A stretch of 64,000 nucleotides of DNA from contig JAGVXV010000010.1 of the NCBI GenBank assembly GCA_018303625.1, forward strand, positions 13,411 to 77,410, given 5' to 3'. The notes beneath the pieces are model-generated. The model searched no databases and had not been told where the DNA came from. It worked only from the letters and a program-made list of their open reading frames with translations. Numbering within the stretch: the first letter of the stretch is position 1; each line of letters begins with the position of its first letter. Below are positions 1-64,000 of this stretch, one piece after another. Source of the DNA: Candidatus Woesearchaeota archaeon (GTDB taxonomy: Archaea > Nanobdellota > Nanobdellia > Woesearchaeales > GW2011-AR4). Both the position numbers and the translations under genes were made by a program.

Positions 1-158
1 GAATTAGGCATAGTCAAGCGCACAAGGAATATTGGAAACGCAAAACTTTACAAATTAAACCTTTCAAATCCATTTGCCAGAAAAATGGCTGACTTGTTTG
101 ACACTTTGGTTATAGAGCCCTTGAATAAGAGAAAGAAAGTGGTTGTGAGGCATTGATT

Positions 159-779
159 TTATTTATTCTTAAGCCTATAATATGTTAAACGACCTATAAC
201 AAAACCTATTAGTGTTCCGCCAATATGCGCAAAAATATTAACATTAGTCTTATTGTTAGCAAATGCCATCCATAATAAAAAAAGAAGCAGCACTATGCCA
301 GTAATTCTTCTTCTTAATGGAATTTCTTTTAAAAAACAGAGCAAAAAAATTATTAATCCAATTAACGAGAATGCGATGCCAGAACTACCTAAAAAATATC
401 CTGCATTGCTCCCCATTTTTATGCTATACCAATAAGCAATCAAGGTTATCCAAGGTGTGATTAAAACTACACGTAACAAATAATATCTCGCCAATTCTTC
501 CCTCTTTATTTGTTGAAGCAATAAAAACAAGATTGTTAAACAAAGTAAAATAATGACTGTATTGGAAAAATAATGTTGAAAATCATAATTAATAAAATCT
601 TTAGTATATATTTGCCAAAATGAAAAATTATTCCGGTTTAAGGCTAATTGTTCTTTGTAATCTTGAAAAAATATATACAAGATCGACATTATTATTGGCA
701 AGATTAAAGTAAAACTAAATTCTTTGGAGTTAAATTTAAATGATTTTCTCATATTAACTAGAATTAACCATCCTATCAA
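159..779 (-). CDS. Rhomboid-family intramembrane serine protease (polytopic membrane protein)
   Basis: 206-aa multi-TM ORF. It has a 'GSSGIAFSLIG' (GxSG-like) motif and a downstream 'AHIGGTLIGF' (AHxxGxxxG) motif, typical of rhomboid catalytic Ser/His helices. The alternative start M10 (about 752) would remove the overlap with the ispG stop. Confidence 0.55.
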   Translation of the reverse strand: MIGWLILVNMRKSFKFNSKEFSFTLILPIIMSILYIFFQDYKEQLALNRNNFSFWQIYTKDFINYDFQHYFSNTVIILLCLTILFLLLQQIKREELARYYLLRVVLITPWITLIAYWYSIKMGSNAGYFLGSSGIAFSLIGLIIFLLCFLKEIPLRRRITGIVLLLFLLWMAFANNKTNVNIFAHIGGTLIGFVIGRLTYYRLKNK

Positions 780-1809
780 TCTCCTTCATCAGCGTCTCAA
801 CAATTTTCTCTTTCTCAACCTTTCCAATTATCTTTCCATCCTTGTACAATAAATTGGTGTTTCCAGCCCCGCCTACAATTCCCAAATCAACCTTTTTGCT
901 TTCTCCCGGGCCGTTGACAGCGCAGCCCATAACTGCAACATGAATGGGCTTCTTTATTTTTTCAGTTTTCTGCTCCAGCTCCTCAACCATTTTGATTACA
1001 TCAACATGAGTTCTTGCACATGTAGGGCATGAAGTAACTTCAACACCATCATTTCTTAAGCCCAGGCTTCTCAATATCAGTTTTGCAACCCTTACTTCCT
1101 CTTTGGGCTCCTCTGACAATGAAACACGAATTGTGTCGCCAATTCCCTCTGACAATAAAATTCCCATGCCCATAGAGCTTTTTACAGCCCCCGGAACTTT
1201 GCTTCCCGCTTCTGTAACACCCAAATGCAACGGATAATCTTTCTTTTGCGCAAAAATCCTGTAGGCCTGAACCATCCTCGGCACATCAGAAGCTTTCAAA
1301 GAAACAACAATGTCATAAAAATCCAAGTTTTCCAAAATTTTCACATGCCTTAAAGCGCTTTCTGCCATACCTTCCGCGCTGTAGCCGTATTTTTCAAACA
1401 AATCGCGCTCCAAAGAGCCGAGATTAACACCAATTCTCATCGGCAATCCGTATTCTTTTGCAGCATCAACAACCGCCTTAACCCTATCCTCTTTTCCAAT
1501 ATTTCCGGGATTAATTCTTAATTTATCAACATACTTTGCAGCTTCCAATGCAATCCTATAGTCAAAATGGATGTCTGCAATCAAAGGAAGGTTTATGTTT
1601 GCCTTAATTTCCTTCAGGGATTTTGCTGCCTCCATTGTAGGGGCTGAAACCCTTATTATGTCGCATCCAATTTCCTCAAGCTCAAGAATCTGCTTTACGG
1701 TTGCATTAATGTTAGTTGTATCAGTTGTGGTCATTGATTGAATAGCAATAGGGTTATTGCCCCCTATTTTTACATTCCCTATTTTAACTTCTCTTGATTT
1801 CCTTCTCAT
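754..1809 (-). CDS. ispG: 4-hydroxy-3-methylbut-2-enyl diphosphate synthase IspG/GcpE, bacterial type
   Basis: 351 aa, collinear with bacterial IspG over its full length: 'IAIQSMTTTDT', 'IADIHFDYRIAL', 'RINPGNIG', and C-terminal 'CPTCAR...GCAVNGPGE' [4Fe-4S] cysteines. Confidence 0.85.
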   Translation of the reverse strand: MRRKSREVKIGNVKIGGNNPIAIQSMTTTDTTNINATVKQILELEEIGCDIIRVSAPTMEAAKSLKEIKANINLPLIADIHFDYRIALEAAKYVDKLRINPGNIGKEDRVKAVVDAAKEYGLPMRIGVNLGSLERDLFEKYGYSAEGMAESALRHVKILENLDFYDIVVSLKASDVPRMVQAYRIFAQKKDYPLHLGVTEAGSKVPGAVKSSMGMGILLSEGIGDTIRVSLSEEPKEEVRVAKLILRSLGLRNDGVEVTSCPTCARTHVDVIKMVEELEQKTEKIKKPIHVAVMGCAVNGPGESKKVDLGIVGGAGNTNLLYKDGKIIGKVEKEKIVETLMKEIDRMVNSS

Positions 1810-1829
1810 TTTAAGAATTTATGATAAAT

Positions 1830-2255
1830 CTATTTTCTTGCCAGATTTATTATCGGATTTCTGCTTTCAAAGCCGGCATAAATCTCATGCCAATGCCTTA
1901 TCGATTTTTCCCCCAGCTTCCAGCATAAAAAAATATCGCGATTTTCGAACTTATAGTAAAAATCAACCAAGCCCAGTTCAAGGTCTTTCAGCAGGCATCC
2001 CATGCTTTCGAGCTCGTCCAATTTCCTGTAAAACTCGTAGGAGAACTTGTGGAATTCCCTGTTCAGTTTTGTGACGTGCCTCAGGTGGGCGTAATTTTCC
2101 TCCTCAACCTCTATTTCAACGCCTTCCAATAAATCCAATGCATTGCTCAGCTGCCTCAGCCTTCTAACAATCTTCTCTATTTTAGGCAATAAAGTCTCAG
2201 CTTTATCAATTGTAAAATAGCTTTTTGCTTCCTCTGCCTCGATAAAATCCCTCAT
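1830..2255 (-). CDS. hypothetical protein
   Basis: 141-aa ORF with balanced composition, divergent from the L1 gene. No recognisable motif. Confidence 0.35.
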   Translation of the reverse strand: MRDFIEAEEAKSYFTIDKAETLLPKIEKIVRRLRQLSNALDLLEGVEIEVEEENYAHLRHVTKLNREFHKFSYEFYRKLDELESMGCLLKDLELGLVDFYYKFENRDIFLCWKLGEKSIRHWHEIYAGFESRNPIINLARK

Positions 2256-2389
2256 TGATTTGAATAAATCTTTGTTGTTTATAAAGTTTTTTAATACTTA
2301 TTTTAAAAAATTCATAACATTTATATATAATAATCTTATTCCAAAAGCCAAGCAATCCCGCTATACTACTTCGGTAGGAGGGCAGAGTT

Positions 2390-3202
2390 ATGGAAAAGAA
2401 CCAAGTAACTGAAGCGTTAAAGAGAGCAAAGGAAGTTTCTTCTAAAAGGAATTTTAACCAGAGTGTTGACCTAATCATAAACCTAAAAGGCTTGGACTTA
2501 AAAAAGCAGGAGCAGCAGCTGGACATATTTGCAAACCTGCATTACAGCAGGGGTAAAAAAATATCTGTCTGCGCCTTGATAGGAGCCGAGCTTCAGGAGC
2601 AGGCAAAGGCATGCGACGAGTTTATTCTTGTGGATGATTTCGCAAAATTCAGCAAGAAAAGTGAAATTAAGAAGCTGGCAAACAAGCATGATTTCTTTGT
2701 TGCGCAGGCAACAATAATGCCGAAAGTGGCTGCAACATTCGGAAGGGTTTTGGGCCCAAGGGGAAAAATGCCCAATCCGAAGATAGGCTGTGTCGTGCCT
2801 CCAAATGCCAACCTGAAGCCATTGTACGAGAAGCTGCAGAAAACCATGAGGATAATGACAAAAGGCAATCCTATTATACAGTGCTCTGTCGGGAAGGAGG
2901 ACTCCAGCGAGGAAGAAGTTGCAGACAATGCCATGACAATTTACAGCACGGTATTGCAGGCTTTGCCTAACGAAAAGCAGAACATAAAAGATGTTTACCT
3001 GAAGTTGACAATGGGCAAGGCAATCAAAATCGGGGAGAAGGCAGAGGAAGAGGAAACAGGTAAGAAGACCAGGAAAAAAGCAGGCAAAGAAAAGCCGAAG
3101 GAATCGGGCGAAGAGAAAAAAGCTGATGCGAAAAAAAAAGAAAAGCCGAAAAAAGAGAAAAAAACAAATGATAAACTCCCCAATAATGAAGATAAAAAAT
3201 AA
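2390..3202 (+). CDS. rpl1: 50S ribosomal protein uL1 with Lys-rich C-terminal extension
   Basis: The N-terminus 'ALKRAKEVSSKRNFNQSVDLIINLKGLDLKK' and 'MPKVAATFGRVLGPRGKMPNPK' are typical of L1. A GGAGG SD precedes the ATG. The roughly 50-aa K/E-rich tail is atypical. Confidence 0.9.
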   Translation: MEKNQVTEALKRAKEVSSKRNFNQSVDLIINLKGLDLKKQEQQLDIFANLHYSRGKKISVCALIGAELQEQAKACDEFILVDDFAKFSKKSEIKKLANKHDFFVAQATIMPKVAATFGRVLGPRGKMPNPKIGCVVPPNANLKPLYEKLQKTMRIMTKGNPIIQCSVGKEDSSEEEVADNAMTIYSTVLQALPNEKQNIKDVYLKLTMGKAIKIGEKAEEEETGKKTRKKAGKEKPKESGEEKKADAKKKEKPKKEKKTNDKLPNNEDKK

Positions 3203-3244
3203 TCAAAACTGGCAATTGCGGACTTAAAAAACAAAAATCATTGG

Positions 3245-4420
3245 ATGAAAATGGCTCACGTCGCTGAATATAAGAAGAGGATTGTGGAAAATATAGTAAA
3301 GCTCGCCAAGGAATATCCTATAGTCGGAGCTGTAAACATGGAAAACCTGCCGGCGCCCCAATTGCAGGCTATGAAGGCGCAGCTGAGGGGCAAGGTAGTC
3401 CTGGTAATGACAAAAAAAAGGCTCATAAAGATAGCCCTGGAAAAGCTGAAAAGCGAAAGAAAAGACATTGAAAAGCTGGAAGAGCACCTGAATGGCATGC
3501 CTGCCCTCATCTTCACGGGAGAAAGCCCCTTCAAGCTAAGCAGAATACTGCAGAAAAACAAGAGCAAGGCTCCTGCAAAAGGAGGCCAGATTGCTCCAAG
3601 GGATATTATGGTTAATAAAGGCTCCACAGGATTTGCCCCTGGCCCAATTATCGGGGAATTGGGAATGGTCGGCATCAAGACAGGAGTCGAGGGAGGGAAA
3701 GTCGCTGTCAAGGAGGATACAGTAGTTGTGAGGCAGGGCGAGCAAATAAAGCCAAAAGTAGCAGAGATTCTGACAAGGCTTGGCATAGAGCCCATGGAAG
3801 TAGGCCTGGATTTGATGGCTGCCTATGAAAATGGGCTGGTATACACCAGAGACATACTGACAATTGACGACCAGCAATACCTTAGCATGCTTAATAATGC
3901 GGCAAAAAGCGCATTTAATTTATCTTTCAACGCAGCTTATCCAACAAAGGACAATATCCAGCTGCTGATATCAAAGGCGTTTAATGACTCAAGGGCCTTG
4001 GGCTTAAGCCAGGAAATCATCGACAGCGGCATTGTCGAGGAATTGCTTGCAAAGGCTGAAAGGTCTCTGCTGAGCCTGAAAAATACTGCAAAAATAGATG
4101 TTCCTGAAAAAATTTCCCAGGACGGTAAAGAAACAGAAGCTAAAAAAGAAGCAAAAGCAAAGCACAAAAAGGCTGGAAAAATAAGCCATGAAACAGACAA
4201 AAAAGTTGAAGCTTTGCCGGAAGAAAAAGAGAAATTTCCACAAGAAGAAGTAAAGAAAGAGGAAGCAAAGGACGCAGTAAAAAACAAAGAAGAAGAGATT
4301 GTAAGAGAGGAACTGGATGAGCTGGAGCATGATATTCTGAAAAATAAAGAGGAAAAAGAGCGGGAGCAAATTGAGGATTTAACAAAAGAATTGGTAAGAA
4401 AAGGCACATTAAGAAAATAA
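3245..4420 (+). CDS. rplP0: Ribosomal stalk protein P0 (uL10) with long K/E-rich C-terminal extension
   Basis: Archaeal P0 N-terminal domain ('KKRIVENIVKLAKEYPIVGAVNMENLPAPQLQ', 'GMPALIFTGESPF'). Its position between L1 and P1 fits. The C-terminus ends '...LVRKGTLRK', not the usual GLxALFG peptide. Confidence 0.9.
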   Translation: MKMAHVAEYKKRIVENIVKLAKEYPIVGAVNMENLPAPQLQAMKAQLRGKVVLVMTKKRLIKIALEKLKSERKDIEKLEEHLNGMPALIFTGESPFKLSRILQKNKSKAPAKGGQIAPRDIMVNKGSTGFAPGPIIGELGMVGIKTGVEGGKVAVKEDTVVVRQGEQIKPKVAEILTRLGIEPMEVGLDLMAAYENGLVYTRDILTIDDQQYLSMLNNAAKSAFNLSFNAAYPTKDNIQLLISKAFNDSRALGLSQEIIDSGIVEELLAKAERSLLSLKNTAKIDVPEKISQDGKETEAKKEAKAKHKKAGKISHETDKKVEALPEEKEKFPQEEVKKEEAKDAVKNKEEEIVREELDELEHDILKNKEEKEREQIEDLTKELVRKGTLRK

Positions 4421-4455
4421 ATTGATTTTGATAAAATAAACTAGGAGGGGTATAA

Positions 4456-4761
4456 ATGGAGTACATCTATAGTGCAATGCTGCTGCATAAAGCAGGGCAG
4501 CAGGTTAATGAAGCGAATGTGAAGAAAGTGCTCGAGGCTGCCGGAGTCAAGGTAAATGATGCCAGGGCAAAAGCTTTGGTGGCAGCTTTGGAAGGAGTGA
4601 ATATAGACGAAGCTATAGAGAAGGCTGCTGTTCCTGTTGCGCCAGTGGCTCAAGCTGCTGAAGCAAAAGCTGAAAGCAAGGTTGACGAAAAGAAAAAAGC
4701 AGAGGAAGAAAAGAAGGGCGAGGAGCAGGCAGCGGCAGGCTTAGGGGCGCTTTTCGGTTAG
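4456..4761 (+). CDS. rpl12: Ribosomal stalk protein P1 (aL12)
   Basis: 101 aa starting '[30 protein letters not shown]' with an Ala/Glu-rich linker and the conserved C-terminal '[13 protein letters not shown]'. A strong SD 'AGGAGGGG' lies upstream. Confidence 0.9.
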
Positions 4762-4799
4762 TTTTTTTGTTCAAGAATGGGCAGGGAACGTGACACGGC

Positions 4800-5657
4800 A
4801 TGCAAAAAGAGAACGAGCTATTCAGCAGGCTAAATGAAATAAAGAAGGAAATAAACGCCTTGAAGAACAAGCTTAATGAAATTGACAAGGAGAAGGAATC
4901 GTGGTTTGGCAAAAAGGAAGGATGCAGCAAAAAAATAAGGGGCCTTATAATCTCTGTCAGGGAAAAAAGGGGCAAGAGGGACAAGCTGACAAAAAAGGTC
5001 AGGGATGACAAGGAAAAAAGGAATGCCCTCAATGAAAAAATAAAAAATTCTATTTCTGAAATCAAAAGGCTTAATCAGGAGAAAAATTCCCTGATAAAAA
5101 AACACGGCTTCAAGGAGGATCCTTTCAGGATCAAAGGCGAAATTGACAGGCTGGAGCTGAAAATAGAAACAGAGGCCATGCCCTTTGATAAGGAGCAGAA
5201 AATAACCAAGCAGGTAAAAGAGCTGAAAAGGAGATTTGACGAATCAAAAATTTTGGGCGATATTCTGGAAAAAGGAGGCAGCTTGGGCAAAGAAGCCTAC
5301 AACCTGAAAAGCGAAGCTGAGATTCTGCATGAGTCTATACAGGAAAATGCGAAGCAAAGCCAGGCAATACACGAGGGGATAATTGCAGATTCCGGGGAAA
5401 TCGATAAGCTTAAGCTAAGCGAAGAGGAGTCTTTTTCAAAATTTTTGGAATTGAAGAAAAGTTTCAGCGAAATTAATTCCGTGCTAAAGGAAAAGCTCGG
5501 GGAATACAGCAGCCTAAGCTCGGAAATGCAAAAAATGCGGGATGAAAATGAGGAGAAACTAATCAGGGACAAGGAAGAGTTCATCAGGGAAAAAATCAAA
5601 AAGGGGCAGAAACTGACTACAGAAGATTTATGGATATTCCAAAACCAGAAAAAATGA
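4800..5657 (+). CDS. Archaeal coiled-coil protein (COG1340-like), function unknown
   Basis: 285-aa K/E-rich ORF with heptad-like repeats throughout and a C-terminal 'KGQKLTTEDLWIFQ' motif. No enzymatic motifs. Confidence 0.4.
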   Translation: MQKENELFSRLNEIKKEINALKNKLNEIDKEKESWFGKKEGCSKKIRGLIISVREKRGKRDKLTKKVRDDKEKRNALNEKIKNSISEIKRLNQEKNSLIKKHGFKEDPFRIKGEIDRLELKIETEAMPFDKEQKITKQVKELKRRFDESKILGDILEKGGSLGKEAYNLKSEAEILHESIQENAKQSQAIHEGIIADSGEIDKLKLSEEESFSKFLELKKSFSEINSVLKEKLGEYSSLSSEMQKMRDENEEKLIRDKEEFIREKIKKGQKLTTEDLWIFQNQKK

Positions 5658-5843
5658 TTATTTTTTTAAGAATTCCGTATAGCCGCACTGGCCGCAAAAC
5701 TCCCTGTTGGCATGCTTTGCCATGAAAGTTCCCGGGCCGCATTTCGGGCAATACCTGTTTTTCCTCTCCAGCTTATCGCCTGCTACCTTGTAGATCTTCC
5801 ATCCCTGCAAAGGCTTTTTTGGTTTTTTTTTCTTTTTTGCCAT
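5658..5843 (-). CDS. rps27ae: 30S ribosomal protein S27a (eS31), zinc-ribbon
   Basis: 61 aa with a K-rich N-terminus followed by '[27 protein letters not shown]' (C4 zinc ribbon), typical of eS31. Confidence 0.85.
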
Positions 5844-5845
5844 TT

Positions 5846-6136
5846 TTACTCTTTAGCTTCCTTAGCCGGGGCTTTTTCTTTTTTCGGCTTTATCTCAATG
5901 CTGCCCATCTCTTTCTCATCATTGTAGAGATAGCTTTCCACGCTTGCTTTCTTTAAGCCAAAATCAGTGTAAATGTGCTTGACAACAACCAAATTCTCAT
6001 TGGCGTTCAGCAAAGAGGCAATCTTTGATTTGGTTTCATTTTTTGATGGAGTTGAAGCGCTGAAATTTACCTCTGAGATTATTTTCGTCCTTGACAGCAA
6101 TGGCTCTTCCTTCTTTTCGATTATCTTCAGATCCAT
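5846..6136 (-). CDS. rps24e: 30S ribosomal protein S24e
   Basis: Internal start '[23 protein letters not shown]...[19 protein letters not shown]' matches the S24e fold. The 47-aa N-terminal extension in the ORF track begins at GTG and is unlikely to be translated. Confidence 0.8.
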
Positions 6137-6141
6137 AGAAC

Positions 6142-6327
6142 TCACCTGACTTTTATTGCATATTCTCCTTTTGCAGCTAATCCTATCTTTTTTGCTATAA
6201 GGGACTTGTCCGCGTCCAAAATGTGAAGCCTTCCCTGCCAGCTTACGGAAAACTGGTTGCCTTTGCAGACAGGGCACTCGCTACCTTCAACAAATATCTT
6301 GCATTTTTTGCAGACTTTTTTTTTCAT
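6142..6327 (-). CDS. spt4: Transcription elongation factor Spt4 / RNA polymerase subunit E''
   Basis: 61-aa Zn-ribbon 'CKKCKIFVEGSECPVCKGNQF' followed by 'GRLHILDADKSLIAKKIG', typical of Spt4. It sits in the conserved position between rpoE' and S24e. Confidence 0.75.
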   Translation of the reverse strand: MKKKVCKKCKIFVEGSECPVCKGNQFSVSWQGRLHILDADKSLIAKKIGLAAKGEYAIKVR

Positions 6328-6914
6328 TTTTTATCCTTGTCTTTTCCTTTTTGCTCTTTCTTTGGTTTTGGAATTTCTTTCTGCTCAGGATGGTCTATCC
6401 AGTCCAGCCTTCCAAGGCCCTGCTGCCTCATTGTAAGTCCAAGCTTTGGATTATTGCTGTCTTTGAATGAAACTGCTATTATGCGCGCCCTGCATATGTC
6501 ATTTACCTTCAATACCCTTTTGCTCTCCTTGCCCGCTAATGTCTTGTCCTTGCTGAAGCTTACGAAATCGTCCATTGTCTGGCTTACATGTATCATGCCT
6601 TCTATAGGCCCTAGATTCATAAAAGCGCCGAAATCCACGATATCTTTTATTCTGCCAGTAATGACTTCCTGCAATTCAGGCTTGAATGTAAGCAGCTCAA
6701 AGGTTGTTTCATAGTAGGAAGCGCCGTCTCCGGGTATGATTATGCCTTCACCGATTTCCTTTACATTGGATACATCAATGACTATTCCCATGTTTTGGGA
6801 AATGAAGCCTTCATATTTCACCTTTACCCTTTTTACGATAGCCTCCTCAACAGGAAGGCCAAACATGTCCGGAGGCACCCGTATATGGTCCTTTAGCTCA
6901 ATTTTGTAAAACAT
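6324..6914 (-). CDS. rpoE: DNA-directed RNA polymerase subunit E' (Rpo7)
   Basis: The N-terminus 'MFYKIELKDHIRVPPDMFG' and an S1-like domain 'GRIKDIVDFGAFMNLGPIEGMIHVSQ' are typical of RpoE'. It ends in a K/D-rich tail. Confidence 0.85.
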   Translation of the reverse strand: MFYKIELKDHIRVPPDMFGLPVEEAIVKRVKVKYEGFISQNMGIVIDVSNVKEIGEGIIIPGDGASYYETTFELLTFKPELQEVITGRIKDIVDFGAFMNLGPIEGMIHVSQTMDDFVSFSKDKTLAGKESKRVLKVNDICRARIIAVSFKDSNNPKLGLTMRQQGLGRLDWIDHPEQKEIPKPKKEQKGKDKDKK

Positions 6915-6951
6915 ATAAAAAACACCTTATCGTGAGAATTTTGCTCATTAT

Positions 6952-7344
6952 TTAAACTTTTCCCTCAAATATGAGGTACTTCTTTTGCCTTAAAGTTATT
7001 ATGGGTATGCTTTTCGCTTTCAGCAATCTTTTTAAATCCGCGTCCTGCGTTGCCGCTATAAAGCCGCTTTCCGCGGTATTTACTATTGACATGTCCGTGC
7101 TGACGCCATCTTCGGTTTTTACGATGCCCAGTTTCTTCAGACTGACAAGTTTCAGGCCGAGCTTTGCAGCGTCCCTGTCTTTTCCCTTCTGCTTTTTTAT
7201 GATATTCTCCAATTCCATTATTGTCTTGTCCAAAATAAAAATCTGGTAGCTGAAATTGCATATCCTTTCAATTTCAGAGAAGATATCTACCTTGAATTGC
7301 GCAGGTATGAGCAGGAAGTTTGTGTCGAGCAGTATTTTTTGCAT
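6952..7344 (-). CDS. PIN-domain protein, the conserved archaeal partner of the rpoE'-spt4 cluster
   Basis: 'MQKILLDTNFLLIP...' carries the PIN N-terminal acidic motif, plus later 'DADL' acidic residues. Its position upstream of rpoE' is conserved. The longer ORF-track N-terminus is less likely. Confidence 0.6.
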   Translation of the reverse strand: MQKILLDTNFLLIPAQFKVDIFSEIERICNFSYQIFILDKTIMELENIIKKQKGKDRDAAKLGLKLVSLKKLGIVKTEDGVSTDMSIVNTAESGFIAATQDADLKRLLKAKSIPIITLRQKKYLIFEGKV

Positions 7345-7593
7345 ATTTCCTGGTTTTTTTCCCGCTTTAATAAATTTTTTCATTAAATTGAGCCAGAGCC
7401 ATGTTAAGGCAGGCACCAATTCATGGCTCAATAAGCAAAAAGAATCGCAAGGGGGTGGGGAACATAACTAAATATGTAAAGAGAAACAATAAACCTATTC
7501 CCACTTAATTTTAGAAAAAATAAATTCAATAAAAAATAATAAAAAATCAAAAAATTGAATAGCTTTTTATAATTAAAACATTTCTTAAGGGAT

Positions 7594-8736
7594 ATGAGGG
7601 GCTTGGCAATAACTGAAAGGGGCATTGAGGATATCTGCGCCAAAGAGGTAAAGGAGCTGATAAATGCGGATGCTGAAATTAGAGAAAGCTGCGTGGCATT
7701 CAATGTTAAGAAACTGCCCGATTTATGCCTTTTGTGCTACAGGGCGCAGTCTGTAAGCCGAATTCTTTTTTTATTTGAGGATTTCAGCCTGGATGGTGAT
7801 CTTTTCGGGAAAATAAACGGGAAAATAGGGAAAGTTGACTTTTCCGGCTGGCTGGATAAAGGCACCAGCTTTGCCGTCAGGTGCCTGAAAGACGGAAATG
7901 TGGCAAGTGCTGCAGAAATTGAAAAGAAGGCAGGGGAATTTGTGATTGACAATATAAAAAAGAATAAAAAATACCGGCAGGAGGTTAATTTAATCCAGCC
8001 GGATGTGCTCTTTGTGGTTTATATTAATCAAGGCCGCTGCTATTTTGGGATTGATTTCTCCGGCTTTGATTTGAGCAAAAGAGGCTATAAGATTTTCATG
8101 CACCCCGCCTCATTGAAGGGAACCATAGCTTATGCCTTGGCAAGAATAGCGGAGTTTCGCAAAAAAGACTCTTTATTAGACCCTTTTACAGGCTCTGGCA
8201 TGATACCGATAGAAGCTTCGTTATTCGCATTGAATTTTCCGGTTAATTTTTACAATAAGGACAAGTTTGCTTTTTTGAAGTTAATTCCGCTTAAGAATTT
8301 TGATTTTGGCAGGTTCTTCAGGCAGGCAGATAAGAAGATAAGAAAGGAAAAATTGAGTGTTTATGGCTATGACAATTCCATGAAATTTGTGCAGTATGCA
8401 AAAAAGAATGCCAAAATCGCCGGGATTGACAAGCAGCTCAATTTCAGCAGGGTTGATGTCGAGTGGCTTGACATAAAATTCAAGAAGGGCAGTGTTGACA
8501 AAATCGCGGCTGACATGCCTGCGCTGTCAAAATACAATAAAGATATCGAGAAGGCCTATAAGGAGCTTTTTTACCAGTCGGACTACATATTAAAAAAAGA
8601 CGGCATTCTTGTTGTCTTGGTCCGGGATTTAAGCCTGATAAAGGGGCTTTGCGCGGAATACAATTTCAAGACCATCGAGCAAAGAAAGGTTTACAGCGGA
8701 AAGCAGGAGTTATTGGCAGTTAAGCTGAAAAAGTGA
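7594..8736 (+). CDS. THUMP-domain tRNA (guanine-N2) methyltransferase (Trm11/Trm14-like) with variant motif IV
   Basis: N-terminal ferredoxin-like and THUMP region, then a Rossmann methyltransferase with motif I 'LLDPFTGSGMIPIEA'. Motif IV reads 'AADMPALSK' instead of the (D/N)PP(Y/F) consensus. Confidence 0.65.
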   Translation: MRGLAITERGIEDICAKEVKELINADAEIRESCVAFNVKKLPDLCLLCYRAQSVSRILFLFEDFSLDGDLFGKINGKIGKVDFSGWLDKGTSFAVRCLKDGNVASAAEIEKKAGEFVIDNIKKNKKYRQEVNLIQPDVLFVVYINQGRCYFGIDFSGFDLSKRGYKIFMHPASLKGTIAYALARIAEFRKKDSLLDPFTGSGMIPIEASLFALNFPVNFYNKDKFAFLKLIPLKNFDFGRFFRQADKKIRKEKLSVYGYDNSMKFVQYAKKNAKIAGIDKQLNFSRVDVEWLDIKFKKGSVDKIAADMPALSKYNKDIEKAYKELFYQSDYILKKDGILVVLVRDLSLIKGLCAEYNFKTIEQRKVYSGKQELLAVKLKK

Positions 8737-8757
8737 GAAAGATATATAAATGGGATA

Positions 8758-9063
8758 TTGCATGATGGCGATATGCTTGAAAAAAAGAGGAAAGCAAGCA
8801 TTTTCGAGAAACTGCTTCTGGTAGTAGGGCTATTAGTTCTTGTCATAGGCTACTTCCTCATAAACCGCGTCTTTATCGCCGATAATTATACATTATCATG
8901 GGGATTCCTGCAGACAGTTTTCCTGTGGCTTCTGATGGTCATTTTTATTGTCGTGCTGGCGATAGGGGAGGATATAAAGGAAAGCATTTTGTCCGACCAG
9001 TTCGAGGAAATCAGGAGCCTGAGGAAGGACATAAACGACATTTTAAGGGGAAAAAAGAGTTAA
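8758..9063 (+). CDS. small membrane protein, hypothetical
   Basis: 101 aa with two predicted TM helices and a charged C-terminal tail. Confidence 0.35.
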   Translation: MHDGDMLEKKRKASIFEKLLLVVGLLVLVIGYFLINRVFIADNYTLSWGFLQTVFLWLLMVIFIVVLAIGEDIKESILSDQFEEIRSLRKDINDILRGKKS

Positions 9064-9082
9064 TTTTATAAACTAGGAAATT

Positions 9083-9416
9083 CTACTTTGCAGAGGGACT
9101 GGCGCTTAGCTGTCGGCAGAGATACTAAATCTGCTTTGCAGATTTATTCAATCTTCTGCTGAGGAAAGTCCATCCACACCTGCCTTGCAGGAAGCAGCCA
9201 CTTTCGGAAGAAAGTTCCAGCAATGGAAGTAAACCGCACAGAAACGAGACCTCCCTGGCTAAGGATGATAAACGCGAAGTTTCCCGCGAGGGAAATGAGT
9301 TAACCTTTTGACGTTGCCAAGGAAAGGATGAAACGGCGAGCACTGGCTTGTGCAACCTTTACAGGGCTTAGTTAAATGCTAAGGCAGATGATCGCAACCT
9401 TATGTTGCAAAAAGCA
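9083..9416 (+). ncRNA. rnpB: RNase P RNA (archaeal), approximate ends
   Basis: A roughly 330-nt GC-rich island in AT-rich DNA with no credible ORF. It contains the universal P4 motif 'GAGGAAAGTCC' (about 9161-9171) and a CR-V-like 'ACAGGGCTTAG' (about 9361-9371). The 5' 'CTTTGCAG' pairs with the 3' 'TTGCAAAAAG' as helix P1. Confidence 0.7.
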
Positions 9417-9466
9417 TCTGACAGAAGATGGCTTATGCCAGTCCCATTTTTCAATATTCGGTTAAA

Positions 9467-9640
9467 ATGAGCAATGATAGGGTTTCAATACCATCAGGCA
9501 TGGGGGGCCTTGTAAGGTATTTTGACGAGTACAAAAGCAAAATAAAATTCAAGCCCGGCCATATCGTGATTTTCAGCATAGTGGTCATTGTCATAATGAT
9601 ATTTCTTTACAGCTACGGAAACAGGCTGCTAGGCATATAA
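9467..9640 (+). CDS. secG: Preprotein translocase subunit Sec61beta (SecG)
   Basis: 'MSNDRVSIPSGMGGLVRYFDEYKSK' followed by a single C-terminal TM helix, the hallmark 'GLxRYxDE' motif of archaeal Sec61beta. An internal start is preferred over the ORF-track start. Confidence 0.65.
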   Translation: MSNDRVSIPSGMGGLVRYFDEYKSKIKFKPGHIVIFSIVVIVIMIFLYSYGNRLLGI

Positions 9641-9641
9641 A

Positions 9642-9977
9642 ATGATACCAGGAATGAACCCGAGAAAGATGCAGCAGATGATGCGCAAGATGGGTATTTC
9701 CCAGCAGGAAATTGACGCAACCGAGGTAATAATCAAAACAGCCGAAAAAGAGCTTGTCATCTCGAATCCGCAGGTAAGCAAGGTAAACATGATGGGGCAG
9801 GAAACATTCCAGATAATAGGGAATGTAGAGGAAAGAAGCAGGGAAATAGACATAAGCGATGAGGATATAAGGACAGTGATGGAGCAGGCCAATGCCGATA
9901 AAAAAAGCGCGAAAGAGGCCATTGAAAAAAACAACGGCGATTTGGCTGCGGCAATCATGGAATTAAAGTCTGACTGA
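9642..9977 (+). CDS. nac: Nascent polypeptide-associated complex protein (NAC alpha homolog)
   Basis: An NAC domain ('ELVISNPQVSKVNMMGQETFQIIGNVEE') plus a C-terminal UBA-like 'DEDIRTVMEQANADKKSAKEAIEKNNGDLAAAIMEL'. Confidence 0.85.
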   Translation: MIPGMNPRKMQQMMRKMGISQQEIDATEVIIKTAEKELVISNPQVSKVNMMGQETFQIIGNVEERSREIDISDEDIRTVMEQANADKKSAKEAIEKNNGDLAAAIMELKSD

Positions 9978-10011
9978 GAAAAGCTTTATATTTTCAGGCT
10001 GGTTTATCCGT

Positions 10012-10497
10012 ATGGAAAAATTCCAGGAATTTGGAGGTTTGGCAAGGGAAAAGCTGCAGCTTGCAGAGCATATACTCGCAATAACCTACCCGATGGTTAA
10101 AGATGCCCGCCTGCTGCTGGCTGTTGCTGAAAACCTGTTTTTGTCTTTGACATACGCTATGAGCTCAGTTCTTTACTACGAGAGGCTGTTTAACCGCATA
10201 CCGCCATTCCAGGAAAATTTTGCAGCAAAATTCCATTTGTTTGAAAAAAAATGCATCGGAAAGCATGGGATAAGCAGGGAGCACATAAGGCTGATACAGG
10301 AAGTAAGGGACATAGTCATGCAGCACAAAAAAAGCCCTGTCGAATTCCAGAGAAAAGGCCAGTTTGTCATATGCGATGAATATTTTAGTATCAGGGTTAT
10401 ATCAGCAGATTTTTTGGAAGATTATGTTTCAAAAGCAAAATCATTTATAGATGGCATACTTACCACAGTAAGCAGGGATGAGAGCGTATTAGCCTGA
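10012..10497 (+). CDS. hypothetical protein (tandem paralog A)
   Basis: 161 aa with no known motif. It shares a C-terminal signature with the downstream ORF ('REHIRLIQEVRDI...FLEDYVSKAKSFI' vs 'EEYRRHVTMISNV...LKEDYETTKNFI'). Confidence 0.4.
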   Translation: MEKFQEFGGLAREKLQLAEHILAITYPMVKDARLLLAVAENLFLSLTYAMSSVLYYERLFNRIPPFQENFAAKFHLFEKKCIGKHGISREHIRLIQEVRDIVMQHKKSPVEFQRKGQFVICDEYFSIRVISADFLEDYVSKAKSFIDGILTTVSRDESVLA

Positions 10498-10507
10498 TTT
10501 TTTCAGA

Positions 10508-10972
10508 ATGGAAGAAGCCTTGAATAACGCAGTGCAGGAACTGAAGAGGGTAGACCATTTGTTCTATGTAAGCCTCAAATACACCCGGACAGTGGATATG
10601 ATGAGGCACATGATTGAGAGATTGATAAGCACCATAGACTTCGGCACAGAGTCTTTGCTCAAGCACGCAAAGGAGAATAAATTAATAGCTTCGATACCGA
10701 GCAACGCGGGATTGAGGTCCGAGCTGGTGAAAAAGGTTTACCATGACAACCAGGAGATAATAAGCTACATAAATTTTTACATGAAACTGAGGAAAATCCT
10801 CAGGGCTGACCATAGCAAGAGGGAGGAATACAGAAGGCACGTTACAATGATTTCCAATGTCGGCGGGGAGATTGTCGAAGTGAGCATAGACACGCTGAAA
10901 GAGGATTACGAAACAACTAAAAACTTCATAAAGCTGGTTAAAAAAACACTTTACGGGGAAGAAGAATCCTGA
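10508..10972 (+). CDS. hypothetical protein (tandem paralog B)
   Basis: 154 aa, co-directional with and 10 nt downstream of paralog A. It has the same length class and a shared C-terminal motif. Confidence 0.4.
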   Translation: MEEALNNAVQELKRVDHLFYVSLKYTRTVDMMRHMIERLISTIDFGTESLLKHAKENKLIASIPSNAGLRSELVKKVYHDNQEIISYINFYMKLRKILRADHSKREEYRRHVTMISNVGGEIVEVSIDTLKEDYETTKNFIKLVKKTLYGEEES

Positions 10973-10974
10973 AA

Positions 10975-11487
10975 ATGGATAAGCTGAAAAAGAGGCTGAA
11001 AGAAAAGGGGTGGGCCGAGCAGGAAATAGATAAAACTATAAATATTGTCAGGGAGGCTAAGGAAGGGAAGCACGCGGCAATAAAAATCCTTGACAAAGCA
11101 GTCTACTGGCTCGCTTTGGTTATAGCCGTTATAGGCAATTTTATCATTTCCGTTGCTTTAATACCGCCGCTGATGTTTTTGAAATCAGTCCAGCTGTTTT
11201 TGGTTACCATGATTCTTGGCGCCTCTTTTGGTCTGCTGTTCGAACTGCTTATAAGGAGCATAGAGCATCTTGAGGCAAGGCACCATATCTTTCTGGGCAT
11301 TTTAATCCCGCTCATAGCCATAATAAACGTTTTTATCATCACTTTAGTCGCAAATGGCTTTGAGAAAGCCTTGAATATTAATAATCCGCAAAACCCGTTT
11401 ATTGTTGCAGTTGTTTATGCCTTTTCATTCATACTGCCTTTTGCCTTCTATAAACTCGTGCTGAAGAAGGGCTATTATTCCGGCTAA
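10975..11487 (+). CDS. membrane protein, hypothetical
   Basis: 170 aa with a hydrophilic N-terminal roughly 40 aa and then 4 predicted TM helices. It is tightly packed in the same operon. Confidence 0.4.
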   Translation: MDKLKKRLKEKGWAEQEIDKTINIVREAKEGKHAAIKILDKAVYWLALVIAVIGNFIISVALIPPLMFLKSVQLFLVTMILGASFGLLFELLIRSIEHLEARHHIFLGILIPLIAIINVFIITLVANGFEKALNINNPQNPFIVAVVYAFSFILPFAFYKLVLKKGYYSG

Positions 11488-11488
11488 A

Positions 11489-12052
11489 ATGGCCTGCAAT
11501 GTCTTTATCATCCATGGCGCATACGGGCGCCCTGATGAGAACTGGTTTCCATGGCTGAAGGGGGAATTGGAGAAGTTGGATTGCCGGGTTTTTATTCCTA
11601 AATTCCCAACGCCTGAAAAGCAGACAATGAAAAAATGGCTGAAGGCTTTTGAAAATTATGGAAAATATTTAAATGAGGATTCTATTGTTGTCGGGCACAG
11701 CCTGGGCTGCGCATTCATCCTGAATCTGCTGGAAAATAAAAAAATCAGGGCTGCATTTTTGGTCGCCGCATATTACAAGTTCATAGGCAATGATTATTTT
11801 GACACTATAAGCAAGACATTCATGAAAAGCTTTGATTGGGAAAAAATAAAAGGCAATTGCGGCAAATTCTTCATTTACCATTCTGACAATGACATGTACC
11901 AGCCGCTTTCCATGGCTCATGGCCTGACTGATAACTTGAATGCCAGATTGAAAATAATAAAAAATGCCGGGCATTTCAATGAGAAATCCGGCTATGTGAA
12001 ATTTGAGGCCCTGCTGCATGATTTAAAAAGGCTTGTCGCAAAAGATTTATAA
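11489..12052 (+). CDS. alpha/beta-fold serine hydrolase (RBBP9/YdeN-like)
   Basis: 'FIIHGAYGRPDENWFPW', a nucleophile elbow 'GHSLGC', and a C-terminal 'NAGHFN' His motif. About 190 aa, typical of this esterase family. Confidence 0.6.
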   Translation: MACNVFIIHGAYGRPDENWFPWLKGELEKLDCRVFIPKFPTPEKQTMKKWLKAFENYGKYLNEDSIVVGHSLGCAFILNLLENKKIRAAFLVAAYYKFIGNDYFDTISKTFMKSFDWEKIKGNCGKFFIYHSDNDMYQPLSMAHGLTDNLNARLKIIKNAGHFNEKSGYVKFEALLHDLKRLVAKDL

Positions 12053-12077
12053 GCAAAAAACCAATTCTCAGCATTAT

Positions 12078-12171
12078 GGTGGCCGTAGTTTAATGGTAGA
12101 ATAAGCGGCTGTGGATTGCTTTGTTTGCAAACAGAGCCCGCTTGGAGTGGGTTCGATTCCCACCGGCTGCC
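12078..12171 (+). tRNA. tRNA-His (GTG) with about 22-nt intron in anticodon loop; G-1 encoded
   Basis: Acceptor GTGGCCG/CGGCTGC, an extra 5' G-1 opposite discriminator C73 (a His identity element), U8A9, D-arm GTTT/GAAT, and anticodon stem AGCGG/CCGCT with loop CTGTGG|intron|. The T-arm is GTGGG-TTCGATT-CCCAC. Confidence 0.7.
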
Positions 12172-12258
12172 CTTTTTTATATAAAATGGCGGGTTCGTTT
12201 CAGCTTTGGTGATTTTTATTTTTTTCCGCAAGCTTTTTAAATACCCCCATTATCCTTA

Positions 12259-12268
12259 TTTTATATAA
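12259..12268 (+). promoter_or_regulatory. TATA-box-like element upstream of the uS13 operon
   Basis: 'TTTTATATAA' lies about 75 nt upstream of the uS13 ATG, in the intergenic region after tRNA-His. Confidence 0.3.
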
Positions 12269-12344
12269 GCCCGAGTTCGTTGCGAGCGCTTTTAGGGTTA
12301 GCTGGTTTCGCTATAACGGTTTATTCTCGGCTGTTTTTTTGAAG

Positions 12345-12824
12345 ATGGAAGAAAAGAAAGAGCTCAAGTATTTTGTAAGGATTGCGCAGACAGACCTCGA
12401 GGGAAACAAGCCTATCGGCCATTCCCTGATGAAGATAAAGGGAATAGGCTTCATGATGGCTAATGCCGTCTGCAATGCCATAGGGATGGACCAAAGGAAG
12501 AAAACAGGCTACCTGAATGATGACGAGGTTAAAAAAATCGACGATGTTCTTAAGGACCCTTTAAAATTCAATATTCCCGCGTGGATGTTCAACAGGAAAA
12601 ACGACCCTGAAACAGGGGAAAGCCACCATATTGTAACTTCAAATTTGATTTTCGCCCAGGAAAACGACATAAAGATGTTGAAGAAGATGAGGAGCTACAA
12701 GGGGATAAGGCATATTCTTGGCCTGCCTGTAAGGGGCCAAAGGACAAAGGCGAACTTCAGAAGAAACAAGGGCAAGGTCATGGGAGTTAAAAAGAAGGCA
12801 GAAGCCAAGGCAGGGAGAACTTAG
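12345..12824 (+). CDS. rps13: 30S ribosomal protein uS13
   Basis: 'FVRIAQTDLEGNKPIGHSLMKIKGIGFMMANAVC' and 'KGIRHILGLPVRGQRTKANFRRNKG' are typical. The ATG at 12345 follows an in-frame TTG at 12339. Confidence 0.9.
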   Translation: MEEKKELKYFVRIAQTDLEGNKPIGHSLMKIKGIGFMMANAVCNAIGMDQRKKTGYLNDDEVKKIDDVLKDPLKFNIPAWMFNRKNDPETGESHHIVTSNLIFAQENDIKMLKKMRSYKGIRHILGLPVRGQRTKANFRRNKGKVMGVKKKAEAKAGRT

Positions 12825-12829
12825 CTAAA

Positions 12830-13420
12830 ATGGGAGACATAAAAAGGCAGAAGAAAAAATATTCAACGCCGCGCCATCCGTGGCAAAAGGACAGGATTTT
12901 AGCTGAAAAAGAGCTGATAACAAAATACGGTCTAAGAAGAAAATATGAGATATGGAAAATGAATTCAATCCTGAAAAACTTTTCAGACCAGGCAAAAAAA
13001 TTAACCTCGGAAAAAACAAGGCAGGTTGAAATTGAAACGGGCCAGCTGCTTAAAAAATTGAGTGGGCTGGGGCTTTTGGAAAAAAATGCCAAGATAGCGG
13101 ATGTCCTTTCGATAACGCTGAATGACATCATGGGAAGAAGGCTGCAGACGCTGGTTTTCAAAAAAAGCCTGGCAAAAAGCGTTTTGCAGGCAAGGCAGTT
13201 CATAGTGCACAGGCATGTTACAATAGGGGATAAGACAATAACAACTCCGTCATACCTTGTCCCGCTCCACGAAGAAAGCCTGATACAATTCACCTCCTCT
13301 TCCTCTTTATCAAGCCCAAGCCACGCTGAAAGGCTTCCTGAAGAGAAGAAAGCAAAGAAGAAAGAGGCTGAAGGCGGAAAAGCAAGGAAAAAAACTAAGG
13401 AGAAAACAGCAGAAAAATAA
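12830..13420 (+). CDS. rps4: 30S ribosomal protein uS4 with K-rich C-terminal tail
   Basis: '[29 protein letters not shown]', a typical S4 N-terminus, plus an S4 RNA-binding domain ('[26 protein letters not shown]'). The tail is '[22 protein letters not shown]'. Confidence 0.9.
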
Positions 13421-13421
13421 A

Positions 13422-13823
13422 ATGGTAAGGCCGGAAGGTATAAGATGGGGAATTGCGCACATTTATGCCAGCTATAACAATACTATAATACATATAACGG
13501 ACATAACAGGAACCGAGACAATAAGCAAAAGCTCCGGCGGCCAGGTTGTTAAAAGCCACAGGATGGAAAGCTCGCCGACAGCTGCGATGATTGCGTCTAA
13601 AAAGGCTGCGGAAACAGCGATGGAAAAGGGAATCAGCGGCATACATGTAAAGATAAAGGCGCCCGGAGGCCATAACGGCCCTACAAGCCCGGGTCCTGGC
13701 GCTCAAGCTGCCATAAGGGCTTTGTCGAGAATGGGATTAAGGATAGGCATTATAGAGGAGGTTACGCCTTTGCCTCATGATGGCTGCAGAAAAAAAGGCG
13801 GCAGAAGAGGGAGGCGTGTATAA
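13422..13823 (+). CDS. rps11: 30S ribosomal protein uS11
   Basis: '[24 protein letters not shown]' and '[25 protein letters not shown]' are typical of S11. Confidence 0.9.
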
Positions 13824-13824
13824 A

Positions 13825-14619
13825 ATGGAAGTCAGATCGCTTGAAAACAGGAAGGATGAAAATAAGCTTTCATTTATTTTGAAGGACGGCAATCCGTCTT
13901 ATGCAAATGCTTTGAGAAGGATAATGCTTGAAGAAGTGCCTGTAATGGCAGTGGAAGATGTTGAAATAAGGAAGAACAGCTCGATTTTGTACGATGAAAT
14001 TATTGCGCACAGGCTGGGCCTGATGCCGTTAACCACGGACTTAAAATCATATAACCTGCCGGATAAATGCAAGTGCGAGGGCAAAGGCTGCGCGAGGTGC
14101 CAGGTAAAGCTGACATTGCAGGCCTCAAAAGGCACCGGAGTGGTTTATGCGTCTGAAATCAAAAGCAAAGACTCTGCAATCAAGCCTGTTCACCCTAAAA
14201 TGCCGATTGTAAAGCTGCTGAAAAACCAGCAGCTCGAGCTGGAGGCAACAGCGGTTTTAGGCAGGGGAAAAACGCATGTAAAATGGAGCCCGTGCCTTGT
14301 TTACTACAAGAAAAGGCCAGTCATAGAGATAGGCAATGTAAAAAATCCCGAGGAGGTTGTTGACAAGACCCATGGGAATATTTTTGAGATGAGGAATGGA
14401 AAATTAGAGGTTGTGAAGGAGAATTTATTCAAGTATGACCTAGCAGGCATTGCCGAGGAAGTCTCAAACGGAGAAATAAAGGTTTCTTATGTGGATGATT
14501 ACATTTTCAATGTAGAGTCTTGGGGCCAATTAAGCTGCAAGGAAATTGTGACAAAGGCTATAGACATATTTAACGAGCAGCTTGACGAGTTTGCTGAAGA
14601 GCTGAAAAAGGCAAAATAA
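13825..14619 (+). CDS. rpoD: DNA-directed RNA polymerase subunit D (Rpo3)
   Basis: The internal start 'MEVRSLENRKDENKLSFILKDGNPSYANALRRIMLEEVP' is the RpoD dimerisation domain. A Cys cluster 'CKCEGKGCARC' is present. The ATG is 1 nt after the S11 stop. Confidence 0.85.
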   Translation: MEVRSLENRKDENKLSFILKDGNPSYANALRRIMLEEVPVMAVEDVEIRKNSSILYDEIIAHRLGLMPLTTDLKSYNLPDKCKCEGKGCARCQVKLTLQASKGTGVVYASEIKSKDSAIKPVHPKMPIVKLLKNQQLELEATAVLGRGKTHVKWSPCLVYYKKRPVIEIGNVKNPEEVVDKTHGNIFEMRNGKLEVVKENLFKYDLAGIAEEVSNGEIKVSYVDDYIFNVESWGQLSCKEIVTKAIDIFNEQLDEFAEELKKAK

Positions 14620-14642
14620 ACGCAACATATTCCCGCTCCCAT

Positions 14643-14760
14643 GCGGGGGTGGCAGAGATTCCGGGCCTTTAGCGGGGCTCGCTACTGCACCTGGCCAAAT
14701 GCGCAAGGTCGAGGGCCTTGTCCCTTAGTGGGTGCGCGTGTTCAAATCACGTCCCCCGCA
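14643..14760 (+). tRNA. tRNA-Leu (GAG), class II, with about 32-nt intron in the D-loop
   Basis: Acceptor GCGGGGG/CCCCCGC with A73. D-stem GCA/TGC with D-loop 'GAG|32-nt intron|CCTGGCCAAA'. Anticodon stem CAAGG/CCTTG with loop TCGAGGG. Long variable arm 'TCCCTTAGTGGGTGC'. T-arm GCGTG-TTCAAAT-CACGT. Confidence 0.7.
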
Positions 14761-14776
14761 TATTCAAAAAAACAAA

Positions 14777-15142
14777 ATGGCAAAAAGAACCGGTCCGACA
14801 AATCCGATATTGCAGAGCTTAATCCAGGAGCTCAAGAAAAGAGGTAGTGAGCAGTCTGCAAATTTATGGAAGAGGGTTGCAATGGATTTGGAAAAGCCGA
14901 CAAGGCAGAGAAGGGCTGTCAATCTGTCAAGGATTGACAGGTACACAAAAGAAAACGAGATTATTGTCGTGCCTGGAAAAGTGCTTGGCTCCGGAGACCT
15001 GAACCATAAGCTGACTATAGCCGCATACCAGTTCTCGGAAGGCGCTCTCGAAAAGCTGGAAAAGGCAGGCGCTAATGTTGTCTCATTGCTGGAATTAAGC
15101 AAAGAAAGCCCTGACGGAAAAAGGATAAAGATCATAGGCTAA
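14777..15142 (+). CDS. rpl18e: 50S ribosomal protein L18e (eL15 family)
   Basis: The internal start 'MAKRTGPTNPILQSLIQELKK...' is typical of L18e. It lies in the conserved position before uL13. Confidence 0.85.
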   Translation: MAKRTGPTNPILQSLIQELKKRGSEQSANLWKRVAMDLEKPTRQRRAVNLSRIDRYTKENEIIVVPGKVLGSGDLNHKLTIAAYQFSEGALEKLEKAGANVVSLLELSKESPDGKRIKIIG

Positions 15143-15143
15143 A

Positions 15144-15557
15144 ATGATAATAGACGCAAATAATCTTATTTTGGGGAGAATGGCAAGCTACATCGCAAAA
15201 AAGGCCTTGCTGGGCAACAGGGTAGATGTTGTTAATTGCGAAAATTGCGTCATTATAGGAAAAAAGAGGGAAATTTTGGGCAGATATAACAAAAGGCTTC
15301 AGAGAGGAGTGCATACAAAAGGGCCTTTTTTGCCGAAAATGCCGGACAGGTTTGTCAAAAAAACCATAAGAGGCATGATACCCTACAATATAAGCAAGGG
15401 AAAAAGCGCCTTCAAAAACGTCAGATGCTATATAGGCGTTCCTGAAAATCTAAAGAACGAAAAAATGGAGAATTTAAAAGGCATGAATATTTCGAAGCTT
15501 GATGCTATCGATTACATAAGAATAAATGAGGTATGCAAGTTCCTGGGTGGAAGATGA
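15144..15557 (+). CDS. rpl13: 50S ribosomal protein uL13
   Basis: 'IIDANNLILGRMASYIAKKALLGNRVDVVNCENCVIIGKK' is typical of archaeal L13. Confidence 0.9.
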   Translation: MIIDANNLILGRMASYIAKKALLGNRVDVVNCENCVIIGKKREILGRYNKRLQRGVHTKGPFLPKMPDRFVKKTIRGMIPYNISKGKSAFKNVRCYIGVPENLKNEKMENLKGMNISKLDAIDYIRINEVCKFLGGR

Positions 15558-15955
15558 AAGTCGTACAGGCATTAGGAAAAAGAAAAACCGCAATTGCGAG
15601 AGTTACACTAAGGCAGGGAAAGGGGACTGTAAGGGTAAACCACGTTCCTATTGATAATTACACGCCAAAGCTTTCGAGGCTGAAGCTGATGGAGCCTTTG
15701 ATTATAGCCGGCGATGCGGCAAGCAAGGTTGACATAGACGTTAACGTCGCAGGCGGCGGAGTGACAAGCCAGGCCGAAGCTTCAAGATTAGGCATTGCAA
15801 AAGCTCTTGTCGAATTCACGAAGAGCGAGAAACTAAGGGAGCAATACTTAAATTATGACAGGACTATGCTTGTTGCGGACGTAAGGAGAAAGGAAATGCA
15901 CAAGCCTAACAGGCATGGGAAGGCAAGGGCAAAAGTGCAGAAGTCTTACAGGTGA
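15533..15955 (+). CDS. rps9: 30S ribosomal protein uS9
   Basis: 'VVQALGKRKTAIARVTLRQGKGTVRVN' and the C-terminal 'RRKEMHKPNRHGKARAKVQKSYR' are typical of S9. It overlaps the L13 3' end. Confidence 0.9.
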   Translation: MQVPGWKMKVVQALGKRKTAIARVTLRQGKGTVRVNHVPIDNYTPKLSRLKLMEPLIIAGDAASKVDIDVNVAGGGVTSQAEASRLGIAKALVEFTKSEKLREQYLNYDRTMLVADVRRKEMHKPNRHGKARAKVQKSYR

Positions 15956-15965
15956 GGAGGGCAAA

Positions 15966-16163
15966 ATGATAATTCCAGTCAGGTGTTGGAGCTGTGGAAA
16001 GCCGATAGGGCATTTATGGGAATCTTTCCAGGACAAGGTAAATGCAGGCGATGAAAGGAAGAAGGTTTTGGATGAATTGGGCCTGGAAAGGTATTGCTGC
16101 AGGGCAATGTTTTTGGGCCATTCTGACTTGATTGACACGGCAGCGCAGTTCAAGAAGTTTTAA
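15966..16163 (+). CDS. rpoN: DNA-directed RNA polymerase subunit N (Rpo10)
   Basis: 'MIIPVRCWSCGKPIGHLWESF...YCCRAMFLGHSDLID', Zn-binding CxxC...CC. About 65 aa from the internal start. An SD 'GAGGAGGG' lies upstream. Confidence 0.8.
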   Translation: MIIPVRCWSCGKPIGHLWESFQDKVNAGDERKKVLDELGLERYCCRAMFLGHSDLIDTAAQFKKF

Positions 16164-16380
16164 TCTTTTTAATTTTTATTTTAATTCTTATTTGAAAACC
16201 AAAAGATTTTTATATAAATTATATGATTTAAAGTTTTATGTCGCAGACTGGCATAATTGCTTTGAGTATCCTGATTATTGTGCTAGTCATCGTGCTGTAA
16301 GTGCGGGCCTGATAAGAGGAGCCTGCACTTGTTGAGCTTTTTCTTATCGGGCAAAATAAAATTGATGGAGGTAGAAATAA

Positions 16381-16584
16381 ATGGTTGAAATGTACGAAGC
16401 AGAAAAAGGACCTTATTTTAGGCCAGGTGATCAAGGAACGGTCGCTTACAATGGTGGCTGGATAACAAGACCGAGAGAAAACAGAATTTTCATTCCTGTT
16501 ACTCCGACAAATATTGTTGATGTGCACACTGTTCCAAGTCAATTTGGGCAGAAAAACCAAAAACCACTGGAAAGAATATTATAG
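16381..16584 (+). CDS. small hypothetical protein
   Basis: 67-aa ORF preceded by a 'GGAGG' SD. No homology is recognisable. Coding status is uncertain. Confidence 0.3.
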   Translation: MVEMYEAEKGPYFRPGDQGTVAYNGGWITRPRENRIFIPVTPTNIVDVHTVPSQFGQKNQKPLERIL

Positions 16585-16654
16585 TAATTTATTTTTATTT
16601 ATTTTAGGTTACAAACAAAAAACCTTAAAAAAGATGCCCCTTTACGTTTAGATT

Positions 16655-19528
16655 ATGCTGGATTTCAACAGTATTGCCAAAAAATGGCAGGATAAATGGG
16701 AAAAAGAAAAAGTTTTTCGGGCTGAAGCAGATAAAAGGAAAAAATACTATGTTGCAATAGTTTATCCTTACATGAGCGGCCTTCTGCACCTTGGCCATTT
16801 GTTCACTTACACTTATTCTGAGGTCATGGCGAGGTACAAGAGAATGAGAAATTTCAATGTTCTGGTTAAGTTCGGCTTTCATTGTACAGGAACCCCGATA
16901 ATTGCAGCAGCGCAGCGCGTAAGGGAAAAAGAGCCGACGCAGATTGAAACTTTAAGGAAGATGGAGGTGCCTGAAAAGGAAATAACAAAATTTGCAAATC
17001 CGGAATACTGGTGCGACTATTTCCCAAAAGAGACATTAAAAGACATAAAGAGCATGGGCTTTGCCGTTGATGAAAGGTATACTTTCAGGACAACCTACTT
17101 AAATCCGCCTTACGACGCTTTTATAAGATGGCAATTCAACAGGCTTAAGGAAAAAAGCTATATAAAAAAAGGCAAGCACCCCGTTATCTGGTGCCCAAAA
17201 GACAATGTGCCGGTAGGGGATCATGACCGCTCAGAGGGGGAAGGCGAAACTCCGCAGGAATTTTTATTGTTCAAGCACAAATTAGAGGGGGGCAGGTATA
17301 TTTTAAGCGCTACATTAAGGCACGACACCATTCTGGGCATAACAAACCTGTTTGTCAATCCGGATGTAGATTACTGCGAGGCAAAAGTCAATAGCGAAAA
17401 GTGGATATTGGGAAAAAAAGCCATAGAGAGGCTGAATGAGCAAGGCTATGATATTAAAATAATAAAAAAAATTTCCGGCATTGACTTGATAGGCAAAAAA
17501 ACCGGGGAATTTGACAGAAGCAAAGTCCTGATTCTTCCGGCAACATTCCTGAAAGCTGATGTTGGAACAGGCATTGTGCATTCTGTCCCTTCAGAATCCC
17601 CGGACGATTTAATAGCATTGAGGGAAATACAAAACAACGGGCAGCTGTGCAAAAAATATAACCTAAACTTTGAGGAAGTCAAAAGTATAAAGCCAATAGC
17701 AGTATTAAACACGCCTGAATATGGGGATATTGCTGCCGAGGCAATGCTGAAGAAATACAATATAAATTCGCAAAAGCAGCAGGAGCAGCTGGAAAAAGCA
17801 AAGAAAGAATTATACAAAATAAGCCATTACACAGCCACTTTAAACCATTTGTATAAAGATGCGTTTTCTGTCAATCTGGAAGGAAAGAAGGTAGAGGAAG
17901 GCAAGGATATAATCAAAAAAGAGCTGATTGAAAAGGGCTTTGCGGTTAAATACTACGAGCCGACGGGCAAAGTTATTTGCAGATGCCTGACAGAATGCAT
18001 TGTCAGGATTGTTGAAGACCAGTGGTTTATTGAGTATAATGATGCTAAGTGGAAGAAAGCAGCGCATGAATGCCTTGAGAATATGAAAATATACCCCGAG
18101 ATGGCAAGAAAGCAGTTTGATTATGTCGTAGACTGGCTTGGCCACTGGGCATGCACAAGGGAATTTGGCTTAGGGACAAAGCTGCCCTGGGATCTTAAAT
18201 GGGTTATTGAGTCGCTGTCAGATTCCACAATACAGATGGCATACTGCACAATTGCAAAATACCTTGAGCACCCCAAGGATTACGGGCTTAGGATTGACAG
18301 GCTGAATGACGAATTTTTTGACTTCGTTTATCTCGGAAAAGGAAATTCTGCAGCGATAGAAAAATCAACCGGAATTTCAAAAAAAATGATTGAAACAATG
18401 AGGAAGGATTTTGAGTACTGGTACCCTTTCGACTTCAGGAATTCGGCAAAGGACCTGCTGCAAAACCACCTCGCATTCTGCATTTTCAACCATGTTGCAC
18501 TGTTTCCTAAGAAATACTGGCCAAGGGCATTCATAATAAACGGCAGGATTATGGTAAACAATGAAAAGATGTCGAAGTCGAAAGGCAATTTCTTCACGAT
18601 GAGGGAGCTCTATGCCAAGCACGGCCCGGATATTGTAAGGCTAGCCGCGGCAAATGCCGGGGAAGGCATGGACGACGCGAACTATGACATGGAGTTTTTG
18701 GAAACAGCAAAGAGAAAATTAGAGGAACTGCATGCTTTCATAAACGGCAATTATGACAAAGGCAGGTCGACAAGCCTTGCAATAGACAGGTGGTTTAAGG
18801 GAAAAATCAACGAGACAATAAGAAAAGTGACAGATGCCATGGAAAACATGCTCTTCAAGTCAGCAGTGCAATATTCATTCCTGGACATGCAGAGGGAATT
18901 GAAATGGTACTTAAGAAGGACAAGCAACAATCCAAACAAGGCCTTGATAAACTTGTTCATAGAAACCCAAATAAAATTATTGGCTCCATTCGCGCCTCAT
19001 TTCTGCGAGGAATGCTGGAATATTATAGGAAAAAAATCCTTTGTGTCAAATGAAAAATGGCCTGAAGCTGATTTAAAGTCCATCAACATGGAACTGGGTT
19101 ATATGGAAAACTTCATAATGGGCACTTTGAGCGACATCAGGGAGGTTATAAGGCTTGCAAAAGTTGAAAAGCCCAAGTCAATAAAACTATTTGCCAGCCC
19201 GTTGTGGAAATACTCCCTTTTCAAAGACGCCAACAGGCTGATTGGCGAAGGCAAAAATACCAGGGATATATTAAATGATATAATGGGCAGCAGTTCCTTT
19301 AAGAAGCACGGAAATGAAATCATGAAATTCCTGCCAAAGATGCTCAATGCAAGAAAAATCCCGAATGCGGCATTAACGCAGCAGCAGGAGCTTTCAGCGC
19401 TAAAAGAATCGCTGGATTTTTTCACAAGAGAATTTGGCTGCGAAATCACTATAACGGATGCCGATAAAAGCAGCGAGCAAAAAGCCGGGCAGGCAATGCC
19501 AGGAAAAGCTGCAATTTTAATACAATAA
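16655..19528 (+). CDS. leuS: Leucyl-tRNA synthetase (archaeal type)
   Basis: 957 aa with the class I 'HLGHLFTY' (HIGH) and 'KMSKSKGN' motifs, an editing-domain insertion, and a C-terminal tRNA-binding extension. Confidence 0.95.
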   Translation: MLDFNSIAKKWQDKWEKEKVFRAEADKRKKYYVAIVYPYMSGLLHLGHLFTYTYSEVMARYKRMRNFNVLVKFGFHCTGTPIIAAAQRVREKEPTQIETLRKMEVPEKEITKFANPEYWCDYFPKETLKDIKSMGFAVDERYTFRTTYLNPPYDAFIRWQFNRLKEKSYIKKGKHPVIWCPKDNVPVGDHDRSEGEGETPQEFLLFKHKLEGGRYILSATLRHDTILGITNLFVNPDVDYCEAKVNSEKWILGKKAIERLNEQGYDIKIIKKISGIDLIGKKTGEFDRSKVLILPATFLKADVGTGIVHSVPSESPDDLIALREIQNNGQLCKKYNLNFEEVKSIKPIAVLNTPEYGDIAAEAMLKKYNINSQKQQEQLEKAKKELYKISHYTATLNHLYKDAFSVNLEGKKVEEGKDIIKKELIEKGFAVKYYEPTGKVICRCLTECIVRIVEDQWFIEYNDAKWKKAAHECLENMKIYPEMARKQFDYVVDWLGHWACTREFGLGTKLPWDLKWVIESLSDSTIQMAYCTIAKYLEHPKDYGLRIDRLNDEFFDFVYLGKGNSAAIEKSTGISKKMIETMRKDFEYWYPFDFRNSAKDLLQNHLAFCIFNHVALFPKKYWPRAFIINGRIMVNNEKMSKSKGNFFTMRELYAKHGPDIVRLAAANAGEGMDDANYDMEFLETAKRKLEELHAFINGNYDKGRSTSLAIDRWFKGKINETIRKVTDAMENMLFKSAVQYSFLDMQRELKWYLRRTSNNPNKALINLFIETQIKLLAPFAPHFCEECWNIIGKKSFVSNEKWPEADLKSINMELGYMENFIMGTLSDIREVIRLAKVEKPKSIKLFASPLWKYSLFKDANRLIGEGKNTRDILNDIMGSSSFKKHGNEIMKFLPKMLNARKIPNAALTQQQELSALKESLDFFTREFGCEITITDADKSSEQKAGQAMPGKAAILIQ

Positions 19529-19543
19529 TTTTTAATTCTTAAA

Positions 19544-20437
19544 ATGAAAATAATAATACTCGGCGCAGGCGGCATTGGAAGCATGGCCGGAGCCCTGCTT
19601 AGCAGGGAAAATGATGTTCTTTTGGTCGGAAGAGAAGCCCATGCCGATAAAATAAATAAGGATGGCCTGAAAATAAGCGGCTGCATCAACAAAAATTTCA
19701 AGGTCAAAGCCGCAACTGAAATAGTGGAGATGGATGAAGGTACACTGGTAATCCTATGCACAAAAGTTGTGGACAGCGAAGCGGCAATAAAAAAAATAAG
19801 GCATTTAATTAAAAAAAATAATATTATTCTTTGCCTTCAGAACGGGCTTGGAAGCGAGGATATTGTAAAGGGCATAGTAAAATGCAAAGTCATAAGGGGC
19901 ATCACAACAGCAGGCACCACCTTTCTGGAAGCAGGAAAGGTAAGCTGCAGCAACATCGGGGATATATTTATCAAGCAGTCTGATGTTTCTGAAAAAATCT
20001 GCAGAATATTCAAAAAATCAGGCCTGCCGGCGCAGGTTGACAAAAATATCAAGGAAAGGATTTGGAAAAAAACTATTGTGAACTGCGTTATGAATCCGCT
20101 GACGGCGATATTTGGGGTTAAGAACGGCGCCTTATTGAAAGATACTGGCTTGATAATGCCAATAATCGATGAATTGCTTGCTGTTGCTGAAAAAGAGGAC
20201 CTGAAATTTGACAGGAGGGAAACTTTTAGCATGGTAATAAAAATCATCAAGGACTCAGCCGAAAATAAAAGTTCAATGCTCCAGGATATTTTAAAGGGGA
20301 AAAAAACAGAAGTAAACTTTTTAAACGGGAAAATTATAGAGCTGGCAGAGAAGCATAAAATAAATGTGCCTGCGAACAAAATGCTTTTCAGCATGGTTAA
20401 ATTTTTGGAAAATGATAAGCCTAGAGCAAAAAAATGA
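19544..20437 (+). CDS. panE: 2-dehydropantoate 2-reductase (ketopantoate reductase, ApbA/PanE family)
   Basis: N-terminal Rossmann 'MKIIILGAGGIGSMAG', a mid-domain 'NGLG', and a C-terminal KPR helical domain ('KSSMLQDILKGKKTEVNFLNG'). Confidence 0.75.
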   Translation: MKIIILGAGGIGSMAGALLSRENDVLLVGREAHADKINKDGLKISGCINKNFKVKAATEIVEMDEGTLVILCTKVVDSEAAIKKIRHLIKKNNIILCLQNGLGSEDIVKGIVKCKVIRGITTAGTTFLEAGKVSCSNIGDIFIKQSDVSEKICRIFKKSGLPAQVDKNIKERIWKKTIVNCVMNPLTAIFGVKNGALLKDTGLIMPIIDELLAVAEKEDLKFDRRETFSMVIKIIKDSAENKSSMLQDILKGKKTEVNFLNGKIIELAEKHKINVPANKMLFSMVKFLENDKPRAKK

Positions 20438-21062
20438 GCTGCTGAAGTTCTGGAAAGAGAATTTTGGGTTTAGGGAGATAGAGCTGAACGCTTTCAGGGA
20501 TATACCAAGAGAGGATTTTGTGCATAGGGAGCTGAAAAGCAGGGCCTATGATGACACTCCACTGCCTTTATTAAGGGGAAAGACAATCTCGCAGCCGACA
20601 ACCGTTATGATAATGACTTCCCTGCTTGAATTGCAGCCTGGGGAAAAGGTTTTTGAGGTTGGCACCGGCTCAGGCTATCAGGCAGCTATAATTGCAAGGA
20701 TTGTAGGAAGCATGGGAAAGGTAATATCAACCGAAATAATACCGGAGCTTGTGCATTTTGCAAGGGAAAACCTGAAAAAGTCAGGAATGAGGAATGTTTT
20801 TGTTCTTGAGGATGACGGCTCAAATGGTATGCCCAATGAAGCGCCTTTTGACAAGATTATAATAACATCTGCATGTAGGGAGTTTCCAAAACCTTTGCTT
20901 GAGCAGCTCAAGCCCGACGGGATTATAGTGGGGCCTGTCGGCAGCCAGAATGAACAGGAGATGGTAAGGGGCATCAGGGATAAGAGCGGAAAATTGCAGC
21001 TGGAATTCTTCGGTCCTTTTCTTTTCACGCCCATGTACGGCAAATACGGCTTTGAAGTTTAG
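20412..21062 (+). CDS. pcm: Protein-L-isoaspartate O-methyltransferase
   Basis: 'GKTISQPTTVMIMTSLLEL', 'VFEVGTGSGYQAAIIA' (methyltransferase motif I) and 'DKIIITSA'. The internal ATG (MISLEQ...) overlaps the panE 3' end. Confidence 0.85.
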   Translation: MISLEQKNELLKFWKENFGFREIELNAFRDIPREDFVHRELKSRAYDDTPLPLLRGKTISQPTTVMIMTSLLELQPGEKVFEVGTGSGYQAAIIARIVGSMGKVISTEIIPELVHFARENLKKSGMRNVFVLEDDGSNGMPNEAPFDKIIITSACREFPKPLLEQLKPDGIIVGPVGSQNEQEMVRGIRDKSGKLQLEFFGPFLFTPMYGKYGFEV

Positions 21063-21099
21063 GCAAAAATTTAAATAAGGCATTTAATTCTGTTTCCCT

Positions 21100-21894
21100 A
21101 TGAAAATAGGCAATGTCTTGGTTGTTTACACGAAATTCAACCTGAAAAGGCAGAAAAGCACGATAAGCGCAGTAAAGGCCGCCTTGGGAAAAAGCAGCAT
21201 AAGAAACAGGCTGGTTGAAAGGACAAGGCTCAATAAAAAATTTTTTAATGATGCGGATTTGGTGATAGCTGTCGGCGGCGACGGGACTTTCTTGAGGGCA
21301 GCGCAATTCATATTTGATGAAACGCCTTTGCTCGGCGTTAATTCCGACCCCGAAAAAAAGGAGGGATTTTTTATGCAGGCAGCAGGAAATGATTTCAATA
21401 AAAAGCTGAAGAAAATCCTGAATAATAATTACAAAATAAAAAAATTGCACAGGCTTGAGGCTTTTATAGGCAATAAAAAAGTCCATGAGCTTGCCCTGAA
21501 TGAGTTCTATATAGCGGCGGAAAGGCCTTACCTTACAGCAAGGTATCTTCTGTATGCAGGAAAAAAGAAAGAAAGGCAGAAAAGTTCCGGCATTTTGATT
21601 GCGACAGCAGCAGGAAGTAATGCGTGGCTGAAAAGCGCAGGCGGCAAAGTTTTGCCTTTAAATTCCGATAAATTTGAATACTTGGTAAGAGAGCCTTATT
21701 GCGGCAAGGTTTCCGCAAAATGCAAACTGGTTAACGGAGTTGTAAATAAAAACGAAAAATTGGGCATTGTATTCGAAGTTGGCAACGGAATTCTTGTTTC
21801 GGATTCATTGAGCAAAGAGTATAAGTTCAGGATGGGGCAGAAAGTTACAATACAAATGTCGAAAAAGCCCATTCACATGGTTTCTTTTGGCTGA
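21100..21894 (+). CDS. nadK: NAD kinase
   Basis: 'DLVIAVGGDGTFLRAA' (GGDG motif), 'NEFYI' and a C-terminal NAD kinase beta-sandwich. 264 aa. Confidence 0.8.
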   Translation: MKIGNVLVVYTKFNLKRQKSTISAVKAALGKSSIRNRLVERTRLNKKFFNDADLVIAVGGDGTFLRAAQFIFDETPLLGVNSDPEKKEGFFMQAAGNDFNKKLKKILNNNYKIKKLHRLEAFIGNKKVHELALNEFYIAAERPYLTARYLLYAGKKKERQKSSGILIATAAGSNAWLKSAGGKVLPLNSDKFEYLVREPYCGKVSAKCKLVNGVVNKNEKLGIVFEVGNGILVSDSLSKEYKFRMGQKVTIQMSKKPIHMVSFG

Positions 21895-21899
21895 TTAGA

Positions 21900-22796
21900 A
21901 TGGAATTAAGGGGAAAAATCTGGATTGACGGAAAAATATTTGATTTTGATGATGGTAAAATCCACATACTGGCGCATGCATTGCATTACGGCACAGCATG
22001 CTTTGAAGGCATACACAGCTATGAGGCGAAAAAAGGAGTCGGGATTTTCAGGCTTAAAGAGCATATAAGCCGGCTTTATGAAAGCGCAAAGGTTCTGGGC
22101 ATGCAGTTGAGGTACTCACAAGGAGAAATCAAAAAAACAATTAAAAAACTAATTAAAATAAATAAAATAAAAGACGGCTACATAAGGCCATTGGCATTTT
22201 ACGGCTTTGGCAGCCTGGATGTTTATCCAAAGAATATAAAGCCGAGCATTGCAATCATCGCTTTGCCCTGCAGCTCTGAAATAAAAAAGCCTATGAGGCT
22301 CATGACTTCGTCATACAAAAGGATTAATCCCGATGCTTCCAAATTCGGGGCTAAAATTTCCGGATTTTATGCTAACTCTGTTATGGCTATGCGCGAAGCA
22401 AGGCAAAAAGGCTATGACGAGGCCCTGATGCTTGACAGCAGCGGTTTTGTGGCGGAAGGGCCATCCCATAATGTGTTTATGGTTAAAAATGGAAGGATAA
22501 TAACTTCTGACAGCAAAAGCATACTGCCAGGAATTACCCGGCTGTCACTTATGGAATTGGGCAGGGATTTGGGCTACAATGTTTCTGAGCAAAAAATTTA
22601 CCTAGATGAAATAAAAACTGCAGATGAAGTTTTTTATTGCGGCACCTTGTCAGAGACCATCCCCATTGTGCAAATTGACAATGCAAAGATAGGCAATGCC
22701 AAAATAGGAAAAATAACTGGAATTTTAAGAAAAGAATTCCAGAAGATTGTCAGGGGAGAGAATAAAAAATACAAAAAGTGGCTTGAATATGTTTAA
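21900..22796 (+). CDS. ilvE: Branched-chain amino acid aminotransferase (class IV PLP enzyme)
   Basis: 'HALHYGTACFEGIHSYE', 'IRPLAFYG' and 'EVFYCGTLSETIPIVQID' are class IV aminotransferase signatures. Confidence 0.85.
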   Translation: MELRGKIWIDGKIFDFDDGKIHILAHALHYGTACFEGIHSYEAKKGVGIFRLKEHISRLYESAKVLGMQLRYSQGEIKKTIKKLIKINKIKDGYIRPLAFYGFGSLDVYPKNIKPSIAIIALPCSSEIKKPMRLMTSSYKRINPDASKFGAKISGFYANSVMAMREARQKGYDEALMLDSSGFVAEGPSHNVFMVKNGRIITSDSKSILPGITRLSLMELGRDLGYNVSEQKIYLDEIKTADEVFYCGTLSETIPIVQIDNAKIGNAKIGKITGILRKEFQKIVRGENKKYKKWLEYV

Positions 22797-22825
22797 GGGT
22801 TTCTTGATTTAAAATTATCAAAAAA

Positions 22826-23105
22826 TAAGCGGGAGGACGCGCTTGAAAATGGGCAGGATCCTCGCTATCAGTTAACCCTGAGCTTTTCTTGGCCCTGTTT
22901 TCTGTAAGCACCGATGCCAAAGGTTAAGGCTGCTTCCTTCCGGACCTGACCTATTTCCCAAAAACACCAGCCAAACAGGACAAAGCCTCATTGTCGAGCC
23001 CAAGACTGATAGTTTTGGAAAGTGCCTCTTTTCCAGCTTCACCCTGTGTAAAGCGTATTCACAGTTACAGGAGAGCGCTAACCTCCCAGCAAAGTCCTCC
23101 CATAA
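22826..23105 (-). ncRNA. ffs: Signal recognition particle RNA (7S/SRP RNA), approximate ends
   Basis: The minus strand contains 'GGTCAGGTCCGGAAGGAAGCAGCC', identical to the universally conserved helix-8 (domain IV) segment of 4.5S/7S RNA. The 5' 'GGGAGGAC' pairs with the 3' 'GTCCTCCC'. An oligo-T run follows the 3' end. The island is GC-rich with no plausible ORF. Confidence 0.8.
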
Positions 23106-23267
23106 GAAGTAATGCATGGGGTTTTTTAAGGGTTTTGTTCCAGATGCACTATTAAACTGCTATATTTGCTTTGTATTTTTTATCGGCTTATTTAAATGTT
23201 GCGCAGTTTAATGTGTAACAAACAATATTACCCACTTCTTAAAAAGCATTGCAAGAAAACAGTATCT

Positions 23268-24494
23268 TTAGCTGAATTTACAGCAGTAGATATCATAACC
23301 GACACCTGCCGCCCATCCCCATGCTTCATTATGGCCGCGCATGTATTCATCTTCTGCGCACATAGCCCGTGATCCAATCTGTCCATAAACAATGCGGCAA
23401 TTATTGGAAGGGCCGCCACTGTCAACATTATCAGCAAATCCTGCTGGTATGCCTGAAATCTCGCCCCATGAAGTGCCATCTTTTACATAAGCAGGCACGG
23501 TAGGGTCGCTTTCAGAAGTAATTCCCATCTGGTCGCCGTCGCTAAGCCCAGCAGGCACGCTTGTCAGCAATGACCAAGGTATTGAGCCTACCTGTAAGAC
23601 TCCATTCTGGAAATACCAGTCCCAATTATTGTCAAGATTGTTATAAACGCCTGAATAATCAGGATGAACCATAAATGTCCCGTAATTAGTGCCTCCGCTT
23701 TTGAAGTTTATCCCGCTCCATCCGTTTTTTGAGCCGTCAATTGTCAAAGCGCCATAATTGCTGGTGGAGCCAGAGCCGAATATGCTTCCTGAAAGCTTTA
23801 TGTTTCCAGCAACATCAAGCTTTTGCGTTGGAGCTGTTGTCCCGATGCCGACGTTGCCTGTAGGAAAAACAACCCTATTATTGCTCCCCCCATCAGCATA
23901 AACTCCAAGATATTCCGCCGCAATACCATTATTCGCGACAGTCAGGCTAAACGGGTGATTGGAGTTATAGAGGGCTTGCAAGGTCGTGTAGTAATTGGCT
24001 GGATCTGAATTTGTTTCCAATCTTAATTGCGCTGAGTTTGATTTAACCGTGAGGGGATTACTTGGACTCGCAGTCCCAATCCCGACATTTCTGCTTGCAT
24101 CAATTGTAAGCGCCCTTCCAACTCCCGTTCTGTCAATGTAAAAATACCCTGAAGAGTCCCTTCCCATGCCCCACAGATTTGTATTCCCTGAATAAAAGTC
24201 AATTGCAGCCCAGCCCGTTCCAACGCCCTTTATTGCCAAAGCTGTAGAACTAGCAGGATTTCCAATTGTAGCAACACCTCCTACTAAGCTTAAAGTTTCT
24301 GCTTCATCTATTATCTTATTATTATTCTCATCAACGCTTGTGATGTCAGTATCTGATTTTGCAACCTGCTGCAACGGATGCCATGATTTTGTTGTGTCTA
24401 CAACGGCGTTTGCCCCCAATACAAGAAGGATTAATGCCAAGCCCAATAATGGAATATAGAATAATCTTTTATTGGAATCTGCCTTAACCTCCAT
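23268..24494 (-). CDS. Secreted/surface protein with tail-fiber-like Gly-rich repeats and Cys-rich C-terminus
   Basis: An N-terminal TM/signal peptide ('LFYIPLLGLALILLVLGANA'). Repeated motifs 'NVGIGTASPSNPLTV' and 'GNVGIGTTAPTQKLDVAGNIKLSG'. The C-terminus carries 5 Cys ('NNCRIV...MCAEDEY...YCCKFS'). The ORF-track start at 24575 is an alternative. Confidence 0.5.
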   Translation of the reverse strand: MEVKADSNKRLFYIPLLGLALILLVLGANAVVDTTKSWHPLQQVAKSDTDITSVDENNNKIIDEAETLSLVGGVATIGNPASSTALAIKGVGTGWAAIDFYSGNTNLWGMGRDSSGYFYIDRTGVGRALTIDASRNVGIGTASPSNPLTVKSNSAQLRLETNSDPANYYTTLQALYNSNHPFSLTVANNGIAAEYLGVYADGGSNNRVVFPTGNVGIGTTAPTQKLDVAGNIKLSGSIFGSGSTSNYGALTIDGSKNGWSGINFKSGGTNYGTFMVHPDYSGVYNNLDNNWDWYFQNGVLQVGSIPWSLLTSVPAGLSDGDQMGITSESDPTVPAYVKDGTSWGEISGIPAGFADNVDSGGPSNNCRIVYGQIGSRAMCAEDEYMRGHNEAWGWAAGVGYDIYCCKFS

Positions 24495-24649
24495 TTTGCC
24501 TCTTTTTGAATTTATGCAGTTATTACTCTTATTATTGTTTATATTTTTTTCTATTTTATTTTCTATTATACCCAACTGAAAAAGATATTAGTGCGGATAA
24601 AAGCGTACAAAACAGAAATATTTATTAACTAAACATACTCTGGTTTCAC

Positions 24650-25585
24650 TTGGGGGTAAAAATTTCAGCTATAATCTTCTTAGGCACTGGCGGCGACACT
24701 TATGTTGTAGGCAAGCAGATAAGGGCTTCCGGAGGCATTATCCTCCAGATAAATGAAAACCAGTTCCACATTGACCCTGGACCTGGCAGCCTGCTGATGG
24801 CAAAAGAAGTTGGCGTTAATCTAAGGGCAAATACCGCCTTGTTTGTAAGCCACAATCATTTGAACCACTGCAATGATGTCAATGCTGTTATTGACGCAAT
24901 GACTTACGCCGGCTTTGACAAAAAAGGGGTTTTGATAGCAAATAACACTGTGGTAAACGGCAGCCAAAGCTACAGGCCAATTTTGCAGGAATACTATAAG
25001 AACTGCCTGGAAAGGTACATTGTGCTGAATGCAGGCCAAAAAGTGGGCATCAACGAAGTTGAGATCATGGCCTTGAAGGCAAGGCACTCCGAGGAAAATG
25101 CCATCGGCTTCAAGTTTTTCACGCCGCAATTCACTTTAAGCTACAGCGGCGACACGAAATACAATGCGGAAATCGCCGATCAATACCAGAACTCCAATAT
25201 ACTGATTTTAAATGTCCCTTACTTAAAAAAAGAAAAAGACAATGACGGCTTAAGCAAGGAAGATGCAGTAAAAATAATAAATGCTGTAAAGCCCAGACTG
25301 GCGATAATAACCCATTTTGGAATGGATTTTGTGAAAGCAGATCCTTTGTATGAAATCAGGGAAATACAAAAGGAGACAAGCTGCCAGGTAATAGCGGCAA
25401 AAGACGGAATGGTTGTAAATCCCTTAAGCTACTCTGTTGAGCAGGGCCAAAGAACGCTGATTGGATTTAAGGAGGAAAAAAGAGGGGTTCATGTAAGGTT
25501 CGAGGAAAAGGTAAAGGAAGTTGATGAGATTCTCGAGGAGAAGCAGACAAGCTTAGAGGAAGCGGAAGATAAAGAATTTCAATAG
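24650..25585 (+). CDS. Metallo-beta-lactamase-fold hydrolase
   Basis: 'FLGTGG', 'VSHNHLNHCND' (HxHxDH-like), 'SGDTKY' and 'ITHFGMD' metal-ligand motifs. It has a TTG start and an acidic C-terminal tail. Confidence 0.6.
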   Translation: MGVKISAIIFLGTGGDTYVVGKQIRASGGIILQINENQFHIDPGPGSLLMAKEVGVNLRANTALFVSHNHLNHCNDVNAVIDAMTYAGFDKKGVLIANNTVVNGSQSYRPILQEYYKNCLERYIVLNAGQKVGINEVEIMALKARHSEENAIGFKFFTPQFTLSYSGDTKYNAEIADQYQNSNILILNVPYLKKEKDNDGLSKEDAVKIINAVKPRLAIITHFGMDFVKADPLYEIREIQKETSCQVIAAKDGMVVNPLSYSVEQGQRTLIGFKEEKRGVHVRFEEKVKEVDEILEEKQTSLEEAEDKEFQ

Positions 25586-25666
25586 TTATTTGCTATTTTT
25601 ATACTTATTCATGTGTATAAATAAGTATGATTTTAACAGATATTGATTCAAAAAACCAATAAATTA

Positions 25667-26560
25667 TTAAAAAAATAGCCAAATAACAAAAAACCCGACA
25701 AAACACCCAATGCTCAGGTAAGGCATTGCCGGATAAAACTTGTCTTTCTTGCCTTTTATCAATAAAAACAGCAAGGCAATTGTTGTGAAAAATGGTATAA
25801 CCAAAGATTTTAGGAAGCCTATAATTTCCGGATTTGTCAGCATCAGGTCTTTCATTACCACTCCTGCAAATATTAGCGGAAACCCTATGTCCCCGCCGCC
25901 GAGAACCGCTATCCTGCCTTTTGTTGGCGTTAGATTTCCTTTGGGTATATCCTCTTTTGGCAATTTTTTGTAGGGAACCAAAAGCCCTGCAAATATTTTG
26001 CTTTTCGCCTGGAATTTTGCAAGCTTTATCATGTGCCTTGTTTTAAGCACTGCGATAATATCATAAATTGAGATTAAAATCAGCAGCATGAAAGCCGCAA
26101 ATATATTGACTATAGGGACGAATATGGCTGCCAATCCGCCATAAACAAAGATTTCAGTCAGGTTCTGCGTTATAATATTTGGCCTGTAGATTTTCGCCAG
26201 AGTTGCTATTAATGCAGCCAAAGCTGCAATTGCTTGGGGCATGAAAGCAGATAACGCAATGCCTAAAGTAATCCATACCGCGAGGAAAAACCAGAATTTC
26301 CACAATTTGAATACTTTGTATTTTATCAAAATCAGGAAAATCGCAGTTCCGATTAAGACTGCAGCTATAATCCAGATAAAAGAAGTGCTTTCCTCAACTT
26401 CAGGCCTTTCAAGATTGTAAGGCAACTGCTTGAATTCAACTTTGCCCGTTTCAATTATTTTTTCATGGTCTATATACCGGTTGGTTATCGCCAAACCAAT
26501 AATCTGAGTTATTAGGAAAATCCCGACAAGCAGAATCGTTACTTTCAATGTATGCTTCAT
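25667..26560 (-). CDS. Presenilin/signal-peptide-peptidase-like intramembrane aspartyl protease (A22 family)
   Basis: About 9 TM helices with a 'YD' motif ('SIYDIIAV'), 'GxGD' ('LGGGDIGFP') and a PAL-like motif ('YPAMPYL') in the canonical order. Confidence 0.6.
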   Translation of the reverse strand: MKHTLKVTILLVGIFLITQIIGLAITNRYIDHEKIIETGKVEFKQLPYNLERPEVEESTSFIWIIAAVLIGTAIFLILIKYKVFKLWKFWFFLAVWITLGIALSAFMPQAIAALAALIATLAKIYRPNIITQNLTEIFVYGGLAAIFVPIVNIFAAFMLLILISIYDIIAVLKTRHMIKLAKFQAKSKIFAGLLVPYKKLPKEDIPKGNLTPTKGRIAVLGGGDIGFPLIFAGVVMKDLMLTNPEIIGFLKSLVIPFFTTIALLFLLIKGKKDKFYPAMPYLSIGCFVGFFVIWLFF

Positions 26561-26698
26561 CTTTTTATCTGTTTTTTGAATGTATTTAAATGTTTGTTAT
26601 AAATCTGAAGTGCCAGATGCGTCATAGTTTTTTGTTGCTGTCGGACAAAACCGCATAAAACAATAAATTTATTAATGATAAATTAAAAAATACATAAT

Positions 26699-27361
26699 AT
26701 GGATGTTTTTGAATGCATAAGGACAAGGCGCTCTGTCAGGAAATTCAAGGACAAGCAGGTTCCATGGGACAACGTAGTTACAATAATGCAGGCCGGCAAA
26801 TACGCGCCTTCTGCAGGGAATTTGCAAAACTGGAAGTTCATAATTGTCAAGAGCGATGCAAAGAGGAAGGCAATCGCAAAAGCCTGCCTTGATCAGGAAT
26901 GGATGGAAACCGCGCCAGTATATATTGTTCTTGTTGGCGAGCCTGAAAAGGCTGAAAGGTACTATGGCGCAAGGGGAAGAAGGCTTTACACAATACAGGC
27001 CATTGCCGCTTCGATACAGAATATGCTGCTTACAGCGCATTCTCTGGGGTTGGGGAGCTGCTGGGTCGGGGCTTTTGACGAAGATGAGATAAGAAGAATT
27101 TTGCTGCTGCCAGAGGTTGTTGATGTTCACGCTGTTGTTGTCATAGGCTATGCGGATGAAAAGCCGGAAATGCCGCCTAAATACAGAATCGAGCATATGA
27201 TGTACTTTGAAAAATGGTGGGGCAGGGTTGAAGGGCCAAAAACCTTTATCGGCTGGTGGAGCCTGTACAATAAAAGGATTGTTGATGAGACAAAAAAGCT
27301 TGCAAAGAAGACTGCGAAAAAGGTAGGGGATAAGGTCAAGGAAAAAATCCAAAAACGATAA
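26699..27361 (+). CDS. Nitroreductase-family flavoprotein with K-rich C-terminal tail
   Basis: 'RRSVRKFKDKQVPWDNVVTIMQAGKYAPSAGNLQNWKFIIV' and 'SCWVGAFDEDEIRRIL' match the nitroreductase fold. The tail is 'KKLAKKTAKKVGDKVKEKIQKR'. Confidence 0.8.
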   Translation: MDVFECIRTRRSVRKFKDKQVPWDNVVTIMQAGKYAPSAGNLQNWKFIIVKSDAKRKAIAKACLDQEWMETAPVYIVLVGEPEKAERYYGARGRRLYTIQAIAASIQNMLLTAHSLGLGSCWVGAFDEDEIRRILLLPEVVDVHAVVVIGYADEKPEMPPKYRIEHMMYFEKWWGRVEGPKTFIGWWSLYNKRIVDETKKLAKKTAKKVGDKVKEKIQKR

Positions 27362-27536
27362 GCTCTTCTTAAAAATAACTTACTTCTTCTTCATATTTTA
27401 AAAAAAAGAAAAAATCCCCTTTCGCAAGGGGATAAAGCCTTCATTGTTAAAACGTTGGGGGTGGTTTTAAAGAATGAAGGCATAGAAAAAATGCCTCATG
27501 TTGCCATAAGGCTCACCACAAAGACTGAAGGGGTGA

Positions 27537-28604
27537 TCATTCAATGATTTCTATGCCAAGCTCTTCGGTAATTTCTTGGACCTCCGCACTTGGTTTTAAG
27601 TGTTCGACTTTGCCCAAAATCCACGGGCTCGTAACACCCGTTATAATTGTCATGACAGTTATCCTTCCTGCCATGTCATTCTGAACACGGGCACCCCAGA
27701 TAACGTTTGCATCCGCATCTAAGCTCTCTGTTACAAGCTCTCCCACGCGGTTTATGTCATCCAGAGTCATATCAGGGCCTCCGCATACATGTATCAAAGC
27801 TCCTGTAGCTCCCCTGTAGTTTATGTCAAGCAGTGGATTTTGCAGCGCTCCTTTAACAGCCTCTTCAACCTTGTTTGTTGTATCTGAAGCTCCAACACCT
27901 ATAGCGGCAACTCCGCCGTTTTTCATTATAGCCCTGACATCCGCATAATCCAGATTAACCAGGGAGGGAATTGCTATTGTTTCTACAATGCCCTTTATCA
28001 TGCTTGCAATCAATTCATTCGCAACTGCAAATGCCTGCTGTATTGGCAAATTGCCTGCGATGGTTACAAGCCTGTTATTGTCAATAACTATCACTGTATC
28101 GGATGTTGTTCTTAATTGCTGCAGCCCGAATTCCGCTTTATCAACTCTGGCCCTTTCAATTTTGAATGGCATTGTCACAGTTCCTATCACTATCGCACCA
28201 GTATCACGCGCAACTTGCGCAACTATCGGCGCTGCTCCGGTTCCGGTGCCTCCTCCCATGCCTGCGCAAACAAAAACCATATCAGAGCCCTTCAAGCATT
28301 CTTTAACTTCCTGCAGGCTCTCTTTTGCAGACTCAGCCCCCTTTTCAGGATATCCTCCACATCCTAATCCTTTTGTAACGCCTTTTCCCAGCAAAAATTT
28401 CCTGTCGGCGCTGATTAAATCCAAATGCTGCTTATCGGTGTTGCAGGCTATAATCTCAGCACCTTTGATTCCTTTGTTATAAAGCCAGCCCACCATGTTG
28501 TTGCCTGAGCCGCCAACACCAATAATTTTTATGTTCGCCTGGCCAACCAATCCCTCATAACTCTTTGTTTCAGCCTTTAGGGCATTCTCCACCAAAAAAT
28601 TCAT
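27537..28604 (-). CDS. ftsZ: Cell division protein FtsZ
   Basis: Tubulin signature 'GGGTGTGAAPIVA', plus 'NTDKQHL' and 'VIDNNRL'. 355 aa. Confidence 0.95.
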   Translation of the reverse strand: MNFLVENALKAETKSYEGLVGQANIKIIGVGGSGNNMVGWLYNKGIKGAEIIACNTDKQHLDLISADRKFLLGKGVTKGLGCGGYPEKGAESAKESLQEVKECLKGSDMVFVCAGMGGGTGTGAAPIVAQVARDTGAIVIGTVTMPFKIERARVDKAEFGLQQLRTTSDTVIVIDNNRLVTIAGNLPIQQAFAVANELIASMIKGIVETIAIPSLVNLDYADVRAIMKNGGVAAIGVGASDTTNKVEEAVKGALQNPLLDINYRGATGALIHVCGGPDMTLDDINRVGELVTESLDADANVIWGARVQNDMAGRITVMTIITGVTSPWILGKVEHLKPSAEVQEITEELGIEIIE

Positions 28605-28800
28605 TTTCTTTTCCCCCTTTTTGTGGTTTTTGGAATATATATCTTAACATAAACATTAGAGTACCAAAATATTTATATTCAAGTTGTTTATATTCCACTC
28701 TCAGAAAAAGCTTAAACGCCAAACAAGCTTTTTAAGTCATTAACAGCCTTATAAGTGCTTAGAACTTATATACGCTTTAAAACACGCCAGTTAAGCACGC

Positions 28801-28852
28801 TTTTTCGCCAAAAAAAGCCTGCTTCATGAGTTTTTCGCCAAAAAAACTCATT
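28801..28852. repeat. Two copies of 16-nt 'TTTTTCGCCAAAAAAA' plus an overlapping palindrome in the ftsZ/dph5 divergent intergenic region
   Basis: The copies are at about 28801-28816 and 28831-28846. 'CATGAGTTTTT cgcc AAAAACTCATt' forms an 11-bp inverted repeat. Confidence 0.4.
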
Positions 28853-28986
28853 ATGACTATTTTTTTAATTTATCTCTAACTGGTTTGTCAGTATTTAAAT
28901 ATTTCTAAAGTATAAAATATATTTTTTAGTATACTAGTTCTCAAAAATGGATAAGATTTTTATAATTTCAGGCATTTCTTCAGCTT

Positions 28987-29745
28987 ATGGCACTTTATCT
29001 AATCGGCATAGGGCTAAATGATGAGAAGGATATCAGCCTAAAAGGCCTGGAACTGATAAAGAAATCAGATTTTGTTTATCTGGAAGCTTACACTTCCAAG
29101 CCGAATGTTCCATTAAATTATCTGGAAAATCTCTACAATAAAAAGATAATTTTAGCTGACAGGAATCTGGTTGAGGTTGAAGCTGAAAAAACTATTTTAA
29201 AGGAAGCAAAATCAAAGAATGTTTCCTTTTTGGTTGCGGGGGATATTTTTGCCGCAACAACACACATTGACTTGTTCTTAAGGGCAAGAAAATCAGGAAT
29301 TGAAGTGAAAGTGGTGCATAACGCCTCAGTGCTTACCGCAGTTGGTGTTACCGGGCTGATGCTTTATAATTTTGGCAAAACGACAAGCATTCCATTGCAC
29401 AACGAGGATATAGAAACCCCTTATGATGTTTTGAAGCTGAACCAGAAAAACAGCATGCATACTTTGTTTATTCTTGACTTGAAGGAAAATGAGAATAGCA
29501 GCTTGACTGTAAATGATGCTATAAGGTATTTGCTGAAAATTGAAATAAAAAGAGGGGAAAGGGTTTTTAGCAATGAGGCCATGTGTGTTGGCTGCGCAAA
29601 GCTTGGCAGCTTAGATCAGATAATAAAAGCAGGAAAAGCCTCGGAGCTGCTGAAGCATAATTTTAAGAATGGCCTGCATTGCCTAATTGTTCCTGCAAAA
29701 AAGCTGCATTTCATTGAGGAAGAGGCTTTGGGGCTTTATAGGTAG
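28987..29745 (+). CDS. dph5: Diphthine synthase (Dph5)
   Basis: 'MALYLIGIGLNDEKDISLKGLE', 'FLVAGDIFAATTH' and 'GLHCLIVP', typical of the tetrapyrrole-methylase-fold diphthine synthase. Confidence 0.85.
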   Translation: MALYLIGIGLNDEKDISLKGLELIKKSDFVYLEAYTSKPNVPLNYLENLYNKKIILADRNLVEVEAEKTILKEAKSKNVSFLVAGDIFAATTHIDLFLRARKSGIEVKVVHNASVLTAVGVTGLMLYNFGKTTSIPLHNEDIETPYDVLKLNQKNSMHTLFILDLKENENSSLTVNDAIRYLLKIEIKRGERVFSNEAMCVGCAKLGSLDQIIKAGKASELLKHNFKNGLHCLIVPAKKLHFIEEEALGLYR

Positions 29746-29800
29746 ATTTCGTTTCTAAATAGGTTAATTTTATAAATTAATTATCATAACGCTGCTTTAC

Positions 29801-29873
29801 AGCCCCGTGGTGTAGCGGTCAAGCATCGTGCCCTTTGGAGGCATGGACGGCAGTTCGAATCTGCCCGGGGCTA
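29801..29873 (+). tRNA. tRNA-Gln (TTG), intronless
   Basis: 73 nt. Acceptor AGCCCCG/CGGGGCT with A73. Anticodon stem GTGCC/GGCAT with loop CTTTGGA. T-arm GGCAG-TTCGAAT-CTGCC. Confidence 0.8.
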
Positions 29874-29933
29874 TTTTTACGAAAACTTTAAATAATAAGT
29901 TCAGTTAGTTATTATATAATTGGGAGTGTTGAT

Positions 29934-30806
29934 ATGGCAATCTTTTATTGGGTTATAGGGGCAGTAGTTATATTTTTCTTCTTTGCGGGGATAAGAATAG
30001 TTAGACCTGTAGAAAGAGGCCTTATTGAGAGGCTTGGAAGATATAAAAGGTTTGCAACGCCTGGATTTAACTGGATTATACCGATAATTGACAGAATGAT
30101 TAAAATCAATATAACTGAAAGAATGGTAAATGCTGAGCCTCAAGAGATTATTACAAAAGACAAGCTTAATGCAAGAGTTGATGCGCAAGTTTACTTCAAA
30201 GTCAAGGACAATGAGAATTCTGTTAAAGACTCGCAATACAATGTTAACAGCTATGAAGACCAGATTGTAAGTCTGGCAAGAACTACATTAAGAAACATAA
30301 TAGGAACTTTATCATTAAATGACGCCAACAGCGGAAGGGACAAAATCAACCAGGAGCTAATGGGCACATTGCTCAAGGAAACAAAAAGCTGGGGGATTGA
30401 TGTTGTAAGAACTGAATTAAAGGAGATTGACCCTCCAAAGGATGTACAGGAAACAATGAACAAGGTTGTAAAGGCAGAGAACGAAAAAATAGCTGCTGTT
30501 GATTATGCAACTGCCACAGAAACAAGAGCCGATGGAGAGAGAAGGGCTGCGATAAAGATGGCTGAAGGAGCTTCAAAGGCTGTTGAGATTGAAGCAAAAG
30601 CAAAGGCCGAAGCTATAAGATTAGTCAACGAGTCAGCGGACAAATACTTCAAAGGCAACGCTCAGTTATTGAAAAAGTATGAAGTGACTGAGGCAAGCCT
30701 GAAAGACAATGCAAAGATCATACTTACAGAGAAAGGCATCCAACCAGTTATTATTTTTGGGGATGAAAAAGTTGTTCCTTTGAATATTAAGAAAGGGAAA
30801 GAGTAG
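29934..30806 (+). CDS. SPFH/band-7 (stomatin/prohibitin-like) membrane protein
   Basis: An N-terminal TM helix, then the SPFH core 'IRIVRPVERGLIERLGRYKRFATPGFNWIIPIIDRM...TKDKLNARVDAQVYFKV'. The C-terminus is a coiled coil. Confidence 0.85.
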   Translation: MAIFYWVIGAVVIFFFFAGIRIVRPVERGLIERLGRYKRFATPGFNWIIPIIDRMIKINITERMVNAEPQEIITKDKLNARVDAQVYFKVKDNENSVKDSQYNVNSYEDQIVSLARTTLRNIIGTLSLNDANSGRDKINQELMGTLLKETKSWGIDVVRTELKEIDPPKDVQETMNKVVKAENEKIAAVDYATATETRADGERRAAIKMAEGASKAVEIEAKAKAEAIRLVNESADKYFKGNAQLLKKYEVTEASLKDNAKIILTEKGIQPVIIFGDEKVVPLNIKKGKE

Positions 30807-31010
30807 AGTTCATTTCAACAAAAACATTTATAAACAACCAAACATTCCAATTTATTGAAAGATAGCGTGGTGAAAGCTCCGCTATACTGGATACAAGAAA
30901 TCTTGTTCTCCAGTTAAATAAATATAATAAATTGCGAGCCAATGAGCGAGCGTAAAATTTGCCGAACGCATATTTAATCTAAAAATAAGCAAGAAAATAA
31001 TTTTCAAAAA

Positions 31011-31466
31011 ATGGCGCGAATGTATTCAAGGAAGAGGGGAAAAAGCGGCTCCAAGAAGCCGATTAAAAAGGCAATGCCCACCTGGCTTAGGTACAAAGCC
31101 AAGGAAATCGAGCTGTTGATAGTGAAATTTGCAAAAGAGGGAAAAAGTGCTTCTGAGATAGGCCTGATTTTGAGGGACAGCTACGGCATTCCTTCTGTGA
31201 AATTGATCTGCGGCAAAACCATAACAAGCGTAATGAAGGAAAAAAACCTGCTGCCTGAAGTGCCTGATGACTTGATAGCCCTGATAAGAAGATCTGTTCT
31301 GATAAGAAAGCACATTGAAGTAAACAAGGAGGACCAAACCGCAAAAAGAGGCCTCACCATAACGGAATCAAAGATAAAGAAGCTTGTGAAATACTATAAG
31401 AGAGAGGGAAAACTGCCATCAGAATGGAAATACGACCCTGCAAGAGCAGGTTTCTTTATGAAATAG
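31011..31466 (+). CDS. rps15: 30S ribosomal protein uS15 (S15P/S13e)
   Basis: 'MARMYSRKRGKSGSKKP...PTWLRY', 'SASEIGLILRDSYGIPSVK' and 'LIRKHIEVNKEDQTAKRGL' are typical of archaeal S15P. Confidence 0.85.
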   Translation: MARMYSRKRGKSGSKKPIKKAMPTWLRYKAKEIELLIVKFAKEGKSASEIGLILRDSYGIPSVKLICGKTITSVMKEKNLLPEVPDDLIALIRRSVLIRKHIEVNKEDQTAKRGLTITESKIKKLVKYYKREGKLPSEWKYDPARAGFFMK

Positions 31467-31501
31467 GCAAGGCCTGAAAGGCGCCTGGGCAGCAAAACCC
31501 A

Positions 31502-34108
31502 TTATTGCCTTAAATCTTTTTTTATAAAATCATAAATCTGAGGGAACTTTCCAATATCAAGTAGCTGTTCATGTAAAACTTTAAGGCTGGAACAGCTGCC
31601 ATTCACATAAAAGTTTTCTGCATACGGCAATTCTGCATTTGCCCTTGTCACAATTCCGTCGCCATCTTCGCCGCCAGTGTTGCATCCTGTTCCGACAACC
31701 ACATATAATTTTGCACTTTTTGGGGTTTTCGACGGGTCATTTAGCTTTTTTATGAAGATGCTGTCTTTAGCCATGTCGCCACACTCCTTATTTTCACCCA
31801 ATATGGGGCAAAAACCGCTTACAGCTCCGGAAATGCCTTTGTTAGGCGTCCCAAACATTATCAGCTTGTGGACGCTTTGTTCCCCGAATATCTGCATATA
31901 GCTTCTTGCCACAAGACCTCCCATGGAATTAGAGAAGATTATCACTTTTTCCCTTCCTGTCCTGAACTTCAGAAGGTCTACAAGCTCTTTTAGCCTTAAA
32001 GCGTATGTTTCTATATTTTCACTTTTTTGCTGGGACACAACATAGCCCCCAATATCATAATAGCTTACAAGATAATAGCTGCCCTTAACGGAAATCGGCT
32101 TTGAGGACAAGCCCCATTCTCCCCTGTTTACTTCAGAATAGTTGGAAACAGGGGTTATTGTCCCGGCGCTTAAATAGCCGTCTTCCTCAAGCCTTGATAT
32201 TAATTTGTTGAAAGCGTCCAAGGAATAATCCGGAGAATTGTCGCTGTTCAATGCGTGGCCATGAATGAAAAGTATAGGGTACAAGGCCGGGTCTTTTCTG
32301 CAGGATTCCTCCTGGCAGCATGGCCTGCATTCCCCAAAAATACAGCATACGGGGTAATTATCCGACAGAGATACGTCAATTCTCGAGCTGAAGTTTTTCT
32401 TTTCAGGGATTGGAACCTTGCCAATGCTGGTTCTGTTCCCGTAGTATTCCGAAAGATTTAATTCCGGGGTTATGGCGCAGTAATCATTATAGTATTTTAT
32501 TGACTGATTTGTCAGGTTCAGGCTTATCAATGATAAAATCTCGCTTTCTGAAAATTCCCCGTAGTCTGAATCCTCTATCAAAGGCGTTTCATTGTAAGCC
32601 GAAAGCATCCCAAGAAGCATATTCAGGGAAAAATTCTGGTTTTGGCTTCCCGGGCTCAGGCTTTTTATTTCATTATAATGCCTGTTTTTTATCATGCCGA
32701 TTTTTTTATTTTTTATTTTCTCTGCTATGGCAATAACTTCCCTCATGTTTACGTAATTTTTCATCAGGTTGCCTGATATGTTATTTTCAATTGATTGCAG
32801 TCCTTTTATTTCATTGAAAGAGCTGCAAAATGAAGCTATCTTTCCGTCGTCGACATCAAAGAATTCATCTTTTATGGAAGAAAGGTTTCTCCTATCGAGG
32901 CATATTCCCTTAATATCGCAAAGAATATCCTCTTCAAGGGCTGAGTAATAAAATCCGGCAGTATATGCTTCTATAAATCTGTCTTTTGATCTAGCTGTTA
33001 TCCCGCTGAATGATTTTTCGGCTTCGTTGATGCTCTTTTCAACATAGCTGTAGTTGGAAAATGTGTTTTGCCTTATTTCATTTTTTATCTTTTCAACTGC
33101 CCTTAAAGCCGAATTATGCTCCTCAAGGATTTTTCCCGAGCCGGGCCTTAGGCCGAATAACAGGGTTTGGTTCAGTTCCCTCAGATTGGCCTCTATTTCA
33201 TCAGCCTCCTCTGCCAAGGTATTGTGCATCTCAAGTACAGACTGCATCCTGCTGCTGACGCTGCCTAGTTCTTCCGATATTTCCTGGAGCCTTGCTTCGT
33301 AGCCCTGGCCGTAAAGCTCGGAAAGGTATGGGTAATTCTGGCTCGACCATACTCTCCTAAGATTTTCTGTTTCCAGCACAATGCTGCTGTATTTCTGGTT
33401 CAGGATATCTTTTTCCCTGCTTATCTCGTTGAGGTTTATATTGAATGCCAATTCAAAAAACTGGCCATTAAGCTCCTGAATCCCTATATCAATTTCTGAA
33501 ATTCTCTTAAGCACTTTTTCCAGGTCTTCCTTCAGGCTGCTTTTCAAAAACCTCTCATATGCCGACAGGTCATAATTTAATGTGACAAAGGATGCTTTTT
33601 GCCTCTTTAACTCGTCTGTCAGGCAATACCACGTCCTTATATTATTGCAGGCTACACTAAACCTGTATATTTTCTGGCCGCTTCCAACGGAATCTATTGA
33701 CAGGTTATAGCCTTTTGAAAACCTTTTCTGGGTGCCTGAGCCTACAGAATAGCCCTCTTCAATAAGTCTTGATGAGGATATGTCATAAAACTCGTAGCTG
33801 CAGCGGCTGTCGCAAAAAAAGCTGTTTTTCACTTCCACATTGAATGTAACGCCGGGTGTTTCATTATAAAGTACGCTCAATGAGATGTCATTGGGATTGA
33901 GGCTTATTGAAAGGTCCTCTGTTATCAAAAAATGCAGATTCAGCCACAGCCTATAGCCGCCGAACAATGCAAATATGGCAAGAGCTATGACAACGGCTAT
34001 AACGGCCTTTTTGTGCTTGCCAAGAAAATCCTTCATATTACTTAGCTTATTTTTTGAGGTTTTCTCTTTCTTTGGGCTGTTTTCTTCTGTTTCTTCTTTT
34101 TCCGGCAT
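31502..34108 (-). CDS. Large membrane-anchored extracellular protein with C-terminal alpha/beta-hydrolase (PGAP1/lipase-like) domain
   Basis: 868 aa. The N-terminus has a single TM ('AVIAVVIALAIFALFGGY'). A long coiled-coil/Asn-rich middle region has many N-x-S/T sites. The C-terminal roughly 280 aa carry 'ILFIHGHALNSD' and a nucleophile elbow 'IIFSNSMGGLVARSY' (GxSxG). Confidence 0.55.
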   Translation of the reverse strand: MPEKEETEENSPKKEKTSKNKLSNMKDFLGKHKKAVIAVVIALAIFALFGGYRLWLNLHFLITEDLSISLNPNDISLSVLYNETPGVTFNVEVKNSFFCDSRCSYEFYDISSSRLIEEGYSVGSGTQKRFSKGYNLSIDSVGSGQKIYRFSVACNNIRTWYCLTDELKRQKASFVTLNYDLSAYERFLKSSLKEDLEKVLKRISEIDIGIQELNGQFFELAFNINLNEISREKDILNQKYSSIVLETENLRRVWSSQNYPYLSELYGQGYEARLQEISEELGSVSSRMQSVLEMHNTLAEEADEIEANLRELNQTLLFGLRPGSGKILEEHNSALRAVEKIKNEIRQNTFSNYSYVEKSINEAEKSFSGITARSKDRFIEAYTAGFYYSALEEDILCDIKGICLDRRNLSSIKDEFFDVDDGKIASFCSSFNEIKGLQSIENNISGNLMKNYVNMREVIAIAEKIKNKKIGMIKNRHYNEIKSLSPGSQNQNFSLNMLLGMLSAYNETPLIEDSDYGEFSESEILSLISLNLTNQSIKYYNDYCAITPELNLSEYYGNRTSIGKVPIPEKKNFSSRIDVSLSDNYPVCCIFGECRPCCQEESCRKDPALYPILFIHGHALNSDNSPDYSLDAFNKLISRLEEDGYLSAGTITPVSNYSEVNRGEWGLSSKPISVKGSYYLVSYYDIGGYVVSQQKSENIETYALRLKELVDLLKFRTGREKVIIFSNSMGGLVARSYMQIFGEQSVHKLIMFGTPNKGISGAVSGFCPILGENKECGDMAKDSIFIKKLNDPSKTPKSAKLYVVVGTGCNTGGEDGDGIVTRANAELPYAENFYVNGSCSSLKVLHEQLLDIGKFPQIYDFIKKDLRQ

Positions 34109-34179
34109 TTTAAGTATATTTAATCAAAATCTGTGAATCCAGCGATATCTTTTTAAACTTTTTAATCTTTGCCTTTTCC

Positions 34180-35931
34180 ATGCAATATGGCAAGCTAGTC
34201 GAATTTTACGAGGAACTTGGCAAGACTACAAAAAGGCTGGAAAAAACGCATATAATTTCTGAATTGCTTAAGCAGACTCCCGCTGAGGATTTGCCAGTTA
34301 TAATGCTTCTCCTGGAAGGGCGCCTGTTTCCGAGCTATGATGCCAGGGAAATTGGCGTCGCCTCGAGGATTATTTTAAAGGCAATAAGCGCCGCATCAGG
34401 GATTGAAGCCGGCAGGATAGAGAAAGAATGGAAAAAAACAGGGGATTTGGGCCTGGTTGCTGAAAATCTGATAAAGGCAAAGAAGCAAGCGACTTTGCAC
34501 AGCCAGGAATTAACTGTAAAAAAGGTTTTTTTGAATCTCAGGAAGCTTGCCGAGCTTGAAGGCTCTGGAACTGTTGAAAGAAAAATTCAATTAATTTCCG
34601 AGCTATTGACATCGGCAAAGCCAAAGGAGGCAAAGTACATAGTAAGGACAATCTTGCAGGTTTTAAGGGTGGGTGTTGGGAGCGGCTCTGTAAGGGACGC
34701 CATAGTATGGGCGTTTTTTTCTGGTGAGATAAATTTAAGGTATAATAAAGAAGAAAACAGCATGGAAATAGGAAACAGGGAAGAATACAAAAGGCACATT
34801 GACGCTGTGCAAAAAGCATTTGATGCCACGAATGACTTTGCTCTGGTTGCAGAGGCTGCCAAAACAAAAGGCCTTAGCGGCCTGAACAGCATCGGCCTCT
34901 TAGTCGGAATTCCGATAAAGGTCATGCTCGCATTGAAAGTCGATACTGCCGAGGAAGGCTTTGAGAGAGTCGGGAAGCCTGCTGAGCTGGAATTCAAGTA
35001 TGACGGCTTCAGGATCCAGGCGCACAAGAAAAACAACGAGATAAAGCTGTTTACAAGGCGCCTGGAGAATGTTACAAACCAGTTTCCTGACGTTGCCGAA
35101 TACATAAAAAAGCACGTGAAAGGAAAAGAGTTCATCATTGACAGCGAAGCTGTCGGCTACAGCAACAAGACAGGAAGGTACCTTCCTTTTCAAAGCATCT
35201 CCCAGAGGATAAAAAGGAAGTATGATATTGAAAAAATGTCAAAAGAGTTTCCGGTTGAGCTGAATGTTTTTGACATCATCTATCATGACGGAAAAAATTA
35301 CCTCAATGAGCCCTTTGAAAGCAGAAGAAAGCTGCTTGAAGGGATTGTAAGCCAAGAGAAGAAAAAAATCGTGCTGGCAAAAAGCTTGATTGCATCCAAT
35401 GCAAAGGAAGTTAAAAAGTTCTATGAGGAGGCCATTAAGCTTGGGAACGAGGGATTGATGCTCAAGGCATTGAATGCTCCTTACAAGCCCGGCGCCAGAG
35501 TCGGTTATATGGTGAAATACAAGCCTGCAAAGGAAACATTTGACCTGGCTATAATAGCAGCTGAATGGGGCGAGGGCAAAAGGGCTAAATGGCTCAGCAG
35601 CTATACAATTGCGTGCACTGACAACGGCAATTTTTTGGAAATCGGCAAGGCAAGCACAGGCCTTAAAGAAAAAGATGAAGAAGGCCTTAGCTTTAATCAG
35701 ATGACAAAGCTGCTCAAGCCTTTAACTTTATCAGAAAAGGGCAAGGAAGTTGCAGTAAAGCCTTCTATAGTTATAGAAGTCGGCTATGAAGAAATACAAA
35801 AAAGCCCCACTTACAGCTCGGGTTTTGCATTGCGCTTTCCAAGAGTAATAAAGCTAAGAGATGATAAAGGCCCTGAAGATGCGACAACATTGGCCATGAT
35901 TAAAGATTGCTACAATAAGCAGAAGAAGTAG
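34180..35931 (+). CDS. lig: ATP-dependent DNA ligase
   Basis: 583 aa with the adenylation motif 'EFKYDGFRIQAHK' (KxDG), plus 'EGLMLK' and a C-terminal OB domain. The N-terminal DNA-binding domain is typical of archaeal LigA. Confidence 0.95.
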   Translation: MQYGKLVEFYEELGKTTKRLEKTHIISELLKQTPAEDLPVIMLLLEGRLFPSYDAREIGVASRIILKAISAASGIEAGRIEKEWKKTGDLGLVAENLIKAKKQATLHSQELTVKKVFLNLRKLAELEGSGTVERKIQLISELLTSAKPKEAKYIVRTILQVLRVGVGSGSVRDAIVWAFFSGEINLRYNKEENSMEIGNREEYKRHIDAVQKAFDATNDFALVAEAAKTKGLSGLNSIGLLVGIPIKVMLALKVDTAEEGFERVGKPAELEFKYDGFRIQAHKKNNEIKLFTRRLENVTNQFPDVAEYIKKHVKGKEFIIDSEAVGYSNKTGRYLPFQSISQRIKRKYDIEKMSKEFPVELNVFDIIYHDGKNYLNEPFESRRKLLEGIVSQEKKKIVLAKSLIASNAKEVKKFYEEAIKLGNEGLMLKALNAPYKPGARVGYMVKYKPAKETFDLAIIAAEWGEGKRAKWLSSYTIACTDNGNFLEIGKASTGLKEKDEEGLSFNQMTKLLKPLTLSEKGKEVAVKPSIVIEVGYEEIQKSPTYSSGFALRFPRVIKLRDDKGPEDATTLAMIKDCYNKQKK

Positions 35932-36075
35932 AAATGCCCCTAAGGGAAGATAAACAAATTTGTTAAAAATTGTGGTTCCTATTTCTCAATAGAATATAAA
36001 ACTATTTGAAGAATCTCAAATCAGCATTTTAGGTTAGATGGGATATCCGTTGAAGTGTTTGTATCCCAATATATC

Positions 36076-36822
36076 TCAGTAAATTCCGAAATCTTCGCAG
36101 TACCTTACACCAGTATATCTAGTTGACAACGGATCAACCCGCTTTACGCAACAAAAAGGGTTAGGGGAACCTGGGGGATCGTAAGCACAGCGCAAAATAT
36201 AGCTCCTGCTGAGGTTGTTATTGTTTTCATTAGATTCGCTTATAACTGAAGTTGCGTCAGCTATGCCGTAGAAAGTAAACTTTTGTTCAGTTGGTGTTCC
36301 ATCAAGAAGAGGCAATGGTATAGGAATGTTCATGAAATGAACAGTGTATACCTCTCCAGTACCTGCCTGTAGTGGATTTACTATAATTCCTATACTTATT
36401 CCACCTGCCAAATTATAATAAGTTGTTGAAGCACTTTGAAACGTATTAGTATCCTTAGTATATAATACAAACGCTGCTGATTTAACCCCACCTAGCGAAT
36501 CACCTTGCACACCTGCCTCAAGAATAGACTCTTTGGCTCTAGTACCACCAACATTGCCGACGCCTATACCTACCTGCATACTTGCTAATAGCGTAGAATT
36601 TTCTCCATATTTATACTCAATAGATTGCAAATTTGACCCATAAGGCACCAAATCAGGCTTTTTTGAGCCGCCGCCACGAACAGCGCTTCCGGTCCCAGAA
36701 GGAATCCCGTTGGAAATTATCATCACAATTGCAATTAAAACAATAAAAGAAATTAGAATTATAGTATTATTTTTTGGTTTAATTCCTTTGCTATCTTTTT
36801 TGCTGCTCTCTTTTTTCGGCAT
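36076..36822 (-). CDS. secreted protein, hypothetical (Gly/Thr-rich, Cys-containing C-terminus)
   Basis: 248 aa. A K-rich cytoplasmic N-terminus is followed by a single TM ('IILISFIVLIAIVMIIS'). The extracellular part has 'CAYDPPGSPNPFCCVKRV...YCEDFG'. Codon usage is AT3-rich. Confidence 0.4.
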   Translation of the reverse strand: MPKKESSKKDSKGIKPKNNTIILISFIVLIAIVMIISNGIPSGTGSAVRGGGSKKPDLVPYGSNLQSIEYKYGENSTLLASMQVGIGVGNVGGTRAKESILEAGVQGDSLGGVKSAAFVLYTKDTNTFQSASTTYYNLAGGISIGIIVNPLQAGTGEVYTVHFMNIPIPLPLLDGTPTEQKFTFYGIADATSVISESNENNNNLSRSYILRCAYDPPGSPNPFCCVKRVDPLSTRYTGVRYCEDFGIY

Positions 36823-36905
36823 TTTTATTGAAATTTTATATGCTTATGATATTATTGGCTGAAATCTTTATAAATATTTCCATTTGAATTTAGATATTTT
36901 TAAGT

Positions 36906-36982
36906 ATGCCCCTACTGGGTAGCGGAAATCATAGATTTCCTGAACCCATCGGGTCATTCGTTTTGCTCATGCCCCTACTGGG
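36906..36982. repeat. Direct repeat of the tRNA-Arg 3'-terminal 14 nt (att-like), enclosing a short hairpin
   Basis: 'ATGCCCCTACTGGG' occurs at about 36906-36919 and again at about 36969-36982, which is the actual 3' end of tRNA-Arg on the minus strand. The roughly 50-nt spacer contains the hairpin GGAAATC-ATA-GATTTCC. Confidence 0.45.
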
Positions 36983-37042
36983 AATCGAACCCAGGTCTTA
37001 AGGTCCGCAACCTCATATTCTGATCCACTAAACTATAGGGGC
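36970..37042 (-). tRNA. tRNA-Arg (GCG), intronless
   Basis: 73 nt on the minus strand. Acceptor GCCCCTA/TAGGGGC. Anticodon stem TGAGG/CCTTA with loop TTGCGGA. T-arm CTGGG-TTCGATT-CCCAG. Confidence 0.8.
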
Positions 37043-37158
37043 GCAACATAACTAATTCAGGATGGTTTATAAACATTATTGCGCATAAATAATTAATTAC
37101 TTTATAATAGTGACAAAATAGAAAGATTTAAATATGAGTATGATGGAATATTATTAGT

Positions 37159-38214
37159 ATGGTAGAGGTAGGAAGAATAGTCAGAGATTTGGAAACTGTG
37201 AGAGAGCATTTACTTAGAACTGGAGCTAGGCCAGAAGTTGTTGACGCATTTAACAGAACTTTTCTACTTGACACTTTAAACACAGATGTCCTATCCAGAT
37301 TTGCATTTTATGGGCTACTGAGACGAACTATAGAAAATTATATTGAAGGGAATTTAATAATAGAACGCCAGGATAGAAGAAAACTGAATGGTGGCGATAG
37401 AGTCAATCTTAGGGGTAAAGCCAAAGAAGATAGAAGAGCCGAAAGAATAGAGGTTACAAGTGACATGATAGATGTAGCTATGTTTGATTTAGGCCGTTTT
37501 AAATTTTATAATGACGAATTTGGGGAATTAGTTGGAGATTTGCTTCTAGCAGTTGTAGGCGGAATGATTAGCAAGAACCTAAGGCCGTATGACGCCACCA
37601 CAGCACCAGTGGATTATGAATCTCTTTTGAGAAACATAGGCAGTGGGGTTGCAAGTAGGGAAAAAGGTGATGAATATAGGGCAATGATAGTCGGGACAAG
37701 ACAGCATAAGACAATAATTAACCGTATTCTTAAAAATGTCAGAAAGGAAGCCATAGAAGAGGCTTATAAACAAGTTAAAGGAAATCCAGAATTGATTAAT
37801 TTGTTTAGAGGTGATTCTTACGCAGAAAAAGAAAGTAACCTAGAGAAGTTTTACAGAGCACAAAAGACTATGCCAATAGTGTTAAGGGTAGGGTATGCCA
37901 TACTAAAAGACATTGAAAAAGAAGTTGAAAGAACTGAGCGCGCCAGAGACCCTGAGAACCTAGCTACCCGCTTGATAGTGGCAAGCACGGATACACAAGA
38001 AGCTGTTAAGATGAGCGGTGATTTGGGAAAAGTTTATTCTTATCAAGATTTAAAGAATGGAAAAATTGGGGGTAAAACGACAAGCCACATGCCTCCAAAT
38101 TTAGTTGAGATGGTTCAAAGGTATGGTGGTGAAGTTTTTCACCGTAGAGTTCTTGATGAAATTCGAGCCTCTCATCCTGACGCTTACAGATTGTTAACAA
38201 GAAGAACTGGTTGA
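37159..38214 (+). CDS. hypothetical protein (351 aa), Arg-rich, atypical codon usage
   Basis: A long, clean ORF adjacent to tRNA-Arg. Its codons are strongly AT3-biased (aga, tta, gta, aca) in contrast to core genes. No enzymatic motif is recognised. It ends with a Walker-A-like 'GKIGGKTTS' near the C-terminus. Confidence 0.4.
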   Translation: MVEVGRIVRDLETVREHLLRTGARPEVVDAFNRTFLLDTLNTDVLSRFAFYGLLRRTIENYIEGNLIIERQDRRKLNGGDRVNLRGKAKEDRRAERIEVTSDMIDVAMFDLGRFKFYNDEFGELVGDLLLAVVGGMISKNLRPYDATTAPVDYESLLRNIGSGVASREKGDEYRAMIVGTRQHKTIINRILKNVRKEAIEEAYKQVKGNPELINLFRGDSYAEKESNLEKFYRAQKTMPIVLRVGYAILKDIEKEVERTERARDPENLATRLIVASTDTQEAVKMSGDLGKVYSYQDLKNGKIGGKTTSHMPPNLVEMVQRYGGEVFHRRVLDEIRASHPDAYRLLTRRTG

Positions 38215-38236
38215 TGTTGATAATAGTAAAATTAAC

Positions 38237-39787
38237 TCAATAATCCACCAGGCTGATCTGCCCTTTCCTTTTTCCAGATGGAATTTCTTTTATTTCCTCT
38301 CCTACCTGCTTCTTCACATTCAAAGCGACTTTTTCTCCCAGAATCTGCACTAACTTTAAAAAATCTGCCTTCTTAACATCCCCGATATCCTTGATCTTGT
38401 TGTTGTACAATTTCCTTGCCCTTACTCTTCCAATCTGCTCAAGCCTCAATAAGGGCAGCAATTCCTCTCTGACGCCATACTTCATTCTCAGCCTCAGCTT
38501 CGCAATTTCCCTGATCAGGCTTTGGTAATGCAAAATTCTTGATATTTCCTCAGAGGAGTAAAGCAGCCAGTCGGCATTGTCCAGCTTGACCCTTAATTCG
38601 CCAGGCCTTAGGTTGTACTGCTCGAGCAGAAACTCCTCGTCTTTCTCATCGGTCCAGTCGATAAACATCAATGCTGTTTTAATGCTGTTCAAAAAGTCAT
38701 CATATTCGGGCTCGTACATGGAAGGCTCATGCTCAAGCAGAAAACTTTCGTGCTTTATCAATTCCTCCTGGATTTTCTCATTTTCTTTTGCGCCAACCCT
38801 GAGCAAAGGCCTCATTTCAAGTGTATGGCATGCCATCTGCAAAAGGGAAAATTCATTTATTTTTTTGTCAGAGGCATTCCTCAGGCAGCTTATGATGAAA
38901 AAAGCAGTCAAGGGGTCAATGTAAAGCTCTGCAACTCTTTTGCCCATTACTGTCGCCCTTATCTCCTCATTTTCAAATTTATCAGCATCCCTGAATTCAT
39001 TTTTCTTCCTGGCTATAAATTCCCATTCTTCCAGCAAATCCAGCATTTTTGATATTATCATTTCAAGCTTTCCAAAATCCCTGAACTGGTAGGCCCAGAA
39101 TGTCCTCTCAAAAAAATCCATTATCTGGCTTTTGTTTCTTGTGAAATCAGCCGCAATCAGGCTTAATAGGTATGTCCTTAACACAGGCTCGACAGCAAGC
39201 TTCGAGTAAATATCCTCAGGCTCGCCCAAAATGTACATCTCGTAAATCTTGTTTTTTTCACCTTCGCTGCCTGCAATTGCAATTGCCTCTCCTGTTTTGT
39301 CAAATTTAGGCCTGCCAGCCCTTCCTGACTGCTGCAGATATTCCAGAACAGGTATCCATGCCAATCCTCTTGGGCTGTATCTCCTCAAATCCTTAATAAT
39401 GACCCTGAATGCCGGAAGATCAACTCCATACGCCAATGTTGGGGTTGCGCAGATAATCTTGATTAAGCCGTTCCTGAAGTTATTTTCAATCAGCTCCCTT
39501 TGCTTTGAAACCAGGCCGGCATGGTGAAAAGCAATTCCTTTTTTTATGCAGTAAGCCAGCCTTTCGCACTGCTTTGTAGGCCTAGAAAGGGCGTTAAGTA
39601 TGCCGTCAGAAATTCTCTCTAAATCCGCATTGCCCACCTTTATGCTCTTGGCTATTTCCTCAGCGGCTTTTTCAGCGCTCCTCTTGGTATTTGCAAAAAC
39701 TATAGCCTGCTTTCCCAGATTAATCGTGTCCAAAGCCAGGTTTGTAACAGAATTATCGCTATGATTGGGTATTTTTTTATTGCCCAT
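38237..39787 (-). CDS. Hel308/Ski2-like DNA helicase, C-terminal portion only (RecA2, WH, ratchet and HLH domains); N-terminal RecA1 domain absent
   Basis: It begins at the RecA2 domain ('GKQAIVFANTKRSAEKAA', 'AFHHAGL', 'TPTLAYGVDLPA', 'QQSGRAGR' motif VI). The Hel308-type WH/ratchet/HLH C-terminus continues to 'KRKGQISLVDY'. A TAG stop lies 5 codons upstream of the ATG. No Walker A/DEAH is present. Confidence 0.7.
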   Translation of the reverse strand: MGNKKIPNHSDNSVTNLALDTINLGKQAIVFANTKRSAEKAAEEIAKSIKVGNADLERISDGILNALSRPTKQCERLAYCIKKGIAFHHAGLVSKQRELIENNFRNGLIKIICATPTLAYGVDLPAFRVIIKDLRRYSPRGLAWIPVLEYLQQSGRAGRPKFDKTGEAIAIAGSEGEKNKIYEMYILGEPEDIYSKLAVEPVLRTYLLSLIAADFTRNKSQIMDFFERTFWAYQFRDFGKLEMIISKMLDLLEEWEFIARKKNEFRDADKFENEEIRATVMGKRVAELYIDPLTAFFIISCLRNASDKKINEFSLLQMACHTLEMRPLLRVGAKENEKIQEELIKHESFLLEHEPSMYEPEYDDFLNSIKTALMFIDWTDEKDEEFLLEQYNLRPGELRVKLDNADWLLYSSEEISRILHYQSLIREIAKLRLRMKYGVREELLPLLRLEQIGRVRARKLYNNKIKDIGDVKKADFLKLVQILGEKVALNVKKQVGEEIKEIPSGKRKGQISLVDY

Positions 39788-39896
39788 TAAATAAAGAAGC
39801 TATCAGAAATTTATAAAGCTTGTGGATTAAATTATCAGTTAAGAATGTATAACTACTCTATAAAATTGACACAATTCCACATTTTTATTTGATGAA

Positions 39897-41237
39897 TTAA
39901 GAAGTTGGGTCTGATACTCTACCTATAAACAGAATTGTATTATTTTCACGTTCTTGAATTATGAAGATAAAAGGATGGTCTGCACGAAAAATTGGTGTTG
40001 GTGGTGGGATCGATATAATTCCAATAACAACTGCTGTTGCAGCTGCTGCTTCTGTGCCTTCCTCATTCACATCAACAAATGCCTGATGGATAACATCGCT
40101 AATAACAAGGTCTTTTTTTCCATCAATTCCAGAAAAATCCGCTTCTAGTGGATCAAATGATGATAAGATTCCCATTTCTTTAAGATTTTTAGAGAGAAAA
40201 TATTTACTATCAAAAGTAAACCGAGGTATAAAAACATCAACGTTTTGTTCTTTCAACTTGGTAACCCATTCAGTAAATTTAACTGTGGAAAGAGAGCTTT
40301 CAACTTTTTCTAAGTCATCATTTTTTGGAAGTAGGATTATCATCGATAAATTGTTTCCTTCATACAGCAATTCAAGAATCTGCGATTCATCTGTTTCTGC
40401 ATAATTGAATCTTGACTCTGTATACCTCATAATTGGCACTATTACAGTTTTTTCATTATTCACCTTAAATTCTTCATCCTTGGTTTCTTCTTTATCAAAT
40501 TGTACTAGCCAGTTTGCTTTAAAGTAAATTGCATTTGTAAGTACCAATCTTGTCGCGGCATCAAGAACGCCTACTGGAATTAAATCCTTAATCTTATCAT
40601 TAGTTTTATCTTCTACCCATTTATTTATTGTCTGCCGAGCTTCTTCAGTCGCTTTTATGAAATCAACAAGATTAGCGCTTGCATCATAATATTTTTGCAA
40701 TACATTAACATATTCATCTAAAATTCCAAAATCTTTTTGTACCCAAAATGCATTTGCAGTGCTAAGATTATATTTACTGTCCTTGCTATTTATTTTACTG
40801 TTAAGTTCTACATATGACAATCTAAGCAAGCCATAATCCTCTGGAAAATGCAATGTTCTTGCAATCTCATTTGCAGTCTCTCCACGTGCTCCTTCATATG
40901 TCATTGCAAGTGCTGCAGTAATGCTCCATGGAGAGAAAAAGATATTCCCTTCTTCCTCACTTAATTTTGAATAAAGATCAAAAGCAAATTGATTATTAGA
41001 GTCTGAAATGCCACTAAAATTTACTGTAATTGCTTTGTTATCTTTCTTTGCGGGTAATTCATGCTCTATAGATTGATTTTTAGCAGCGGATTCACGTTTC
41101 TCTAGAGGAGCAATTTCTTCATCTTTTTCTGGCAAATTATTAAATATCGCCAAATTAAGAACTACTAGAATACTAACTATAACGATAACTATCCATAAAA
41201 TAGTTAAAATCGTTTTCTTATCCATTTCCTCCAACAT
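39897..41237 (-). CDS. Serpin (serine protease inhibitor), membrane-anchored/secreted
   Basis: An N-terminal TM is followed by a serpin fold. It has the hinge 'NEEGTEAAAATAVVIGIISIPPP', the canonical EEGTEAAAAT inhibitory hinge, and the C-terminal 'FRADHPFIFIIQE...ILFIGRV' serpin signature. Codon usage is AT3-rich. Confidence 0.85.
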   Translation of the reverse strand: MLEEMDKKTILTILWIVIVIVSILVVLNLAIFNNLPEKDEEIAPLEKRESAAKNQSIEHELPAKKDNKAITVNFSGISDSNNQFAFDLYSKLSEEEGNIFFSPWSITAALAMTYEGARGETANEIARTLHFPEDYGLLRLSYVELNSKINSKDSKYNLSTANAFWVQKDFGILDEYVNVLQKYYDASANLVDFIKATEEARQTINKWVEDKTNDKIKDLIPVGVLDAATRLVLTNAIYFKANWLVQFDKEETKDEEFKVNNEKTVIVPIMRYTESRFNYAETDESQILELLYEGNNLSMIILLPKNDDLEKVESSLSTVKFTEWVTKLKEQNVDVFIPRFTFDSKYFLSKNLKEMGILSSFDPLEADFSGIDGKKDLVISDVIHQAFVDVNEEGTEAAAATAVVIGIISIPPPTPIFRADHPFIFIIQERENNTILFIGRVSDPTS

Positions 41238-41343
41238 TAGAATTAATATTACCTTCTTTAAAAACCCTTCGATTAAATCGTCGGGCTTTTAGTCATCAAA
41301 TTATCATTTACTAATAAAGCTGCTTTTCTTATTTTAACTGTAT

Positions 41344-43236
41344 TTAATTAACATCAACAACAAACTCGCGGCTTATTTCCTCAACGCCGTCGCTTACAGT
41401 AACCTTGATTTCCTTTTTGCCTTTTGACGCAAATGTCCTTTTGTGTATCGCAGTTGCATTGTGCTTGTCAAAAAGCCCGAAATCCCAGAGATAAGACAAA
41501 GCATCATTATCAAAATCCCTTGCCGCAACAAACAATGTTACCGGTTCGTTCACTTTAGCTGACAAATCCGTGCTGGAATTGACTATTTCAGGCGCTATAT
41601 TTTTATTGAAAACAGTAATGTTAAGCTCCTGCTCAGCACTATCCTGTCCATCGCTTGCAACAAACCTGACTTTTACGCTTTCTTTTTCTTTGCCTTTGAC
41701 AAAGGAAAAATCCGGCTTGAAAGTAAAAATGCTGCCTTCCAATTCAGCATTTTCCGGCAGATTTTCAGCAGAGAATCCTATTATATCATTGTCAGGATCT
41801 GTTGCCATTAATTCCATTCTAAGAGTTTTGTTTTCAGTTATTTCTGCATTTTTTAATGGCTCAAAGGCTGGAGCCCTGTTGACATTCTCAACACTGACAG
41901 TAACAAATTCCGAAGCAGTGTAAAACCCGTCAGTGCCCGTGACTTTTACGATATAAATGCCTGCATCATCAAAATTTGTCTTATAAGTATTTTTTGCCAT
42001 CCATCCTGAATATGCAAATGAAACCCTGTCGTTGTCAGGGTCGTTGTAGCGCGGCTCTATTTTAACTTCCTCATTTTCATCGATAGTGATTGGTGCAATA
42101 GGCTCCAAGGTAAAAGGCCTGTTTGCGTCCCTTACAGTTATTTTTACGTCTTTTTCCGCTTCATTTCCATTGCTTTCCGCCATAAACTTGATATTTACGC
42201 TTTTGCTTAGCAAATGAAACTTGTCGGCGATATAATCAACAAGATTTTCCTTTTTTACAAAATTGAAATCAGGCTTCCATCTGAAAGTATTTCCATCCAG
42301 TACAGCCCCATCCGGCATGTTCTGCGCAGAAAAGATTATGTCATCATTATCAGGGTCCTGAACATTCAGCTCTATGGCTGCTTCTTCATTTTCATTTATT
42401 GCAATATCCTTTAAGTCAACAAAAAAAGGAGGCCTGTCATTGTTGCTTACAGTCACTTTGACCTGCTTGCTTCCTGAAAATCCTTTTCCATCTGCTTTTA
42501 TCGTTACCTTATAGGTGCCTGCATCATCATAGCTCGTCTGCCATTTGTTGTTCTGCCCGATTGGCTCTGATATAGTGTAAATTAGGCCGTATTTTTTAAA
42601 ATCAGGAAGGTTTAAGCTTGCAATTTCTGTTTCCCGGACTGCAATATCCTGTATAGAATCCAGAACATTTTCCATGCTGACATCATTTACCTCTACAATC
42701 CATTCGTTGCTTACACTATGGAGTTTATCTGAGACAACAATCTTGACATTATGCGTTCCGGCATCTTCGTAATCAGTTAAGTAATTTATAGTCTTGTCAT
42801 TGCTCACCAAAACATCATCAAGAAACCATTCATAGGCTAGAGTGTCTTTATTCAGGTCAGAGGCTGAAACATCAAAGCTTATGCTTTCTCCCTCATTAAT
42901 TGCCACTTTGTTTTCTTTCGGGGCAAAGCTTTCAATTGCCGGCTTTTCCTCCTTTTTACTGACAACCAGCAAAACCTCCTGGGAACTGCTCAATTCTCCA
43001 TCGCTTACAGTAATTGTGACTTTATATTCGCCTGCATCACCATAAGTTGTCTGCCACTCGCCATTTTCATTTAAAGGCTCGCTGTATGAATAAACAAGAT
43101 TCTGCGCATCAGGGTCTGTGGCTTTCGGCTGCAGGCTTACCAGTCCGGTTTCATTATAGGCAAAGGTTGTTATGCCGGAAGAGATATTAGCAACTAATAA
43201 TAAAACTAGCAATAGCAAAATTATTTTTTCCCCCAT
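41344..43236 (-). CDS. Secreted protein with about 6 PKD-like Ig-fold repeats
   Basis: A signal peptide is followed by repeats of roughly 90 aa, each with 'Y..DAG.Y.V.V.V.D' PKD signatures (for example 'TTYGDAGEYKVTITVSDGELSS', 'TDYEDAGTHNVKIVVSDKLHS'). Confidence 0.6.
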   Translation of the reverse strand: MGEKIILLLLVLLLVANISSGITTFAYNETGLVSLQPKATDPDAQNLVYSYSEPLNENGEWQTTYGDAGEYKVTITVSDGELSSSQEVLLVVSKKEEKPAIESFAPKENKVAINEGESISFDVSASDLNKDTLAYEWFLDDVLVSNDKTINYLTDYEDAGTHNVKIVVSDKLHSVSNEWIVEVNDVSMENVLDSIQDIAVRETEIASLNLPDFKKYGLIYTISEPIGQNNKWQTSYDDAGTYKVTIKADGKGFSGSKQVKVTVSNNDRPPFFVDLKDIAINENEEAAIELNVQDPDNDDIIFSAQNMPDGAVLDGNTFRWKPDFNFVKKENLVDYIADKFHLLSKSVNIKFMAESNGNEAEKDVKITVRDANRPFTLEPIAPITIDENEEVKIEPRYNDPDNDRVSFAYSGWMAKNTYKTNFDDAGIYIVKVTGTDGFYTASEFVTVSVENVNRAPAFEPLKNAEITENKTLRMELMATDPDNDIIGFSAENLPENAELEGSIFTFKPDFSFVKGKEKESVKVRFVASDGQDSAEQELNITVFNKNIAPEIVNSSTDLSAKVNEPVTLFVAARDFDNDALSYLWDFGLFDKHNATAIHKRTFASKGKKEIKVTVSDGVEEISREFVVDVN

Positions 43237-43264
43237 TTTTTACCAAAAAGAAAATTAATTAAAA

Positions 43265-44278
43265 TTATTCCTGCACTATGTCTATTATCTGCGGAGGCCT
43301 GTTTACATTCTCTACTATGACGGCAACTTCCTGGCTTGCTTCATCAGTGCCGTCTGATGCCGTTACTTTTACAGTATACGTTCCTGAATCATCATAGGTT
43401 GTCTCCCAAACGCCGTCATTTCCTACAGGATCAGATATTGTAAATGCAATTTCATCTCCGTCCAAATCTGCCGCTTTAGGCCCTATGGTTACTGTTTCTG
43501 TCTCTTTAACTTTTATAGCTGGGATTTCCTCCAGTACCGGCTTCCTGTTTACATTATTTACAGTGACAGACCATAAGTTTTCTGTCGATAGCTTGCCATC
43601 TGAAACAGTGACTTTTACTGTGTGGCTTCCGGCATCATCATAAGTGATTTCATATTTGAAGTAATCGCTGCCTGAAACCTCACTGCCGTCCAGTTTCCAT
43701 TCATAGCTTATTTTATCCTTGTTTAAATCAACGGCTTTAACGTTAAATTCAATTGCTTTTGTTTCACTTGTGATTGCGGTCTTTTCATGAGGCATAAAGC
43801 TCTCGATTACAGGCGCTTCTTCCTTTTTATTTACAATTATCAAAACTTCTTTTGAGCTTGTCAGTTCGCCGTCTGAAACAGTCACAGTAACGGTATATTC
43901 GCCAGCATCGCCGTAAGTTGTCTTCCATTCGCCTTTTTCGTTTAACGGGCTGCTGAATGCAAACTCTAATTCATCCTTATCAGGGTCCTGGGCTTTAGGA
44001 GTTAAGCTTACAATGTCTGTTTCCTGCACTATAATAACAGTCGCTTCCCCTACTTCTTCCCTGACTTCCTTCACTTCCTCTTTTTCAGCTTCCTTTTCTA
44101 CAGGAGCCTCTTCTTTTATTAGTTCTCCTATGGTTATGTTTTCCTCAGGAATCTTGACTACCTCCCCAACAGGAGCCGGCGGCGCATATAGTGTATTGTA
44201 GACGTCGCAGGCTGACAAGAAAACAGCGAATATAACAAGAGTTGCAATGAGCGCTTTTAATTTCATAATACCCCTCAT
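43265..44278 (-). CDS. Secreted/lipobox-anchored protein with 3 PKD-like repeats (paralog of the upstream gene)
   Basis: A signal peptide ends 'FLSAC' (lipobox-like). The repeats 'TTYGDAGEYTVTVTVSDGELTS', 'ITYDDAGSHTVKVTVSDGKLST' and 'TTYDDSGTYTVKVTASDGTDEA' are closely related to the 41344-43236 repeats. Confidence 0.6.
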   Translation of the reverse strand: MRGIMKLKALIATLVIFAVFLSACDVYNTLYAPPAPVGEVVKIPEENITIGELIKEEAPVEKEAEKEEVKEVREEVGEATVIIVQETDIVSLTPKAQDPDKDELEFAFSSPLNEKGEWKTTYGDAGEYTVTVTVSDGELTSSKEVLIIVNKKEEAPVIESFMPHEKTAITSETKAIEFNVKAVDLNKDKISYEWKLDGSEVSGSDYFKYEITYDDAGSHTVKVTVSDGKLSTENLWSVTVNNVNRKPVLEEIPAIKVKETETVTIGPKAADLDGDEIAFTISDPVGNDGVWETTYDDSGTYTVKVTASDGTDEASQEVAVIVENVNRPPQIIDIVQE

Positions 44279-44362
44279 TTTTTATTTGTACTTATTCTAA
44301 AATAACAACTACTATTTAAATTTTGCGGGTAGTGAAAGTTTTTAAATAAAAAATAAGCAGAA

Positions 44363-44490
44363 TGGGCCTGCCAGGATTTGAACCTGGGACCATTCTCGGC
44401 TTATTGGCTCTCGATGTCTAACAGCTGGTTATCAGTTTCGCCGCCTCTTCTGGAGACTCGAGCATTCTAACCAGACTGAACTACAGGCCC
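44363..44490 (-). tRNA. tRNA, 128 nt, with a roughly 36-nt anticodon-loop intron and extra nucleotides in the variable region; anticodon probably CTC (Glu) but uncertain
   Basis: Minus strand. Acceptor GGGCCTG/CAGGCCC with A73. An intact D-arm GTTC-AGTCTGGTTA-GAAT. Anticodon stem CTCGA/TCGAG enclosing 43 nt. T-arm CCAGG-TTCAAAT-CCTGG preceded by 22 nt. Confidence 0.55.
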
Positions 44491-44533
44491 GTGATTTTAA
44501 ATTTGGTATGAATTTATGGCGATTTAAAAAAAA

Positions 44534-44637
44534 CGCCCCTGACCAGACTCGAACTGGTGATCTTACGGTTACAGCGCAAAGCTAACAGCCGTACGCTCTA
44601 CCTATTGCTCCACTCATAGTGTCTAAGCTACAGGGGC
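44534..44637 (-). tRNA. tRNA-Asn (GTT) with two introns (D-loop about 20 nt; anticodon loop about 13 nt)
   Basis: Minus strand. Acceptor GCCCCTG/CAGGGGC with G73. D-stem GCTT/GAGC with an interrupted D-loop 'AG|intron|GGTA'. Anticodon stem TACGG/CCGTA with loop CTGTTA|intron|A. T-arm ACCAG-TTCGAGT-CTGGT. Confidence 0.6.
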
Positions 44638-44746
44638 ATCGAGTTCTGGAATAAAAGAATTGTTTAAATAGGTTTCTATGCAAAGATTAAAATAATAAAT
44701 CGGGATTAATTCAGTCTGCCTTCGGCAGATTTTAGTGCAGTTATAA

Positions 44747-45160
44747 TCAATTTATTTCAATAACTTTTACCTTGAAATTCAAGTCTTTTCCCGCCAATGG
44801 ATGATTTAAATCTATTAAGACGGCATCTTCCCTTACTTCCTTGATTACAGAAGGCATTCTTTCACCCTGGGGCCCTTTCAGGAGCAGATGGCCGCCAACT
44901 TGAACTTCCGGAGGAAGCTTGCTTCTTGGAACAGAAACAACAAGCCTTTCATCCCTTTCCCCGTAAGCGTCTTTTGAGCTTATCTTTATTGTTTTTTCCT
45001 CATTTAGATTCATTTCTTTTACTCCATTTTCAAAGCCCGGAATAACCTGGTTATTACCTATTGTGAATTCCAATGGCTCTCTCCCGTCAGAGCTGTCAAA
45101 TACAGTCCCGTCATTCAATGTTCCTGTGTAATGGACTTTTACTTTGTCTCCTAGGTTCAT
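44747..45160 (-). CDS. FKBP-type peptidyl-prolyl cis-trans isomerase (SlyD-like, with IF insertion)
   Basis: 'VKVHYTGTLNDGTVFDSS...EFTIGNNQVIPGFENGVKEM' is the FKBP core. The C-terminal insert-in-flap is typical of archaeal short FKBP. Confidence 0.85.
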   Translation of the reverse strand: MNLGDKVKVHYTGTLNDGTVFDSSDGREPLEFTIGNNQVIPGFENGVKEMNLNEEKTIKISSKDAYGERDERLVVSVPRSKLPPEVQVGGHLLLKGPQGERMPSVIKEVREDAVLIDLNHPLAGKDLNFKVKVIEIN

Positions 45161-45290
45161 TTTAGGGAGAAATTATGAAATGATATTTAAGGGTTGTGGG
45201 TTAAGGCTCTGAATTTTTATTCAGCTCTGCAAGAATTAATTATATAATTTAAAACTAAAATTTAAATAGTACCATGCTTAATACTTTATT

Positions 45291-45548
45291 ATGTACGAGA
45301 TTTATACTGCAAATAGCAGAACAGAAAAAAGGCTCAAAGATCATATAAAAGAAAGGCAGGATATTCTCAAAAAGCTTCAAAGATTAAAGCTTTCTCCAAG
45401 AACGGAAATAGGTGCGCATCCCCTGCATGGAAAGCTGAGCGGAAAATGGAGCTGCTGGCTTGGCTCCAATATCAGGATGATTTACAGCATTGATGACAAT
45501 AACAGGCAGATAATCGTAGAAGCAATAGGAACCCATCAGGTTTATTAA
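45291..45548 (+). CDS. YoeB/Txe-like (RelE/ParE superfamily) toxin
   Basis: 85 aa. 'GAHPLHGKLSGKWSCWLGSNIRMIYSIDDNNRQIIVEAIGTHQVY' matches the YoeB C-terminal catalytic region (LSGxWSRRI...RLVY...H.Y). Confidence 0.65.
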   Translation: MYEIYTANSRTEKRLKDHIKERQDILKKLQRLKLSPRTEIGAHPLHGKLSGKWSCWLGSNIRMIYSIDDNNRQIIVEAIGTHQVY

Positions 45549-45556
45549 ACTTTCAG

Positions 45557-45694
45557 CTTTTTTATTTTGCCCCGGGCAATGTTCTTTTCGCTCTCCAAAA
45601 TCTGTTTCATCATATCAGAATTTTGGAGTATCTCTATTGTCTCTTTCATGCCTTCATACTCTTTTTTTGATATGAGTATCATGTCTTGCTTCAT
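45557..45694 (-). pseudogene. YefM/Phd-like antitoxin fragment (C-terminal half only), convergent to the toxin; coordinates approximate (within a few nt)
   Basis: Minus-strand 45-aa ORF 'MKQDMILISKKEYEGMKETIEILQNSDMMKQILESEKNIARGKIKKLKV'. It aligns with the C-terminal half of YefM ('[39 protein letters not shown]'). An in-frame TAA lies just upstream, so the N-terminal DNA-binding half is absent. Confidence 0.45.
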
Positions 45695-45837
45695 AAGGAA
45701 ATCATAATATACCTGCCTTTATATAATTTTCGCATGTTTAATAGCCACGCCTTTTCCGAATTTGATTATTTGTGGGGTTAAAAATTTATGGGTTAGTATT
45801 TACCCCACTGGTGCGCTACGCAACACCAGTGGAAAGC

Positions 45838-46038
45838 TCAGCTTTTAATAATGAATGTATCACAACAATTTTTTTCAATAATACCTAATTTTTGGTTGCA
45901 GTCATTACAACAAATTATTTTAAGTTTAGCAGGTCCTCCTATGTTCATAGGTATGAAGTGATCATAAGTCCATTTATTATCATTAAAGTTTTTATCGCAA
46001 TATACGCAATAGTATTCCTTAATATTTTTTGAAACCAT
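45838..46038 (-). CDS. Small HNH-family endonuclease-like zinc-finger protein
   Basis: 'YCVYCDKNFNDNKWTYDHFIPMNIGG...CCNDCNQKLG' has the CxxC...DH...N...CxxC arrangement of HNH nucleases. About 66 aa from the internal ATG. Confidence 0.5.
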   Translation of the reverse strand: MVSKNIKEYYCVYCDKNFNDNKWTYDHFIPMNIGGPAKLKIICCNDCNQKLGIIEKNCCDTFIIKS

Positions 46039-46048
46039 ATTATTTTTC

Positions 46049-47587
46049 CTAAACCTCCACTTCCCTCTTAACCACAACCTTCCCAGTAATTGACCTCAAC
46101 ATATGCCCAGTTATCTCTAAATCATAGAATTTCTTTAGCTCTAATCTTCCCTTAACCCCAACAATTATCGGATATGTTCCAAACTGCCTGCAGAATGTTG
46201 TGTTGCCGTCATAGATTTCCGCATAACAATTGGTTAAAACTGTTCCGTTTGGAATTACTCTCTGCAGCATTGGCCAGTCTATTTTCTGCCTTATTTCATT
46301 GCGCCATTTCCAGTATAATTTTTTATTTTTTCTTAAAAACTTGTCCCTGCCTTTGTTATATAATGAAGTGCCTTCAAATATTGCAACCTGCCTTATGTTA
46401 ATCCTCCTTAGCATCAATCCTTCATCATAAATTCTTTTCAACCATTTCATGTTCTCTTCATGGGTTTTCTTTGTTTCATTGCGAAGCCCGAAAATTATAT
46501 TGACTCCGGGCAAAAACCTGGGCATTCCGTCAGGGCCTCTTTCAGCCCCGTATTTGTTCAGTATCTTAACCGCTTCATAAGCAATCTGAGGAGGAGTATT
46601 CAATGTATTTGCCTTCACAACCTCTAAATCAAAAGACTCAACTCCAAAAGCGGCAATATTTCCCGAAGTGCAGTACTTAACAATTGCTTTTGTTATTTCA
46701 AAATCACTTTTCTTGTCCATAACAACCTTGACAGGATTTACATTATCAATATGCAAAACCTTAATATCAGGGCATTTGCCATTTATTTCTTTCAGTAATT
46801 CTGCGGCATAAGGCAAAGTATAGAAGCAGGTCTGCTTTCCAAGCCTAAAATAACGAGCGCCAAGATTGTAAAACTCAATAACCTCCTGCAAAACATCCTC
46901 TTTATCGCGAAACTCAACTCTGTTTTTCAGAGGCTCTGTGCAAAAGCTGCACTTTCCTATGTCGCAGCCGTGCCCAGTCTCAATCTCTATCATGCGATGA
47001 TCAGGAATCTGCTTTATGATTGAAGCCCCTTTTATTGAATGATTCTTCACATCAGAATATTTGAAATTAAACATTGAATAATCAACTTTGTCAAAAGCGC
47101 CTAAATCAGCTTTTTCAAAAAACTTGCCGCCAAAAAGCTGCGTTCCGAAAACAGCAGGTCCTGTCAAAATTTTCTCGCATCTTAAATCCTTAATCATTGG
47201 AATTATCTCATTTAGGGTGCCAGGCACTGCAGAAAGATATTTTCCCGGAACATGAACACCAAGGACAACAATCAAGGTACCTGTTTCAGCAAGAATTTTC
47301 CCAATATTTTTATAATTAATTGTCAGGTTATAAGTTGTAATGTCTGTTTTCTGCGACGGCCTTATTGCTCTTATTTCTGAATTGTTTTTTTTCCACAACC
47401 TCAAATCATCAATAGTTAAATAACAAGCATCTTCATTCAGGTATCCTGCTATGTACCTAGGATACGTGCCAAGATAAGGCGGAACTCCAAGCCCGGCCGG
47501 CTCATCAGTATAGCAGTCAAGTATAGTATATCCCATAGCTTGGAGTAATGCTTTTTCATTTAAAAAGGTATTTGAAAAAGAAAACAT
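46049..47587 (-). CDS. Radical SAM domain protein with N-terminal extension and C-terminal TRAM-like region
   Basis: 512 aa. It has a radical SAM cluster 'IETGHGCDIGKCSFC' (Cx4Cx2C). The C-terminal 'GVKGRLELKKFYDLEITGHMLRSITGKVVVKREVEV' resembles a TRAM/OB domain. Confidence 0.65.
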   Translation of the reverse strand: MFSFSNTFLNEKALLQAMGYTILDCYTDEPAGLGVPPYLGTYPRYIAGYLNEDACYLTIDDLRLWKKNNSEIRAIRPSQKTDITTYNLTINYKNIGKILAETGTLIVVLGVHVPGKYLSAVPGTLNEIIPMIKDLRCEKILTGPAVFGTQLFGGKFFEKADLGAFDKVDYSMFNFKYSDVKNHSIKGASIIKQIPDHRMIEIETGHGCDIGKCSFCTEPLKNRVEFRDKEDVLQEVIEFYNLGARYFRLGKQTCFYTLPYAAELLKEINGKCPDIKVLHIDNVNPVKVVMDKKSDFEITKAIVKYCTSGNIAAFGVESFDLEVVKANTLNTPPQIAYEAVKILNKYGAERGPDGMPRFLPGVNIIFGLRNETKKTHEENMKWLKRIYDEGLMLRRINIRQVAIFEGTSLYNKGRDKFLRKNKKLYWKWRNEIRQKIDWPMLQRVIPNGTVLTNCYAEIYDGNTTFCRQFGTYPIIVGVKGRLELKKFYDLEITGHMLRSITGKVVVKREVEV

Positions 47588-47616
47588 TTAAATTATTGAT
47601 ATTTTAAATAAAAACT

Positions 47617-48231
47617 ATGTTGGGGATTGTATTGTATATTGCGTTAATCTTTATTTTATTGCTAGCTTTATTCCTCCTAAACTTCTACCGCGACCCTGAA
47701 AGAAAAATACCAAAAGGAAATAATATTGTTTCCCCGGCGGACGGCAGAATAATCAGAATAATAAAAATAAATTCCAATGAGAAAATAAAAATAAAAAAGG
47801 GAATTTTGGGAAAGATTGAAACATTGACAAAAGATGTCGCAAAGGAATGCTATCTGGTCTCAATTTTCATGTCGCCTTTTGATGTCCACATCAACAGGGC
47901 TCCAATAGATGGAAAAATAAAAAAAATAAAATATGAAAAAGGCAGGTTTTTCTCCGCCTTCAATTTTGAAAAATCGCTGAAAAACGAAAAAAATGAGATA
48001 TTAATAGAAAGTAAAATCGGCAATGTCAAGGCAATCCAGATAGCCGGTTTTCTTGCAAGGAAGATAAAATGCTTCGTGAAAGAAAATCAAAAAATTAATA
48101 AAGGGCAGAAAATAGGCGCGATTGTGTTGGGGTCGCAAGTGTCTTTGGTAATTCCCGCAAAAATAACATTAAAAATAAAAATAGGCGATAAAGTAAAAGC
48201 TGGCTCGACAATAATTGCTGGATTAAAATGA
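47617..48231 (+). CDS. psd: Phosphatidylserine (archaetidylserine) decarboxylase-like proenzyme
   Basis: An N-terminal TM, then 'FYRDPERKIPKGNNIVSPADGRI', 'FMSPFDVHINRAPIDGKI' and the C-terminal 'GAIVLGSQVS'. A small Psd with a GS cleavage-site-like motif. Confidence 0.7.
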   Translation: MLGIVLYIALIFILLLALFLLNFYRDPERKIPKGNNIVSPADGRIIRIIKINSNEKIKIKKGILGKIETLTKDVAKECYLVSIFMSPFDVHINRAPIDGKIKKIKYEKGRFFSAFNFEKSLKNEKNEILIESKIGNVKAIQIAGFLARKIKCFVKENQKINKGQKIGAIVLGSQVSLVIPAKITLKIKIGDKVKAGSTIIAGLK

Positions 48232-48797
48232 ACTCTCAACTCATATTTCTGTCAAACTTCCTCCGCAGCCCGAGGGAAATAGCGGCTGTTGCGCCAAGCT
48301 CAAGGTATGTGGTAGATAAGGTGATTAGCCAGATAGATTTTGGCAAAGCCAGGCTTATAGTTGAGTACGGGCCCGGAACAGGAATTCTGACAAAGGCCAT
48401 ACTTGAAAGGTTAAAGCCCAATGGAAAATTAGTATGCTTTGAGCTTAATTCAAAATTCTGCAGGCATCTTGCAAGCAGCCTTGATGATCCAAGGCTTACC
48501 ATTATCAATGATTCTGCGGAAAAGCTGGACTTTTACCTGGATAAGCTCAAGATAAAAGCAAAAATTGATTATGCGCTGTCTTCCATACCTTTTTTGCTTA
48601 TAAAAGACAGGCGCAAGCACTCCATCATCAGGAAAACAAAGGACAGCCTCGGCAAGAACGGAAAATTCATAGTGTATCAGCAGTATTCGTGGCACATAAG
48701 GAACTACCTGAGCTTTTACTTCAAAAAAATCTCAACGGGATTTGAAATAAGGAATATTCCCCCTACGTTTATCTACAGGTGTGAAAAGGCAGAATGA
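48228..48797 (+). CDS. Small class I SAM-dependent methyltransferase (KsgA/Erm-like fold; phospholipid N-methyltransferase-like)
   Basis: 189 aa. Motif I is 'LIVEYGPGTGILTKAIL' followed by 'LVCFELNSKF'. It lacks the rRNA-dimethylase NxPY motif (it has 'SSIPF'). It overlaps psd by 4 nt and the downstream gene by 4 nt, suggesting a translationally coupled operon. Confidence 0.5.
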   Translation: MNSQLIFLSNFLRSPREIAAVAPSSRYVVDKVISQIDFGKARLIVEYGPGTGILTKAILERLKPNGKLVCFELNSKFCRHLASSLDDPRLTIINDSAEKLDFYLDKLKIKAKIDYALSSIPFLLIKDRRKHSIIRKTKDSLGKNGKFIVYQQYSWHIRNYLSFYFKKISTGFEIRNIPPTFIYRCEKAE

Positions 48798-49831
48798 AGT
48801 TAAAAATACGCAATAGGAAATTTCCAATAACACTGACTTTGCTTAGGGTCCTTCTTGCCCCGATAGTGATGCTTGTTATCCTGTACGAAAGAAAAAACAT
48901 TGCCGCGTTCCTGTTTGTCCTTACAGCGCTGATAGGCTTCTTTGACAGCCTGATTGCGAAAAAAAAGAAAAGGTCGCAGTTAAGGTCGATAGTGGATTTA
49001 TTGGCAGATAAGTTGCTGGTAAATCTTACAGCTATAGCACTTTATTTTAAAGCCGTGCTTCCATTGTGGGTAACCTTGGTTTTTCTTGGCAGAGACCTGC
49101 TGACGGTTTCTGGAGCTTCAATCCTGCTTTACAAGGACAGGAGAAGGGAGTTTAAGCCGACTTTCTCAGGCAGGATTATGCTGTTTTTCCAGATAATGGC
49201 GTTTATCCCAGCCATATTGCAGACAATTGACTGGCTTCTTATTTACATTGCAGTTTTCTTAACCGCGGCATCGGCAGTTGAATGGGCCTTCAAGTCAGAG
49301 TTCAGGCTTGTAAGGAGGACTGATATGGATGAATTCAGGATTTCAAAATTAATAAAATTTTCAGATGTTTTTACATTAACAAATGTAGTTTCCGGGCTGA
49401 CTGCAATACTGTTTTCAGTAACCTACAAGCATAATCTGGCTGCAATAATGCTCGTAACTGCGGTTATTTTTGATTACCTGGACGGAAAAATCGCGCTTTT
49501 GACAAAAACAAGCAACGAATTCGGCAAAGAGCTTGACAGCCTGGCAGACACCATAAGCTTTGGCGTTGCGCCGGCTGTTTTTGGCTTTTCCCTGATACAA
49601 ACGCCGCTGGCGATTATAGCCTTCGCCATTTTTCTTTTTTGCGGCATTTTAAGGCTTGCAAGGTACAATATAATGGAGTTCAAGGGGGAATATCATGGTA
49701 TGCCGATAACACTCAACGGTGTTATTGTGCCTCTGGTTTATTTCCTCAAAATGCCGTTTGACTACTACCCATACCTTTACCTTATATTGAGTATCCTGAT
49801 GATTTCTTCCCTAAGGGTAAAGAAGCTATAG
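48794..49831 (+). CDS. CDP-alcohol phosphatidyltransferase with duplicated domain (N-terminal copy degenerate)
   Basis: The C-terminal half has the canonical 'DGKIALLTKTSNEFGKELDSLADTIS' (D-G-x2-A-R-x8-G-x3-D-x3-D). The N-terminal half has the related 'FDSLIAKKKKRSQLRSIVDLLADKLL'. About 8 TM helices. Confidence 0.7.
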   Translation: MKLKIRNRKFPITLTLLRVLLAPIVMLVILYERKNIAAFLFVLTALIGFFDSLIAKKKKRSQLRSIVDLLADKLLVNLTAIALYFKAVLPLWVTLVFLGRDLLTVSGASILLYKDRRREFKPTFSGRIMLFFQIMAFIPAILQTIDWLLIYIAVFLTAASAVEWAFKSEFRLVRRTDMDEFRISKLIKFSDVFTLTNVVSGLTAILFSVTYKHNLAAIMLVTAVIFDYLDGKIALLTKTSNEFGKELDSLADTISFGVAPAVFGFSLIQTPLAIIAFAIFLFCGILRLARYNIMEFKGEYHGMPITLNGVIVPLVYFLKMPFDYYPYLYLILSILMISSLRVKKL

Positions 49832-50854
49832 CTTCCTGCTGCTTGCCTTGGCCATAAAGGCGACCATAGTCAAATAAGCAAAACTCAGGGCTGCTATAAG
49901 GAAATGATTCTTATAAACAAAATTTATAAGTATTGTCAAGACAGTTATATAGCTCAATCCCACGGTAATCTTGCTTACGGTAGAAGTAAGCGTTTTGTTG
50001 TGCTTCTTGAGGTAGTATAGCTTTATGATTGCAGTTGAAACAGATGGAATTGCTGCCAAAATGCCGAATATAAAGGAGATATGCCCTGAGTAGATAAATG
50101 CTATAAGGGCTACAACAATAAATGTCCAGTCAGTAAAAGAATCAAAATTGCTGCCAAATTCCGTAACCTGCTTCATTAATCTTGCAGAAATGCCGTCAAT
50201 TTTGTCGCTCAGGGCTATAATCGCAAAAATCATAATGGAGATGTTGGTCTTGTCCTCAAAAACAAAGATGACAAAAACAGGGATTAGCACAAGCCTTGTT
50301 AAGGTTATCAAATTAGGTATGTTAAGCATCTTGTCCTTCACGAGATTGCTGAATTTGATTAGGTAGTCAAGCCCGGAGATTACTGTAAATAAAACCGCGA
50401 TGAGCATTACATGCCATGCAAACTGGAATTTCAATATAACAAGCAAAATGCCTATTGTCTGTGTTATTGTTTTCAGCTTGCCTAAAATGCTCGCGCTCAC
50501 TACAGTGCCTTTCGAGACAAATATCAGCCTCAGGCCTGTTATAATCCATTCCCTCGCTATTATTACGACAACCATCCACAAAGGAATGCCTTTGCCCATG
50601 AAAAAAATCAGGGCTACGGAAATCAAAAGCTTATCTGCAATAGGGTCTATCAGCTTCCCAATTTCCGTAATTTCCTTTCTTTTCCTCGCTATATAGCCGT
50701 CCAGCGCATCAGATAATGATAAGATTATGAAGATAAATGCCGCAAAATATTCTATATATGGTAAATTCAAAACAAGAAAATAAACAAACAGGGGTATGAG
50801 CAATACCCTGATGACCGTAATTTGATTGGGTTTTGAAAAAATATCCTTTGCCAC
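49826..50854 (-). CDS. Tandem-domain CDP-alcohol phosphatidyltransferase (two complete catalytic motifs)
   Basis: Two full motifs: 'SDALDGYIARKRKEITEIGKLIDPIADKL' and 'SDKIDGISARLMKQVTEFGSNFDSFTDWT'. 342 aa, polytopic. Confidence 0.75.
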   Translation of the reverse strand: MAKDIFSKPNQITVIRVLLIPLFVYFLVLNLPYIEYFAAFIFIILSLSDALDGYIARKRKEITEIGKLIDPIADKLLISVALIFFMGKGIPLWMVVVIIAREWIITGLRLIFVSKGTVVSASILGKLKTITQTIGILLVILKFQFAWHVMLIAVLFTVISGLDYLIKFSNLVKDKMLNIPNLITLTRLVLIPVFVIFVFEDKTNISIMIFAIIALSDKIDGISARLMKQVTEFGSNFDSFTDWTFIVVALIAFIYSGHISFIFGILAAIPSVSTAIIKLYYLKKHNKTLTSTVSKITVGLSYITVLTILINFVYKNHFLIAALSFAYLTMVAFMAKASSRKL

Positions 50855-50903
50855 TTTCCTTCAAATCATAAACTTTATAATGCTTATATAGTTTTCTGTT
50901 TGA

Positions 50904-51539
50904 ATGAAATATGATCTCCATATGCATACACATTACTCCAAATGCGGCAATCTAAAGCCGGAACTGCTGCTGAAAATCGCGAAAAAACGCGGCCTGGACG
51001 GCATTGCAGTTACCGACCATAACACCATTAAAGGTGCATTAGAGGTAAAAAAACTGAATAAAAATAAGAAATTTGAAGTCATTGTCGGTGAGGAAATATC
51101 CACCAATGTTGGGGAAGTCTTGGCCTATTACTTAAAAAAACAGGTAAAAAAAGGTGATTTTTTCTCAGTTGTTGATGAGGTAAAAAAGCAAGGCGCTTTG
51201 GCTTCATTATCGCATCCTTTCAGGACATCGTTAAACCCAAACCACCGCTTTAAGCTCCCAATAGAAAAAATTAAAAATAGGGTAGATGCCATGGAGGTTT
51301 TTAATGCAAGGAACCTGCCAGGGAACAATGAAATGTCCCAGAGAACGGCAAAAAAATTAAATTTGGCAGGAACGGCAGGCTCTGATGCGCATTTTTCCTT
51401 TGAAATAGCAAAAGCTTACACAATTTTTGATGGTAATTTAAGGCAAGCAATTAAAAAAAATGAGACAAAATTCAAAGGAACAATAATTTTTGGCCCTTTT
51501 GGGGGCTTACTGAGCTTTTTGAGAAACAGGTTTTTGTAA
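50904..51539 (+). CDS. PHP-domain metal-dependent phosphoesterase
   Basis: 'MKYDLHMHTHYSKCGNLKPELLLKIAKKRGLDGIAVTDHNTIKGA', 'SHPF', 'GSDAH'. These are PHP His/Asp ligands. Confidence 0.7.
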   Translation: MKYDLHMHTHYSKCGNLKPELLLKIAKKRGLDGIAVTDHNTIKGALEVKKLNKNKKFEVIVGEEISTNVGEVLAYYLKKQVKKGDFFSVVDEVKKQGALASLSHPFRTSLNPNHRFKLPIEKIKNRVDAMEVFNARNLPGNNEMSQRTAKKLNLAGTAGSDAHFSFEIAKAYTIFDGNLRQAIKKNETKFKGTIIFGPFGGLLSFLRNRFL

Positions 51540-51548
51540 AGAGGCAAA

Positions 51549-52091
51549 ATGATATTTATTTTAATTGTAAAGGCTTTCTATTTCATGCTTCCGGCATATT
51601 TCGCCAACATGGCCCCCGTTATTGTAAAAAGGCTGTTCAAAAACCTGGCAATTGCTATAGATTCCGGCAGAAGATTTGGCAATAAGCCAATCCTTGGGAG
51701 CAACAAGACGTGGCGCGGCCTGGTTTTCGGGATTATTTTTGCGATTGTCATCTCATTTTTGCAATTTTTATTTTATAATAATAATATTTTTGCGGAAATA
51801 TCTTTGGTGGATTATTCCAATTGGCTGTTATTTGGGTTTTTAATGGGCTTCGGTGCTTTGCTTGGAGACATGACAAAAAGTTTTTTTAAAAGAAGGCTGG
51901 GTTATGCTCCGGGAAAGCCTTTTATCCCGTTTGACCAGCTTGACTTTGTCGTAGGAGCCCTGCTTTTTACTTACCCCTTGGTTAAACTGCCGATAGGGCT
52001 TGTAATCACAACAATTTTGCTGAGTTTTTTTTTAGATATTGCTGTAAACCATATATCCTATTACCTCAAAATAAGGAACGAGAAGTGGTAA
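51549..52091 (+). CDS. carS: CDP-archaeol synthase (CarS)
   Basis: 180 aa with about 5 TM helices. 'GNKPILGSNKTWRGLVFG' and the C-terminal 'PFDQLDFVVGALL' are CarS signatures. Confidence 0.8.
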   Translation: MIFILIVKAFYFMLPAYFANMAPVIVKRLFKNLAIAIDSGRRFGNKPILGSNKTWRGLVFGIIFAIVISFLQFLFYNNNIFAEISLVDYSNWLLFGFLMGFGALLGDMTKSFFKRRLGYAPGKPFIPFDQLDFVVGALLFTYPLVKLPIGLVITTILLSFFLDIAVNHISYYLKIRNEKW

Positions 52092-52558
52092 TTTAAAAGG
52101 AATAGGAGATTTGCTGCAATAAGAAAAATAGAGTTATAAAAAAGGATTTTATAATGATTTTTCTCCCTTATGCCATATATCAAAGAGGCTGTCGGGATTC
52201 CTAACAGCAAAATTAAAGCTGATTCTATGGCAAAGAGGCTTGTGTTTATTGAGCTTAAAAAAAACAAAACCCCGAGTAGGGCATAGGTCAGCAGGGATTT
52301 TTTAAATAAGCCCCATTTTTTAAATTCAATAAGCAATAAAAATAAAAAAAGTATTATTAAAATTAAAAAATAGGAAAAATCATGGAGATAGTACAATAAA
52401 AAAAATATGAAAATGGCAAATAAAAAAATCCTCCTCAACAGGATAAAATATTTTTTCCCGGGCTTCTGCTCTTCAGGCGCTATTTTTACCAGCAGTATGC
52501 CTACTGCCAGGCCTAAAAAAGAGATAAAAGAAGCGAGAAAATAGTTTATGGATTGCAT
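52061..52558 (-). CDS. membrane protein, hypothetical
   Basis: 165 aa and highly hydrophobic (about 5 TM helices). No motif. It overlaps the carS 3' end. Confidence 0.35.
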   Translation of the reverse strand: MQSINYFLASFISFLGLAVGILLVKIAPEEQKPGKKYFILLRRIFLFAIFIFFLLYYLHDFSYFLILIILFLFLLLIEFKKWGLFKKSLLTYALLGVLFFLSSINTSLFAIESALILLLGIPTASLIYGIREKNHYKILFYNSIFLIAANLLFLLNYHFSFLILR

Positions 52559-52559
52559 C

Positions 52560-53021
52560 TTATCTGCACATGTTTTTTTCCATTTCCTTTATTTGCTTGA
52601 CTCTTCTCCTGTGCCTTTCCTCTTTGCTGAAATTTGTTTCAAGCCAGATTTTTGTTATTTTTTTTGCCTCATTCTCCTTCAGGATTCTTGCGCCGAGGCA
52701 AAGCAGGTTGCTATCATTGTGCTCGCGGCTTTTTAATGCAGTATATTCATTAAAGCAGTTTGTTGCCCTTATGCCCCTTACCTTGTTTGCCACAATTGCC
52801 TCTCCCAAGCCTGTGCCGCAAACCAAAATGCCCTTGCCTTTTGCCTTTGCCACCTTTTTTGCGACTTTAATAGCTGTTTTAGGGTAATCATGATATTTCT
52901 TGTCATCATCAACGCCCAAATCCTCTGCCCTATAGCCTGATTTGCCAAGAAATGCTTTTATTTTTTCCTTCAGCCTAAAGCCGGCATGGTCGCTGCCTAT
53001 GAATATTACCTCTTTTTTCAT
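52560..53021 (-). CDS. rpiB: Ribose-5-phosphate isomerase B (RpiB/LacAB family)
   Basis: 'VIFIGSDHAGFRLKEKI' and 'GILVCGTGLGEAIVANKVRGIRA' are typical of RpiB. It has a 20-aa basic C-terminal tail. Confidence 0.85.
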   Translation of the reverse strand: MKKEVIFIGSDHAGFRLKEKIKAFLGKSGYRAEDLGVDDDKKYHDYPKTAIKVAKKVAKAKGKGILVCGTGLGEAIVANKVRGIRATNCFNEYTALKSREHNDSNLLCLGARILKENEAKKITKIWLETNFSKEERHRRRVKQIKEMEKNMCR

Positions 53022-53094
53022 GATTTATTCTGCAGAATAGGAGCTTTTTAAACTTTTCTTAAAAATCAAATTATTTTAAAAACAGGACTATAGT

Positions 53095-53355
53095 TTACCA
53101 GCTTCTTATGTAGACAGAATGGCCCCATTGTATCAGCAAATCAACGCCCAATTTCTCAACCAGCAGGGGCACATCGCAGCCTCCCCAGCAGCTTCCAAGC
53201 CAGATAACAACCTTCGCACCGGTATTCTTTTCCAGATATTCCTGTATTTCATTTGCCCTCGGCTTCAGACCGTCAGGCAGCTGTATGCATACCAGTTTTG
53301 CATTGCTTTTCCTGATTTCCTCAGCTGCTTTGTTTAGTTCTAAATCGTAAGTCAT
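53095..53355 (-). pseudogene. dph2: Dph2 (2-(3-amino-3-carboxypropyl)histidine synthase) N-terminal fragment
   Basis: The 86-aa ORF 'LVCIQLPDGLKPRANEIQEYLE...VVIWLGSCWGGCDVPLLVEKLGVDLLIQWGHSVY' matches only domain 1 of Dph2. It ends in a stop about 70 nt upstream of rpiB. Full-length Dph2 is about 330 aa. Confidence 0.6.
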
Positions 53356-53380
53356 AGAATTAGGGTTTATTAGTCAATTT

Positions 53381-54010
53381 TTATACTTTTCTAGGTTTAG
53401 GAGGCTCCACTGGTTGATTAGGAAAATTCTCAGCATCTTCAAGAAATGTTTCAAAAAAATATGTTTCTAAACTTGAAAATAATTCTAAATATCCATCTTG
53501 GGTAACTTTTTTGGTAAGTTTTCTTCTTGTTTCATCCTCCAATTGACCAAGGTCCCCAGTATTTTCAATTACATGCGGATTTGAAGTATATATGCTATCC
53601 CTAAACCACGTAGCAAAAATATCAATAAATCTTTTGTATAAGTCTTGATTTACTTCATTAATCCGTCCATCACCAGTAAAAACGCTAAAAATATGTCTTC
53701 CATATACTTTTCCAAATACAAACTCAACCTCATCCCGAGCTTTTTTTTCATTTTCTTTGATTATTTCTTCGACTCTTGAAAAATAACTTTTTGATACTTG
53801 TACTTCTCTGTTTTGTGAATTATACCACGGTTTTATTAGAAGTATATTATCCACCATTACTAATCCAGGAATCGGAAACAAATTTTTATCAACACTTCCT
53901 TTATAAAGTGCATCTGCTATTTCTTCAAGAACTCCGCCAATAAGAGTTTTAGACCTATAAAAAATATCTCCATTTGCAAATATTCCTTGATTTCCTACAA
54001 CATCTCCCAT
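53381..54010 (-). CDS. hypothetical protein (209 aa)
   Basis: A clean ORF with AT3-rich codon usage (aga, tta, cca) and no recognisable motif. It is the last gene of an apparent 3-gene minus-strand unit. Confidence 0.4.
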   Translation of the reverse strand: MGDVVGNQGIFANGDIFYRSKTLIGGVLEEIADALYKGSVDKNLFPIPGLVMVDNILLIKPWYNSQNREVQVSKSYFSRVEEIIKENEKKARDEVEFVFGKVYGRHIFSVFTGDGRINEVNQDLYKRFIDIFATWFRDSIYTSNPHVIENTGDLGQLEDETRRKLTKKVTQDGYLELFSSLETYFFETFLEDAENFPNQPVEPPKPRKV

Positions 54011-54039
54011 TTTTAAAATTCAATAATTTAAGAATCTCA

Positions 54040-54177
54040 CATAAACAATTCATCCAGCTCAAATTCGCTCAGGTCTTTTTTATTGATAAGTTTAGCAAAA
54101 TCCTTCTCTCTCATCTTTTTCCTTTCTTCCCTCATGCTTTCGATTTCAGTCATGTCTTCATCAAAAAACTCTTCCAT
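54040..54177 (-). CDS. tiny acidic ORF (about 45 aa)
   Basis: 'MEEFFDEDMTEIESMREERKKMREKDFAKLINKKDLSEFELDELFM'. It starts 3 nt after the stop of the 109-aa ORF. It is not in the supplied ORF track and its coordinates are approximate. Confidence 0.25.
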
Positions 54178-54180
54178 TTT

Positions 54181-54510
54181 TTAACCCCTCGGTATTTGAG
54201 TTCTGTATGTTTCTGGTATCATTAAATCATGGAATAAAAATCCGTCTGTTGGACCATCACCTGGAATGATGTTGGCATAAAACCTGTTACCCCTTAAACC
54301 ACTCTCCCAATATTCATATGTAGATTCTGGATGCTCAGATTTTTGTGGTCTTCTTCCGTTAAATAAACCTCTGACTTGTGGGTCTTTAATTAATTCGACA
54401 GTTATAAGTTCTGCATTTTGTGGTCTTAAATAATGTACAAGCATTCTCACTACCCGATTACCATCAGATTCTCTACTCACTACTGTAACTCCTTCCATTT
54501 TCAAAACCAT
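54181..54510 (-). CDS. hypothetical protein (109 aa)
   Basis: '...RRPQKSEHPESTYEYWESGLRGNRFYANIIPGDGPTDGFLFHDLMIPETYRTQIPRG', with AT3-rich codons. It is the first gene of the 3-gene unit. Confidence 0.4.
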   Translation of the reverse strand: MVLKMEGVTVVSRESDGNRVVRMLVHYLRPQNAELITVELIKDPQVRGLFNGRRPQKSEHPESTYEYWESGLRGNRFYANIIPGDGPTDGFLFHDLMIPETYRTQIPRG

Positions 54511-54610
54511 ACCCCCTTTAACTACTTGTTAGTGCGGAACTTATATATAAATTTTTCGATTTATATATTAAAACATATTAATTGCAATATAGAAAATAAA
54601 TGAGATATGA

Positions 54611-54919
54611 TTATTTATAGGGAATCCTCATAAACCTTTTGCAGCTTAGGCAGTAATAAACCGCTTTGCCTCTTTGCACTCTTATGCGGCAGTTTACAGA
54701 TGGCACTAAAAACTTATGGCAATGCTTGCAGAATTTTCTTTTAAGGCTGGAAGGGATTTTTACCTTGTATTTCATCGTAATTTTCCTTGCAAGCTGTACA
54801 TACCTGTCAGAAAGGCTGGAATCTTCCCTGAACATCTCCTTTGCCTGCCTGAATAAGACTTCAACCCTTTCCCGTGCAATCTTTTGGTGCTCTTTGCGCT
54901 TCCCATAAACCTTTTTCAT
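54611..54919 (-). CDS. rnp4: RNase P protein subunit Rpp21 (Rpr2/RNP4)
   Basis: An N-terminal helical region 'RKEHQKIARERVEVLFRQAKEMFRED...YVQLARKI' is followed by the Zn ribbon 'CKHCHKFLVPSVNCRIRV...YYCLSCKRF'. The ATG is at about 54919. The TTG at 54937 is less likely. Confidence 0.75.
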   Translation of the reverse strand: MKKVYGKRKEHQKIARERVEVLFRQAKEMFREDSSLSDRYVQLARKITMKYKVKIPSSLKRKFCKHCHKFLVPSVNCRIRVQRGKAVYYCLSCKRFMRIPYK

Positions 54920-54973
54920 AAAACAAATAATTCGCAAAATATTTAATAAACTTCCTATTGCTTAAGGCTGAAA

Positions 54974-56227
54974 ATGCTGAAATTCTTGAAAAATATTTTT
55001 ATGCAGAAGGAAATCAAAAATGAGGAAATTAACCTGAACGAGCTTGAGGGCTGGATTGAGTCCAATAAAAAGATTATTTTAAACGACCTCAATAAAAAAA
55101 CCGATGAGATAATGTCCAGGATAAGCAATGAGGTAAGAAAGTGCAATGAAAACCTCAGGGCATTGGAAAATGCTGAATTGGCAAACCCTAAAATACCGCT
55201 GAGGGCAAAACAGGCAATGGAAGGCAACAGGGAAACCTATATAAAAAGGATAAATCTTTTTTTGGCGGGGATTGACTTAAAAGAGGCTGATTACGGCAAA
55301 CTCCTTGATTTCTGCACTAATTTTGAAATTCAGGCAGGTGAAGTGGCAAAAAGCACTTTCAAGAGCTATCAGGTTTTGCAGCATTTCTTTGCCAATGAAT
55401 CCTCCGATATAGCCAAGAATATAAAATATATTGATGATAATGTAAAAGAAATCAGACATCTGATAGTAAGCTCTAAGGTAAGCTCCATTGACGGCATAAA
55501 AAATGAAATTCTTGGTTTAAGGATGAGGATAAACCGGAAAAATAAGCTGGAGGAGGGCTTAAGCGGCAAAGAAAAGCTTATTGAAGAATTAAAGGAATTG
55601 AAAGCTGGCTTGGCAGAAGAGATAAATGATTTCAGCAAATCCGAAGAATATACTGGCTTTAAAATTTTAAAGGATAATAAAGCCTCGATAGAAAAGGAGA
55701 TTGGCGCGCATACTGCTTCCGTTATTCATTCTTTCTCAGTTTTGGAAAAAGCGCTGAAAAAATTTTCCAGGATATCATTGGAGGATGAAAAATTGATTAA
55801 CAATTATCTGGTTTCTCCGGTAAAAACTCTAGCCGAGGACAAGGGATTGAGGATAAAAAAGGTATTGGATAATTTAAAGGGCAATCTGCTCAGGAATAAA
55901 TTGGAGCTGGAAGAAAAGAAAGTGCAAAAATCCCTGAGCGAGATAGAAAAATTAAGCGTTGATTTTTTCATGTATTTCCTCGCAGCTTACAATGAACTTG
56001 AAGAGAGATTAAAAAACACGTGCAATGAGCTGGAAAATAATATGGCAGAGAAAAAATATATTGAATTGAACAATAGGATGGGCTTATTGAACCTCCAAAT
56101 GGAGAGGTTAGAAGAGGACATTAAGGGCTTAAAGCAAGAATCAGGGAAAATAGATATTCAGGCATTGAAAACTAGCCTGCAGGAAAAGGTGAACAGCGCA
56201 TTAAATAAATGCATCATCATTTCTTAA
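54974..56227 (+). CDS. coiled-coil protein, hypothetical
   Basis: 417 aa, K/E/L-rich with heptad periodicity throughout. No catalytic motif. Confidence 0.4.
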   Translation: MLKFLKNIFMQKEIKNEEINLNELEGWIESNKKIILNDLNKKTDEIMSRISNEVRKCNENLRALENAELANPKIPLRAKQAMEGNRETYIKRINLFLAGIDLKEADYGKLLDFCTNFEIQAGEVAKSTFKSYQVLQHFFANESSDIAKNIKYIDDNVKEIRHLIVSSKVSSIDGIKNEILGLRMRINRKNKLEEGLSGKEKLIEELKELKAGLAEEINDFSKSEEYTGFKILKDNKASIEKEIGAHTASVIHSFSVLEKALKKFSRISLEDEKLINNYLVSPVKTLAEDKGLRIKKVLDNLKGNLLRNKLELEEKKVQKSLSEIEKLSVDFFMYFLAAYNELEERLKNTCNELENNMAEKKYIELNNRMGLLNLQMERLEEDIKGLKQESGKIDIQALKTSLQEKVNSALNKCIIIS

Positions 56228-57428
56228 ATCTCCCGTGGGCTTCTTCCAAAGCAACTATCGCGGGCAGTTTGCCGTCTTTTTCTATAAATTCAAGTGAAGC
56301 CCCTCCTCCGGTGCTCACATGGGTCATCTTTTCAGCAAAGCCGAATTTTTCAACTGCCGCAGCGCTGTCCCCCCCGCCGATTATCGTGGCAGCGTACAAA
56401 GAGGAGATGAATTCTGCAATCTTTCTTGTACCGCTGGAAAATTTCTTGAATTCAAAAACCCCCAGGGGTCCTGCCCAAAGCACTGTTTTTGCATGGCTCA
56501 GCTTTTCCTTATAGGCTTCTATGGTATTGCTGCCGATGTCCATCACCATCCAGTCATTTGGAATTTTATTGATGCTGACTTCCTTGCTGTCGGCATTTTC
56601 CTCAAACCTGTCCGCAACAATAACATCGACAGGCAATAAAATCTTCTTATTGCCAATGAACTCTTTTGCGTGTTGCAAACTTTCCTCATCAAATTTCGAT
56701 TTCCTGATGTCAACTCCTTTTGCCTTCAGAAAAGTGTTTGCCAGAACCCCCCCTATAATCAGGCTGTCGACTTTTGAGAGCAAAGCCCTCATAACACCTA
56801 TCTTGTCTGCTTTTGCGCCGCCTATTATAGCTACAAAAGGCTTTTCGGGATTAAGCAGTTTGCTTAATTCATTTATCTCCTTTTCCAGCAAAAAGCCCGC
56901 GCATGAAGGCAGGAAATTCGTAATTGCGTGGACTGAAGCGTGCTTTCTATGGGAGGCTCCAAAAGCATCATTGACATAAACATCCGCAAGGCTTGCGAGC
57001 TTTTGCGCAAAAGCCTCATTGTTTTTTTCCTCTTCGTCATGAAACCTCAGATTTTCCAGTAAGATGATGTCAGCGTCTGGCAGCCTGATATCAACACAAT
57101 CGCCGGCAAAAACAACATCAATGCCCAGTATCCCGCTTAGGTTTTCCGCAACAGGATTCAATGAAAGCTCCCTCTTCACATCCTCAACGCTTTTTCCCTT
57201 TTCATACTCGTCTTTCGGCCTGCCTAAGTGGCTCATCAGGATTATTTTGCAGTTTTTCTCAAGCAAATAGTTTATTGTAGGGACAGTTGCCTCTAACCTT
57301 GTATCATCTGCAACTATTCCGTTCTTCAAAGGAACATTATAGTCTACTCTAACAAGAACTCTTTTGTTTTCCAGGGCCATATCCTTCAAAGTCAAAAACT
57401 TCATAGTGCTATAGAGGGAGTATTGCAT
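56217..57428 (-). CDS. pgk: Phosphoglycerate kinase
   Basis: 'VLVRVDYNVP', 'ILMSHLGRP', 'GGGASLE' and 'FVAIIGGAKADKIGV' are PGK signatures. 403 aa. Confidence 0.95.
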   Translation of the reverse strand: MQYSLYSTMKFLTLKDMALENKRVLVRVDYNVPLKNGIVADDTRLEATVPTINYLLEKNCKIILMSHLGRPKDEYEKGKSVEDVKRELSLNPVAENLSGILGIDVVFAGDCVDIRLPDADIILLENLRFHDEEEKNNEAFAQKLASLADVYVNDAFGASHRKHASVHAITNFLPSCAGFLLEKEINELSKLLNPEKPFVAIIGGAKADKIGVMRALLSKVDSLIIGGVLANTFLKAKGVDIRKSKFDEESLQHAKEFIGNKKILLPVDVIVADRFEENADSKEVSINKIPNDWMVMDIGSNTIEAYKEKLSHAKTVLWAGPLGVFEFKKFSSGTRKIAEFISSLYAATIIGGGDSAAAVEKFGFAEKMTHVSTGGGASLEFIEKDGKLPAIVALEEAHGRFKK

Positions 57429-57570
57429 TTATTAATTTATTGCTAATGTAAAGTAAACTTGTCAAGTATTCTCATTAACAATATAAAATATGCTCCGCAA
57501 ATTTAGTGCTAGGCTTCGCTGTCAAGCACATCGCTCAGCCTCGCCTATTTATGATTATTATTGAGTCAGT

Positions 57571-57668
57571 ACGAGGCAAAAATTAGTGAGTTGCGTGCGA
57601 GAACGCTCGCACGCTCGCGTTCAACTCAGGCAATTTTTGCCGAGACTAAATTTTGTCGCAGAGCGACA
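57571..57668. repeat. GC-rich imperfect palindromes in the pgk-upstream / hppA-downstream intergenic region
   Basis: 'GGCAAAAATT' (about 57575) pairs with 'AATTTTTGCC' (about 57632). These enclose 'GAGTTG CGTGCGAG aacg CTCGCACG ... CAACTC'. A separate 'TGTCGC aga GCGACA' hairpin (about 57654-57668) is flanked by T-runs. Confidence 0.4.
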
Positions 57669-57701
57669 TTTTTAATTTTGTCCCAAAATTAATGTGTTTC
57701 A

Positions 57702-59696
57702 TTAAATAAAAAGCGGGACAAAGACAATTGACACAATTCCCATCAGCTTTATTAAGATGTTCAATGAAGGCCCGGCAGTGTCCTTAAAGGGGTCTCCTAC
57801 AGTGTCGCCTACAACAGCCGCCTTATGGGCAAAGCTTCCCTTGCCTCCAAATTTCCCCTCCTCTATGTATTTTTTTGCATTGTCCCAGGCGCCGCCGGAA
57901 TTTGCCATGAATACTGCCATCAAAAACCCAACGACTGTTTTTCCAGCCAGCAAGCCTCCCAAGGCTTCAGGCCCAAGCAATATGCCGACAGCTATCGGAG
58001 TTACAATAACCAGAATCCCGGGCAAGATCATTTCCCTTAAAGCCGCCTTTGTGCTTATGTCAATGCACTTATGGTAATCGGGCTTTGCTTTTCCTTGTGC
58101 GAGGCCTTTTATCTCCTTGAATTGCCTCCTTGCTTCATTGACAATATGCATTGCAGCCTTCCCGACAGAGCCCATCAGCATGGCCGCAAAAATAAAGGGC
58201 AGCAATCCGCCAACAAACAAGCCAACCAAAACTGTAGGGTCTGCAACATTTATTGATTTTATCCCCGTAATCTCGGCAAAGGTGACAAACAACACCAGGG
58301 ATGTCAAGGCTGCGCTTCCAATGGCAAAGCCCTTCCCGATGGCAGCAGTTGTATTTCCTACAGCATCAAGGCTTTCAGCCCTTTCCCTTGTTTTCTTTCC
58401 AAGGTTTGCCATTTCAGAAATGCCAGCCGCATTATCAGCAACAGGGCCATAAGTGTCTGTCGCCAGGGTAATGCCCAAGGTTGCCAACATCCCGACTGCT
58501 GAAATCGCGACTCCGTACAAGCCTTCGCTGAAATTATTCACACCATTCGCTAAAAAAAACGCGGCTAAGATAGCTATGCTTACCGACAAGACAGGGATTA
58601 TTGTGCTCCACATGCCGATTGCCAGGCCTTCAATTACATTTGTTCCTGCTCCTGTCCTTGAAGCCTCGCTTATGGTTCTTGTAGGCTTTCTTTTGTTTGA
58701 AGTGTAATATTCAGTTGAAAGCCCTATAGCAATTCCCGCCAATAATCCTGATAAAGTTGCCCAAAAAATTCCTAAATTTTTTACCATGTAGGATATTATA
58801 AAATAGGATGATGCAACTGTCAGCAAAGATGCCGCTAAAATTCCCTTATTCAAAGTCCATATCAGGTTTTTGCTCTTTCCCACCCTTACAAAAAATGTCC
58901 CCGTTATTGCCGCCAATATGCCTGCAGCGCTTATAGCCAGAGGCAGCAGGACATAATTCTCCCTGTTTGAGGTATAAGCTAAAAACCCTATGACCATGGC
59001 TGCAACAATGCTTTCCACATAGCTCTCGAATAAATCAGCGCCCATTCCAGCAACATCACCCACATTGTCACCCACATTATCAGCTATGACTGCAGGGTTT
59101 CTTGGGTCATCTTCCGGGATTCCCCTTTCAATCTTGCCAACCAAGTCTGCGCCGACATCTGCAGCTTTTGTGTATATGCCGCCGCCTACTCTTGCAAATA
59201 ATGCTATGTAAGAAGCGCCGAAAGTGAAGCCGAAAATAAGCTGGGGATCCTTAAACTGCGGGAGAAAATAGAAAGCAGTTATTCCCAACAAGCCAAGGCT
59301 GACAACAGTAAGCCCCACGACAACTCCTGAATTAAACGCTATTTTCAGGCCCGAATCAATGTTTTTTTCGCAGGCCTCTGCAGTTCTTGCATTGGCCTTT
59401 GTTGCTATATGCATCCCTATCCTTCCAGCAACTGCAGAAAGAAAAGCGCCAGCAATAAAGGAGACTGCAAGCTCCAGCCCATTTTCCAGGGCAAAATAAA
59501 GTATCGCTGCAATAATAATCGCGAAAACAGCCATTATCCTGTATTCCCTGTTAAGAAAAGTCAAAGCCCCTTTATGTATTATTAATGATATTTCCTCAAC
59601 TTTCTTATTTTGTATTTCTTGCCTTACAATGCCTCTTCCCAGGTAAGCGGCAAATAAAAGCCCCATTACTCCAGCAATGAGTATTATCCACAGCAT
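57702..59696 (-). CDS. hppA: Membrane-bound proton/sodium-translocating pyrophosphatase
   Basis: 664 aa with about 16 TM helices. '[17 protein letters not shown]', '[21 protein letters not shown]' and '[18 protein letters not shown]' are canonical H+-PPase motifs. Confidence 0.95.
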
Positions 59697-59775
59697 TTTA
59701 TTAACGAGGTTATAAGCAATTTAAAAAGATTTCGCTCTAGAAATTATTAGATATGTGTTTGTGCATCGGTTCCTT

Positions 59776-61005
59776 TCATTTAGCAGCGGGTTTTGGGCTA
59801 AATGACTGAATTACATAATCAGCCAATTTTACTGCATCGTAAGTTGGTTTTTCATTTGAGCTTAACTGTCTTTTCAGTTCATCCAATCTTTGTTTACCAT
59901 CCAAACCCTTTCTAACTAATACTGGTATATGGCTATCTCCCTCAATTTCCGCTATCTCCTTTTTTAAGCGAGTTCTTTCATCAGTGATATACTTTAATGC
60001 CTTACTCCTTCCTTCTTCAATTCTTAAAATAAACTCGCTTACTTGCACGCCTTGAGAGGATAGTATATATCTTACACTTTTATCGAATGCCTTCATTATG
60101 TCGAAAAAGTCAGTCTCATAATGATCAGACCTCATGGATAAGTATTGGATAAGTTGAGCAGCTTTTAGGACGGGAATTCTTGTTCCCTCAATAGCATCAA
60201 ATATGGTGTAAAGTGCTTGGGGGGCATTAACCTTGCCTGTGAGTCCGTAAAACGATTTTAATACTTCTCTGGCTTCATCTCGTGTCCTATTGTATCTTAG
60301 AGTTGCGGCTGCCGCCTGATATGCAGAAGATGTAGAGCAGGCTATATCTTTTAGGCTTTGGCCGATGCGCATGTCCGGAAACTCTTTTTCTCCAAATAAT
60401 ATAAGTCTGGACAAAGACAGGTTCTCATCAGGTTTTCCTTTGCCGATTGTATCTGATGCCTCTTTGATAATAGCTCTAACAACATCTCCAAATTGTGATA
60501 TGCTTTCAGGTTTGTCTCCCAATGCAATGCCGTCATCTAATTTTACCTTCTTTAGAACTTCAAGATAAAACTCCACGATTCCCGTTACACTTTGAATATC
60601 CACTCTGGCTACACTTGTTACCTTATTCGCTATATCAGCTGCCTGTTCTAAGCTGAATCTTTTCTCCCCACTGTCAGATTTATAACCTAATATTTTTTCC
60701 GCAATCTCTAATCGCCTCACAATCGGAGCGATGTTAAACTCATTAGGGTCTATTTCCTCATCATGCCTATAAAGCATTGAGAGCAGATAAGCACTTTCAT
60801 CTCTTGTCCTACTATTGCCCAAAAGAGCATTTGTGAGTCCCCTCACAGCACGCGCCTTTAGAATGTCTGCTTCTGCTTGCTCAACCATCCCTAAAGCATT
60901 CTGGCGTGCTTTTTGGGCCGCTTCCAATTGTGTTACGAGATTATCTAAAGAAAAAGCGCCTGACTCAGGATCTATGCCCAATTTTGGATTCGGCTGGACT
61001 GACAT
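59776..61005 (-). CDS. hypothetical protein (409 aa)
   Basis: A soluble, helical-looking ORF with no motif and relatively AT3-rich codons. It lies immediately downstream of atpD. Confidence 0.4.
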   Translation of the reverse strand: MSVQPNPKLGIDPESGAFSLDNLVTQLEAAQKARQNALGMVEQAEADILKARAVRGLTNALLGNSRTRDESAYLLSMLYRHDEEIDPNEFNIAPIVRRLEIAEKILGYKSDSGEKRFSLEQAADIANKVTSVARVDIQSVTGIVEFYLEVLKKVKLDDGIALGDKPESISQFGDVVRAIIKEASDTIGKGKPDENLSLSRLILFGEKEFPDMRIGQSLKDIACSTSSAYQAAAATLRYNRTRDEAREVLKSFYGLTGKVNAPQALYTIFDAIEGTRIPVLKAAQLIQYLSMRSDHYETDFFDIMKAFDKSVRYILSSQGVQVSEFILRIEEGRSKALKYITDERTRLKKEIAEIEGDSHIPVLVRKGLDGKQRLDELKRQLSSNEKPTYDAVKLADYVIQSFSPKPAAK

Positions 61006-61196
61006 AAATTATCACAAAATCATTTAACTACTTTAAAATGGAATCAGAATCAATGTTATATTTAAATGTTTCTAAACTCTAGCCTTAACCCAAAAGTACA
61101 AATAAATAAAAAACCCGATGATGAGCAAAAAGTTTATCGCAGTGATTGCAATGACAAACCATATTAGGAATTTCCTTTTAGCGGGTTTTTTTGCCA

Positions 61197-61814
61197 TCAT
61201 GCCCTGACTTTTATCCTTTTCATCCTGAATATGTTCTCTCTTTCCATCTCCTCCAGGCGCAGGTTTATGAAATTTTTCACCTGGTCGAGCCTGGGCATAA
61301 CAACATACTCCAATGCATTTACCCTTCTCTTTGTCTTTTCAATCTCTCTCAGCAGCTTTCTCATGGAAGTTTCAACCTCTGCCGCCAGGATTATTTTTTC
61401 AACGACTTTTTCATAAGCGGCTGCTGCCTCGTCAATTGATGCTGAATTGTAAAATCCATAGCCCCTTTCCAAAAAATGCTTTTGCAAAGATTTGCTTTCA
61501 ATTTTAGGCACCTTAACCCCCATTATGTTTTTTGTCTGCAAAGAAACTTCGGGAATATCTTTTATTGCCATTGCTATTGACTTTATTTTGAGGTCGCCTT
61601 CCAGTGTTCTTGCTATATTCATCTTTTCCAGCGCTGTTTGGTATTCGCTAACCAGCTCTTCCCTCAGCGTTTTTGCCTTCTTCAGGATTTCAAAAAATTC
61701 GAGAATAAGACCATCTCTTTTCTTCTTCAGCAGGCTGTAGCCTGATTTAGCTAACTTAATCTGCTTTTTTACTTTCAATAATTCGGATCTTGTTGGTTTA
61801 ATGTCCTGGGCCAT
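61197..61814 (-). CDS. atpD: A/V-type ATP synthase subunit D
   Basis: 'MAQDIKPTRSELLKVKKQIKLAKSGYSLLKKKRDGLILEF', with coiled-coil character, typical of A1 subunit D. Confidence 0.85.
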   Translation of the reverse strand: MAQDIKPTRSELLKVKKQIKLAKSGYSLLKKKRDGLILEFFEILKKAKTLREELVSEYQTALEKMNIARTLEGDLKIKSIAMAIKDIPEVSLQTKNIMGVKVPKIESKSLQKHFLERGYGFYNSASIDEAAAAYEKVVEKIILAAEVETSMRKLLREIEKTKRRVNALEYVVMPRLDQVKNFINLRLEEMERENIFRMKRIKVRA

Positions 61815-62817
61815 TTTGTATTGGTATTTTTAATTGGTATATTGCCTTTTGTGAAGGAGTATCTCCGATTCTTGCTAGGAATACCGACCCTCCTCTCCCA
61901 ATATAATCCCGAATAAATGTCTGGTCTTCTCCGCTTAAAAATTCCCTTAATCCAGTAGGCAAATCCCTTCCCTGCCTAAATGCAAAAATTGTTGATTTAG
62001 TATGAGCAAAACTGTTCCCATTTCCGTTTAAGGCATGAGTCATTGCATAATAAAGGGAGTCTCTTATAATAGGGTCGAATGAATTTAACTGCAAATCTAT
62101 TTGAAATATTCCAAACCCCGTTGGGGAGCTATGTACATTGTTAACAAGAATTATATTTGGATCCTGCCCCGAGGCAAATTCATCAATATCTCTTTTAGTA
62201 TACCATTCTTCCAGGCAAGGCTTTAATTCCTCTAAAAGTTTCAGCCTGGTTCCACTTCTAGCGTAATGTTGATTAGGTACATCAAAAATTCTGCCTTTCG
62301 CATGGTCAAAAAAAAGTACTCCCGCCCTATATGCTTCTTCAACTTTATGCAATTGTCTTTTTGCATTTTCTATAGCATCTCCGTCAACCATAGTTTTGAA
62401 AGCCTCTAAATGCGCATGGTCATCTAAGCCATGCTCTCTTGCGTATTTCACTGCCCCGCATACTTCATGGGCAATCACAACCGTAGGTTTTTTTTGGGAA
62501 TTGTAAAGAGTATTGCCTGCTGTATTATAAGTTGCAACACCAGGTATCTGGCTTAGAATAACCCTTAACACCTCATTCCTCACATCGCTGCACAGGTAAA
62601 CATGAGTGTCTATTGGTTTTTCAGTATTATTAAGAACTTGTAAGTATCTTCTTGCTTCTTCATGGCCTACTTCACTTATCGTTATTGGGGTAATTTCAGC
62701 CCAATCTAATCTCAAATCCCTTATTTCCCTAATTTTTACAGCTTGCTCTTGTTCCACAGCCACAACCATGCTACCACCGCCTAGCCTTCCTTCCAGATTA
62801 ACATCACCGGAGTCCAT
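61798..62817 (-). CDS. hypothetical protein with beta-carbonic-anhydrase-like Cys/His motifs, inserted between atpB and atpD
   Basis: 339 aa. 'YLCSDVRNE' (CxDxR-like) and 'VIAHEVCGAVKY' (HxxCG-like) lie about 40 aa apart, as in beta-CAs. The C-terminal roughly 130 aa are unassigned. Codon usage is AT3-rich. Confidence 0.35.
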   Translation of the reverse strand: MDSGDVNLEGRLGGGSMVVAVEQEQAVKIREIRDLRLDWAEITPITISEVGHEEARRYLQVLNNTEKPIDTHVYLCSDVRNEVLRVILSQIPGVATYNTAGNTLYNSQKKPTVVIAHEVCGAVKYAREHGLDDHAHLEAFKTMVDGDAIENAKRQLHKVEEAYRAGVLFFDHAKGRIFDVPNQHYARSGTRLKLLEELKPCLEEWYTKRDIDEFASGQDPNIILVNNVHSSPTGFGIFQIDLQLNSFDPIIRDSLYYAMTHALNGNGNSFAHTKSTIFAFRQGRDLPTGLREFLSGEDQTFIRDYIGRGGSVFLARIGDTPSQKAIYQLKIPIQNGPGH

Positions 62818-62838
62818 AAAATCACTGCCTCGCTATTT

Positions 62839-64000
62839 TTATCCTGACTCTTTTTTCTCTTCAGCTTCTCGAGATTTGTAGTATCTCTTCCTCAGCTCCG
62901 GGCTTATCCTTGTCAATTCATTTTCCGGCAATAATCCAAGCAGTTTCCATCCCAAATCCAAAGTCTGGGAAATGCTCCTGTCCTCATCTTTTTTCTGCCT
63001 TACGAACTTGTCTTCAAATTCTGCAGCTAACTTAAGGAAGTTTTTATCTCTTGATGATAAAGCCTCTTCTCCGACAATCGCAACAAGGCCCCTTAAATCA
63101 CGGCCTTCGGCATAAGCTGCGTACAACTGGTCGGAAACCTGCTTATGGTCTTCCCTTGTTTTTTCAGCGCCGATGCCGAGATTCATCAGCCTGGAAAGTG
63201 ATGGAAGAACATCTATGTTGGGGTAAACTCCTTTCCTATGCAGTTCTCTCGCTAAAACAATCTGCCCTTCAGTTATATAGCCGGTTAAATCCGGAATAGG
63301 ATGAGTTATATCATCGCCAACCATTGTCAATATTGGGATTTGGGTAATGCTTCCTTTCTTTCCCTTGATAACACCAGCTCTTTCATATATCATTGCCAAA
63401 TCAGTGTACATGTACCCTGGATAGCCTCTTCTTCCGGGAATTTCTTCCCTTGCCGCGCCTATCTCTCTTAAGCTTTCGCAATAATTGGTCATATCCGTTA
63501 AAATCACGAGGACATGCGCATCATGCTCAAATGCAAAATATTCAGCTGCTGTCAAAGCCATTCTTGGCGTTACAAGCCTCTCTACAGCAGGGTCATTTGC
63601 AAGATTAAGGAAAACAACGCTTCTCTGCAAAGCCCCTGTTCTCTGGAAATCATTTATGAAATATTGTGCTTCTTCATTAGTTATGCCCATTGCGGCGAAA
63701 ATAACAACAAAATTCTCTTTCTTGCCGACAACTTTTGCCTGCCTTGCTATCTGCAGGGCGATTTCATTATGCGGCAGGCCAGAGCCTGAAAACAATGGCA
63801 GTTTCTGGCCCCTAACCAGGGTATTCATTGCGTCTATTGTTGATACTCCGGTCTGTATAAAGTCGTGGGGGCTGCCTCTTGAAAAAGGGTTTATTGCAGC
63901 TCCGATAATATCGAGCTTTTTTTCCGGGATTATTTCCGGCCCGTTGTCTATCGGCTTTCCTGAGCCGCTTAAAACCCTGCCAAGCATCTCTTTTGAGACG
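62839..64000 (-). CDS. atpB: A/V-type ATP synthase subunit B (partial; N-terminus beyond window end)
   Basis: '[17 protein letters not shown]', '[14 protein letters not shown]', '[19 protein letters not shown]' and '[31 protein letters not shown]' are diagnostic of the non-catalytic B subunit. The ORF runs off the 3' edge of the window. Confidence 0.9.

Follow-up and report, generated by a model that had tools for sequence, protein, structure and literature searches.

A reading frame of 435 codons on the minus strand (Table 1), present as a sequence-only reading of this DNA had described it, lies within the window, by which we mean the whole 64,000-nucleotide stretch analyzed here. The identical protein was called on each of 23 groundwater metagenome contigs, and the GC content of the gene is the same as that of its surroundings. 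We consider the ATG codon at M28 to be the likely true start, as a Shine-Dalgarno-like AGAGG (positions 24499-24503) is located four bases before it, with an A/T-rich stretch upstream, and as relatives begin with a short basic stretch that leads into a hydrophobic one, which agrees with a protein that starts here. Counted from M28, the composition is 12.7% G, 9.8% S, 8.3% A, 8.3% N, and 7.1% T. The protein, whose repeats had been described as Gly/Thr rich, is better described as rich in Gly, Ser, Ala, and Asn than as specifically Gly/Thr rich.

Table 1. Features of the probable fiber gene (nucleotide positions in the window; residues numbered from the TTG codon of the maximal frame)
Feature	Residues	Positions	Strand	Remarks or basis
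Maximal ORF	435 aa	23268..24575	-	TTG start; as gene finders call
Probable true CDS	408 aa	23268..24494	-	From ATG 24494 (M28)
Signal peptide or signal-anchor, MEVKADSNKR-LFYIPLLGLALILLVLGANA	28-57	24405..24494	-	Hydropathy; possible cleavage ANA/VV
Recombination cassette		24080..24413	-	About 330 nt, DNA 90-100% identical (150 nt at 100%) to P0003, P0004
Family-specific N-terminal segment, SWHPLQQV...IIDEAETLS	58-94	24294..24404	-	Rare relatives only
Beta-helix module 1	95-177	24045..24293	-	Aligns by profile with beta-helix modules of Bd2133 and Bd1334
Capping loop 1, RNVGIGTASPSNPLTV	162-177	24045-24092	-	End of module 1
Beta-helix module 2	178-255	23811..24044	-	phmmer match to 8ond_A over aa 144-274
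Capping loop 2, GNVGIGTTAPTQKLDV	240-255	23811-23858	-	End of module 2
Module 3	256-331	23583..23810	-	Similar to phage distal tail-fiber subunit
Two 36-aa stalk repeats, W..[LI]..[VI]PAG[LF].D...ESDPTV...KDG	332-388	23412..23582	-	Internal comparison
C-terminal 47-aa tip, 4 Cys (C393, C406, C431, C432)		23271..23411	-	Cys positions; orphan in phmmer

Pfam and NCBIfam scans of the whole protein returned no family, and its classification therefore rests on PHROGs, PDB, and profile searches. A profile of the family matched only five sequences in the PDB, all of which are mosaic adhesive trimer (MAT) fibers of Bdellovibrio (E-values of 3.5e-19 for Bd2133, 1.8e-9 for Bd1334, 2.8e-9 for Bd3182, and 4.8e-8 for Bd2439), and the protein as a single sequence already matches a MAT structure at 3.4e-6. 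The two motifs quoted in the sequence-only reading are both found, NVGIGTASPSNPLTV at aa 163 and (G)NVGIGTTAPTQKLDV at aa 240/241, and the "NVGIGT..P...L.V" motifs map residue for residue onto R656-H669 and F752-H765 of Bd3182, which have been named capping loops of the beta-helix (PMC10769870). Matches to phage proteins were also obtained, with PHROGs tail-fiber families at 5e-9 and 7e-7 and, in a tblastn search with aa 238-315, with the long tail fiber distal subunit of Vibrio phage EniLVp02 and gpS' of Shewanella phage MSO-5 (39-44% identity). Giant fiber proteins that are 34-38% identical across the modules are encoded on IMG/VR contigs of genuine tailed phages, which carry tail tube, baseplate hub, and tape measure genes. 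Among the relatives of the archaeal protein, module 2 has a 65% identical counterpart in the S74-terminated P0010/13/15, and module 3 shares 54-59% identity with P0019, P0021, and P0023. Given the profile and PHROGs scores, and z values of 4.4-6.1 against shuffles in comparisons between the internal modules, the motif repeats are not due to chance, and the proposed likeness to viral beta-helical fiber repeats is real and statistically strong across PHROGs, GenBank and IMG/VR phage fibers, and MAT structures. As judged by sequence comparison, it is thus established that the modules are homologous to those of solved MAT fibers and of phage fibers.

The N terminus of the protein appears to be of the secretion type, with a signal peptide that may be either cleaved or kept as an anchor. 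The Kyte-Doolittle maximum falls on aa 37-59, AF2 modeled the N-terminal hydrophobic segment as a helix (pLDDT of ~80), and all relatives that share the N-domain show the succession of n-region, h-region, and small-x-small pattern. The membrane anchor suggested earlier is therefore present as a hydrophobic stretch, but its ANA/VV ending is equally like that of a cleavable Sec signal peptide; a cleaved fiber, with no known anchoring partner, could simply be released. The segment that follows, aa 58-94, is presumed to be the cell-proximal docking part. It matched nothing in Pfam, NCBIfam, or the PDB, and only a rare group of relatives shares it in conserved form (P0003, P0004, P0009, P0020, P0024, P0031, P0036, and P0123-P0125). 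In the fiber protein, this lineage-specific domain occupies the position of the MAT N-domain, immediately behind the signal peptide, and the MAT N-domain model (NF053851, Bdello_MAT_N) gave no match to the protein in an NCBIfam scan at an E-value of ≤10; the bacterial homologue P0014 matches the same model at 1.8e-11, but under the model cut-off. A genome scan with the N-domain alignment yielded no confirmed relatives, and further N-domain homology searches gained nothing beyond fragments and a single archaeal contig (L095). As word-index retrieval was limiting in these searches, the size of the fiber family is uncertain.

Two features lie beyond the modules. The 36-aa stalk repeats, which had been missed earlier, have their motif at aa 334 and 370 (z = 5.9); many bacterial homologues carry 2-5 copies of the repeat in tandem (e.g., P0014 and P0016), and it has no match in Pfam, NCBIfam, or the PDB. 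The tip that ends the protein is presumed to be a distal cap or binding knob. A module with five Cys residues had been reported here, but it contains only four, and the fifth (C20) is located upstream of the probable true start. An exhaustive phmmer search of 1.84 billion representatives with the tip retrieved only P0002, which has a near-identical tip, and a spurious Arg-rich repeat ORF (P0121). In an alignment, the tip resembles the C terminus of P0009 (C-P-P-G-Y-F-M..G...Y-N-I-Q-C-C-R); this likeness has no statistical support and is not claimed.

Alignments of the gene with its relatives show it to be a recombinant mosaic with a common base and variable tips. P0003 and P0004, the tandem paralogs that share the recombination cassette, may belong to the genome of the fiber gene or to those of close relatives, and the window holds one copy only. 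Outside the N-domain cassette they are unalignable to the fiber gene, their tips are unrelated to its tip, and the 3' breakpoint of the cassette coincides with the first capping-loop motif. P0002 has a different N terminus, yet it is 91% identical over aa 160-412. The C termini of the relatives consist of Peptidase_S74, a Shufflon_N-like module, LamG, Gly_rich_2, or TSP1 repeats, and further module combinations occur in P0002, P0010, P0015, and L095; in addition, Shufflon_N-like modules (P0003 and P0016) or a prepilin N-methylation motif (P0066) are fused to the same fiber modules. Peptidase_S74 (PF13884), a C-terminal chaperone/protease with an SDxxxK motif, is carried by the relative P0010 (1.1e-12) and gave no Pfam match in the fiber protein itself. 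Two other sources of variation were considered and rejected. A DGR target would be accompanied by a template repeat and a reverse transcriptase, whereas no portion of this gene recurs within the window and the protein is identical on 23 contigs; for inversion of a shufflon, neither inverted repeats nor a recombinase were found in the window.

The genomic context of the fiber gene is chromosomal and nonviral. Its neighbors include SRP RNA, an aminotransferase, an MBL-fold protein, FtsZ, and ribosomal proteins, and throughout the 64 kb of the window the gene is surrounded only by cellular genes of the housekeeping or surface kind. Viral genes, which the sequence-only reading had proposed to look for on nearby contigs, are absent from the window, as are integrase and pilus genes; by contrast, tail genes adjoin the fiber genes at the phage loci L089-L091. 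The isoleucyl-tRNA synthetase (IleRS) of the fiber-bearing archaeon is closest to those of Woesearchaeota (DPANN) MAGs, in keeping with the earlier guess of a small-genome, possibly host-associated archaeon, with the host assumed from the lineage. No fiber homologue was found at 80 IleRS loci, and related Woesearchaeota MAGs retain the order IleRS-NADK...SPP without the fiber gene. Because it is missing from this syntenic region, the gene is regarded as accessory, and there is no conserved operon to rely on.

Structure prediction, which had been suggested as a check, was uninformative. The AF2 monomer model of the whole protein had a pLDDT of 61 and a pTM of 0.33, that of aa 318-435 had a pLDDT of 56, and values for the tip ranged from below 50 to 62. 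A Foldseek search with the whole-protein model gave no match at an E-value of <1e-3; the best matches of this poor model, all of them short of that threshold, were Bdellovibrio MAT fibers.

Among known systems, the closest parallel is found in the NS74 subgroup of the MATs of Bdellovibrio bacteriovorus (Bd2133 [PDB 8OND], Bd1334, and Bd2439), with which the archaeal protein shares homologous modules and the capping-loop motif. As described by Caulton et al. in 2024, MAT fibers consist of a signal peptide, a conserved beta-rich N-domain, beta-helix modules, and a variable tip (PMC10769870). The archaeal fiber protein has the same order of parts, namely, putative signal peptide, N-domain, beta-helix, and an independently variable C-terminal tip, and likewise belongs to a multiparalog family with tip swapping; furthermore, attachment to other cells is required of both organisms, with the host of the archaeon assumed from its lineage. 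The differences are also considerable. The protein is archaeal, from a cell with no outer membrane, and its mature length of about 380 aa is less than half of the about 1,000 aa of MATs. The curated, conserved N-domain of ~130 aa (NF053851) was undetected in it, the 36-aa stalk repeats adjoin its tip, and this tip is an orphan of 47 aa with 4 Cys residues rather than the beta-sandwich, TNF-like, or C-type lectin domain of MATs. Phage fibers and tailspikes that combine a triple beta-helix with an S74 intramolecular chaperone (K1F endosialidase 3GW6 and the T5 L-shaped fiber 4UW8), and Mu-type S/S' distal fibers, have modules in common with the archaeal fiber and similarly evolve as mosaics by module exchange, but the archaeal protein has a putative secretion signal and a presumed disulfide-type tip and lacks S74, and its gene sits in a cellular chromosome, with housekeeping and no virion genes around it. 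The PilV shufflon adhesins of IncI plasmid thin pili (PF04917, Shufflon_N) also have an N-terminal region that stays constant and interchangeable C-terminal segments that set specificity, and the paralog P0003 has a Shufflon_N-like module; however, the fiber protein has no prepilin signal, Shufflon_N match, recombinase, or inverted repeats, and its variation would arise by recombination between paralogs and not by site-specific inversion. Within the DPANN archaea, large, heavily N-glycosylated, single-chain pectin-lyase-like beta-helix proteins have been described for Nanobdella aerobiophila (bioRxiv 10.1101/2023.10.27.564410), and cryo-ET of a DPANN coculture revealed tail-fiber-like "antennae" on host AS-7 cells, densities of unidentified make-up (PMC11329633). 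Both are likewise candidate extracellular beta-helical or fiber-like structures at the DPANN-host interface, whereas the protein described here is predicted to be a short, sequon-free, intertwined subunit of the MAT type. We found no report of MAT-like fibers in DPANN archaea in the searchable literature, although such reports may exist.

Taken together, the data make it probable, though by no means certain, that the gene product is secreted and serves as a short subunit of a trimeric, beta-helical fiber on the cell surface; this fiber would be of the phage-tail-fiber/MAT class, in the type that has no S74 chaperone. It is most likely a swappable-tip adhesion fiber and a candidate host-recognition molecule, not a new kind of system. 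An adhesin, one of two functions proposed earlier, is favored because of the apparent secretion signal, the Cys-rich, presumably extracellular tip, and the housekeeping neighbors; the other, a recently domesticated viral fiber, found no specific support, since the modules are widely present in cellular fiber proteins. We infer trimerization, surface retention, disulfide bonding, and the binding function and target of the fiber from these features. The precursor would be exported through Sec via its N-terminal signal, which would then be cut at ANA/VV or retained as an anchor, and three chains would intertwine to form a fiber whose three beta-helix modules are each delimited by a capping loop of the form "VGIGT..P...L". 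The family-specific N-terminal domain would dock the fiber to the envelope, adjoining the cell, while the two stalk repeats and a disulfide-bonded 4-Cys knob would form the distal end and set what the fiber binds. The archaeon or its close relatives would hold several paralogs with a common N-domain cassette and unrelated tips, and homologous recombination at the conserved motif that encodes the capping loop could generate new tip combinations. For a DPANN archaeon, such a fiber would probably serve to attach the cell to its host or to another surface.

Of the other explanations, the one that deserves the most attention is a structural envelope spike that serves in cohesion, spacing, or protection and has no specific ligand, with the variable tips providing an immune-like escape from receptor-using viruses. 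Archaeal surface proteins commonly serve as viral receptors, and a secreted, fibrous, accessory protein with mosaic variation would suit such a role. However, every characterized relative, be it a MAT fiber, a phage fiber, or a PilV-type module, is a binding device, and receptor-binding proteins are built in just this way, with a conserved base and a distal tip that varies. We regard a ligand-free spike as unlikely. Somewhat less credible still is a tailspike-like enzyme, in which a surface cleft of the beta-helix would bind and cleave a polysaccharide of the host or the environment, as K1F endosialidase and the P22 tailspike do, and would help the archaeon to breach or graze on the host envelope. 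The modules are homologous to those of the S74-type fibers Bd3182, K1F, and T5, which have a surface cleft, and close relatives of the protein end in Peptidase_S74; on the other hand, no glycosidase or lyase family was matched in Pfam or NCBIfam, the modules are short, S74 is missing, and Bd2133, the closest solved relative, is reported to lack such a cleft (PMC10769870).

Two further explanations carry only a very small probability each. One is that the gene encodes the virion tail fiber of a provirus, integrated or defective, or was acquired from a virus so recently that it still serves one; the modules in common with phage tail-fiber families and phage proteins speak for this. It is opposed by the 64-kb window free of viral and integrase genes, the housekeeping neighbors, and a GC content that matches the surroundings, and the Sec-type N terminus and Cys-rich tip suit extracytoplasmic folding, whereas virion fibers assemble in the cytoplasm. 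Similarly remote is a PilV/shufflon-like tip adhesin on a type IV pilus-like filament, which is suggested by the relatives that fuse Shufflon_N-like modules or an N-methylation motif to fiber modules. The fiber protein itself matched neither PF07963 (N_methyl) nor PF04917 and has no class III signal; its N terminus reads NKR-LFYIPLL, and thus the G/A expected after [KR] at the prepilin cleavage position, before the hydrophobic stretch, is missing. Pilus genes are also absent nearby, as are repeats for inversion.

Returning to the adhesion fiber, it is conceivable, albeit tentatively and with the odds against it, that Woesearchaeota-like DPANN archaea recognize their hosts with a whole repertoire of mini trimeric fibers that resemble phage receptor-binding proteins, in which recombination at the capping-loop motif joins an N-terminal docking cassette, constant and particular to the lineage, to one of many unrelated, disulfide-rich tips and the absence of sequons keeps the intertwined trimer and its binding face bare. 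We know of no host-recognition protein in Woesearchaeota. If this proposal is true, the family would provide a first molecular handle on host specificity in an uncultured lineage and an archaeal counterpart of prey recognition by Bdellovibrio; if the protein is merely a generic surface spike, the finding is an ordinary one. The gene family is a concrete and testable candidate, as it is small enough to express, can be given a homology-based structural model (the MAT/tail-fiber beta-helix), and offers a defined variable tip together with a visible recombination route for changing specificity. It also widens the pool of MAT/tail-fiber modules beyond phages and bacteria to include archaeal chromosomes. 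With regard to the sequons, complete avoidance in an exported archaeal protein family would be an unusual and easily checked signature, and it is consistent with an exported protein under special constraint. The mature fiber protein contains 0 N-glycosylation sequons versus 5.5 expected (P of about 0.002), and no such depletion is seen in the other secreted proteins encoded in the window.

The minus-strand ORF that the sequence-only reading had placed at window positions 23268 to 24575 is present as described, except for its cysteine count and probable start codon. With its TTG start, it encodes 435 amino acids, the form used here for residue numbering. The ATG at 24494 (M28) is the likely true start; AGAGG lies four bases before it, and the upstream sequence also has an A/T-rich stretch. 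From M28, the protein has 408 residues, with a high content of Gly, Ser, Ala, and Asn (G, 12.7%; S, 9.8%; A, 8.3%; N, 8.3%; T, 7.1%). Cysteines are found at positions 20, 393, 406, 431, and 432, so that the C-terminal module contains four cysteines rather than the proposed five, C20 lying upstream of the likely start. A membrane anchor had also been proposed, and the N terminus indeed has a basic segment followed by 20 to 22 hydrophobic residues; this stretch ends in ANA|VV and would be a signal-anchor or a Sec signal peptide. Both of the previously noted repeat motifs were located (NVGIGTASPSNPLTV at residue 163 and NVGIGTTAPTQKLDV at residue 241), as was a further internal repeat, W..[LI]..[VI]PAG[LF].D, at residues 334 and 370, with a spacing of 36 amino acids.

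Parts of the fibre protein, as delimited by BLAST mapping of 120 homologs, and location of tandem fibre paralogs
Feature	Position	Remark
Signal peptide or anchor	aa 28-57	
Family-specific segment	aa 58-94	
Beta-helix module 1 and capping loop 1	aa 95-177	
Module 2 and capping loop 2	aa 178-255	
Module 3	aa 256-331	39-44% identity to distal subunits of the tail fibres of two phages (Vibrio; Mu-like, Shewanella)
Two 36-aa stalk repeats	aa 332-388	More copies in tandem in many bacterial homologs
4-Cys tip	aa 389-435	
Tandem fibre paralogs P0004, P0003, with the Cys-rich ORF between them	L088 322-1467; L087 118-747, 850-2046	Overlapping contigs

Pfam and NCBIfam scans of the fibre protein gave no family match. 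The repeats are nevertheless tail-fibre-like, as had been suggested, with matches to PHROGs tail-fibre families (phrog_9942, 5e-9; phrog_18345, 7e-7), phage fibre proteins, and the mosaic adhesive trimer (MAT) fibres of Bdellovibrio. Searched singly against PDB sequences, the protein matched Bd2133 (8OND; 3.4e-6) and Bd2439. A profile built from 44 query-anchored homolog segments matched five PDB sequences, every one a MAT fibre: Bd2133 (3.5e-19), Bd1334 (1.8e-9), Bd3182 (2.8e-9), Bd2439 (4.8e-8), and a second Bd1334 construct, 8ON4 (3.8e-5). Aligned to Bd3182, the motif sgnVGIGttsPsqkLdv matches chain residues 26 to 39 (RVGVGTTAPTSALH) and 122 to 135 (FFGINTAAPAYNIH), which correspond to R656-H669 and F752-H765, given that the construct begins near residue 631. 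Caulton et al. (PMC10769870) name these the two "capping loops" at the edges of the trimeric beta-helix and report the motif in MyRF as well. The repeat motif of the sequence-only reading is therefore the capping loop of an intertwined beta-helix of the MAT/S74 type. Structure prediction, which had been proposed as a check, yielded poor AF2 monomer models (pLDDT, 61 and 56), which an intertwined trimer would lead one to expect; for the first of them (pLDDT, 61), Foldseek still ranked MAT beta-helix domains highest, although no match was significant. The 36-residue stalk repeat has no counterpart in Pfam, NCBIfam, or the PDB. An exhaustive phmmer search of the tip (the last 47 residues) against 1.84 billion representatives retrieved only P0002, a homolog that shares this tip, and one spurious ORF made of Arg-rich repeats, and by this measure the tip is effectively an orphan.

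The relatives point to a mosaic family. P0003 and P0004 have the N-domain of the fibre protein and diverge completely thereafter, whereas P0002 has a dissimilar N terminus yet is 91% identical over residues 160 to 412. Three others (P0010, P0013, and P0015) combine a P0002-type N terminus with a module 2 of 65% identity and, at the C terminus, a Peptidase_S74 (S74) domain. Because the contigs carrying P0003 and P0004 overlap and come from one sample, the two are tandem paralogs; their upstream regions are repeated with 92% identity, and between them lies a 209-residue Cys-rich ORF with a lipobox-like LNGC. From window position 24413 to about 24080 (residues 55 to 165), the DNA is 90 to 100% identical to both paralogs, with 150 nucleotides at 100%, and identity is at background on both sides, that is, 5′ in the signal peptide and 3′ of the block. 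At its 3′ end, the block breaks off where the first capping loop is encoded, and short islands of DNA identity reappear in the second capping loop and the IPAGFADG repeat. At the sequence level, this pattern bears the signature of recent homologous exchange with conserved motifs as junctions. No template repeat of the diversity-generating retroelement (DGR) type and no inversion repeats were found around the gene, and the identical protein is predicted on 23 groundwater metagenome contigs; a DGR target was thus ruled out. On another archaeal contig (L095; MCM and L37ae genes, in a frameshift-ridden long-read assembly), positions 10001 to 12031 encode this N-domain with a single GNVGIG module and, after them, Cys-rich repeats that include thrombospondin type 1 (TSP_1) repeats. 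Such repeat domains are unusual for an archaeon. The contig carrying P0015 (L093) has the GC content of the window (0.41) and 74% nucleotide identity to window module 2 over 235 nucleotides; directly upstream of P0015, at 212 to 2062, it encodes a 616-residue Cys-rich protein with no Pfam match and no resemblance to the fibres.

The gene lies among IleRS, NAD kinase, class IV aminotransferase, MBL-fold protein, signal-peptide peptidase (SPP), nitroreductase, FtsZ, and ribosomal protein genes, with the archaeal SRP RNA immediately downstream on the same strand; the window also contains an archaeal RNase P RNA. Farther away are GcpE, PGK, H+-PPase, A-type ATPase, lipid synthesis, two PKD/Big_9 surface protein, and serpin genes. 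The IleRS is 57 to 69% identical to those of groundwater MAGs mostly labelled Candidatus Woesearchaeota, three of the best matches bearing automated "uncultured Methanosarcinales" labels. A Woesearchaeota-like DPANN archaeon is therefore the most likely source of the window. Related MAGs keep the IleRS-NADK...SPP order, with no fibre homolog there or elsewhere in the fetched loci, and the fibre gene is accessory.

Viral homologs, whose absence, together with an unrelated fold, the sequence-only reading had named as counting against it, do exist. Four IMG/VR contigs encode proteins 34 to 38% identical to residues 61 to 343; the three examined (L089 to L091) are genuine tailed phages, carrying genes for tail tube, baseplate hub, tape measure, and fibre assembly. 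Their matching fibre proteins (1,330 to 2,407 amino acids) are therefore viral homologs of the modules. These would accord with a provirus fibre. The closest full-length relatives are cellular, GC content is uniform across the window, and the search for nearby viral genes found housekeeping neighbours, with no viral, integrase, or pilus genes among them. This neighbourhood, the secretion signal, and the Cys-rich tip do not fit a virion protein, and by these tests a virion fibre is very unlikely. An exported adhesin could also sit at a pilus tip; pilin was ruled out by tests. Two further, less likely alternatives to an adhesive fibre are a tailspike of the depolymerase type and a structural spike that is non-specific or acts as a viral-receptor decoy.

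The protein is best explained as a miniature MAT-like trimeric surface fibre of the NS74 type, the MAT subgroup that includes Bd2133. The gene probably works like a MAT fibre; the beta-helix modules are homologous, and capping loops, layout, and chimeric tips are common to both. However, the archaeal protein lacks S74, is less than half the usual MAT size, and has no NCBIfam match to Bdello_MAT_N (NF053851), a defining domain of the curated family. A bacterial metagenomic homolog, P0014, matches NF053851 below the cutoff (44 versus 60 bits; residues 19 to 89) and bears 36-residue repeats and GNVGIGT modules, which suggests that MAT architecture is widespread outside Bdellovibrio. The subunit would be exported via Sec, and three chains would form a trimer of three stacked beta-helix modules, with the conserved N-domain as the cell-proximal, presumably retained end and the stalk repeats and a putatively disulfide-stabilised knob as the distal end, setting binding specificity. 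The paralog repertoire would be diversified by recombination at capping-loop motifs. Scaled from Bd2133, in which 370 residues span 142 to 150 Å (PMC10769870), the fibre may have a length of roughly 15 nm. In a DPANN archaeon, its obvious use would be to attach the cell to a host or to some other surface. The proposal of an adhesin with tail-fibre-like repeats is supported, with adhesion itself inferred. Our literature search found no description of MAT-like fibres in DPANN archaea; cryo-ET of a DPANN co-culture showed tail-fibre-like "antennae" of unknown identity, on the host cell (PMC11329633). The fibre is a variant within the known MAT/tail-fibre-like class and of moderate interest. Its value is that it gives an uncultured archaeal lineage a candidate fibre for host recognition that is small and testable, shows a clear pattern of cassette swapping, and is oddly free of sequons.

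The mature fibre (window 23271 to 24404) has no N-x-S/T sequon versus 5.5 expected from composition (P of about 0.002). Sequons are also absent from five N-domain relatives (P0003, P0004, P0009, P0020, and P0024), the counts for P0003 and P0004 not being independent since all three proteins have the N-domain in common. This depletion is not seen in other exported window proteins: the PKD protein has 6 versus 6.7 expected, the serpin has 5 versus 3.8, and, opposite to the fibre, an 868-residue protein (31502 to 34108, minus strand) with a weak C-terminal alpha/beta-hydrolase match (palmitoyl thioesterase/PGAP1-like) is enriched (15 versus 8.8). The absence would fit N-glycosylation being harmful to the exported fibre, e.g., to trimer packing or a bare binding face.

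Elsewhere in the window, two neighbouring genes (41344 to 43236 and 43265 to 44278, both minus strand) encode secreted proteins that contain PKD, Big_9, and cadherin-like domains and are candidate further surface adhesins of the same organism. The serpin (39897 to 41237, minus strand; Pfam Serpin, 2.6e-123) is full length with an N-terminal hydrophobic segment. A 351-residue protein (37159 to 38214, plus strand) has a partial match to the GGDEF domain (residues 100 to 146, 1.5e-8). Such a match is unusual in archaea, and the protein could be a different type of palm-domain cyclase or polymerase. GcpE/IspG (754 to 1809, minus strand; 4.6e-150), here on an archaeal contig, acts in the bacterial-type MEP pathway of isoprenoid synthesis. 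Two tRNA genes are over-long, at 94 nucleotides (12079 to 12172, plus strand) and 128 nucleotides (44363 to 44490, minus strand; detected by Rfam only), and presumably contain introns, which are common in archaea.

Follow-up and report, generated by a model that had tools for sequence, protein, structure and literature searches.

Three same-strand copies of a tRNA-Arg 3′ end point to a probable decayed site of successive insertions in a Woesearchaeota genome

Integrative elements that target tRNA genes by means of tyrosine recombinases, among them the archaeal SSV- and pNOB8-type elements and bacterial genomic islands, leave a direct repeat downstream of the tRNA gene and on the same strand. 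The identity block of their att sites usually corresponds to the segment of the tRNA that runs from the T-loop or T-stem to the end of the gene, which is the extent of the repeats described here. At such sites the tRNA stays intact, the cargo varies between relatives, repeat-less sites exist and the older copy of the repeat lies farther away and is more degenerate. Bacterial extragenic palindromic elements of the REP/BIME type are by comparison short palindromic modules clustered in intergenic DNA that are not known to duplicate their target. Tycheposons of Prochlorococcus, which are 10-20 kb in length and carry integrase and replication modules, build up islands in which each new insertion displaces the earlier ones outward, with partial tRNAs and degenerate element remnants dispersed through the island (bioRxiv 10.1101/2020.12.28.424599). 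Casposon integration in Aciduliprofundum boonei generates a 15-bp duplication at the 3′ end of tRNA-Pro and requires the T-loop (PMC5137440), while in Caldiarchaeum subterraneum a 1.8-kb recombinase-encoding insert separates a 5′ fragment from its tRNA (PMC3293823).

We analysed a 64-kb stretch of the genome of a Candidatus Woesearchaeota archaeon, referred to as the window, in which a preliminary description had noted that the last 14 nt of a tRNA-Arg gene are repeated about 50 nt downstream of the gene, with a 7-bp hairpin in the spacer. It had proposed that the repeat was the att-like footprint of a site-specific integration, possibly decayed, flanked by two genes with atypical codon usage. 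The local gene order is ATP-dependent DNA ligase (+), a gene for a 248-aa protein (-), repeat copy A2, the spacer, tRNA-Arg (-), a gene for a 351-aa protein (+) and a Hel308-like helicase (-) (Table 1). Archaeal RNase P and SRP RNAs are encoded in the window, and the best reference-genome matches of the ligase are from Woesearchaeota and Nanoarchaeia metagenome-assembled genomes (MAGs) with identities of ≤ 70 %, its metagenomic relatives reaching 79-81 %.

Table 1 Positions of features at the tRNA-Arg(GCG) locus, numbered from the first letter of the window
Feature	Position	Strand	Description
ATP-dependent DNA ligase	34180-35931	+	Pfam and synteny; conserved anchor bounding the variable slot
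Copy A3	35934-35947	-	degenerate TCCCTTAGGGGCAT, ungapped match 11/14 with the final 9 nt identical; 2 nt away from the stop codon of the ligase
248-aa protein gene	36076-36822	-	predicted membrane or secreted protein; weak CARDB match (E = 2.6e-4), below the Pfam cut-off
Putative TATA-like box of the 248-aa gene, TTTATAAA	36867-36874	-	~32 nt downstream of A2; read from sequence
Copy A2	36906-36919	-	repeats the tRNA 3′ end exactly; lies 63 nt downstream of A1
Spacer B, between A1 and A2	36920-36968	-	49 nt
Hairpin GGAAATC-ATA-GATTTCC	36924-36940	no strand	perfect 7-bp stem, inside the 49-nt spacer
TGGGTTC (tRNA strand)	36942-36948	-	possible copy of the T-stem 5′ strand and T-loop start; repeat family D6, inverted repeat I3
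Copy A1	36969-36982	-	the tRNA's own 3′ end (13 nt) and one trailing T; exact 14-mer match
tRNA-Arg(GCG)	36970-37042	-	ARAGORN and Rfam RF00005, 66.2 bits; intact, intron-less, no encoded CCA
Putative TATA-box-like element, TTTATAAA	37066-37073	-	24-31 nt upstream of the tRNA 5′ end; read from sequence
351-aa protein gene	37159-38214	+	
Hel308-like helicase	38237-39787	-	

The repeat and its hairpin are present as described, the two copies of the 14-mer being exact, the spacer between them 49 nt long and the 7-bp stem perfect. The plus-strand 14-mer ATGCCCCTACTGGG has two exact occurrences in the 64-kb window, A1 and A2, and the count is still two when two mismatches are permitted. Read on the tRNA strand as CCCAGTAGGGGCAT, it is composed of the 3′ strand of the T-stem, the 3′ strand of the acceptor stem, the discriminator A and one further nucleotide, and with two mismatches the repeat lengthens to 19 nt, extending into the T-loop. 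No 3′-end duplicate was found for the other three annotated tRNAs of the window. The tRNA-Arg is 93 % identical to that of the related locus L096 (L numbers denote related loci), and the gene together with ~90 nt of upstream sequence aligns with L096 at 78 % identity; A2 has CCCAG at a position where L096 and L010 have CCCGG. The element TTTATAAA, found upstream of the tRNA and again in front of the 248-aa gene, may act as a promoter element in the former position and as a TATA-like box in the latter. We rejected an assembly artefact as the source of the repeat: the structure is also present in an independent metagenome scaffold, L084, which is 99.97 % identical to the window, gapless and spans the repeat region, and in many MAGs from different studies. 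One tRNA of the window was missed by both tRNA detectors.

Spacer B is absent from all of the related tRNA-Arg loci compared (L081, L083, L026, L029, L015, L096 and L097), and no other copy of it was found in the window or in the related loci retrieved. Its hairpin fits the motif AAATC-NNN-GATTT, of which it is the sole match in the window. In ~1.19 Mb of related loci the motif has 25 matches, whereas scaling of the shuffle rate of the window to those loci predicts roughly 5. The sites lie in tRNA trailers, within the canonical introns of the L010 tRNA-Gln and L067 tRNA-Ile, and behind protein genes. Adjacent to the hairpin, the heptamer TGGGTTC can pair with A2 into a T-arm-like stem whose loop carries the hairpin. 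That the heptamer is a T-arm copy is suggestive only, and a gapped alignment test was not significant. We also considered whether the whole spacer is a degenerate tRNA 3′ half or the remnant of an intron plus exon, and rejected this since the spacer did not align significantly with the window tRNA or with the relatives L081, L083 and L026, which contain introns (local alignments, p = 0.18-0.33); the heptamer is the only remaining hint of such a remnant. A spacer that starts with an inverted copy of the tRNA end, and so could form a minihelix, was rejected as a general rule. The inverted copy reaches significance in L049, L057 (twice) and L017, but fails to do so in the window (p = 0.38) and at five other loci.

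A sensitive scan with the 3′ 31 nt of the tRNA, made post hoc, identified a third, degenerate copy (A3) that does not feature in the preliminary description. The 9-mer TAGGGGCAT has only three occurrences in the window, which are those in A1, A2 and A3, all on the same strand, and from shuffle rates we estimate the probability of an A3-like match by chance within the 1-kb interval between tRNA and ligase at ~0.006-0.03. Because A3 adjoins the ligase stop codon, A2 and A3 bracket the 248-aa gene, while A1 and A2 bracket the 49-nt spacer only. The 248-aa gene is thus probably cargo carried between A2 and A3. Only 12 homologues of its product were found (47-64 % identity), encoded in unrelated contexts beside TrkA, PMSR or HEPN genes and never adjacent to a tRNA, and the gene is not in the orthologous slot of L010, L096 or L097.

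Both flanking genes had been described as using AT3-richer codons than core genes. Their GC3 values are indeed low, at 0.30 for the 248-aa gene (z = -1.6, sixth lowest) and 0.29 for the 351-aa gene (z = -1.7, fourth lowest) against a mean of 0.44 (sd 0.083) across 58 window ORFs. Four other window ORFs have GC3 values as low or lower, so both genes lie inside the range of the window. The 248-aa gene is the worst fit of all to the synonymous-codon usage of the window (z = -2.6), its GC3 still being within range. A connection with the integration is probable for the 248-aa gene in the form given above, although the two copies originally flagged enclose only 49 nt. It does not extend to the 351-aa gene, which no tRNA-derived repeat brackets, whether of the 5′ or the 3′ end; the repeats are therefore uninformative about this gene and we rejected it as cargo. 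The slot that it occupies varies among relatives, in which unrelated genes are found. A search of 5.8 billion proteins yielded no homologue of the 351-aa protein, which has no similarity to the 125-aa gene product in the same slot of L096 and only a motif-level match to the GGDEF protein of L010 (E = 0.016). Truncation of the neighbouring Hel308-like gene by an insertion was considered and rejected, as relatives have the same 500-522-aa form without the first RecA-like (RecA1) domain.

Comparison with related genomes, which had been suggested as a means of finding an empty site, was utilized to examine the orthologous position next to the ligase gene. In L010 (ligase 63 % identical) the order is ligase, 160 nt, tRNA-Arg(GCG), a response-regulator GGDEF gene and the helicase, and in L097/L098 (79 %) ligase, a 65-aa membrane ORF, tRNA-Arg and then directly the helicase. 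Neither L010 nor L097/L098 has the repeat, the spacer or the 248-aa gene. In L096 (80 %) the ligase stop directly adjoins a 15-nt sequence, TTCCCGGTAGGGGCA, identical to the end of the tRNA-Arg of L096 itself; a rubrerythrin gene, 131 nt and the intact tRNA-Arg come next, such that the copies bracket the rubrerythrin gene. In L095 (81 %) a 12-nt remnant, CCAGTAGGGGCG, abuts the ligase stop and is followed by an unrelated gene. Three clade members therefore have a fragment of the tRNA-Arg 3′ end at the ligase stop with different DNA between the fragment and the tRNA body, which suggests that in their common ancestor the tRNA end abutted the ligase gene. Repeat-less sites in synteny-matched relatives, and a core that brackets another cargo in L096, support the proposal of an att-like footprint. 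Hotspot-like variation behind a tRNA-Arg is also seen between L028 and L029, which share 80-88 % DNA identity and in which homology ends 11 nt past the 3′ end of tRNA-Arg and resumes ~1-1.6 kb further on. The near-identical tRNAs of L081 and L083 have no duplicated end, and a metagenome scan with the 3′ 25-mer of the tRNA returned three contigs, none of which (0/3) carries the duplicate.

No integrase, transposase or Cas1 was found in any ORF between 25.6 and 48.2 kb of the window utilizing Pfam, PHROGs, NCBIfam and PADLOC, and the outer ORFs tested (0.2-8.7, 19.5-20.4 and 48.2-64 kb) likewise gave no match to any of the three. PolB had no match in the window ORFs tested. The search of the neighbourhood for integrase fragments that had been recommended also found nothing, the intergenic space at the locus being too small for a fragment, and two viral-contig scans with 20-mers covering the core yielded no match to a free element. 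The earlier characterization of the locus as a decayed site lacking an integrase is thus a fair one for the ORFs tested.

To place the locus among others of its kind we surveyed 94 non-redundant sources of related loci (1.32 Mb) containing 78 tRNAs identified by ARAGORN, scoring a tRNA when its own 3′-terminal 12-mer recurred with ≤ 1 mismatch within 1.5 kb downstream on the same strand. A duplicated 3′ end was present downstream of 12 of the 78 (~15 %, or about one in seven), at a distance of 51-190 nt in 11 of the 12 and of 702 nt in the remaining one, L096. None of the 78 had a copy of the 3′ end upstream or in reverse complement, and four had a copy of the 5′ end upstream. The repeats at these loci are 14-43 nt in length, begin in the T-arm (mostly in the T-loop) and end 1-19 nt beyond the gene. 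The spacers are chains of hairpins that fall into families: those behind tRNA-Arg and tRNA-Asn of L028 share 86 % identity across 78 nt, and L017, L028, L029 and L070 have modules in common. At the tRNA-Gln of L029 the layout is end, spacer 1, end, spacer 2, degenerate end and then the ancestral flank that is seen in L028, whose orthologous tRNA-Gln lacks a duplicate and is interrupted by two non-canonical introns, of which one lies in the T-loop. L057 contains exact tandem units of 92 and 96 nt, each consisting of a tRNA end and its trailer. Hairpin arrays without a tRNA-end repeat also exist, at 17956-18027 of L028 and after a protein-coding gene in L023.

The best reading of these data, and one that we hold to be rather more probable than its competitors taken together, is that at least two successive att-type insertions occurred at the T-loop-to-3′-end segment of tRNA-Arg(GCG) and that the site has since decayed. 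Each insertion would have supplied or regenerated an intact 3′ end beside the tRNA body and pushed the previous end outward, the joints arising by recombination of attP with attB as with tRNA-targeting integrative elements, presumably through a site-specific recombinase of the tyrosine type. The older event would have delivered the A2-A3 segment that now holds the 248-aa gene, and the younger would have left only the hairpin-bearing spacer between A1 and A2, perhaps as the remains of a larger element. As no recombinase is encoded at the locus, it would either have been lost or have acted in trans. Under such polar accretion the oldest copy would be the most distal and most degenerate and would lie next to the ancestral flank, with the elements subsequently decaying. 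A3 is degenerate and A2 exact in the window, and the most distal copy at the L029 tRNA-Gln is likewise degenerate. Successive att-type insertions offer the best-supported account of the three copies, the repeat-less sites, the alternative cargo of L096 and the missing integrase. They fit the 49-nt interval less well and explain poorly the dominance of short intervals in the survey. Because a 63-bp unit is too small to integrate as a circle, an additional deletion or some other mechanism is required to account for the A1-A2 interval. The size distribution, with 11 of 12 duplicates at 51-190 nt, is not the one expected if elements of kb size had decayed at random, although MAG contigs may end where an element is intact.

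The main rival, to which we give appreciably less credence, is that a miniature hairpin element was inserted by a staggered-cut enzyme, casposase/Cas1-like or another transposase, in which case the repeat would be a target-site duplication and not an att core. Homologous spacers with locally matching repeats behind different tRNAs of one genome (tRNA-Arg and tRNA-Asn of L028), along with the modules common to L017, L028, L029 and L070, are in keeping with such an element, as are arrays such as that of L029, in which the spacers differ and the terminal repeat is degenerate, and the short intervals in 11 of the 12 cases. With 14 nt (window) and 15 nt (L096) the repeat is close in length to the 15-bp casposon duplication at the tRNA-Pro 3′ end (PMC5137440), but lengths across loci span 14-43 nt (other tRNAs, 18-43 nt), a misfit with one fixed stagger. 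Terminal inverted repeats were not seen by eye on the 49-nt spacer, the A2-A3 segment or the L096 cassette, and the Cas1, PolB or transposase that such an insertion might call for was not found in the window ORFs tested. Apart from the hairpin motif, the window spacer matches no other spacer significantly, and similar arrays exist without a tRNA-end repeat (L028, L023). Local duplication without mobile DNA, by slippage, template switching at palindromes or illegitimate recombination with an incoming allele, with selection keeping the tRNA intact, would dispense with an element altogether and we consider it improbable. The exact tandem units of L057 and the palindrome-rich spacers favour it, and the fact that the repeats always cover the gene end would follow from selection for an intact tRNA alone. 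Against this, the spacer has no local source sequence, slippage cannot make the gene-sized inserts that lie between repeats (rubrerythrin in L096, the 248-aa gene in the window), and the strict polarity (12 downstream, none upstream and none inverted) and the enrichment at tRNAs exceed what general slippage predicts.

Spacer and A2 might instead be part of a functional RNA, acting as an alternative 3′ exon behind an intron-like T-loop insert, folding as a tRNA-like minihelix, or signalling processing or termination of the tRNA transcript. Folding of the 163-nt transcript pairs its 5′ acceptor strand with A2 in place of A1 (z-score -2.86), A2 and TGGGTTC form the T-arm-like stem, the L028 tRNA-Gln has a T-loop intron where L029 has end duplications, and the hairpin motif recurs in the canonical introns of the L010 tRNA-Gln and L067 tRNA-Ile. 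The spacer-A2 unit is not conserved, however, being absent from L096, L097, L010 and the near-identical tRNAs of L081 and L083; the tRNA-Arg is complete without it and needs no splicing (66 bits); and the inverted copy that a minihelix requires is not significant in the window. We judge a functional role of this kind to be very improbable. A chance match has nothing in its favour beyond the short length of the repeat and is effectively refuted: chance predicts no exact copies, shuffles average 0.31 matches per window even at two mismatches, and the repeat falls precisely on the tRNA 3′ end, in a pattern found at 12 of 78 tRNAs in the correct polarity only.

Set against the described systems, the locus shares with tRNA-targeting integrative elements each of the traits listed at the outset, from the same-strand direct repeat reaching from the T-loop/T-stem to the 3′ end through to the more distant and degenerate older copy. 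It differs from them in having neither an integrase nor a fragment of one, in a cargo of one gene of ~0.96 kb or only 49 nt, and in that no free attP-bearing element was found in the two viral-contig scans. With tycheposon islands it has in common a streamlined genome, variable genes beside a tRNA and displaced older partial tRNAs, but there is no hallmark gene here, most intervals are < 200 nt and the host is an archaeon. The 14-15-bp direct repeat at a tRNA 3′ end and the T-loop palindrome in the target recall casposons, for which tandem polar insertion is possible in principle. Unlike the A. boonei duplication, which overlaps its tRNA by 5 bp (PMC5137440), the window repeat has 13 of its 14 nt within the tRNA, and in addition no terminal inverted repeats, Cas1 or PolB were found and repeats in related loci range over 14-43 nt. 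The mobile-element model of tRNA disruption in Caldiarchaeum subterraneum likewise involves a tRNA fragment parted from the intact tRNA by an insert, and intron gain has been linked with it (compare the tRNA-Gln genes of L028 and L029); the fragments here are of 3′ ends, the inserts mostly tiny and no recombinase is present. The reuse of AAATC-NNN-GATTT modules after genes and in tRNA introns and trailers resembles REP/BIME elements, a resemblance only; unlike REPs, the locus has tRNA-end repeats, and neither a RAYT nor a Y1 transposase was seen.

Taken by itself the locus is an ordinary tRNA integration scar at a hotspot of a familiar kind. It marks a site of gene uptake in a streamlined DPANN genome, at which a surface protein gene is present in the window and rubrerythrin in a sister lineage. 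What constitutes an unusual variant is the recurrence in this lineage of integrase-less micro-insertions of hairpin modules at tRNA ends. Neither these nor any short duplications of tRNA ends in DPANN archaea turned up in our searches of the searchable literature. As a tentative and on present evidence unlikely proposal, an undescribed class of hairpin-module miniature elements may target the tRNA genes of Woesearchaeota/Nanoarchaeota, inserting at the T-loop-to-3′-end segment or symmetrically at the 5′ end and duplicating the terminus. Arrangements of end, spacer and end would then be neutral intermediates, from which loss of the proximal copy could lead to non-canonical introns and rearrangement to fragmented tRNA genes; modules would be shared with some tRNA introns, and the 63-bp unit of the window would itself be an insertion of this type instead of what is left of a large element. 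End duplicates and multi-intron tRNAs mislead tRNA annotation. If the micro-insertions are the products of a dedicated miniature element or of a trans-acting enzyme, they would represent a new route of tRNA-gene remodelling and would offer a stepwise and testable origin for the non-canonical introns and split tRNA genes typical of these archaea.

The open reading frame of 351 amino acids that lies between the tRNA-Arg(GCG) hotspot and the helicase gene of the window had zero homologues in a search of 5.8 billion proteins. Its residues 100-146 make up the N-terminal half of a GGDEF domain, and an RYGGEVF motif is found close to the C-terminus. Because this motif sits far downstream of that half, the ORFan product suggests a GGDEF-like domain interrupted by a large insert. 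The same slot in the relative L010 is occupied by a normal response-regulator GGDEF gene. The neighbouring Hel308-like helicase covers only positions 222-710 of the 739 positions of the Hel308 profile, so that the first RecA-like domain is absent. Relatives share this short form, at 500-522 amino acids, and the window gene appears to be a split or truncated Hel308 conserved in the lineage rather than the result of local damage. The full-length serpin gene separates the helicase gene from a PKD-domain gene, two genes that are immediate neighbours in the relatives L096 and L097, and its GC3 of 0.22 is the second-lowest in the window; it is probably a recent acquisition.

Coordinates of features in the window and in loci of related archaea
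Feature	Sequence	Position	Strand	Context or evidence
Nitroreductase, ftsZ, methylase and S15 gene block	Window	26655-31466		Alignment with L095-L097
Two copies of TTTTTCGCCAAAAAAA, 30-nt spacing	Window	28801-28816 and 28831-28846		Between ftsZ and diphthine-synthase-like methylase gene
ORFan, 351 aa	Window	37159-38214	+	Protein search and motif reading
Hel308-like helicase ORF, 516 aa	Window	38237-39787	-	Profile match
Serpin gene, full-length	Window	39897-41237	-	GC3 and synteny
Asn-like tRNA, anticodon GTT	Window	44534-44637	-	Aligns with second tRNA of L097 (14018-14132)
FKBP isomerase gene	Window	within 44747-46077		Between tRNA pair and radical-SAM gene
RelE-like toxin ORF	Window	45291-45548		Between tRNA pair and radical-SAM gene
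HNH-endonuclease-like ORF, 79 aa	Window	45838-46077		Between tRNA pair and radical-SAM gene
Bro-N domain protein region	L099	2698-3576		Upstream of ligase
Bro-N domain protein region	L100	362-1240		Upstream of ligase
Bacterial-type sigma-70 ORF	L026	12880-14295	-	Regions 1.2, 2, 3 and 4
tRNA-Gln	L028	5374-5510	-	Orthologous to L029 tRNA-Gln; structure sharply different
tRNA-Gln	L029	6300-6512	-	Orthologous to L028 tRNA-Gln; structure sharply different
43-nt sequence GCCCCTC...CTGCAGGGGCG	L101	about 3180-3240		After small membrane ORF downstream of ligase

Upstream of the ligase gene, the block containing ftsZ is inverted in orientation relative to the ligase when compared with L095-L097, and an SPFH gene and a gene for an alpha/beta-hydrolase of 868 amino acids ahead of the ligase are extra in the window. 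An inversion together with insertions would seem to account for the difference. In L099 and L100, relatives at 80% ligase identity, another block replaces the genes upstream of the ligase and includes a protein with a Bro-N domain, as typically found in viruses and mobile elements. The repeat pair within the window block is conserved, as TTTTTTGGCGAAAA with the same 30-nt spacing, in no fewer than seven further Woesearchaeota loci (L002-L005, L008, L009 and L070), and may represent a conserved element of regulatory or origin type.

The Asn-like tRNA of the window holds one insertion in the D-loop region and one 3′ of the anticodon and was called by neither ARAGORN nor Rfam, while its neighbour (44363-44490) carries approximately 50 nt extra relative to the intron-less tRNA-Ile(GAT) of L097. 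Since the tRNAs and the radical-SAM gene of L097 are only tens of nt apart, the interval 44747-46077 is, by this comparison, another variable slot adjoining tRNAs.

The sigma-70 ORF of L026, from a MAG deposited as 'uncultured Methanosarcinales archaeon' with a Woesearchaeota-like ligase, lies immediately downstream of tRNA-Arg(GCG) and is unexpected cargo at the same hotspot. The L101 sequence, which gave no tRNA call, shows acceptor-stem-like pairing and a CTGCGCA loop and is perhaps what is left of a tRNA-Arg after an internal deletion. The genomes L028 and L029 share 80-88% DNA identity. The tRNA-Gln of L028 lacks duplicates and contains two non-canonical introns, one in the T-loop and the other following roughly position 9, whereas that of L029 has zero introns and three copies of its own 3′ end. 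As read from these orthologues, tRNA gene structure is changing very fast in the L028/L029 lineage.

Follow-up and report, generated by a model that had tools for sequence, protein, structure and literature searches.

The 516-aa ORF on the minus strand of the window (the whole 64-kb stretch of Woesearchaeota DNA that was analysed) is best explained as the C-terminal subunit of the helicase Hel308/Hjm. According to this reading, to which we assign a probability of roughly 80%, the Hel308 gene was split in the ancestor of a large clade of Woesearchaeota (Nanoarchaeota/DPANN), and the two products would form an obligate, non-covalent two-subunit enzyme.

Domain composition and conservation of the C-terminal half

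The ORF starts with ATG; its product is referred to as the C-half, and the features of the gene are compiled in Table 1. In phmmer searches against the PDB, residues 15-501 matched residues 227-705 of P. furiosus Hjm (E = 2.5e-87), and the Hel308 proteins of S. solfataricus and A. fulgidus were the next matches. Pfam detected Helicase_C (residues 75-160; 47.9 bits) and Helicase_dom4_arc (PF21280; residues 314-438, cut-off 27 bits), as well as sub-threshold matches to HTH_61 (PF20470; residues 177-258, E = 0.0034) and HHH_5 (residues 445-493, under the gathering score). No DEAD/ResIII domain was found by Pfam in the 516-aa ORF, in agreement with the first-pass annotation, which had described a Hel308-like protein without its N-terminal RecA1 domain (Walker A/B). 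The same annotation had the ORF running through the winged-helix, ratchet and HLH domains, and the alignment with Hjm is continuous up to residue 705. Of the elements characteristic of Hel308/Hjm, the protein contains winged-helix domain 3, ratchet domain 4 and a RecA2 domain that has motifs IV, IVa (F/YHHAGL), V and VI but lacks its first ~18 residues; RecA1 with its Q motif, Walker A, Ia, Ib, DExH and SAT motifs is not part of the protein.

Table 1. Positions of the Hel308 C-half gene, its domains and its upstream elements in the window.
Feature	Position	Strand	Description
C-half gene of split Hel308	38237..39787	(-)	RecA2 without its first beta-hairpin, plus winged-helix, ratchet and probable HLH domains; NCBIfam NF002654 positions 222-710
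RecA2 core	39263..39745	(-)	residues ~15-175; motifs IV, IVa, V and VI
Motif IVa, FHHAGL			residues 87-92
Motif V, TPTL			residues 115-118
Motif VI, QxxGRAGRP			residues 152-160
Winged-helix domain 3	39014..39259	(-)	residues 177-258; PF20470 and unbroken Hjm alignment
Ratchet domain 4	38474..38848	(-)	residues 314-438; PF21280, 105.6 bits
Helix-hairpin-helix domain 5	38309..38455	(-)	residues 445-493; HHH_5, E = 0.0015, sub-threshold; Hjm alignment to residue 705
Spacer	39788..39896	(-)	109 nt, AT-rich; between serpin stop codon and helicase ATG; holds an in-frame TAG; without coding remnant of RecA1
Putative archaeal TATA box, TTTATAAA	39810..39817	(-)	-30 to -23 from ATG

An AF2 model of the C-half alone reached a pLDDT of 77.7, and a fold search with it placed Hjm/Hel308 structures on top; the placement of the domains relative to Hjm was poor (TM ~0.5, rmsd 11-12 A), and the model was used to assign the fold family only. 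Over motifs V-VI (residues 119-164) the pLDDT was below 50, with helices where RecA2 normally has strands. The low values in this model may reflect the missing partner with the N-half hairpin, or just a shallow alignment of low diversity.

More than 100 homologues of the C-half, with identities of 65-81%, were found in Woesearchaeota/Nanoarchaeota MAGs in a search of 5.8 billion proteins. All of them are without a DEAD domain, and they are 513-532 aa long with the exception of one protein of 548 aa and one of 556 aa. Among the representatives of the best 150 clusters at 50% identity, 44 start at the boundary of the window ORF and 82 are full-length, while the remaining ones are fragments or other forms. 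The protein cluster of the C-half includes the NCBI member J4458_02205 from Candidatus Woesearchaeota archaeon. Motif IVa (FHHxGL), motif V (TPTL) and motif VI (QxxGRAGRP) do not vary among 74 C-half sequences, and the pN of 0.19-0.25 compared to a (saturated) pS of 0.74-0.90 indicates that the orthologues are under purifying selection. A neighbour-joining tree of the C-terminal region (101 sequences) was star-like with a few unsplit Woesearchaeota sequences interspersed, and does not settle whether the split had a single origin.

A family of stand-alone RecA1 proteins

A search with residues 1-231 of P0139, the closest full-length relative, retrieved more than 100 stand-alone DEAD-only proteins of 216-225 aa from Woesearchaeota/Nanoarchaeota, many of them encoded internally on long contigs. 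In these proteins, termed N-halves, the Q motif, PTxSGKT, DExH, SAT and WRP are invariant. The AF2 model of an N-half (pLDDT 90.9) ends in a beta-hairpin at residues 210-219. At four loci (L018, L037, L078, L099) the gene lies in the neighbourhood ROK-GalT-(YdjM)-N-half ... FtsY-prefoldin-PRPP synthetase-ScpA, and FtsY is again nearby at a fifth (L102). None of these neighbour genes occurs in the 64-kb window, and the two halves were never adjacent in the loci examined. TTTAAA-type boxes precede the ATG of N-half genes at the same distance as the boxes found upstream of C-half genes (see below).

Complementarity and co-occurrence of the two halves

The best NCBIfam model for both proteins is the Hel308-type equivalog NF002654, which the N-half covers from position 1 to 218 and the C-half from 222 to 710; the two ORFs are thus complementary and non-overlapping, and together they span the unsplit homologue. 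Both halves (287 bits for the N-half, 459 bits for the C-half) score below the curated cut-off of 887 because each corresponds to only part of the model. The N-halves also end where the C-halves start in a multiple alignment (A1). Relative to Hjm, the N-half covers residues 16-214, while residue 15 of the C-half corresponds to residue 227 and its initiating methionine to about residue 213. Domain 2 of Hjm begins at residue 198 (PMC2636818), and therefore the C-half lacks ~18 residues at the start of RecA2. As the break lies ~18 residues inside RecA2, the N-half carries the first RecA2 beta-hairpin (WRPVKLHKGVY..EVEF). The first-pass annotation had the ORF starting exactly at the RecA2 domain, which holds for the region but not for the precise position.

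Both halves were directly seen at separate loci of one genome, the groundwater MAG GCA_016187495.1 (Woesearchaeota NC_groundwater_471_Ag_B-0.1um_36_15); direct evidence for the pair comes from this one MAG, and bins can be chimeric. Its N-half is encoded on contig JACPJP010000027.1 (locus L078, 5187-5849; MBI2523512.1) and its C-half (P0043, MBI2522879.1) on contig JACPJP010000008.1, where the protein of 520 aa is 70% identical to the window protein and the PKD context described below is kept. No matching assemblies were obtained when a second pair in the same genome was sought via P0062, P0318 and P0355. A contig search with a fusion of the N-half and C-half alignments (A2), whose two search patterns were both located within the N-half part, gave three N-half-only loci among the 80 loci listed, most of the others being unsplit genes. 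This search led to the pair in GCA_016187495.1 and to the bin1342 split described below. Both fragments are under selection, and Hel308 is unsplit in most other lineages. From the orthologous genomes we infer that an N-half exists in the window's own genome, outside the 64 kb. The complementary RecA1 family in the lineage and the presence of both halves in one orthologous MAG support the earlier proposal that the gene is split and that its N-terminal half lies at another place.

A predicted two-subunit helicase

In the proposed enzyme, an N-terminal subunit of ~220 aa, expressed from a distant, conserved locus with its own promoter, would contribute RecA1 (Q motif, Walker A, DExH, SAT) and the first RecA2 beta-hairpin. 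The two polypeptides would assemble non-covalently, and the hairpin at the C terminus of the N-half is predicted to supply, by strand complementation, what RecA2 of the C-half lacks. RecA1 would pack on the winged-helix and ratchet domains and close the ring as in single-chain Hel308, with the ATP site at the subunit interface, where Walker A/B from the N-half would face the motif VI arginines from the C-half. The assembled pair would then act as a normal 3'-5' DNA-repair helicase.

Alternatively, the C-half might work alone, for example by binding or annealing DNA without ATP, or together with a different ATPase, the stand-alone RecA1 protein being unrelated and no obligate partner. The separate location and transcription of the two genes would be in line with this idea, and so would the conservation in the C-half of motif IVa, which is implicated in the ATP-independent annealing activity of Hel308 (PMC10484726). 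We nevertheless regard it as unlikely, because the C-half shows no variation in motif V and in the motif VI arginines, which only an inter-domain ATPase site requires, and the N-half shows none in its catalytic motifs. In addition, the N-half holds a piece of the RecA2 fold, the two proteins meet exactly on a single profile, and both were present in one MAG.

Another option is that a single chain is restored from the two halves, through protein trans-splicing with a split intein or through RNA trans-splicing. The PolB of Nanoarchaeum uses a split intein, and inteins do invade the Hel308 of relatives, as seen in motif V of P0121 and from the many homologues of 950-1250 aa. At the break, only ~12 extra residues lie between the N-half end (profile position 218) and the C-half start (222), which leaves no room for an N-intein fragment of ~100 aa and a C-intein fragment of ~35 aa, and a Cys/Ser/Thr +1 context is absent. 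As neither terminus has spare sequence for flanking intein fragments, covalent rejoining is very unlikely, and the non-covalent pair of subunits remains the preferred form of the enzyme.

Inteins in Hel308 were located in motif V (TPTL/C...HN/S) and just before motif VI, in split genes (C-half only, P0121 being an example) as well as in unsplit ones. Several proteins of 375-400 aa begin right after the intein sites; these could be further split forms or fragments resulting from gene calling.

Upstream region and genomic neighbourhood

The TAG that the first-pass annotation had placed five codons upstream of the C-half ATG is in frame and lies at positions 39800-39802. A motif TTTATA(A/T)(A/T) is present 23-30 nt before the ATG in all five orthologous upstream regions compared (window, L004, L005, L087 and L095). 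The C-half gene probably has its own promoter and gives rise to a leaderless mRNA, as judged from the position of this element.

The next upstream gene, 109 nt away, encodes a full-length serpin (39897-41237, minus strand; Pfam E = 2.6e-123), as recognized before when it was described as an unrelated neighbour. Its product has an N-terminal hydrophobic segment, and the gene sits between the PKD-domain genes and the helicase C-half. At the four loci L004, L005, L087 and L095 the gene order is PKD345-PKD630-C-half without a serpin. Hence the PKD genes belong to the ancestral neighbourhood, and the serpin alone was inserted late and in a lineage-specific manner, possibly by horizontal acquisition.

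It had been proposed that insertion of the serpin/PKD block truncated the helicase gene, which would leave the ORF as a decaying relic that has lost its 5' third. The location of the serpin directly upstream and its absence from relatives initially fit such a scenario. As serpin-free relatives keep the PKD pair together with the C-half, the serpin cannot have caused the truncation. These relatives share the ORF length (516-520 aa), the start and the TATA box, the PKD genes were there before, and the ORF has no internal stops and is under strong purifying selection (pN << pS). The relic was rejected on these grounds as barely conceivable.

An ORF with Walker A and DExH motifs was not found in any frame of the 64-kb window. 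Likewise, tblastn searches with the first 240 residues from each of five full-length Hel308 relatives gave no match in the window (best E = 1.4), nor did the same five N-termini match within ±10 kb around three C-half orthologues. The idea that a sequencing or assembly error hides an in-frame RecA1 segment immediately upstream, for which nothing speaks beyond the unusual architecture, was given practically no credence and rejected, as no RecA1-like coding sequence is present in any frame of the window, the spacer measures just 109 nt, and three independent assemblies, made from different samples, have exactly the same junction including this spacer (99.7-99.99% identity to the window over 5.9-21.5 kb).

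A gene of 351 aa (37159-38214, plus strand) converges on the C-half and shows a partial, GGDEF-like match (nucleotide cyclase palm) restricted to profile positions ~25-79, with 35 bits in Pfam and 36.8 bits in NCBIfam against a cut-off of 37.4. In the PDB its product has weak matches to cyclases of the WspR/PleD type, and a GGDEF-annotated gene lies beside or near the C-half at L004 and L095, too. A diguanylate-cyclase-like protein, if this weak and partial match is taken at face value, would be unusual for a DPANN archaeon. An ATP-dependent DNA ligase with three Pfam ligase domains (34180-35931, plus strand) is encoded ~2.3 kb from the C-half; this proximity is not conserved at L004 or L005. 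The adjoining gene (31502-34108, minus strand) codes for a protein of 868 aa with only a weak palmitoyl-thioesterase-like match. Finally, the length of 94 nt of a predicted tRNA-His gene (12079-12172, plus strand) suggests an intron-containing archaeal tRNA gene.

Unsplit and differently split Hel308 in Woesearchaeota

Unsplit Hel308 proteins of 709-744 aa are encoded by other Woesearchaeota (L007-L011), and the gene is unsplit also in other archaea. In the complete chromosome of Woesearchaeota bin1342 (CP070803.1; L012, 5983-10581), Hel308 is split at another site. There, the first ORF (371 aa; DEAD and Helicase_C, i.e. RecA1 and RecA2) stops exactly after GRAGRP, and the second (345 aa; HTH_61 and domain 4) starts at the winged-helix domain and comprises the winged-helix, ratchet and HLH domains. 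The two ORFs are 2.4 kb apart and separated by four lipid-synthesis/PHP genes, which code for CarS, a CDP-alcohol phosphatidyltransferase, a cytidylyltransferase-like protein and a PHP protein. Family and phylum are the same as for the window-type split, and two ORFs again make up a complete Hel308, but in bin1342 the cut follows motif VI. Hel308 has thus been divided in a second, independent manner in this chromosome.

One may ask whether splitting inside the motor created a regulatable two-subunit enzyme and is not just neutral genome erosion, the recurrent fragmentation being a sign of selection for modularity. The C-half, with its DNA-binding ring and annealing motif IVa, might then act alone or switch its activity, depending on how much RecA1 subunit is provided from the other transcript. 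If this were true, the at least two cut sites and the intein invasions in Hel308 of Woesearchaeota would reflect such selection. We consider this possibility doubtful.

Implications and comparison with known systems

Hundreds of database entries, annotated as 'hypothetical protein', 'helicase-related' or 'DEAD/DEAH box helicase, 220 aa', can be explained as halves of one DNA-repair enzyme, and surveys of DPANN gene content can avoid scoring Hel308 as absent or degraded. The two proteins offer a natural split-helicase system for studying communication between RecA1 and RecA2 and fragment complementation. In addition, the window-type split site and that of bin1342 are rare genomic changes which could serve as markers of clades within the Woesearchaeota.

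Compared to archaeal Hel308/Hjm, a Ski2-like SF2 helicase (PDB 2ZJ2, 2P6R and 2VA8), the C-half has the same domain order (RecA2, winged helix, ratchet and probably HLH) and the same motifs IV, IVa, V and VI. While characterised Hel308 enzymes are single chains of ~700 aa, RecA1 and the first RecA2 hairpin come here from a separate locus. A split Hel308 in DPANN archaea was not described in the literature searched, which by itself is no proof of novelty, and the published list of split genes in Nanoarchaeota does not include Hel308 (PMC3655853).

The remark in the first-pass annotation that split genes are known in nanosized archaea is well founded (PMC3655853, PMC4117796). In the Nanoarchaeota N. 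equitans and Nst1, reverse gyrase, RNA polymerase B, AlaRS and other proteins are encoded by split genes, and a 'large helicase-related protein' is split at different sites in the two species (PMC3655853). The resemblance to the present case is that a gene which most organisms have as a single unit was divided into two distant ORFs whose products are presumably reassembled post-translationally, and that SF2 helicases are among the precedents. Unlike N. equitans and Nst1, the organisms studied here are mesophilic Woesearchaeota, found in groundwater, in marine settings and elsewhere. The reverse gyrase of N. equitans is an active heterodimer of a helicase and a topoisomerase subunit (PMC4117796) and is thus cut between functional modules, whereas Hel308 is cut inside the motor, in RecA2. 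The Hel308 described here is a conserved, genuine split gene which joins the already well-known split genes of DPANN archaea, and its one mildly surprising aspect is the position of the cut, within the helicase motor itself.
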